Positions 1 through 33,830 of a stretch of 33,830 nucleotides of DNA are shown piece by piece. Source of the stretch: Octopus sinensis (taxonomy: Eukaryota); NCBI RefSeq assembly GCF_006345805.1, contig NW_021832115.1:1-33830 (forward strand), given 5' to 3'. Each line of letters begins with the position of its first letter. Position 1 is the first letter of the stretch. The notes beneath the pieces are model-generated. The model did no database searches. It was given only the letters and a program-made list of their open reading frames with translations, and was not told where the DNA came from. The position numbers were made by a program, and so were the translations under genes.

Positions 1-66
1 GAACGTAGCGGCAGATGAAATACCATTAAGCATTTCGCCCGGCGTGCTAAGGGTTCTGCTAGCTCC
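1..66 (-). mobile_element. Head fragment of tRNA-derived SINE family 2 (cut by window edge)
   Basis: GAACGTAGCGGCAGATGAAATACCATTAAGCATTTCGCCCGGCGTGCTAA matches the copies at 7306-7377 and 7095-7155. Confidence 0.7.
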
Positions 67-69
67 AGG

Positions 70-450
70 ACATATCAGACCCAAATATTCTACATTTTTT
101 TATGTCCAAGTTGGCCAGATCCAGCCTCTCACACCTACCCTACAATGTCATTCTAAAACAGAAAACCATCCCATTACTGAAATCTGAAAGCTTTGAGATA
201 ATACAGGATTAACAGAAAACTCTGTGAATGAAGAAGCATTAGATTTAACAGAATAATCTGAATGCTTAAAGGCTTAATCCAGTCATGTCCACATCAGATA
301 TTCAACTCTCATTTATGTTCTGACCAGCTGGATCTGTCCTCTCACACTTACCCTACAATGTCATTCTGAAAATAAACAATGACATCACTGAAATCTCAAA
401 GCTATGAGATAATCCAGGATTAACTCAAAACAATGTGAATAAATAAGCAA
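70..450. repeat. Two tandem diverged copies of an interspersed repeat, possibly a TTAA-ended (piggyBac-type) MITE
   Basis: CTCTCACACYTACCCTACAATGTCATTCT...TGAAATCT..AAGCT.TGAGATAAT occurs at about 126-210 and 340-420; copy 1 ends AATCTGAATGCTTAAAGGCTTAA at about 277. Family assignment is from memory. Confidence 0.5.
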
Positions 451-457
451 CAGAGGA

Positions 458-1060
458 CAAAGGTCACGATCCAGTGTCAAGTTGATCACAGAACTTGAGG
501 CGATCCAACGAAGCTACACGAAGAAGATAGCCTCTGTGCAGCATATAAGCAACTGGGAAAGACTCAAGAGATTAAAACTCTATTCCTTAGAGCGTAAGCG
601 AGAAAGATATGCCATAATATACATCTGGAAGATCCTGGAAGGACTTGTCCCAAACTTTGGCATCGAGAGTTACACAAATGCCAGAACTGGGCGCCACTTC
701 GTGGTGCCAAGGACTCCAAATTTGCCATCAAGATGTAGGACAAGATACTGTGATAGCCCTTCAGAGGCCCACAGCTCTTCAATATCATCCCGAAGAACCT
801 GAGGGACCTGCATGGGGTGGATGCGGATGTCTCTAAAGTAGGACTGGATCTCTTCCTGTCAGGTGTCCCGGATGAACCAACTTCACGGCAGGAGGTGCAG
901 ATGAGGGCAGCTGCGTCGAACTTTCTCATGCACCAAATGGCAGTTGCTAAAAAGCATTCCTGAAGTAAAATCATGTAGCAACACCAAATGGTGGTGCCCC
1001 AGCATGGCCACAGCTCGTGAGCTGAAACTAGATAAAATAAAATAAATAAAATAAAATAAA
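458..1060 (+). mobile_element. 5'-truncated CR1/L2-group LINE: ORF2 C-terminus, short 3' UTR and (TAAAA)n tail
   Basis: LEAIQRSYTKK..WERLKRLKLYSLERKRERYAIIYIWKIL is the typical post-RT region. After a frameshift near 768 it continues FRGPQLFNIIPKNLRDL..LDLFLSGVPDEP..RAAASN to TGA 961-963, then an A-rich tail at 1031-1060. Confidence 0.85.
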
Positions 1061-1314
1061 GGGATCTGAGAACCAAAGACTTAACGATGACGACGATGAT
1101 GATGTTGATGATTAAGGTAATAACGATAATTACAGACGTAAAGAAACTACTTGAGCCGAGCACTCCAGAGAAATCAACTCCCCTCTTGTGAGATAAAATA
1201 TCGCAGGACATGTTGTTTCACGACAAAAACAGAGAAAACCCTTGAACCTCCTCACTCTGTCTGTGCGTCAGCGACTGGTTGGAGAAAGATCGGCTGTTTA
1301 TCTATTTTATCTTT

Positions 1315-1495
1315 CGGTTGTTTACAGCCATTGGGCTGTGGGCCATACTGGGGCAACGCTTTGGAGGGTCTTAGTTGAACAAATCGACACCCCCTACTTA
1401 CGTCCTATTTTACGATGTCTGGTACTTGTTCTATCACTTTCCTTTGCCGAATTGCTAAGTCAAGGGGACGTAAACAAACCAAGCAGTGATGGGTG
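1315..1495 (-). mobile_element. Degenerate 3' half of SINE family 1
   Basis: GTTGAACAAATCGAC..GCCGAATTGCTAAGT..GGGGACGTAAAC aligns to the intact copy at 2526-2927. Confidence 0.65.
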
Positions 1496-1514
1496 ACAAA
1501 CACAAACACCAAGG

Positions 1515-1612
1515 CACGCGGGCCTGACGAAGCCTTCCAGCTTCACAGACCCCAGTTGACCCGTCCAACCCATGCTAGCAAGGAAAGCGGACGCTAAACG
1601 ATGATGATGATG
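1515..1612 (+). mobile_element. RTEX-like LINE 3' tail with (GAT)n
   Basis: CCGTCCAACCCATGCTAGC..GGACGCTAAACGATGATGAT matches the 3' end of the LINE at 31446-32880. Confidence 0.8.
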
Positions 1613-1780
1613 ATATATATATGTATATATATATACATATAATAAACATATATTATATATCTATATATTAATATATATGTATATATGTATGTATATATGT
1701 GTAAATATATATATATACATATATATATATGTGCAAACAGAAATAGATAGATAGATATATACATACATACATATACATAC

Positions 1781-2185
1781 ATGGCTGTGTGGTAAGTAGC
1801 TTGCTTACCAACCACATGGTTTTGGGTTCATTCCCACTGCGGGTCACCTTGGCCAAGTGTCTTCTAGTATAGCCTCAGGCCGACCAAAGCCTTGTGAGTG
1901 GATTTGGTAGACGGAAACTGAAAGAAGCCTGTCGTATATATGTATATATATATATGTATGTGTGTGTGTTTGTGTGTCTGTGTTTGTTTGTCTGTTTGTC
2001 CCCCAACATCGCTTGACAACCGATGCTGGTGTGTTTATGTCCCCGTAACTTAGCGGTTCGGCAGAAGAGACCAATAGGTTAAGTACTAGGCCTGCAAAGA
2101 CTAAATCCTGGGGTCGATTTGCTCGATTAAAAGGCGGTGCTCCAGCATGGCCGCAGTCAAATGACTGAAACAAGCAAAGAGAGAG
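1781..2185 (+). mobile_element. tRNA-derived SINE family 1, near full length
   Basis: A-box-like TGGCTGTGTGG, B-box-like GGTTCATTCCC, internal TA/TG microsatellite, 3' tail GGTGCTCCAGCATGGCCGCAGTCAAATGACTGAAAC; many copies in the window. Confidence 0.9.
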
Positions 2186-2525
2186 TATACATAAAGTATA
2201 TCTATCTATTTATATATAAGTTCAGCAAACAATTTAGATTCAAATGAATATGGTACTTAATTTTGTGAACTTAATTTTGTCTGTTTGGTATCCCACTTCA
2301 TGTTCCTGAATTTCATATCTACATCTTTATCTGTATATTTACCTTCCCTAAGATGTTACTAATTGATCTGAGAACTTTATATTATTGGAAAACCTATATA
2401 AAATTAGCTGAAGATTACTCGACATATTAAATCTGCTGTAATATTTCCAGCTTTAATAAATTGTTGTAGTATGAAACAATTGTACTAAATTACCGGATCC
2501 ATTCTTGTTGCTTATTAATTATATA

Positions 2526-2927
2526 CTCTTTACTCTTTTACTTGTTTCAGTCATTTGACTGCGGCCATGCTGGAGCACCACCTTTTTAGTCGAGCAAATC
2601 GACCCTGGGACTTATTCTTTGTAAGCCCAGTACTTATTCTATCGGTCTCTTTTGCCGAACCGCTAAGTGACGGGGACGTAAACACACCAGCATTGGTTGT
2701 CAAGCAATGCTAGGGGGACAAACACAGACACACACACACGTATATATATATATATACATATATACGACAGGTTTCTTTCAGTTTCTGTCTACCAAATCCA
2801 CTCACAAGGCATTGATCGACCTGAGGCTATAGCAGAAGACACTTGCCCAAGATGCCATGCAGTGGGACTGAACCCGGAACCATGTGGTTGGTTAGCAAGC
2901 TACTTACCACACAGCCACTCCTGCGCC
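2526..2927 (-). mobile_element. SINE family 1, full length
   Basis: Reverse complement of the 1781-2185 copy; head begins GGCGCAGGAGTGGCTGTGTGG at 2927. Confidence 0.9.
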
Positions 2928-3368
2928 TATATATATATATAGATAGATAGATACATACATACATAAGACAAGGGCAAGAAGAGAGGGTGCACATATGGGA
3001 GAAAGAAAAAGGGGGAAAAACTGCATGTATATTTGTGTGTGAGAGAGGTGGAGAGAGAAAGAGATAGACAAAGAGATAGATAAAGAGAGAGAGAGAGAGA
3101 GGGAGGAGCGAGCTCCAAACTATACATGGGAAAATTTCTCAGGAAAGCCATCTGCATAGAAAACATATAGTTAAGAGTAAGGGTGTGGGGGGGTAGGCTG
3201 TAGGTAGGACCTGAGATCCCCCATAACAAATTCTAATTGATAAAGGTCACCAGTAACAAAGGGGGGAAATATTTGATCCCCCTCCTTCGTTAGCACAAAA
3301 ATCATCATTAATGATGTTTGTCTTCAATGAAGTCAATTAGCTTCACCTCTAATTAGGAAAACAAAACA

Positions 3369-3731
3369 GGGGTGTCTGTGTGGTAAGAAGCTTGCTTCTC
3401 AACCACATCAGTTCTGGGTTCAGTCCCACTACATGGGGCCAAGTGTCTTCCTAACTATACCTCAGGCCAAATTGTGAGATTTGGAGACAGAAACTGGAAG
3501 AATATCTATATATGTGTAATATATATATATGTATGTGTTGTGTCTGTGTCCCCCTAGCATTGCTTGACAACCGATACTGGTGTGTTGGTCAGTAACTTAC
3601 GTTCGGCAAAAGAGCCGATAGAATAGGTACTGGGCTTACAAAAATAAGTCCCCGGGTCGAGTTGCTCGACTAAAGGCGGTGCTCCAGCATGGCCACAGTC
3701 AAATGACTGAAACAAGTAACAGAGTAAAGAG
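3369..3731 (+). mobile_element. SINE family 1, diverged
   Basis: Head GTCTGTGTGGTAAGAAGCTTGC..GGTTCAGTCCC and tail CAGTCAAATGACTGAAAC. Confidence 0.85.
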
Positions 3732-3849
3732 TATATATACACATAACCGAAGAGATGGTGTTGTGGATTTCCACTTCGGCATCTGAAACTCAGAGTTTTA
3801 TCTTGACTATTGAGTATTTGTAACATATTATTTTATAGATATATACATA

Positions 3850-4258
3850 TCTTTATATATAAAACTGAAGTTGTGTGAGTGTCTGTCTCCTACGATTTAG
3901 ATTCCTAACTACTCCCACATTTTGCGGTGCAGTTTAACCAAAACCGGGTATCTTATAGTAGTGATTCATATCGAGCCCTTCTGGGTATTAGCGCGCGTCT
4001 ACGATGAGTCTACGATTTAAAAAAAAATTTACCATAATTTTTTGCCATTTTAATACATTTTTTTTCGCTATTATATAAGGGAAGTAACTCTCTAAAAGTG
4101 TCTACGATGAGTCAACGATTTAAAAAAAAATTTACCATAATTTTTTTTTCCATTTTTAATGCATTTTTTTTGGCTATAACTCTCTAAAAATGCTTAAGTA
4201 CAGAAAAAATATAGTTATTTCCCTTACAAACCCGAGCAACGCCGGGCGATACTGCTAG
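3850..4258 (+). mobile_element. Non-autonomous Helitron, copy A
   Basis: 5' TC follows host A (3849); 3' hairpin CCCGAGCAACGCCGGG then CTAG (4255-4258) followed by host T; no target-site duplication. Confidence 0.85.
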
Positions 4259-4996
4259 TATATATAGACATATGCACACACACACATATGTATTACTCCC
4301 TTTCTTCCAAGCTATTTACCATTCTGTCTATTTCTTTATCTCTCTCTCCATCTATCTGTTTGCCTTGCTCTCTACCTATGTCCTACTTTTTATCTCTCTC
4401 TCTCCCTCTCTATATATATATATATTTGATACATATATATACCCTCACACACATCTACTTCTACCCGTTTCACCATTTATTTCCCCCCTACTCTCTCTCT
4501 CTCTCTCTCTTTATCTCCATCCATCGACATATCCATGTACCTATCTATCTACTTATCTGCCGATCGATCTTTCTGTCTCTGTCCTCCTCCTCTCCACGCA
4601 AACACACTTAAATCACTCCTCATTCCCCCCCTTTCTCCTCCCCACGTGACAGCAGACCTCTTTGATGTATTTATCTCTGTTCTTCTCTTCTTCTTTCCCA
4701 GCCCACCCCAACACCCCACCGGCGGCGGCGTCGGCGTCACCCTCCACTCTACTGCACCAAATACCCATCCTTATCTGACCCTATCACACCATCAACCACC
4801 AAACCACCACCGCCACTTTTCCCCTGCCCCACTTAAGAGATAAACCACCCAACAAGCAGAAACAAATCACAGCCACAGAGGAAAAAATAAAGAGACACCA
4901 CCTCCGCCGCCGCCATCAACAGCTCAACCTACCTTCATGTCCACCACCACCACTGTCAACATGGGATGGTCGTAGCTTCATTCTTTTTATCCAGTA

Positions 4997-5351
4997 CTAG
5001 CAGTATCGCCCGCGTTGCTCGGGTTTGTAAGGGAAATAACAATATAAGCATTTTTAGAGAGTTATAGCCAAAAAATGCAATAAAAAATGATGGTAAATTT
5101 TTTTTAAATGGTAGACATTTTTAGAGTTACTTTCCTTATATAATATCGAAAAAATGCATTAAAATGGAAAAAAATGATGGTAAATCTTTTTTTAAATCGT
5201 AGACGCGCGCTAATACCCAGAAGGGCTCGATATGAATCACGACAATAAGATACCCGGTTTTGGTTAAACTACACCGCAAAATGTGGGAGTAGTTAGGAAT
5301 CTAAATCGTAGGAGACAGACACTCACACAACTTCACTTTTATATATAAAGA
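4997..5351 (-). mobile_element. Non-autonomous Helitron, copy B (inverted relative to A)
   Basis: Same termini on the minus strand (TC at 5351-5350, CTAG at 5000-4997, A|T target); internal sequence is the reverse complement of copy A with indels. Confidence 0.85.
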
Positions 5352-5454
5352 TTCTACACTTGCTGCAGTTATTAGGCTGCGGCCATGCCGGAGCACACAG
5401 CCTTGAAAAATTGTTTTTAATCTAATGGAATCGACCTAATATCTTTATATTTTA

Positions 5455-6586
5455 TCTTTTACTTGTTTCAGTCATTTGACTGCGGCCATGCTGGAGCACC
5501 GCCTTTAGTCGAGCAAATCGACCCCGGGACTTATTCTTTGTAAGCCCAGTACTTATTCTATCGGTCTCTTTTTGCCGAACCGCTAAGTGACGGGTATGTA
5601 AACACACCAGCATCGGTTGTCAAGCAATGCTAGGGGGACAAACACACACACACATATATATATATACATATATACGACAGGCTTCTTTCAGTTTCCGTCT
5701 ACCAAATCCACTCACAAGGCTTTGGTCGGCCCGGGGCTATAGTAGAAGACACTTGCCCAAGGTGCCACGCAGTGGGACTGAACCCGGAACCATGTGGTCG
5801 GTTAGCAAGTTACTTACCACACTCCTGTGCCTAATAGTTTATTTTTGTTTTAAAACCAGGTCTCTTTTTGCGGAACCGCGAAGTTACTGTGACGTAAACA
5901 TAACAACACCGGTTTGTTGAGAAGTTGGGAGTGCGACAAAGACACACTTGCATATGCACATATCTTTTACCTGTCACTGGTTTCAGTCATTTGACCGTGG
6001 CCATGCTGGAGTATTGATTACATCAAAGGGGTCATTTCAAACAAATTAACTCCAGGGACTCTATTTTTTCAAAGCCTAGAACTTATTCTAGTCTCTTGCT
6101 AAACATCTAATTTACGGGGTCGTAAACACATCACCATCAGTTATCCGGGACAAACACAGACATGATACATACGTTGGGCTTCTTTCAGTTTCCATCTACC
6201 AAATCCACTTAAAGCTCTGGTTGGCCTGAGGCCATAGAAGACACCTGCCAAAGGTACCAACGGGACTGAACCTGGAACCATGTGGTTGGGAAGCAAACCA
6301 ATCACTTTTGTTTGTCATTTGACTGTGGCCATGCTGGAGCACCGCCTTTAGTTGAACAAATCAACCCCAATACTTATACTATTAGTCTCTTTTTGCCAAA
6401 CAGCTAAGTTATGGGGGCTACAGAGACACATATATGACGGGCTTCTTTCAGTTTCTGTCTACCAAATCCACACACAAGGCTTTACTCTGCCTGAGGCTAT
6501 AGTAGAAGACTCTTGCCCAAGGTGCCATGCAGTGGGATTGAACCTAGAACCATGTGGTTAGGAAGCAAGCTACTTACCACACAGAC
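5455..6586 (-). mobile_element. Cluster of three co-oriented SINE family 1 copies (about 5455-5830, 5975-6300, 6310-6586)
   Basis: Each has CAGTCATTTGAC..GGCCATGCTGGAG, then CTTCTTTCAGTTTC..TACCAAATCCAC, then GAACC..GAACCATGTGG. Confidence 0.85.
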
Positions 6587-6652
6587 AAAATATAGGAACA
6601 TAAAGGAAAAACTTTAATTATCACTAATTGTGACTGAATAGCAATTTATATA

Positions 6653-6883
6653 CAGGGTTGGCCAGAAGTCACCCAACAGTAAACCAAATTCCATAAATAC
6701 CGTCTGTGATTCTGTATTAACTGGAATGGAAAAATGGTGTCACTCAAGGACCCCAGTTTGAACAATTTTCATGATGTTTCATATTTAGATGCTTTTATTA
6801 AAATTCATTCAGTTGTTAAACTTAAATAAATCTTGGAATTAAATGGGTTTGATTTACTGTCAGCCGACTTCTGGCCAACCCTG
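6653..6883. mobile_element. Tc1/mariner-type MITE, 231 bp
   Basis: Perfect 18-bp TIR CAGGGTTGGCCAGAAGTC / GACTTCTGGCCAACCCTG with imperfect extension, and TA at both ends (6651-6652, 6884-6885). Confidence 0.9.
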
Positions 6884-6959
6884 TAATGTATAGACATAAA
6901 TTGCTAGTTAGCCCCTTAATCACAATTCATGATCAAAACAGCCCCATTGAATATTCTTA

Positions 6960-7378
6960 TCTCCTCTAAGCACAAGGCACAAAATTTCTGGGAAGGGAGC
7001 CAATCGATTAGATCAACCCCAGCACACAAATGGTACTTAATTTATTGACCCCGAAAGGATGAAAGGTAAAGTCAACCTTGGCGCAATTTGAACTCAGAAT
7101 GTAAAGACAGACGAAATACCAGTGAGCATTTTGCCCATCATGTTTAACATTTCTTATTTCTTTATTGCCCACAAGGAGCTAAATATAGAGGGGTCAAACA
7201 AAGGGATTAAGTCGACTACACCAACCCCAGTGCATAACTTGGTATTTATTTAATCGATCCCCGAAAGGATGAAAGGCAAAGTCGACGTCGGCGGAATTTG
7301 ACCTCAGAACGTAACGACAGACGAAATACTGCTAAGCATTTCACCTGGCATGCTAACGTTTCTGCCAGCTCACCGCTT
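6960..7378 (-). mobile_element. Two tandem copies of SINE family 2 (about 6960-7155 and 7156-7378)
   Basis: Shared core GACCCCGAAAGGATGAAAGG.AAAGTC.AC..GGCG.AATTTGA.CTCAGAA; the minus strand contains B-box-like GAGTTCAAATT. Confidence 0.85.
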
Positions 7379-8424
7379 TCAATATTACAGGTCAAATGAC
7401 CCTGCTGAAAATTCCTCTCTCCCTTATATTTTTTCTTCCTTCTTTTTAATCCTTATTTCCCTCTATATTTGAATTCTCCCCTCCTACTCTGCACATTCTG
7501 ATTGAACCTTCCAGGTGTTAACAGGTACCTCTTTACAACAATGCAAACTTCCATTCAATTAAGATATCCCTCACCTGAAGAATAGCCTCTGGTATACACC
7601 TCACCTAAGATATTTACCACTTCTGAGGTTCCGCTTGCTATGAAAGACACATAGCCTGGATCTCATCTACTTCATTCCTCATTAAAACTGTAGTTTCTGT
7701 CCAGGTAAACTGACTTCCGATTCCTCAAAGATTTCCGAACTAGTGGCAAAGAAAAAAGCCACCTCAGAAAAGGGGTTTGTTTATCCCCCAACGACATGAT
7801 TACTACGCTAGATAGGGATGATGCTTTAGCTTTACCAATGACCCAAAGGCTGCATATCCTGTAACTTCCACCACTAAGATCAACTGTAAATCAAATAGCC
7901 AATGCTATCAGGATATCCCGTGAGGGAGTTGAGAATATTCTGCACAAAGAACTTGGTTCCTGCTCAATGGGTGCCACACATCTTGACACCTGATCAACAA
8001 ACCACAGGAAAATCTGACATTGTCTGAAGCAAATCCAGCTGGTTTCCTTGAGGCAGGGATAATCCCTGCAGCAGAAACACCCCTCCTCACCGGCTCCAAA
8101 AAAGGCCATGGTCGTTTCACTTGCCTCAGTTCTTTGGGGTGCAAAAGGCATTATACTTATTTGCTTTTTTTGTTCGAAAGAGCCACACAATCAATGGAGA
8201 ATACTATATTGGAAAACGAACTTCATTTAGACACCGTTGATGGCCCATCGATGACCATGAACCTTACAGCTGACCCTCATAATCCCGTGACTGTAACCCT
8301 TGAAGAGGCACTGCAGAAGAAAGACTCTACAGTAATCCTTCACCATATCACTGTTCATCTACCAAGCCCTCAGTACATCAGGGATTTTCCTGGTCAATAT
8401 ATGTAAATTAATACCACAGACCTC

Positions 8425-8610
8425 TGCAGTTGTCCATGCTGGCATCGGTTGGACACAGGTAAGCTGAGGGGCTGCACTAGACTCCAGTCTGATTCAACAC
8501 GGTTTCTATGGCTGGATGCCGTTCCTAATGCCAACCACTCCGAGTGTAGCGGGTACTTTTTATGGGCCACCAGCACGGGGGCCAGTCAGGCGGTACTGGC
8601 AATGCCTTCA
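8425..8610 (-). mobile_element. Degenerate RTEX-like 3' UTR fragment
   Basis: GCTGGATGCCGTTCCTAATGCCAACCACTCCGAG matches 31561-31596. Confidence 0.75.
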
Positions 8611-8961
8611 CTTGGATGGTGCTCTTGGCACAAGGATTACATTTGATAGCAATATAAACGTTAAAGGGGGCTTCTATGGCCACTCCTCCATGCTTCAAGG
8701 GGACAGACAGCATTTCAGCAAAGCAGTCTCTTTTGCAGTTAGACGTCCCTCCTGTCACCAATCCTCCTTTTACTGGTTTCAGGGCTCTCACTGCCTTGAA
8801 AGAAGGAACCCCAGTACTTACCTGGTGCTTATTCTATCAATCTCTTTTCCAGAACTGCCAAGTGTAAACAAACCAACAGCAGTTGTGACGGGTGGGGGAC
8901 AAACAGACAGAAAAGCGAAGAAAAACACAAAGACATTGTTGAGTTAGGAAATAAATAACAG

Positions 8962-9128
8962 TTTATTTTTGTCAACAAATAATTAGTAGTTATTACTAAT
9001 AGCATCAACACCACAACATCACATTGCCTATGTGAAATCTCATCAGTTCCCTTGCCCGACCGAGACCGCATCTGTCTCCGCGGCTGTAGAACACACAGTT
9101 ATCTGACAACTGCTCCGAATGTTTTATT
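8962..9128 (-). terminator. Candidate poly(A) signals for the distal terminal exon
   Basis: AATAAA on the minus strand at 9128-9123 and 8967-8962, 650-800 nt downstream of the TGA at 9773. Confidence 0.4.
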
Positions 9129-9772
9129 CGCGCTCACCTCGCCTGAAGTCCTGCTACGCAACACTGTTGCAGCCCTGCTCTGACCGACCACAAAGGAAGG
9201 ACAGAGGGACAGGCCTGAGAGCTCTAGGCCGAACCACAGTTCCACTGGACCCGGACAGCCCTTCAAAAAACCACCAGAAGCAGAGTTGGGGGGAAGGAAA
9301 AAAAAAAAAAAAAAAAAAAAAAAGCTTCCAGCAAAATTCCCTGCCAAAACTCGGCGCCGTTGTTATCACCATGCTAATGACCACCACCGCCTAAACAGAA
9401 CATCGGGTGTGCATGTGTGTGCATTGCATATATAAATATATATATTATATTTACAAACTAGTATTTAGTTTATGTTACAGGGTGTGTGTGTATATATGAT
9501 ATATATATACTACATATATAATATATAGGGGTAGTAGAGGCGGCTGTGTGCATAATCCCTCCCACCCGCAGGGCTGTTGGTGATGGAAACCACAAGGAAA
9601 ATCCTGAGCAAGCAACAGCACCGGGGTGGGGGATGCTATATTCCAGTTCCGGGTCATATCCATCCCCCCCCTGGCTTGAGGAAGGGGAGCAATGACCAGC
9701 AGTGCAGGAAGCAGCCAACCCAGTCCTGGGGTACTTCCAAGACATTGTATTTAAAGTCCTCCTCCGCCCCCA

Positions 9773-9840
9773 TCACATGATCTCCACCACGGAACACTCC
9801 TCATCCTCATCTGTATCTCTGTAAATCACAACTTTGGAAT
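9773..9840 (-). CDS. Terminal coding exon (phase 1): xSKVVIYRDTDEDEECSVVEIM*; probably a distal last exon of the Myc-like gene
   Basis: Strong acceptor: GACTAAT branch point, about 25 nt of pyrimidines, then TTGCAG. Phases 0 and 2 stop within 4 and 10 codons; phase 1 gives 21 codons then TGA. I found no other convincing upstream coding exon between 9845 and 16900. Confidence 0.6.
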
Positions 9841-12754
9841 CTGCAATTACAAAGAAAAAAGAAAAAAGGAAAAGAAAATTAGTCACCAATAAAAAAACAA
9901 TTAGCATAAGAAATTACAGCACTAATCATCAACAGTAATTAAGCAAATTATCAGGGCCTGAGTTTTTGAGAACCCCACCCACCTCAAACTAGTCTTTATC
10001 ACCATTTCAAGCCAGTTTACCTTGGTGGCATTTGGGCTAGAAGGGCTGACAGAAGCTAGCTGGGCCAGGAGCCAGACCAGACCTCATAGCCTGTTTTGAC
10101 ATGGGTCTCTGCACATGAATGCTTTTTTAAGGGGGACTAAGAAGGGGTGGAGTAGTATTGAGGGCGTGTTGGTTTGTGCCGGTTGAGATTTGAGCTTAAA
10201 TTCTATCCACAAAAATAATTGGCCAAGATCTAAAGCCATCACCACTACTATTATTATTACTATCCATTATTATTATTATTGAGCGAGAGAGCAGTGCATG
10301 CCATCAAAGTGACACTGGGCACACCAGACACATGCATCACAAACCATATGTGTATGACAGTGATCTCGTACCAGAATAAACCATACATGACCTTGCAGGT
10401 GGAGCCCAGTTAGAATTTTCTTCAGGTTGACTACGCCATGCAGCCCAAAATAAAAAAGATCCCTGAATAAGGGTTGTTTAAGGATGCTGAATGAAACACC
10501 CATCTTTCCAGAGATGAATTATCCAAACCCCAAAGAATTCCTCAATAAGGCTCCCACACTACTTCCTGCTTATGATCAGAGATGCACATATCGTCAGCCA
10601 CTAAGGGACATAATCAACTGGTTAAGGTCAAACGACTGACAAGCAAATCTGTGGTATTCAGCAGAATATTTGCTGTAGCCCATCTCTTATACCGTCCCTC
10701 CTTAACACTTTATTATTGTTATCATTAAAAGATGGAGCTGACAGAACTGTCAGCATCTCGGAGAACCTCACCATCAAATATCTGTTTTTAAAAACAATGA
10801 CAGGATAACATCTATCCCAGCTGAAGTGACCAGACGTGCTACCTTCTTAAATTTTGGCAGACCAGCTAAGGTCCATTGCATATCCAATACCAGGCACTCC
10901 TTTCAGACTATTAGACTTGGTCATTTACACTGCTGTGTCATTTGAGACCATGTCCCATTTACATGTACCTCCTGTTCCTATCCCTGTCATACACTACCTC
11001 TTATATAGCCACTCCTACTGTTAAGTAGGGCCCTTGTTATTTCTGCAAGACACCCAGAGGCCTCACTAGAACAGTGTCACATTGAATAAGGAAAGGAAAC
11101 CACAAAAATAAAGCAAGCCAAAACACAGCCAACACACACACACACCAGAGCTGGCACCACCCAGCCCATAACCACCAGTATGGGAGAAAAGACAAACACA
11201 CACACACACACACATAGCAACAGCCATGCATCACCCTCAATTTAATGTCCACTATTCCACCAGGCCAAAGTTTACAAGCAGGTTCTGTGCCAGGATGCCT
11301 TCCCTGTTCCCAATCCTCATGGGCAGACATTCTCACAGAATACGTGGAAATTAACAAAAAAACGATGTTATGACAGTCACACATTTACAATCAATGCAAG
11401 ACCAAAACAGAGACACAGGCTTCTTACAGTCTCCACTTACTAAATCTTATAGTAACCCAGGTACTCAGCTAAGGTCAAGAGTTCAATTCCTGACAGCATC
11501 TGTCCTTGAGGAAGATGCTTCATTTCACATGTGCCAGTAAACTGGCAAAAACGAGTTTGAAAGGGGCCTGCCCTGTCACAACGAATCTCCCTCTGAGCTA
11601 TATTAAGGGTAGGGAGCAGGCTGTTCCATCGATCAGATCTACTGGAGCACTAGTCGCCATAACCAACAGAAAGCCCGGTCACTGAATCTACCCCACACCC
11701 ACAAGGTTTTGGATGACCCTGGACCCCAGCAGGGAAGACACTCACTCAAGAAGGTTTTCTACACAGCAGAAATGAATTTGGTTGCAGAACAAATTCGTTA
11801 ACCACAGAACCGGGAGGGGCGGGCATCACCTTGAAAGGTTTTAAGACAAACTGGAGTAACTGGGGGACTAGAGGTTGTATCTTTAGGAAATGTATTAACT
11901 ACCCTGTCAGTCATTGAGTTACACAGGGACATAAACAAACCAATACTTGTGAAGGGGAGGGAAAAGGCAACACATATACGTTGTGGAAGATAGAGTCCTA
12001 GGAAGACATCAAATATTGAAAACTGATTTCAATGCTCAACCTGGTAAAGGAGAATGACTAAGGGTAGACGACATACATGAAGTTGTTGTAAGCTTGAAGG
12101 CCCAGCAACCACAACAGAACTGATTGGCAGGGCCCTGTCAATCTGCTGCCCCCATGCATAGGACTGGCTGGTGTTAGGAAGGGTAACCAGCTGCAGAAAC
12201 CCATGTCAAAACAAACAGTGGACCTTGTCGCAGACCCTAAGCTTCCCTTGCCAGCTCCCATGAAACTGACTCATCCCCAGCATTAAACAAGGATTAAAAC
12301 ACTCAAAATAATACAACATACAAGACATTATGTGTGTGATGATTACAAAGATTACTACGGCAAACAAAATACTCTACGAGAAGACGTAATCCAAACTTGC
12401 CCAACACTACTCGAAAATCGCAGCCAAATACAAGCAAAGGGCCCATAAACTTAAGATGTCAGACTTCTGAATATCCTAGTGGTCAGTCAATGAATCGAGG
12501 CCATGCTAGAGCATCAACTTCGACCAAGTCCTAGCCAATCCCACTTTGACGATCTCTAGTTGCCAAACAGCAAATAAGTTTAGGAACGTCCAACGTGAAA
12601 CCTGCAGGACCTGGACAGAGCAGAGGAAATCAACAAGGGACGGGACACAAAAATATGCAGTCCTAGGTACACTGTGACAATGAAGAATAGCCGGAATATC
12701 TATTCTTATGAGGGTGGCTGGATCAGACGGTGTTAGGGTTATAAACAACAAAGG

Positions 12755-13023
12755 ACAGGTGCCAGGGGAGTCTGGCATCGGCCACGATCGGCACGTTAAA
12801 AGCACCAACCGATCGTGGCCGATGCCAGACTCCCCTGGCCCCTGTGCCACGTAAAAAGCACCCACTACACTCAAGGAGTGGTTGGCGTTAGGAAGGGCAC
12901 CCAGCTGTAGAAACATTGCCAAATCAGACTGGAGCCTGGTGCAGCTTCCTGGCTTCCCAGACCCCGGTCGAACCGTCCAACCCGTGCTAGCGCGGAAAAT
13001 GGACGTTAAACGATGATGATGAT
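12755..13023 (+). mobile_element. RTEX-like 3' UTR insertion with a 5' foldback inversion
   Basis: Matches the reverse complement of 31446-31680 and ends (GAT)n; preceded by an inverted copy of its own sequence. Confidence 0.85.
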
Positions 13024-13914
13024 AGGACATTGCTGGAATGCATATCAGATCTGGGGACACGCGACAGGTACACAGTGGCATGGTCACTGGACCCCTGGAA
13101 TTAGTTGTAGTCGGAACGCCAGAAGCAAGAACCCTATACACTATAAATAAGGAGAAAAAAAACTGAGGTGGCCACAACCGGAGTATAAGCGCTCCCCAGT
13201 CAGTCCGAGGCGTGCTCATGGGTGGGGTGGAATCAAGGCTGACAGATTGAATAGGGGGCGATAATACGTCAACAGGAACGGATCTGAAGTGGTGAAGCCT
13301 AGCAAGAAACAACGCCAAGTCTTTTATCCCCACTGCTCTCCTCGCCTCCCCATTCACCCAGCATCCGTCTATTGTTCTTAAACAACCCCTTACACTTTAC
13401 GCAGGAAGCAAAAGGGGTCACCAGTTTAGTAGTTTCAATATCTGTTGAACCCAGCCGGGGCCATTCACTTAAAAAAAAAAAAAAGAAAGAAAGCCTACCG
13501 TCCCATTCACACCGCAACGGAAATACAACAATGAGAATAAAGAGAAAGAAAGAGAGAGTGATAAAGGAGGGAACCATGGAGACGATAAGAAGTGATAGTC
13601 AAAGGGTATATAAAGAGTAAAGACTGGTCAGGTCAAAGGCTAAGACAGCAGGGGTCAGAGTTGAAAACTGATATTTGTCGGCAAGCAACAGATGTAAGAG
13701 AGAGAGACTCGTACGCTCACACACGCTACCAATAAGTACAGGCCACACACAAACACAGAGAATTAGGAACACGCACACACAGACAGACCATGAGTCATAC
13801 CAATTTATAACGAGATATACTAAGAAGATACTGAAAAAAATCTAGCATACAATTTGCACCATCACACAGGAGATTGGCAAACACACACACACACATACAA
13901 GAGAAAACAAGATT

Positions 13915-14430
13915 AAACACACACACACAGGAAATTTAACATTTTATATACTTTGTGTGTATTTATATATATATATAAAACAAGATAAAGCATACATATA
14001 TATACACACACACACACACACACATATATACATACACACACACACATATATACATACACACACATATACACATACACAAATACACACACATATACACAAA
14101 TACATACATATATACACACATACACAAATACATACATATATATACACATACACAAATACATACATATATATACACATACACAAATACATACATATATATA
14201 CACATACACAAATACATACATATATATATATATACATACACATATACATACATATATATTATATACACACATACACGGACGCTATAAAACATGCCAATCA
14301 CTAAATACCATCACACGTATACACAGCAGTTATGGTGTAACGTCTGACATATATATAGACCACACACGCCATTCATTATATAAGAGAAACTATATATATA
14401 TATATATATACATATATATACTTATACATA
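13915..14430. repeat. Compound (CA)/(TA)/(CATA) microsatellite
   Basis: Visible low-complexity tandem units; source of the YIH/CVY-rich pseudo-ORFs. Confidence 0.95.
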
Positions 14431-14729
14431 TGCACACAGCTTGTACACGTACGTGGTGACGTTACCAACATTTGACATTAGCACACACATATACACACAT
14501 TACTCTCCTACACGCCCATATGTGTGTGTATGCGTGCTTGTACGCATTATATATAACGAAGATGTCGATTATATACACACATACATAGAATGGTATACAT
14601 ACATACTCATACATGAACTGCCTGTATGTAGGTGTCTGAGTGTTTTTGTACACCATATGTATAGGGAGGTCGGTTAGTAGGACGAAGAGGTATGTGATAT
14701 GAGGGTGGGGAAGGCCACGGGAGGAAGTG

Positions 14730-15570
14730 AAAGAAAAAGGCAAAGAGAGAGAGAGAGATAGTGAGAGATAAGGACAATGAGAAAGAGTATAGAGAAAGAA
14801 GGGGGAAGCGGAGTGAGAGATAGAGATACAGATATGAAAGAGAAGGCAAGAGGGAGGAATGAGAGAACGAAAGAGAGAGGTTAGAAAGATGAGCGGGGGA
14901 AAGAGAGACGGAGAGAGGAAGCCTAGGAAGAGAGAGAGGAATGAAGGGAAAAACTCAATGGAAAGAGAGGAAGGAAAAGCAGCGAGACACGTTGAGAGAG
15001 GAGAGAGACTGTAGGGAGAGAAAGGGTAGAATGAGAATGAGACGAAGAAGAGAGACGATAGAAGATTAGGAGAGAGGTGAAAGGGTGACGAGGTTTATTA
15101 AGGCCATGGAGAACGGGAAAGAAAGAATTAGAGATTTGAGGAGAGACAAGACAATGAGAGCAAGATTTAGAAGAGACGAGGAGGAAGAAGGGAACAAAGA
15201 AAGGGAGAGGGGGTGGATAACGAAATGAGAGAGAGAGAGAGAAGATATGAAGGGGTGACAAAGAGATAAGAGAGACGTGAGGGGTGAACAAAAGATATAG
15301 AGTGAAAAAGAGAGGTTAAGATACAGAGAGAGAGAGAGAGAGAGATAAGATAAAGTATTCAGAGAGACCGGGGGGATGGGGTAAGTGAGATAAGGGAAGG
15401 AAATACGAGAGGGAGACGTTGAAGAAGAGAAAGGAGACGGCGAAAGAGAGAAGGTAAGAATGTCGGCGACAACAAAGAGAAAATGCTGAACTCTGATTGG
15501 CTGATAATTTCCCGCCACAGGAGCTAGGCTAGAAGAGGCGGGAGATAGTGAGAGAGACAGAGAGAAAGCC
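14730..15570. repeat. GA-rich polypurine low-complexity tract
   Basis: Almost only G and A on the plus strand. Confidence 0.9.
15490..15545. promoter_or_regulatory. CCAAT box plus E2F-type sites (promoter-like module inside the locus)
   Basis: CTGATTGGCT (ATTGG 15496-15500), TTTCCCGC (15508-15515) and GGCGGGAG (15537-15544) within 50 bp. Confidence 0.5.
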
Positions 15571-16815
15571 ATATACAAATAGACTTACACACCTATTTAC
15601 ATAACTATACAATACACACATATATACACACACACACCTATCTAAACATATAAAGTAATACACGTTATACAGCGCAACACGTTTATACACTTAAACACGC
15701 GCAAGCCCCCATATATAGAGGCTCTATACATCGTCACACACACACATCCGCACAGAAGATATCTAACGCACTTTTTCTACACTGATTGGTAGAATTGAAC
15801 ACGCACGCACTCGCATCCATGTAATTTTAATGACTGCCAGTTCACATGTACCTAAAACACTGGCGGACAATGTGCTACATTCGTAATTGTAGGTACAAGG
15901 CACACGCTAAAGTGCATGCGTATATATTTATACACACACATACACAAAACAAATGCGTAGTAGAGTTAAGAAAACGATACACGCCCACAAACACACATAG
16001 ACGAAGCCCTTGTGTGGTTGCTTCGAATGTAAGAAATAACAGCCGAAGTCCTAAGTGCGTCTAATTTACACCAAACCGTTCTGAAACAGAACAAGGCTCG
16101 CTCTTTGCACGAAACTTGCAAACTTAACCATTCATATAATAAAATACACGTGTATAGATATATAAGACCAAAAAGGGTACGGGCGCCGCTATATATATGT
16201 ATATGTAAATAAAATACAAACTGGGACAAGAACGCAAAACACGGACGGGACATTCGAAGCCTTCGATCTTCAGTCAAGAGCCGGATCATCCTCGCAATTT
16301 CAGCTGATTAATCTTGAGATTGCTCCGATCTGGCCAGCCCCAAAGGAAAATCTAGATACATATGTATATACACACGCACAAATGCGTGTAAGCGAGTACT
16401 TCTTAGGGGGTGTCCATAAATAAGCATGTCTTTCCAAAACAGCCATGCGATGAGGGGATATTTGGCTGTTATTTCTAGCTGGTTGAGTGACCAGACCAAA
16501 CCAATACGCCCACCACGCTTTTACACGTTCTGTCGATAAGGGAAAGACAATTATGTACACGCATTTACACCCGTATTAAATAACACCCACCCCAACACTA
16601 CAGGATAAGCAAGTATATACCCATATATGTACCTAGGCACTATTAGAATACCCCTGTCTACGCTTCACTCACAAGTACGCAGCCACTAATGGCGTACATA
16701 AACAGAAATTGCGTAGCAAGCAATTCGCACGCATATACACAGTAATAAGATTGTGTGTGTATAGTGACATTTAGCTGACTACAGAAGATATACTACATAC
16801 ACACGAGCACGCTGT

Positions 16816-17286
16816 GTGTGCGGTCGACATACCATAAATACGCAGTTGCGAAACGGTATGTATGTATGTATGCATGCGCGTGTGAATATACATATATACA
16901 CATACACACACTTATCTTTACCTACTTACGTCGTCAAGCACAGAATATCCACAGTTGATTGTCGTCTGCTGTACTTTCTTGCCCCCGAACTGAGCCCAAA
17001 GCATCGCGAACAGCCCAGCCTAAGGGAAAACAAGCATACAACGCCTGGTTTTGATTATAATAACCGTGTCTATTCACCTAACCCAATGCCCGGGTTCTAT
17101 ATATGTGGTCCGTTCCACATGCCAACACACGAATGCAGCAACATCCGTCTTCTGTGCTGGCATGGATCGGACGGTTATAACAGGATCGATCCAACGAACT
17201 ATTGCGGAACAGCAGCATCAAACCCCGACATCTGCTCTGACACGACTATTATGGTTGGATACCCACCTCAGTGCAATCGATTTTGA
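16816..17286 (+). CDS. Hypothetical ORF with a six-cysteine C-terminal domain, antisense to the Myc-like gene
   Basis: About 118 non-repetitive open codons from 16930; six Cys in the last 60 aa; plus-strand AATAAA at 17529-17534. No signal peptide or recognised family. Confidence 0.3.
   Translation: MCGRHTINTQLRNGMYVCMHARVNIHIYTYTHLSLPTYVVKHRISTVDCRLLYFLAPELSPKHREQPSLRENKHTTPGFDYNNRVYSPNPMPGFYICGPFHMPTHECSNIRLLCWHGSDGYNRIDPTNYCGTAASNPDICSDTTIMVGYPPQCNRF
16930..17019 (-). CDS. Candidate 90-nt cassette exon; read in phase 1 after exon 2 it gives SWAVRDALGSVRGQESTADDNQLWIFCA*
   Basis: Acceptor TTGTTTTCCCTTAG|G at 17020 and donor |GTAAGT at 16929-16924; phase-1 TGA at 16936-16934. Confidence 0.45.
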
Positions 17287-17379
17287 AATGTACTGGGTGC
17301 TGTTTATTTGCTTTGGCACCGGCACCAGTGAGGTTGCCAAGTAACTGGCAAGACAAAACAAATGAGGATATTTGCAAGT

Positions 17380-17413
17380 GTTTAACGTTTCGGACTGTAG
17401 TCCCTCATCAAAC
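17380..17413 (-). ncRNA. Minimal hammerhead-ribozyme-like motif (Penelope type), damaged core
   Basis: Minus strand GTT-TGATGA-G-GGAC-TACA-GTCC-GAAAC-GT-T-AAAC: stem II, GAAA and palindromic ACGT stem III intact; C3 and part of stem I missing. Confidence 0.6.
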
Positions 17414-17807
17414 GAATGATTAAAAGTAACTAGACAAGAAGTAGAAATGTCAAGATGCTTTTAAAATTCGTGAAGAGAATCTGCATTTTAGGTCTTTCCC
17501 TGACTATAAGGATCAGAAGCATGCATTAAATAAACCGCCAACGTACTTAGTGACGTAGGAAGCGAAAGAAACAAGCTTTGAGGTAATGAGGGCAAAAAAC
17601 AGGGTCATATCTATGAAATTACTTAAACAAAGGAGACAGCTTCATGACTTCAGCTGAGCAAGTAATGATAAGACAAACCCCGTTTCTACTTAGACAGAAG
17701 CATCCAACACACTCGAGTATCCTCTCCCAACACAACGAGGCAATCGTACCACAAGTAGTTTCCCAAACATTTTCCTCACATACAAAAAATACTCTTAAAA
17801 AGATGCT

Positions 17808-18382
17808 CTACTTACTTCCATGCAAGTCGTGCCATTCTGATGACAATTCCCGTAACTTAGACTTCAGGAAATCGTTCTCCTTCTTCACCACTTCCATGCG
17901 AGCCTTCATCTCCTTCTCCTCCCGAAGAGCTCGTTCTATACACAGAAGAGCCTCGTCCACTATCCTTTTCTGAGATGCCTTCGGGTCATCCTTCACAGCA
18001 TCGATAACAACTCGGAGCTCGCTCAAAAGCTCACTCATCTGAGCCCTACGCCGCCTTTCCAACTCATTGTGGACAGCCTTTTCGCTGTGAGACATACACT
18101 TGCGCCTCTTAGTCTTTTCACTGAGAAGTCTCTCGTCTGCGGAGCGAGAATTCTTCGTACCCGAACTACCAAACGTGGTCGCAGCCACCGCCACACTGCT
18201 GGTGTTGTCGGATGAAGGCGATGGCGATGAAGATATCAATGAAAATGACGACGATGACGATGATAAAGATTGTGGAGATGGTGGTGTTATCGGCGGTGTT
18301 AGTGGTGAATTCGAGGTGGACACCTCAACAAGGATAGCTGGAGTAACTTTCGTAGCTCGGCGTAAAATCCCTGTTTGACGAG
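17808..18382 (-). CDS. Myc-like bHLH-ZIP transcription factor, coding exon 2
   Basis: Acceptor TTACCTCTTCTATTGCAG at 18383, phase 1. Basic region HNELERRRR keeps the His/Glu/Arg E-box contacts; loop KASQKRIV; zipper EEKEM..LKSKLREL is colinear with the Myc zipper (my alignment from memory). Confidence 0.92.
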
Positions 18383-18723
18383 CTGCAATAGAAGAGGTAA
18401 TACAAAAACGTTATTGCATATTAATACAAAGGACATTGCATGTAAAAACACTCTATCAGGGATCGGAATTTGGGAAAACCAGTCACCCCAAGTCCCGCAA
18501 ACACCATCGGAAACACAAAAAAGAAAAAAAACGTGCAAGAAAGTAAGTTCTGCTTCCGGAAGAAGGCGGAGAAGAAGAGATTTAAAATGTTGATAATCAC
18601 GATATCGTTTTCCGTTATTTCATTTTTTAAAAAACCTGGTGGATTGGGGTGAGGGTGGGGTTGCATTTTCTCACGACCAAGGAACAGCTATTGAAAAAAT
18701 ACCGCCTGTTACGTCGCTTGCAT

Positions 18724-19022
18724 CTTCTGCTTGTTTCAGTTAGACTGCGGCCAAACTGGAACACCGGCATCAACCGAATTTGCCCCACTACTTAGAATCA
18801 TCCCAGCAGTCACTTTTGCAGAACTGCGACATTACGGGGACGTCAACATATCAACACCACACTTGTCAAGTGGTGTTGGTGGAATATAGACATATACGAT
18901 GGGCTTCTTTCAGTTTCCCTCCACCAAATCTACTGGTCCAGAGCTTAGTAGAAAATTTGGGGAAGTTGCCATGCAGAGGGACTGAACCCGGAACCATGTG
19001 GTTGGGAAGCAAACTTCTCACG
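18724..19022 (-). mobile_element. Degenerate SINE family 1 in intron 1
   Basis: CTTGTTTCAGTTAGACTGCGGCC..GGGCTTCTTTCAGTTTCC..GGGACTGAACCCGGAACCATGTGG. Confidence 0.8.
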
Positions 19023-19809
19023 CTTTTGCCTATACACACATACACACACGAACCGGCTTCTAATGGAACTCGTTCCAACTCTTAATATTGTTAGAACAGA
19101 GAAAGCCCCATAGACATAAAATCCTTCAACTCTTTACATGGGACCTACCATCATCCATAAAGTACTATATCATACACATATACATTAAACTGTCCGTATA
19201 ACCGAGACATTACACTGGCTTCATAATTGGGTACCCCAGAACGGTTTTCCCTATTACATTCAGGAAAACGCATTCACCTGTGTTTAATGAAACTCTGCAA
19301 AGATACGTCTGAGGTAGAGTACGATTAATACGAGCAGTAATTCATTTTACTGAAGCACACCTCAAGGCAATGCTGTAGCTTGGGCCGTAGCGCACAATTT
19401 CGTTGAAAGAAAATTTGGATTTCTTCACGAAATTTTGAGGGTGGCGGGGCACGAAACTGTAGCCATGCCATCTACAGCTATACCGATTAATAGTCATGCA
19501 TTATATAAGACAAGCATCGATCACTTATCGATTTTTACCCTAAACATGGGCGAACTAACTGGGACCAAGAGATCTCCAAGCAAAAAAAGGCGTGTGCGGC
19601 GATGGAGGGACACAGCCAACACGTCTAGAAGGTACTACATACAGACTATTAAGAAATTTATTATATATACACACACACAGATACATACATACATATATCA
19701 TAAAACTAGTGTAAGACGAGGTGATCTATGTGAACTACCGAATACTGCGCAATTGAGTCAAGTGACCACCACTACTGCTACTACTACGTTTATTAATGTT
19801 TAAAACAGT

Positions 19810-20710
19810 AAGACCGGCTGCGTATACATGTGGATAAGGAACCGGCTGTGCATAGCCGACTGCAGTGTGTGTGTGTATAGCTGATTGTATGTGTATGGGT
19901 ATTTAGCCGGCATCGTGTAAGTCGATATGTAGCCGGCTGCGTAGCTGTGTGTGTGTGTGTTATGTGTGGATATTTGGCCGGCTGTACGTATGTGGGTGTA
20001 TGTTGCTGGTTGTGTATGTACGTGTGGATATTTAGCCGGCAAGTGTGTATGAGAGATACGTAGCCGACTGTGTATATGTAAATGTAGCTGTGTGTGAATG
20101 TGTGTGGATATGTTATGTATGGATATTTGGCCGGCTGTGGGAATACGTTGCTAGCTGCACAGATGTGCGAATACGTTGCCGGTTGTATATATGTGTGGAA
20201 ATTTAGCCGGCTGTGTAGTATGTACGTGTGTATACGTTGCTGACTGCGTATATATGTGGATATTTAACCGACAGTGTGTATGTATGTGTGGATATTTAGC
20301 CGGCAGTGTGTATGTATGTGTGGATATTTAGCCGGCTGTGTGTATACGTTGCTGACTGCGTATATGTGTGGATATGTAGCCGGCAGTGTGTATGTAGCTA
20401 TGTAGCCGGCTGTGTGAATACGTTGCTATCTCTGCATACGTGCGAATATGTTGCCGGTTGTACATACGTGTGGATATTTAGCCGGCAATGTGTATGCGTG
20501 GCGTGTATGTATATATGTGTGTGTGTATATATAATCTTTATTCGTCTATATAACCAGCTGTGGTAGAATAGTATTTGTTAAACCGGCTGCGTCATATGTT
20601 GAGCTGGCGTGGAGCCGGATGTGGTACGTGTGTGTGTAGATGCGGGTGTATATGAACAGCCTTACCAGCCAGGCTCAATGACCGGCTTACATGTGTGAAT
20701 GCACCGGATT
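19810..20710. repeat. Degenerate minisatellite built on GTGGATATTTAGCCGGCWGTGT
   Basis: About 20 GCCGGC/ACCGGC/GCCGAC cores spaced by TG/TA-rich linkers. Confidence 0.85.
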
Positions 20711-20734
20711 AGACGTGTGTGTGTGTGTGTGTGT

Positions 20735-22255
20735 GAGGCCATACAAGTCTTCCTCTTGGTTCAGGCATTGGACTGCGGCGGCCACGCTGGAGCACCACTA
20801 AAGAACTTTAATGCAACGAATCGACCCCTAATACCTTTATTTTTTTTAGAAAAAAAAGCCTGGCATTTATTTTATCAGTTCACGTATGTGGAACTGCTGA
20901 ACTGCTAAGTTACGGGAACAAACCAAGACCGGTTGTCGAGCAATGGCGAGGGACGAACAGACATGTGTATGAGTGTGTGTGTGTATAAATATGTGTTATA
21001 TATACATACATATATATATATGACTATATTAACACACGCACATATTTCGGTGTATGGGAGTATATTTGGACAGCCTTGAATGTGTATGCATGCATGTACG
21101 TGTGTGTGTATATATATATATACACACATACATACACATTCATAAATGTAAAGCCGCCTAAGCCAGTGTGTATACATATATTCACATGTGTCTGTATGTA
21201 TGTATGTTTCCTATTTGCCAGTAAATTTTGAAGGAAAGGTGGGACCCCCGAAAATGACGAAAGGCAAAGTTGACCCCGACGTTGTTTGAACTAAGAACGT
21301 CAAACGGCCGGAAGAAATGCCGCGAAGCATTTTTATCCGGCAAATCAACGATTTTCCAGCCGCCGCCTTAGAGTACACATCCGTACATTGTGTGTGCGTG
21401 CGTGTGTGTGTATATATATTATATATATTTACACAATTGTCTTCACTTAGCTAATATTGTGTGTATGTATGTATGTGTGTGTGTGTGTGTGTGTGTGTGA
21501 GGCCATACAAGTCTTCCTCTTGGTTCAGGCATTGGACTGCGGCGGCCACGCTGGAGCACCACTAAAGAACTTTAATGCAACGAATCGACCCCTAATACCT
21601 TTATTTTTTTTAGAAAAAAAGCCTGGCATTTATTTTATCAGTTCACGTATGTGGAACTGCTGAACTGCTAAGTTACGGGAACAAACCAAGATCGGTTGTC
21701 GAGCAATGGCGAGGGACGAACAGACATGTGTATGAGTGTGTGTGTGTATAAATATGTGTTATATATACATACATATATATATATATGACTATATTAACAC
21801 ACGCACATATTTCGGTGTATGGGAGTATATTTGGACAGCCTTGAATGTGTATGCATGCATGTACGTGTGTGTGTGTATATATATATACACACATACATAC
21901 ACATTCATAAATGTAAAGCCGCCTAAGCCAGTGTGTATACATATATTCACATGTGTCTGTATGTATGTATGTTTCCTATTTGCCAGTAAATTTTGAAGGA
22001 AAGGTGGGACCCCCGAAAATGACGAAAGGCAAAGTTGACCCCGACGTTGTTTGAACTAAGACGTCAAACGGCCGGAAGAAATGCCGCGAAGCATTTTTAT
22101 CCGGCAAATCAACGATTTTCCAGCCGCCGCCTTAGAGTATACATCCGTACATTGTGTGTGCGTGCGTGTGTGTGTATATATATTATATATATTTACACAA
22201 TTGTCTTCACTTAGCTAATATTGTGTGTATGTATGTATGTGTGTGTGTGTGTGTG
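20735..22255. repeat. Near-identical 764-bp tandem duplication (units start 20735 and 21499)
   Basis: GAGGCCATACAAG at 20735 and 21499; TTAGCTAATATT at 21447 and 22211; only a few substitutions and small indels; each unit holds a family 1 and a family 2 SINE remnant. Confidence 0.95.
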
Positions 22256-22804
22256 CGTGTTTCGTCCCAACTCAATTAAGACAAGCCTTGCCTTTCACCG
22301 TCTCCTCTCTCTCTCCCTCCTTCCCACCGCCAACACACAGAAACCTTTATTTCCCGCCACAAAAACACCATTTCTTCCGGTCTGGTCTATCAAGTTGGCT
22401 TTCTCCCCCCCCCCCCTTTCTATCTTTACAAGCAAACTAGGATACCCTCCCCCCCTCTAACATAACTATCGTTCTCTTCAACGTTGCAGTGGTGGTAGGG
22501 ACGGCGGAGATATATATATATGATAATGGTATGAAATCCTGGTACCGACGACACAGCACAAAAAAAAAAACCTCCATACCACAAAATCTCCTCCCGCGAC
22601 CCCCACACAAGAAGGACGGCGGTGTTGGCGACAAAAGGAATGTTGCATTGAGAGAGGAGGGGGGAAAAAAGAATAGTAGCAGTAATGATACAACTACTAC
22701 TACCACCACCACCACATTCAGCAGATACTAGCTGTATTACTACTGCTACTACTATTACTACTACTACCATTAGTGGTGAATGGTAGCAGTGATAATAACT
22801 GGGT

Positions 22805-22850
22805 GTTGGCGGGCAAGAAGACAGATTTAGCGCCATATGACGTCATCGGC
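22805..22850. promoter_or_regulatory. Intronic CRE/ATF palindrome with YY1-like core and GC box
   Basis: ATGACGTCAT 22837-22846, CGCCAT 22831-22836, GGCGGGC 22808-22814. Confidence 0.5.
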
Positions 22851-23172
22851 CTTCTCACTCGCCGCAATTAGCACGAACGAGAGAGAGAGAGAGGGCGAAG
22901 GGGAAAAAATTTAAACCGGTAACAAGAATTTTATCATTACCAAGTACCCCAATTAACGGTCAAAGTTCAAAAGGAAAGCGAGAAAGAGAGAGAGAGAGAT
23001 AGAGAGGAGACTAAGGGCTGAATGTATAACGACCAGTATGTTTGAATTCGGAGGGGGGAGTCGTGCCGAGTGTGCCCCTTCCCTCGACACATGTTACATA
23101 GATATGCATGGGAACTTGAAGGATTGGCCGGCGCTAGATACATAAAGCATGTGTCTACTTGAAACACACACA

Positions 23173-23218
<46 letters not shown>

Positions 23219-23848
23219 CATACACATTATGGTACCAGAGTGAAAGAATTAATTTGAATCTTAACCCGAATTAACGACAAAAAAGTGTGGTCGCCCCCCC
23301 GGTCTGTCAGAAACAGTAGCAAGCACACACCCATATAACCTATATGAAGTCTAAATAAGGAAGGACCAGACCGCGTTAGGAAATAGGAGACCCAGATATA
23401 TATAATAAACCTTCAGAAAAGAATTAAACCCAAATCCTTTTTCGAGGACAAATCATTTGTAGAATACAAAAAAAAAAGGGAGCAAAAAAAATAAAATAAT
23501 AAAAAGACAGCCAATTACGGAAACTAGCGTTAATTAGCAGCTGTTACTCTAATTAAAAGAAATAAAAAGTTGTAATAAATTAAGTGTTTTAATTAAAGCC
23601 GGGCAACAAAAAAGGCTTCTGCATTCTTCGGCATTTTCTGCCAGATGAGTTGTTTAAAATATGCATTTTTTTTTGTCACGCCGCTAAAATACAATATAAT
23701 TATAGTCGAGACCCCAGCCCCTGACATGCACATATATGAGAGGGTAATTAAGTCCCTAACTTCGATTCAATAAATTACAAGTTTTAAGAAATTTAAATAA
23801 ATCATTACCGAAGAAAAATACACATGTTCAAGAGATATGTAGGCATAC

Positions 23849-23940
23849 CTACAGATTAGTGCCCCACGATAGTTTCTTCGTAAATACATGTTCTTTAGTG
23901 AAATTTTGCAGAGATATTGATTGGGATGGATACATTATAA
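23849..23940 (-). other. Candidate 92-nt poison cassette exon in intron 1
   Basis: TTTAAC branch point, long pyrimidine tract and TTTTGTCAG acceptor; TAG|GTATGC donor; in phase 1 the last three exon bases are TAG. Confidence 0.4.
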
Positions 23941-24215
23941 CTGACAAAATCGAAAACAAGTTAAACGAAGAAAACCAAGTCAAGGATGAAGACAACACCA
24001 GTTTAAAAGCCCCTTTTAGAGAATTATTCCCCTCCCCATGTTCAACCAACATAATCGTTACCTACATTCTCGATAGCGTCAGCTCTGCAAAATCTTTCAC
24101 AAATACACATTTTCAAAAAGTTGTGAGGAATGCCAATCACTGAGGCACTAAAGTGGAGCTATGCCGGTTATTTGTAGTGAAATTTGTAATGCAAGCAAAT
24201 CATGTCGAAGCTTAC

Positions 24216-24951
24216 CTTTTCTTTTCTTTATCATTTTAGGGGATATTAACCTTTCCTTTTCGTTAACCTTTTTGCTTTTCACATTAGCAGTCTTTCGGGG
24301 CCGACCCGGTTTGCCCTTGCGTTTTCTGTTACGAACGGCCTTTTTGGAAACGGAGGCGGTTTGTCGTTGCCGACGTCGACCGCCGGCAGCACCGGCGCCG
24401 CTTTGCTTCTCCTCAGTTTGATGATAAGGGTGGTCCTCGACTACATTCCGGGACACGGCGGGACTTGAACACACATTCACTTCGCCATCGTCATCATCAT
24501 CATCATCATCCTCATCATCTCCTTGTATCTCTGCATCCATGGCCTCGACGTGACCATAACTATTAGCGACCACGAACGAAGCAAAGTTCATCGATTCTTC
24601 GTCGTGGCTAAACCTCGATGGAGACATCGAAGGCGAACCCGACGATTTGGGCGATGAGAAAGGGCTCGTACGAGGGGACCACAATTCGTCCTGGCTCAAC
24701 AGCTCAGGGCATTTAGAAGGAAAGTTGTCATCCGGCACCGTGTCTTCACACGTAATCCTATTCTTTCCCCAATCGGGGATCTCGATTTCTGGCCATTCGG
24801 CCGGCTTCCACATAAATTTCGGCAGGTTTTCTTCCGACCAAATGATGGGATCTTGGGATAAGATACTGATCGGATCATAGCAGTACAAGTAATCGTCAGT
24901 GTTGGTTATTTTACAGGGAGACAGTTCGAACACGTCTTTGATTAATTCCAT
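24216..24951 (-). CDS. Myc-like bHLH-ZIP transcription factor, coding exon 1
   Basis: ACCATGG start; 245 codons plus 1 nt, then G|GTAAGC donor whose phase matches exon 2 (..IKKRK-A-RQTG..). Contains LLSQDELWS (Myc box II-like), acidic run plus EVNV (box IIIb-like), EDHPY (box IV/HCF-1 motif) and a basic NLS with KPGRPRK. Confidence 0.88.
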
Positions 24952-25374
24952 GGTTTAAATAAGTAAATTGTGTGCGGGGGTATATGATAATTGTGTGTGG
25001 AGAAATTTGCGTATGGGTTCTCACAGATAAAAATGGGCTAAATACGAGGATAATACGGGTACACAGCAGAGGTAGGTAATTGTAGGGTAATTTTTTAAAA
25101 AATATTAAATTATTCGTATAATGAAATTAATAAATTAATTATCTTTTTGTCCGTGTTTGCCGGGAAAATAATGTTGAGTGCGTGTACGAATATCTATGTC
25201 TGTGTGTGAGATGTATGAATTCCAGTTTAAAATTGAAGGCACAGAATCAGGAAATATTAAAAGAGAAATATGGTAAATGGTATGGTTAATCTCCAGTTCG
25301 GTTAGAATCTTGCTTAGACCAGCGAGATAATTCACAAGACACCGTACACGGCACGTACAAGACAAACACCTGTG

Positions 25375-25432
25375 AGTGAAGAAGTCACGGCTTGCGCCAA
25401 ATGCGTTGCATTATATAGAGGGAGGCGGAGCC
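25375..25432 (-). promoter_or_regulatory. Core promoter of the Myc-like gene
   Basis: Minus strand order: GC box (CTCCGCCTCCC 25430-25420), TATATAA (25417-25411), E2F site TTTGGCGC (25401-25394), Inr-like TGACTT/TCACT (25387-25375). No ATG in the ~430-nt leader. Confidence 0.7.
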
Positions 25433-25509
25433 AAGGCAGCTGTCAATCATCTCCGTCTCCTCCCTGGCCTTTCACATTCAGTAGAAGAGGGAATCGTAAA
25501 CGTCATCAT

Positions 25510-26225
25510 CTCCTCCTCCTCTCTCTCTCTCTTTCACCCTTTCTCTTTCGATCCCTCTTACTCTCCCTCACTCTTTCTTTATATATATTTACATATTCTT
25601 TCACTCTTTCATATTTCTCTTTCTTTCTTTCTTTCTTTTTAAATTTCTTTTGTCTTTGTCTTTCGCCTTTTCTATCCCCTCTCTCTTTTTTCTTTCATTC
25701 TATCCCTTCTTTCTTTCTTTCTCTCTCCTCTTCCTTCTTTCCTTTCTTTCTTTCTTTCCTTTTTCCTTCTTTTCTTTCCTTCTTTCTCTCTTTCTTTCTT
25801 TCTTTCCTTCATACTTTCTTTCTTTCTTTTTTCCTTCCTTTCTTTCCTTCTTTCATTCTTCCTTCCTTCCTTCCTTTCTTTCTTTCTCTCTTTCTTTCTT
25901 TCTTTCCTTCATACTTTCTCTTGTTTCCTTCTATCCCCTTATTATTTCTTTCCTTCCTTCTTTCTTTCGTTCTTCCTTCCTTTCTTTCTTTCTATCCTCT
26001 CTTTCTTTTTTCCTTCCTTCTTTCTTTTTCTCTTTTGTCCTTTCTCTCTTTCTTTCTTTCTATCCCCTCTTTTTTCGTTCTTCCTTCCTTTCTTTCTTTC
26101 TATCCTCTCTTTCTTTCCTTCCTTCCTTCTTTCTTTCTCTCTTTTGTCCTTTCTCTCTTTCTTTCTTTCTATCCCCTCTTTTTTCTTTCTTTCCTTCCGT
26201 CTTTCTTTCTTTCCTTCTTTCCTTG
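25510..26225. repeat. Polypyrimidine (CT/CTTT/CCTT) microsatellite
   Basis: About 700 bp of almost pure C/T on the plus strand. Confidence 0.95.
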
Positions 26226-26287
26226 ATGCTCTATTGTCTATTCCTTAAAGTCGGTTGTGTGTGTGTGTGTGTGTGTGTGTGTTATCT

Positions 26288-26436
26288 TTTACTCCTTTCA
26301 GTCATTAGACTGTGGCCATGCTGGAGCACCGTCTGAAAGGGTTTCTTTTTAGTCAAAGAATCTGACCCCAAGACTTATTCTTTGTAAGCCAAAGTACTTA
26401 TTCTACCGGTCCCTATTGCCGAACCGCTAAGTTATA
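26288..26436 (-). mobile_element. SINE family 1, 3' fragment
   Basis: CAGTCATTAGACTGTGGCCATGCTGGAGCACCG..GCCGAACCGCTAAG. Confidence 0.8.
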
Positions 26437-26485
26437 CACATGTGTGAGTGTCTGTGCGTGTGTGTATGTGTGTGTGTGTGTGTGT

Positions 26486-26969
26486 GGCATAAGATTTGGT
26501 CATCAAATCTAAGTAGAGACTTCAAACTTGAAATCTTCAAAGCCACAGTCGAACCAATTCTACTATATGGCTCAGACACCTGGATGTTATCAAAGAAGCT
26601 TGAGAGGCGGTTGGATGGAACCTACACTCGCCTCCTTATGAGAGCTCAAAATCTCTCGTGGAAGCGTCATCCAACCAAAATGCAAATATATGGGAAACTA
26701 CCACCTGTGTCATCTCTTGTGAAAGGTAGGAGAGTCCAGTTTGCTGGACATTGTTGTAGAGCTGAAAAAGAAGTAATTTCTAGTCTTCTCCTCTGGAAAC
26801 CCTCTGCTCGCAATACCAGAGGACGCACACTCTCCTACCCTGATGTAATCTCCAGGGATACAGGCATCCAGCAACAGGACCTCCGTAATGCCATGATGGA
26901 CCGTGAAGTCTGGCGTAACATAGTAAATTCCATTGTCTCGACAACGGTCGAACAATGATGATGATGATG
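26486..26969 (+). mobile_element. 5'-truncated RTE-clade LINE, ORF2 C-terminus intact
   Basis: IFKATVEPILLYGSDTW..RRVQFAGHC.R..LLLWKP..MMDREVWR; stop TGA 26956-26958 starts the (TGA)n tail. Confidence 0.9.
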
Positions 26970-27204
26970 TGTGTGTGTGTGTGTGTGTGAAGTTTTAGCA
27001 CCAATAGAATATAATTCAAGCCATGAAGGAGTTGGCCAATATCTTCAGTGGTGGTCAGCATTACAAAATCAAATCTGCTGACAAATGGTATTATTACCAT
27101 CCTGGGGCTGTAACTGAGGGGAGAAAATGTAACGATTGTTTGGGACTTCGCAGTATGTTACAGACCAGACCATCAGAGCTAATAAAACGGGATGTTCTTT
27201 TTTT

Positions 27205-27392
27205 CTTTTACTTGTTTCAGTCATGTGACTGCGGCCATGCTGGAGCACCGCCTTTAGTCGAGCAAATCAACCCCAGGACTTATTCTTTGTAAGCCCAGAA
27301 CTTATTCATTCTATCAATATCTTTTGCTGAACTGCTAAGTTACGAGGACGTAAGTGCACCAGCATCGGTTGTCCAGCAATGTTCATGGGGGA

Positions 27393-27465
<73 letters not shown>

Positions 27466-27492
27466 ACACACACACACATACACACACACACC
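27205..27492 (-). mobile_element. SINE family 1 3' half plus (CA)n
   Basis: CAGTCATGTGACTGCGGCCATGCTGGAGCACCGCC..GGGGGACAAAC then (CA)n. Confidence 0.85.
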
Positions 27493-27897
27493 TAAAGCTC
27501 CACGAGGCTCAGCAGGGTGGGGGCCACGACCCCTGTTGTACTCTTTCGCCCCCAAATTTCTCTCACTCTTTCTTCCTGTTTCTTGTCCCCGACTTCCTAC
27601 GCAGCCGCTGAGCCTGGATGCACATTCATCCATCATCCGTCGACGCTCTCGGGTGTCGGGGGGTTGACCTGCTTACTCTTCTGCGGGTCTTACGAATAGC
27701 AAAGGACCACGTTTCGGACTACTCCCATCTTGCGAGCTCTGGGACGAAGACCGTTTGCTCAACAGCAACAGCAACAACACTATCACCAGCAATAACATCA
27801 GTAATAACAACGACAGCAGTGGCAATATCCGTAACAGAAATAGCAGCAGAGCCTTCGCCAATGATATCTATAGCAACAGTGATGATGACCATAACAA

Positions 27898-28191
27898 CAT
27901 CATCATCATCATCATTGTTCGACCGTTGTCGAGACAATGGAATTTTACCATGTTACGCCAGACTTCACGGTCCATCATGGCATTACGGAGGTCCTGTTGC
28001 TGGATGCCTGTATCCCTGGAGATTACATCAGGGTAGGAGAGTGTGCGCCCTCTGGTATTGCGAGTAGATGGCTTCCAGAGGAGAAGAGTAGAAATTACTT
28101 CTTTTTCAGCTCTACAACAATGTCCAGCAAACTGGACTCTCCTACCTTTCACAAGAGATGACACAGGTGGTAGTTTCCCATATATTTGCAT
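27898..28191 (-). mobile_element. Second copy of the same RTE LINE, shorter and inverted
   Basis: Reverse complement of about 26680-26969 with roughly 6 differences. Confidence 0.9.
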
Positions 28192-28343
28192 ATATATATA
28201 ACAACAACACCATTACCAACACCAGTAGCGAAGGCACCAACACCTCTGCCACATCTAGTGACACCAACACCCACAGCACCGGTACCAACAACAGTGGTAG
28301 CAGCAATGCCAATACTAACAATTGCAGCACTACCATCAACACC

Positions 28344-28700
28344 TGGCCACAGAGATACATCAGTTGTTCTGGTAACACTTTCAAACAATGCTTCTCCAAC
28401 CACAAATACTCCCTCAGGATATGGGGAAAGAGATACGTTACATCACTAGCCAGCCATGTGTGGCAGCTGAAAGACAATGGAATTCCATACACAACAACAT
28501 GGAGAATCCTTGAAAACCCAGGCTCCTACGGAAACGGGACCAAGCATTGTGAACTATGCATAGTGGAATGGGTGAGGATTCTAAAGGATTCCCTTGACCC
28601 GGGGAACATCCTACACTCCAGAACAGAGATCTTCTGACCGTGCTTGCATCTCAGGAAATTCTTGCCGGCCTATTGGAACCCACAAGATAACAGGGTCATT
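28344..28700 (+). mobile_element. Decayed GIY-YIG endonuclease of a Penelope-like element
   Basis: RYISCSGNTFKQCFSNHK..TSLASHVWQLKD..WRIL..CELCIVE..LHSRTEIF*PCLH fits the YIG..FK.R..NH..LS.HIW.LK..W.IL..C.LC..E..LN.R.E...C.H pattern, with YIG to YIS, Arg to Cys and an internal stop at 28635. Confidence 0.8.
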
Positions 28701-28859
28701 TGCATCGATAGCCAAAGGGAGATAATCTCCTGTTGTTGGCATTGAGTAGTGAGGTCCTTTCTTCTTCCATATTCTAGAAAGGTCACTCACTAGAGAGACC
28801 TTAACCCTTTCGTTACTGTATAAGGACGGATGGATGGGTGGAGAGAATGACAAACAGAT

Positions 28860-29186
28860 AAAGCATGTATGAGAGAGAGAGAGAGAGAGGGTGAAAGAGA
28901 AAGAGGAAGAGAAATACAGTGATAGACAGACAGACTGACTGACAGAGTCACGAGATATAAAGACAGAGTAGCAGGGGTAGAGAGAGAGAGAGAAAGACAG
29001 AGACAAACAGACAAATCATACACAAGAGAAAGAGAAAGAGACAGAATGACAGATAGACAAAGCACACATGAGAGAAAGAGAGAGAGAGAGAGAAAGAAAG
29101 AGAGAGAGACAGACAAATAGACAGACAGATAGACAGACAGACAGACAAATAGACAGACAGACAGACAGACAGATAGACAGACAGAC

Positions 29187-29245
<59 letters not shown>

Positions 29246-29326
29246 TAGACAGACAGACAGACAGACAGATAGACAGACAGACAGATAGACAGACAGACAG
29301 ACAGATAGACAGACAGACAGACAGAC

Positions 29327-29361
<35 letters not shown>

Positions 29362-29422
29362 TAGACAGACAGATAGACAGACAGACAGACAGACATACAG
29401 ACAGATAGACAGACAGACAGAC

Positions 29423-29459
<37 letters not shown>

Positions 29460-29640
29460 TACAGACAGATAGACAGACAGACAGACAGACAGATAGAGAG
29501 ACAGACAGACAGACAGACAGATAGACACAGACAGACAGACAGACAGACAGATAGACAGACAGACTGACAGATAGATAGACAGACAGATAGACAGATAGAC
29601 AGATAGACAGACAGACTGACAGACAGACAGACAGACAGAC

Positions 29641-29671
<31 letters not shown>

Positions 29672-29688
29672 TAGACAAACAGACAGAC

Positions 29689-29747
<59 letters not shown>

Positions 29748-29820
29748 TAAACAGACAGACAGACAGACAGACAGACAGATAGACAGACAGACTGACAGAT
29801 AGACAGACAGACAGACAGAC

Positions 29821-29851
<31 letters not shown>

Positions 29852-30080
29852 TAGACAGACAGACAGACAGAACAGATAGACAGACAGACTGACAGATAGA
29901 CAGACAGACAAGACAGAGTGACAAAGCATACATGAGAGGAATAGAGAAAGAGAGAGTGAGAGAAAGAGAAAAAGACAGATAGACAGGCAAAGCATACATG
30001 TGACGAAAGAGAGAGGGAAAAGGAGAAAGAGAGAAGGAAAGAGAGAGAAAAAGAGAGAGAGACTGACAGACAGATACATA
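28860..30080. repeat. Long (GACA)n/(GATA) microsatellite with GA-rich flanks
   Basis: Core about 29105-29905; explains the 327-451 aa SVCL pseudo-ORFs. Confidence 0.97.
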
Positions 30081-30114
30081 AATGTATATACAAGTGTGTG
30101 CGTGTGTATGTCAT

Positions 30115-30410
30115 GTTTGTCCACCACCACCACCACCACCACCACTTGACAACAGGTGTTGGTTTGTTTACATCCTCCGTATGTACGAACCTTGAAGAAA
30201 TAGGTACCGAGGTTGATTTGTTTGAGTAGACCCGGTTAAGGTGTTGCCCCAGCAAGGCCGCCGTTCAATGACTGAAACAAATGGAAAACACATTCAAGAC
30301 GGAAGTTGTGGCTTCAGGTGCCGCCCTGTGCCGCGTGGCACAGGGCAAACACCTTCGGATACAGCTTGAGGGAGGTTGGATGACGGAAACTGAAAGAAGC
30401 CCGTTGAATG
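30115..30410 (+). mobile_element. Degenerate SINE family 1 fragments
   Basis: GCCCCAGCAAGGCCG..AATGACTGAAACAA tail and GACGGAAACTGAAAGAAGCCCG body motif. Confidence 0.65.
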
Positions 30411-30742
30411 TGTGTGTACGCGGGTGTAGGCGCGTGTGTATGAGTGTGTATGAATGTACGCGGGTGTATGTGTGTGTGTGTGTGTGTACGCAGTGTATGC
30501 GCGTGTGTGTGTGTACGCGTGTGTATGCGCGCGCGTGTGTGTGTGTACGCGGGTGTAGGCGCGTGTGTGTGTACGCGGGTGTATGCGTGTATGTGTGTGT
30601 GCACTCGCGCGTGGGTTCATGTATGTGTGTATGAGCGTGCGTATATGTGTGTATGCATATATATGTGTGCGTGCGTATGCAAGCATGCGTATGTGTATGT
30701 ATGTGGACATATAAATGTGTGTATGCGTGTGTGTGTGTGTGT
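30410..30742. repeat. Alternating purine-pyrimidine (GT/CG/AT) compound microsatellite
   Basis: GTGTGTACGCGGGTGT and GTATGCGCGCGCGTGT units. Confidence 0.9.
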
Positions 30743-31242
30743 ATTTTTCCTTGACTTCATACCGCCTGATATTCTTTTAAAATAAAAGAATGATATTTCG
30801 AGCGCACTTCTAAGTAAAAAAAAAGTGCTTAAAAATTTATGCTATCGATCCAGAAATCATAAAAAACAAATTTGACCTGGGCGTGATTTGAACTCGGAAA
30901 TCAGTCGGAACAACCGTCTCGTCAACCACCGTCAACCATATATTTTTTAAAATACGTAACAAGGGAAATAACTTTGAAAGCAAGAGAACTTAAGTCATAC
31001 GTGATTTATCTCCCTTGTTCTCCGACTGTTTTTCCATACAGTTTGCCCTTTGCATGACATCAGTTTTCATTTCTTTATCGTGCTTCTTCTTCACTTTCTG
31101 TGTTATTGGCCAAATGAAAGACGGATTATCTTACGGCATATGGACGCTAATCCTTTGCCTATGGTATATTCTGATGGCTTGCAGGGCAAAGGAAACCAGA
31201 ATACAACGAAAACTCTCAGATTTCTCAATTCTTTCTTTACTA

Positions 31243-33066
31243 CTAACAGTATCGCCCGGCGTTGCTCGGGTTTGTTTCGACCCTTTGGAATTGAAATTTT
31301 TGAAAAGTAAAAGTTTTGCCCTATGTAGCTTGTTATTCTCTTTAGGTGAACATTTTTCTGGTTGAAATACACCAAAGAATGGTGACACAGCAGTCAAAAT
31401 ATCGTAAAAAATAGGGATTTTCATAGAAAAAAAGCACCTTTTTGATCATCATCATCGTTTAATGTCCGTTTTCCGCGCTAGCACGGGTTGGACGGTTCGA
31501 CCGGGGATCTGGGAAGCCGGAAGGCTGCATCAGGCCCAGTCTGATCTGGCAGTGTTTCTACAGCTGGATGCCCTTCCTAATGCCAACCACTCCGAGAGTG
31601 TATTGTGTGCTTTTTACGTGCCACCGGCACAGGTGCCAGGGGAGGCTGGCATCGGCCACGAGCGGTTGGTGCTTTTAACGAGCCACCGACACAGAAGCCA
31701 GTCAAGGCGGCGCTGGCATCGGCCACGTTCGGATGGTGCTTTTTATGTGCCACTGGCACAGGTATCACAACTACTATTTCCATTGATATTTATTTCGATG
31801 TTGATGTACTTGACTCAATAGGTCTCCTCAAGCACAGCGGGATGTTCTGGTATCCAAGGTACTTTGAATGGGTGGGGGCTATGCGGGAAGCAGCCCGGGT
31901 CTTTGCAGTCACAGCATGTCTCCAGAGATCTCGGTCCTTTGTCATTGCCTCAGTGAGGCCCAAGCTCTGAGGTCATGCTTGACTACCTCATCCCATGTCT
32001 TCCTGGGTCTACCTCTCCCCCTGATTCCTTCAACTGTTTGGGAGCGGTACTTCTTCACACATCTCTCCTCATCCATCCGCAGTACATGACCATACCATCG
32101 CAAGCGTCGCTCTTGCACACCACATCTGATGCTTTTTATGTCCAGCATTTCTCTGAGGGTGCTTACCCTCTGTCGTGCGCGCACACTGACAATACACATC
32201 CAGCGGATCATGCTAGCTTCATTCCTTTCAAGTCTACGCATGTCCTCTGCAGTCACAGCCCGTGAAGCATGGCGGTTCGCACACATGCATCATACAATCT
32301 ACCTTTCACTCTGAGCGAGAGACCCTTTGTCGCCAGTAGGGGTAGGAGCTTTCTAAACTTTGCCCAGGCTATTCGTATTCTAGTGGTGACACTCTCTGAG
32401 CATCCACCTCTACTACTAACTTGGTCACCCAGGTAGCGGAAACTATCAACTACTTCTAGTTTCTCCCTCTGGAGTGTGATGGAATCTGTTTTCTGAGTAT
32501 TTGTGGTGTCTATTGTCCCTGTGCATCTGCCGCACATGAAAGCTATCTTATCAGTTAATTTCTCTTTGATGTTGCTGCACCTCTTATGCGTCCATAGCTT
32601 ACACTGGGTACATCTTATGGAGTTTCTATCTACACCTTTCCTACAGATCGAGCAGGGCCACCTGCCCGAGGGTGTGTGTGCTGAGTTCGCCTTTCTGCTC
32701 ACTATAACTTTGGTCTTTGCTACATTTACTCTAAGGCCCTTTGATTCTAACCCTTGCTTCCACACCCGAAATTTCTTTTCTAGTTCCGGTAGTGATTCTG
32801 CTATGAGAGCCAGGTCATCAGCATAGAGGAGCTCCCAGGGGCAACCTGTTTTGAATTCCTCTGTTATTGCCTGGAGGACTATAAATCATTTTTGGTGTTA
32901 GCATGGTCTGATTTGAATTTTTTCTTCTACGGAATGAAGAGCAAGCCTTCTTTTATCATACTCTCAATTTTGGTCAACTTGTGCCACAGGGTCTCAGAGG
33001 AGATAGTGTTAGATGAAGGCTACCAAACCTGCCATACACACACAGACAACTTCAGCTTTATATATA

Positions 33067-33069
<3 letters not shown>
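31243..33069 (-). mobile_element. Non-autonomous Helitron copy C (different internal sequence), interrupted by a LINE
   Basis: Same 3' hairpin CCCGAGCAACGCCGGG with TTAG end at 31246-31243; 5' TCTTATATATAAAGCTGAAGTTG at 33069; interrupted at about 31446-32880. Confidence 0.8.
31446..32880 (-). mobile_element. 5'-truncated RTEX-like LINE: RT C-half, PHD-type finger, 3' UTR, (GAT)n tail
   Basis: WELLYADDL (YADD 32825-32814), GLRVNVAKTK, FRYLG, RLRWYGHV.R, GRPRKTW; frameshifts near 32270 and 31955. Confidence 0.92.
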
Positions 33070-33121
<52 letters not shown>

Positions 33122-33126
<5 letters not shown>

Positions 33127-33328
33127 TTAATCCAAACAAGAAAGCACAAAAAAACACAACAACGCGAGGATGTGGAACAAATATAGTATTATTGGACGCT
33201 CAGGAAAGAAGGAGGGTTTAACGTTTCGAGCGGAGCTCTTCGTCGGAAACATAGGAGAAGGAAAGATCCAGAGAAGGGAAGACGGAGGGAAAAAATCGCC
33301 AACGGTACACACGAGGTCACATTTTGAA

Positions 33329-33330
<2 letters not shown>
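33122..33330 (-). mobile_element. Solo Penelope-type pLTR-like insert flanked by (TA)n
   Basis: 209-bp segment between two (TA)n tracts carrying a hammerhead-like motif. Confidence 0.6.
33216..33250 (-). ncRNA. Minimal type I hammerhead-ribozyme-like motif
   Basis: GTTT-CCGACGA-A-GAGC-TCC-GCTC-GAAAC-GT-T-AAAC: stem I GTTT/AAAC, stem II GAGC/GCTC, palindromic ACGT stem III; U4 replaced by C. Confidence 0.7.
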
Positions 33331-33379
<49 letters not shown>

Positions 33380-33498
33380 GGAGAGAGAGAGAGAGAGATT
33401 ATATGTAGAGATTATCAACATATGCTGTCTCTTTAAATTATGCTACGCAGATTCCAAAAGAATATTTTCTCCCCCGTTTCTTGACCACTATCCCCCAA

Positions 33499-33574
<76 letters not shown>

Positions 33575-33618
33575 ACTGTCTGTTTCTGTCTCTGTTTTGA
33601 TTACCACTCGCATATATA

Positions 33619-33674
33619 GGCGGTTGCCCCAGCATGGCCACATCTCGTGAGCTGAAACTAGATAAAATAAAAAA
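33619..33674 (+). mobile_element. About 55-bp 3' tail of the CR1/L2-group LINE
   Basis: GCCCCAGCATGGCCACATCTCGTGAGCTGAAACTAGATAAAATAAAA differs from 996-1042 at one base. Confidence 0.85.
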
Positions 33675-33830
33675 TATATATATATACATATATATACACG
33701 ACAGGCTTCTTTCAGTTTCCATCTGCCAAATCCACTTACACGGCTTTGGTTGGCTGAAGGCTATAGTAGAAGACATTTGCCCAAGGTGCCACGCAGTGGG
33801 ACTGAACCTGGAACCATGTGGTTGGAATCA
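33675..33830 (-). mobile_element. SINE family 1, 5' half (cut by window edge)
   Basis: CGACAGGCTTCTTTCAGTTTCC..GTGGGACTGAACCTGGAACCATGTGG. Confidence 0.88.

What the first reader, a model, noticed from the sequence alone, without database searches (positions are those of the whole stretch)
17380..17413. Hammerhead-like motif on the sense strand between the Myc-like stop and its poly(A) signal
Seen: the motif lies about 400 nt after the 17808 stop, about 70 nt before a minus-strand AATAAA (17308-17303), and inside the 17815-17020 intron. It shares GAAACGTTAAAC with the copy at 33216-33250. Known: Penelope elements carry minimal hammerheads with palindromic stem III that cleave as dimers. Inference: cleavage would remove the poly(A) tail of the unspliced isoform but spare spliced ones. 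C3 and stem I are damaged here, so it may be a relic.
Basis: partly seen in the sequence, partly recalled or inferred. Interest (0 to 1): 0.7.

Follow-up and report, generated by a model that had tools for sequence, protein, structure and literature searches.

The report
Decayed hammerhead ribozyme relic in intron
The flagged 34 bases are a real but broken leftover of a retrotransposon-type minimal hammerhead ribozyme, lying in an intron of an octopus Myc-like gene and drifting like the DNA around it, so it is an ordinary molecular fossil, not a switch that trims the mRNA.

Summary
The motif exists as described, on the minus (gene-sense) strand at 17413-17380: GUUUGAUGA-G-GGAC-UACA-GUCC-GAAA-CG-UU|AAAC. 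A second copy lies at 33250-33216. Under a descriptor using the traits published for Penelope-like-element (PLE) minimal hammerheads, these are the only two hits in the window. Shuffles give 0.025 hits on average, and 0 of 400 gave two or more.

Each copy carries one lesion in the catalytic core: C3 is lost or replaced in copy 1, and U4 is C in copy 2. Rfam hammerhead models match neither.

The window is a whole 33,830-bp Octopus sinensis scaffold. The gene is LOC115228325, named 'myc proto-oncogene protein-like' in O. vulgaris. The annotated protein splices from the 17815 donor to an acceptor at 9841, not 17020, so the motif sits 400 nt inside a 7,975-nt intron.

The motif is present at the orthologous site in O. 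vulgaris and O. bimaculoides, and C3 is missing in all three species. O. bimaculoides also has two of four helix II pairs broken, a 23-nt insertion in the motif, and no AATAAA. The motif is a local minimum of conservation.

Verdict: an inert PLE/retrozyme-type hammerhead relic. The proposed poly(A)-removing function is not supported.

The parts
17380..17413 (-). Copy 1: degenerate minimal type-I hammerhead. Position 3 = U17411 in place of C (or C3 deleted). U4-A9 = 17410-17405. Extra G = 17404. Helix II = GGAC 17403-17400 / GUCC 17395-17392, with loop UACA 17399-17396. G12-A15.1 (GAAA) = 17391-17388. Palindromic C15.2-G16.2 = 17387-17386. U16.1 = 17385 and U17 = 17384. The notional cleavage site lies between 17384 and 17383. 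Helix I 3' strand AAAC = 17383-17380.
   Evidence: Sequence; descriptor hit; no Rfam match; orthologous copies.
33216..33250 (-). Copy 2: the same architecture with helix I intact. Helix I = GUUU 33250-33247 / AAAC 33219-33216. Core = CCGACGA 33246-33240, with U4 replaced by C. Extra A = 33239. Helix II = GAGC 33238-33235 / GCUC 33231-33228. GAAA = 33227-33224, CG = 33223-33222, UU = 33221-33220.
   Evidence: Identical in O. vulgaris (L003 3448-3474). No ortholog found in O. bimaculoides. No Rfam match.
33059..33121 (.). (TA)32 microsatellite flanking the copy-2 segment on one side.
33333..33376 (.). (TA)22 microsatellite flanking the copy-2 segment on the other side. The ~210-nt unique segment 33122-33332 carrying copy 2 lies between the two arrays.
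   Evidence: PLE insertion bias for microsatellites is reported in PMC8557442. This is suggestive only, because the genome is rich in microsatellites.
17816..18382 (-). Coding exon 2 of the Myc-like bHLH-zipper gene LOC115228325. The HLH domain lies in this exon.
   Evidence: Pfam HLH E=5e-8; in-frame splice model; alignment to annotated orthologs.
9841..17815 (-). Intron 2 (7,975 nt), from donor GTAAGT at 17815-17810 to acceptor ...ttgcag at 9841. Copy 1 lies 400 nt from its 5' end. If the intron is retained, the in-frame TAG at 17810-17808 terminates the ORF.
9773..9840 (-). Coding part of exon 3 (N)SKVVIYRDTDEDEECSVVEIM plus the stop codon.
   Evidence: tblastn; sequence; identical C-terminus in the O. 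vulgaris and O. bimaculoides proteins.
24216..24951 (-). Coding exon 1 of the same gene.
17303..17308 (-). It is intronic. It is present in O. vulgaris and removed by a 4-nt deletion in O. bimaculoides.

Best explanation
Copy 1 is an inactive remnant of a minimal type-I hammerhead of the kind carried in the pseudo-LTRs of Penelope-like retroelements and their non-autonomous derivatives (non-LTR retrozymes).

History (inferred): a short fragment bearing the ribozyme landed, in sense orientation, in intron 2 of the Octopus Myc-like bHLH-zipper gene before O. bimaculoides split from the O. vulgaris/O. sinensis lineage. Using copy 2 as a paralogous outgroup, the family ancestor would read GUUU-CUGAYGA-R-GRRC...GYYC-GAAA-CG-UU-AAAC, which is a perfect min-HHR.

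Lesions (shown): copy 1 lost C3 before the three species diverged. O. sinensis later lost 5 more nucleotides from the helix I side. O. bimaculoides accumulated two pair-breaking substitutions in helix II and a 23-nt insertion.

Consequence (inferred): the motif does nothing today. It is transcribed as part of the intron, folds preferentially into a plain extended hairpin, is not expected to self-cleave, and is removed with the intron.

Shown: presence, architecture, excess over chance, orthology, the lesions, and the lack of constraint. Inferred: the PLE/retrozyme origin (no flanking element sequence survives) and catalytic inactivity (not assayed).

Excess over chance:
- These are the only two hits in the window, against 0.025 expected.
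- In 123 kb of other cephalopod loci there are no further hits at <=1 mismatch apart from the orthologs.
- The two copies share a 13-mer with 0.03 expected.
- They differ in helix II by two double (compensatory) changes: G-C/A-U versus A-U/G-C.

Lack of function:
- Each copy has one core lesion.
- Orthologous copies exist in O. vulgaris and O. bimaculoides, with C3 absent in all three species.
- Motif identity to O. bimaculoides is 46.8% counting gaps, the 2.4th percentile of intron 34-mers. Counting substitutions only it is 29/34, against an intron median of 82%. The motif is a local conservation minimum.
- The predicted MFE structure pairs U4-G8 with C15.2-A1.1: -11.7 kcal/mol, 72% of the ensemble, against -4.9 for helix II alone.
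- The motif is intronic in the annotated mRNA.
Against: - No PLE ORF, pseudo-LTR, target-site duplication or repeated flank could be found around either copy. The PLE origin therefore rests on about 35 nt of architecture.
- Helix II is 4 bp, shorter than the 6-8 bp described for PLE min-HHRs in flatworms and flies.
- Descriptor thresholds were set after seeing the motif.
- No genome-wide Octopus scan was possible, so no intact family member has been seen.
- Inactivity is inferred from classic hammerhead core requirements (my knowledge: the C3-G8 pair is essential in Martick and Scott 2006 and in earlier mutagenesis). It was not measured.
Confidence: 0.8

Rival explanations
1. Chance look-alike. 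The 34 nt is ordinary intron sequence that happens to resemble a hammerhead, and the second copy is a coincidence.
For: - A loose hammerhead descriptor with one core mismatch is met at chance frequency: 3 loci against 2.6 +/- 1.8.
- No Rfam hammerhead model scores either copy, even at E<=10 on about 110-140 nt.
- No flanking similarity between the copies.
- The monomer fold z-score is only -1.9.
Against: - With the independently published PLE traits, only these two loci match, against 0.025 expected, and 0 of 400 shuffles gave >=2.
- The shared 13-mer has 0.03 expected.
- Helix II differs by two compensatory double changes.
- Real cephalopod DNA (123 kb) gives no extra hit at <=1 mismatch.
Confidence: 0.1
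2. A still-active, dimer-dependent hammerhead cleaves after GUU in the intron-retaining transcript. This removes the tail added after the AATAAA at 17308 and selectively destroys the unspliced isoform.
For: - The motif is on the sense strand, between an in-frame stop (17810-17808) and an AATAAA.
- GAAA, A15.1-U16.1, the GUU cleavage triplet and helix II are intact in O. sinensis and O. vulgaris.
- PLE hammerheads are reported to act as dimers (PMC4209133; PMC6765202).
Against: - C3 is absent or replaced in all three species, and helix I in register is 1 bp here.
- O. bimaculoides has 2 of 4 helix II pairs broken, a 23-nt insertion, and the AATAAA deleted.
- Conservation is lowest at the motif.
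- Even intact PLE min-HHRs show no monomer activity and low dimer activity in vitro.
- No second copy lies in the same transcript.
- The predicted fold sequesters the core.
- No evidence was found for an isoform polyadenylated near 17290.
Confidence: 0.03
3. Exapted structure. The 8-bp + 4-bp extended hairpin formed by the relic serves another role, for example a protein-binding or splicing-modulating element in intron 2.
For: - The hairpin is the dominant predicted fold in O. sinensis (72% of the ensemble, -11.7 kcal/mol).
- A similar fold is predicted for O. vulgaris.
Against: - The z-score is -1.9 in O. sinensis and -1.1 in O. vulgaris, neither exceptional.
- The fold is not kept in O. bimaculoides (z -0.24, a different MFE).
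- Indels hit the stem in two lineages.
Confidence: 0.03

Closest known systems
Minimal hammerheads (min-HHR) in the pseudo-LTRs of Penelope-like elements (Cervera and de la Pena 2014, PMC4209133; Lunse, Weinberg and Breaker 2017, cited in PMC6765202)
   Same: - Type-I topology.
- An extra nucleotide between A9 and 10.1.
- A G10.1-C11.1 pair.
- No closed helix III, only a palindromic ACGU that can pair solely between two copies.
- A short 4-bp helix I (copy 2, and the O. vulgaris form of copy 1).
- Copies with variable sequence and compensatory changes.
   Different: - The core is broken: C3 lost in copy 1, U4 replaced by C in copy 2.
- Helix II is 4 bp rather than 6-8 bp.
- No pseudo-LTR, no RT/GIY-YIG ORF and no tandem partner were found nearby.
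- These are solitary fragments in introns.
Non-LTR retrozymes: tandem repeats with type-I hammerheads expressed as small circRNAs (PMC7229834; bioRxiv 10.64898/2026.07.22.740005)
   Same: Type-I hammerhead with a very weak palindromic helix III. Derived from PLE terminal sequences. Present in molluscs.
   Different: Retrozymes are tandem arrays of 150-400-nt units with intact ribozymes. Here there is a single damaged unit with no tandem repeat. The 2026 preprint reports that retrozymes are depleted from introns.
[quoted passage not shown]
   Same: A hammerhead-type motif on the sense strand of an intron of a protein-coding gene.
   Different: The amniote motifs are ultraconserved, with an intact core and a stable helix III, and they match Rfam models. 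This one has a broken core, is the least conserved part of its intron, and matches no Rfam model.
Discontinuous hammerhead in rodent Clec2 3' UTRs (Martick et al. 2008; from my own knowledge, not read here)
   Different: In Clec2 the core is intact and cleavage was demonstrated. Here the region is an intron of the annotated mRNA, the core is defective, and the AATAAA is not conserved.

Membership tests
PLE-type minimal type-I hammerhead (min-HHR) | Catalytic core 5' half C3-U4-G5-A6-N7-G8-A9 | tested here: not met
   Copy 1 reads U-UGAUGA, so C3 is replaced or deleted, in O. sinensis, O. vulgaris and O. bimaculoides. Copy 2 reads CCGACGA, with U4 replaced by C.
PLE-type minimal type-I hammerhead (min-HHR) | Catalytic core 3' half G12-A13-A14, A15.1-U16.1, H17 not G | tested here: met
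   GAAA-CG-U-U in both copies.
PLE-type minimal type-I hammerhead (min-HHR) | Unpaired nucleotide between A9 and 10.1, and a G10.1-C11.1 pair closing helix II (PMC4209133) | tested here: met
   Copy 1: G, then GGAC/GUCC. Copy 2: A, then GAGC/GCUC. Helix II is 4 bp, shorter than the 6-8 bp reported.
PLE-type minimal type-I hammerhead (min-HHR) | Palindromic 15.2-16.2 with no closed helix III (dimer-dependent) | tested here: met
   A-CG-U is palindromic in both copies.
PLE-type minimal type-I hammerhead (min-HHR) | Helix I of about 4-5 bp in register with the core | tested here: not met
   Copy 1 has 1 bp in O. sinensis and 2 bp in O. vulgaris when U is taken as position 3. Copy 2 has 4 bp, GUUU/AAAC.
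PLE-type minimal type-I hammerhead (min-HHR) | Located in a pseudo-LTR next to an RT + GIY-YIG ORF, usually in tandem or partial-tandem copies | tested here: not met
   No repeated flanks in about 190 kb. No RT or GIY-YIG Pfam hit among the 10 largest non-repetitive ORFs. No tandem array. A genome-wide search was not possible.
PLE-type minimal type-I hammerhead (min-HHR) | Covariation that maintains the helices across copies | tested here: inconclusive
   Copy 1 versus copy 2: two compensatory double changes in helix II (n=2 paralogues). Across orthologues: O. bimaculoides breaks 2 of 4 helix II pairs without compensation.
PLE-type minimal type-I hammerhead (min-HHR) | Self-cleavage after H17, as a dimer | not testable with these tools
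   This needs in vitro transcription or RNA-end mapping. 2D prediction favours a non-catalytic hairpin.
Rfam hammerhead families (Hammerhead_1, _3, _II, HH9, HH10) | Covariance-model score at or above the gathering threshold | tested here: not met
   No hammerhead hit at gathering level. None at E<=10 on the whole window or on about 110-140-nt excerpts of copy 1, copy 2 and the O. vulgaris copy 1. By my own knowledge of those models (not checked here), the Rfam hammerhead families expect a closed helix III, so even intact min-HHRs may score poorly.
Conserved gene-regulatory hammerheads (amniote intronic HH9/HH10; Clec2 3' UTR type) | Purifying selection on the core and helices at the orthologous position | tested here: not met
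   The motif is at the 2.4th percentile of intron conservation, with two lineage-specific indels and pair-breaking substitutions.

The most novel reading that the evidence does not exclude
The relic keeps residual catalytic competence. The best candidate is the O. vulgaris-type allele, where GUUU/AAAC helix I survives and U could stand in at position 3. With chaperones, or by pairing in trans through the ACGU palindrome, it could cleave intron-retaining Myc-like transcripts and add a layer of post-transcriptional control to a proto-oncogene homologue in cephalopods.
Probability: 0.02. Interest if true: 0.6.

Novelty: new member of a known kind. Interest (0 to 1): 0.1.

Why it matters
It matters little biologically. 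This is one more decayed copy of a ribozyme type already known to litter invertebrate genomes, and it is spliced out with its intron.

It has three minor uses:
- It shows that PLE/retrozyme-type minimal hammerheads left traces in Octopus that predate the O. bimaculoides / O. vulgaris split.
- It illustrates that Rfam models miss this minimal class, while a literature-based descriptor separates it from chance.
- It corrects the gene model: the Myc-like gene has a third coding exon at 9840-9773, so the flagged region is intronic and not a 3' UTR.

If the motif were active, it would be a rare case of ribozyme control of a Myc-family gene. The evidence argues against that.

Tried and rejected
1. 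Rfam at gathering and at E<=10, on the whole window and on short excerpts of all copies, gave no hammerhead hit. The sub-threshold mir-297/mir-466 hits are TG/TA microsatellite artefacts.
2. A loose hammerhead descriptor performed at chance level and was replaced by the PLE-specific one (then 14, 16). One shuffle run timed out.
3. blastn of the flanks of the two copies against each other, the window, and L001-L004 showed nothing beyond the 13-16-nt core. No element boundaries or target-site duplications could be defined.
4. A protein search with exon 2 alone found only a 95-aa Logan ORF. Its 1,066-bp contig (L001) ends 319 nt after the exon, just short of the motif, and is barely alignable there.
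5. The Argonauta hians locus (L004) has an intron that is not alignable and no min-HHR-like hit. It therefore says nothing about the age of the insertion.
6. A MAFFT alignment of the five copies (A3) put copy 2 out of register, so I did not use it for the count of structure pairs or a covariance model. The structural alignment was made by hand.
7. AG and GTAAGT/GTGAGT are conserved around 17019-16932, but indels of +1 and -2 nt between species rule out a conserved coding exon.
8. An empty site for copy 2 in O. bimaculoides could not be found, because there is no upstream anchor within L002.
9. Lunse et al. 2017 (PMC5785218) is not held, so it is cited only through PMC6765202.

Full report
**What is at the coordinates**

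The minus strand from 17413 to 17380 reads GUUUGAUGAGGGACUACAGUCCGAAACGUUAAAC. In hammerhead numbering it parses as follows:
- Position 3 is U17411, where the consensus has C.
- U4-G5-A6-U7-G8-A9 is 17410-17405.
- An extra G lies at 17404.
- Helix II is GGAC/GUCC with loop UACA (17403-17392).
- G12-A13-A14-A15.1 is 17391-17388.
- C15.2-G16.2 is 17387-17386, U16.1 is 17385 and U17 is 17384.
- AAAC (17383-17380) would be the 3' strand of helix I.

The second copy, minus strand 33250-33216, reads GUUU-CCGACGA-A-GAGC-UCC-GCUC-GAAA-CG-UU-AAAC.

**Is it more than chance?**

The answer depends on the descriptor.
- A generic type-I descriptor (core with one mismatch, helix II of at least 3 bp) finds 3 loci in the window. 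Dinucleotide shuffles give 2.6 +/- 1.8, which is chance level. The second copy is not even among the three.
- Cervera and de la Pena (PMC4209133) list traits of Penelope-like-element (PLE) minimal hammerheads that were not built into their own search. [quoted passage not shown]
- Both copies have all four traits. A descriptor that requires them returns exactly these two loci at <=1 and at <=2 core mismatches.
- 400 shuffles give a mean of 0.025 loci at <=1 mismatch. No shuffle gave two.
- The shared 13-mer CGAAACGTTAAAC has 0.03 matches expected.
- In 123 kb of other cephalopod DNA fetched later, the descriptor finds only the orthologues plus one 2-mismatch hit. That agrees with the shuffle background.
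- The two copies differ in helix II by two double changes that keep pairing: G-C/A-U versus A-U/G-C.

I set the thresholds after seeing the motif, so the p-value is approximate. Even so, chance is a poor explanation.

Rfam finds no hammerhead at any threshold for any copy. As far as I know (not checked here), the Rfam hammerhead models expect a closed helix III, so this negative result is weak.

**Gene context**

- Exon-level ORFs and Pfam show a bHLH domain in 17811-18323.
- A two-exon model (24951-24216 joined to 18382-17811) is in frame. It matches, at 97-98% and 87-89% identity, the annotated proteins 'myc proto-oncogene protein-like' of O. vulgaris and LOC106881876 of O. bimaculoides.
- The 90% cluster also holds XP_029654790.1 (LOC115228325, Octopus sinensis). 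Its longest contig is 33,830 bp, exactly the window length, so the window is that O. sinensis scaffold.
- All annotated proteins continue after ...HDLHG with NSKVVIYRDTDEDEECSVVEIM. That sequence is encoded at 9840-9773, behind a strong polypyrimidine tract and AG.
- Intron 2 is therefore 17815-9841 (7,975 nt). The motif lies 400 nt inside it, on the sense strand.
The segment 17019-16932 keeps AG and GT(A/G)AGT in three species, but it differs by +1 and -2 nt indels, so it is not a conserved coding exon.
- The 17808 stop and the 17308 AATAAA would matter only in an intron-retaining transcript. I found no evidence for one.

**Orthologues**

I fetched the O. vulgaris (L003) and O. bimaculoides (L002) loci and aligned them. 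The motif is present at the orthologous site in both, so the insertion predates their split.

By hand, the structural alignment is:

| Copy | Helix I 5' | Core | Extra nt | Helix II 5' | Loop | Helix II 3' | 3' part |
|---|---|---|---|---|---|---|---|
| Copy 2 | GUUU | CCGACGA | A | GAGC | UCC | GCUC | GAAA CG UU AAAC |
| Copy 1, O. vulgaris | GUUU | -UGAUGA | G | GGAC | UAGA | GUCC | GAAA CG UU AAAC |
| Copy 1, O. sinensis | GUU | -UGAUGA | G | GGAC | UACA | GUCC | GAAA CG UU AAAC |
| Copy 1, O. bimaculoides | GUUU | -UGAUGA | A | AGGC | UACA | AUCC | GAAA CG [UUGAGUCUUGGCCUUCCCUGCCG] UU AAAC |

- C3 is missing, or equivalently replaced by U with helix I shortened, in all three species.
- O. 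sinensis has a further 5-nt deletion on the helix I side.
- O. bimaculoides has A10.1 opposite C11.1 and C10.4 opposite A11.4, so two of four pairs are broken.
- O. bimaculoides also has a 23-nt insertion. It is judged an insertion because copy 2 has the uninterrupted GAAACGUUAAAC.
- Identity to O. bimaculoides across the 34 nt is 46.8% counting gaps, the 2.4th percentile of all 34-mers in the aligned intron. Counting substitutions only it is 29/34, like the intron median of 82%.
- The 50-nt identity profile has a local minimum (0.48-0.52) exactly at the motif. Exon 2 is at 0.92 overall, and the intron is mostly at 0.8-0.9.
- The AATAAA is lost in O. bimaculoides.
- A more distant octopod contig (L001) ends before the motif. 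The Argonauta intron is not alignable.

**Copy 2**

- It is identical in O. vulgaris (L003 3448-3474), and no orthologue was found in O. bimaculoides.
- It sits in a ~210-nt unique segment between (TA)32 and (TA)22. This fits the microsatellite insertion bias reported for PLEs (PMC8557442). The genome is so rich in microsatellites that the clue is weak.
- It lies 8.3 kb upstream of the Myc-like start codon. In O. vulgaris it falls within the range of a NIPA-like gene on the opposite strand. It cannot act as a cis partner for copy 1.

**Folding**

- The monomer MFE pairs GUUUGAUG with CGUUAAAC. This buries U4-G8, the cleavage site and helix I in one 8-bp stem stacked on helix II: -11.7 kcal/mol, 72% of the ensemble, z = -1.9.
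- A hammerhead-type secondary structure is worth only about -5 to -6 kcal/mol.
- Predicted homodimers are plain extended duplexes.

**Mechanism**

The best reading is that nothing happens. The motif is a fossil of a PLE/retrozyme-type minimal hammerhead. It is transcribed within intron 2 and removed by splicing.

Intact PLE min-HHRs show no monomer cleavage and only low dimer cleavage in vitro. This copy lacks C3, which from my own knowledge must pair with G8 in the active site. It has almost no helix I and no partner copy. The comparative pattern is neutral decay.

**Comparison with known systems**

- It works like nothing at present. It descends from, and structurally resembles, PLE min-HHRs and the type-I hammerheads of non-LTR retrozymes.
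- It fails membership as a functional hammerhead on the core, on helix I and on genomic context. It passes on four architectural traits.
- It differs from the ultraconserved amniote intronic hammerheads and from the Clec2 3' UTR hammerhead in every respect that makes those functional.

**Novelty and limits**

This is a new, decayed member of a known kind, and of low interest. I could not scan whole Octopus genomes, inspect RNA data or assay cleavage. These are listed as decisive next steps.

Noticed in passing
window 31447-32881: About 1.4 kb present here but absent from the O. vulgaris orthologue: window 32882 and 31446 map to adjacent L003 positions 3797/3799. It carries minus-strand ORFs (32253-32765 with a PHD finger; 31942-32286) that look like the C-terminal part of a non-LTR (LINE) reverse-transcriptase protein. 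This is a lineage-specific retrotransposon insertion.
   Followed up: partly
window 21126-21494 and about 21891-22255: Both stretches map to the same O. vulgaris segment (L003 12687-13050), and Rfam pseudo-hits recur at a 765-nt spacing (21078/21843). This indicates a tandem duplication of about 765 bp in intron 1 of O. sinensis relative to O. vulgaris.
   Followed up: partly
window 26680-26927 and 27944-28191: A 248-nt inverted repeat, 98% complementary, 1 kb apart. The arms encode near-identical ORF fragments (…GRRVQFAGHCCRAEKEVIS…DREVWRN…) typical of LINE C-termini. This is an inverted pair of young retroelement fragments upstream of the gene.
   Followed up: no
window 17019-16932 (minus strand): An 88-nt segment flanked by a conserved AG and GTAAGT/GTGAGT in O. 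sinensis, O. vulgaris and O. bimaculoides, and fairly well conserved (0.8-0.94). It has +1 and -2 nt indels and an in-frame stop. It could be an unannotated non-coding or poison cassette exon, or nothing.
   Followed up: partly
window 17498-17572 and 17438-17473 (minus strand): An intronic block 92-96% identical to O. bimaculoides just upstream of the motif, well above the 82% intron median. It is followed by a stretch (about 43 alignment columns) that is deleted in O. vulgaris only.
   Followed up: no
window 1755-1981, 2718-2944, 5642-5822, 6419-6587, 33674-33825 and others: Many copies (85-93% alike, both orientations) of a 150-230-nt SINE-like repeat that often ends in microsatellite. The same repeat occurs several times in the O. 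vulgaris and O. bimaculoides loci.
   Followed up: no
window 1673-1739, 13951-14029, 21078-21146, 30615-30685 etc.: Sub-threshold Rfam hits to mir-297, mir-466, mir-3149 and similar (E down to 6e-9, but all below gathering scores) fall on TG/TA/CA microsatellites and are composition artefacts.
   Followed up: yes
L003 1-9681 (corresponds to window about 25300-33830, + strand): In O. vulgaris a 431-aa NIPA-like Mg transporter gene (PF05653) is annotated on the opposite strand, directly upstream of the Myc-like gene. Hammerhead copy 2 lies antisense within its range.
   Followed up: no
L001 (Logan SRR11869384, 1,066 bp): An unidentified octopod with 88% amino-acid identity in the bHLH exon keeps the CATGGAAGTAAGTAG junction. 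Its sequence diverges strongly right after the splice donor, as expected for intron rather than a conserved 3' UTR.
   Followed up: partly
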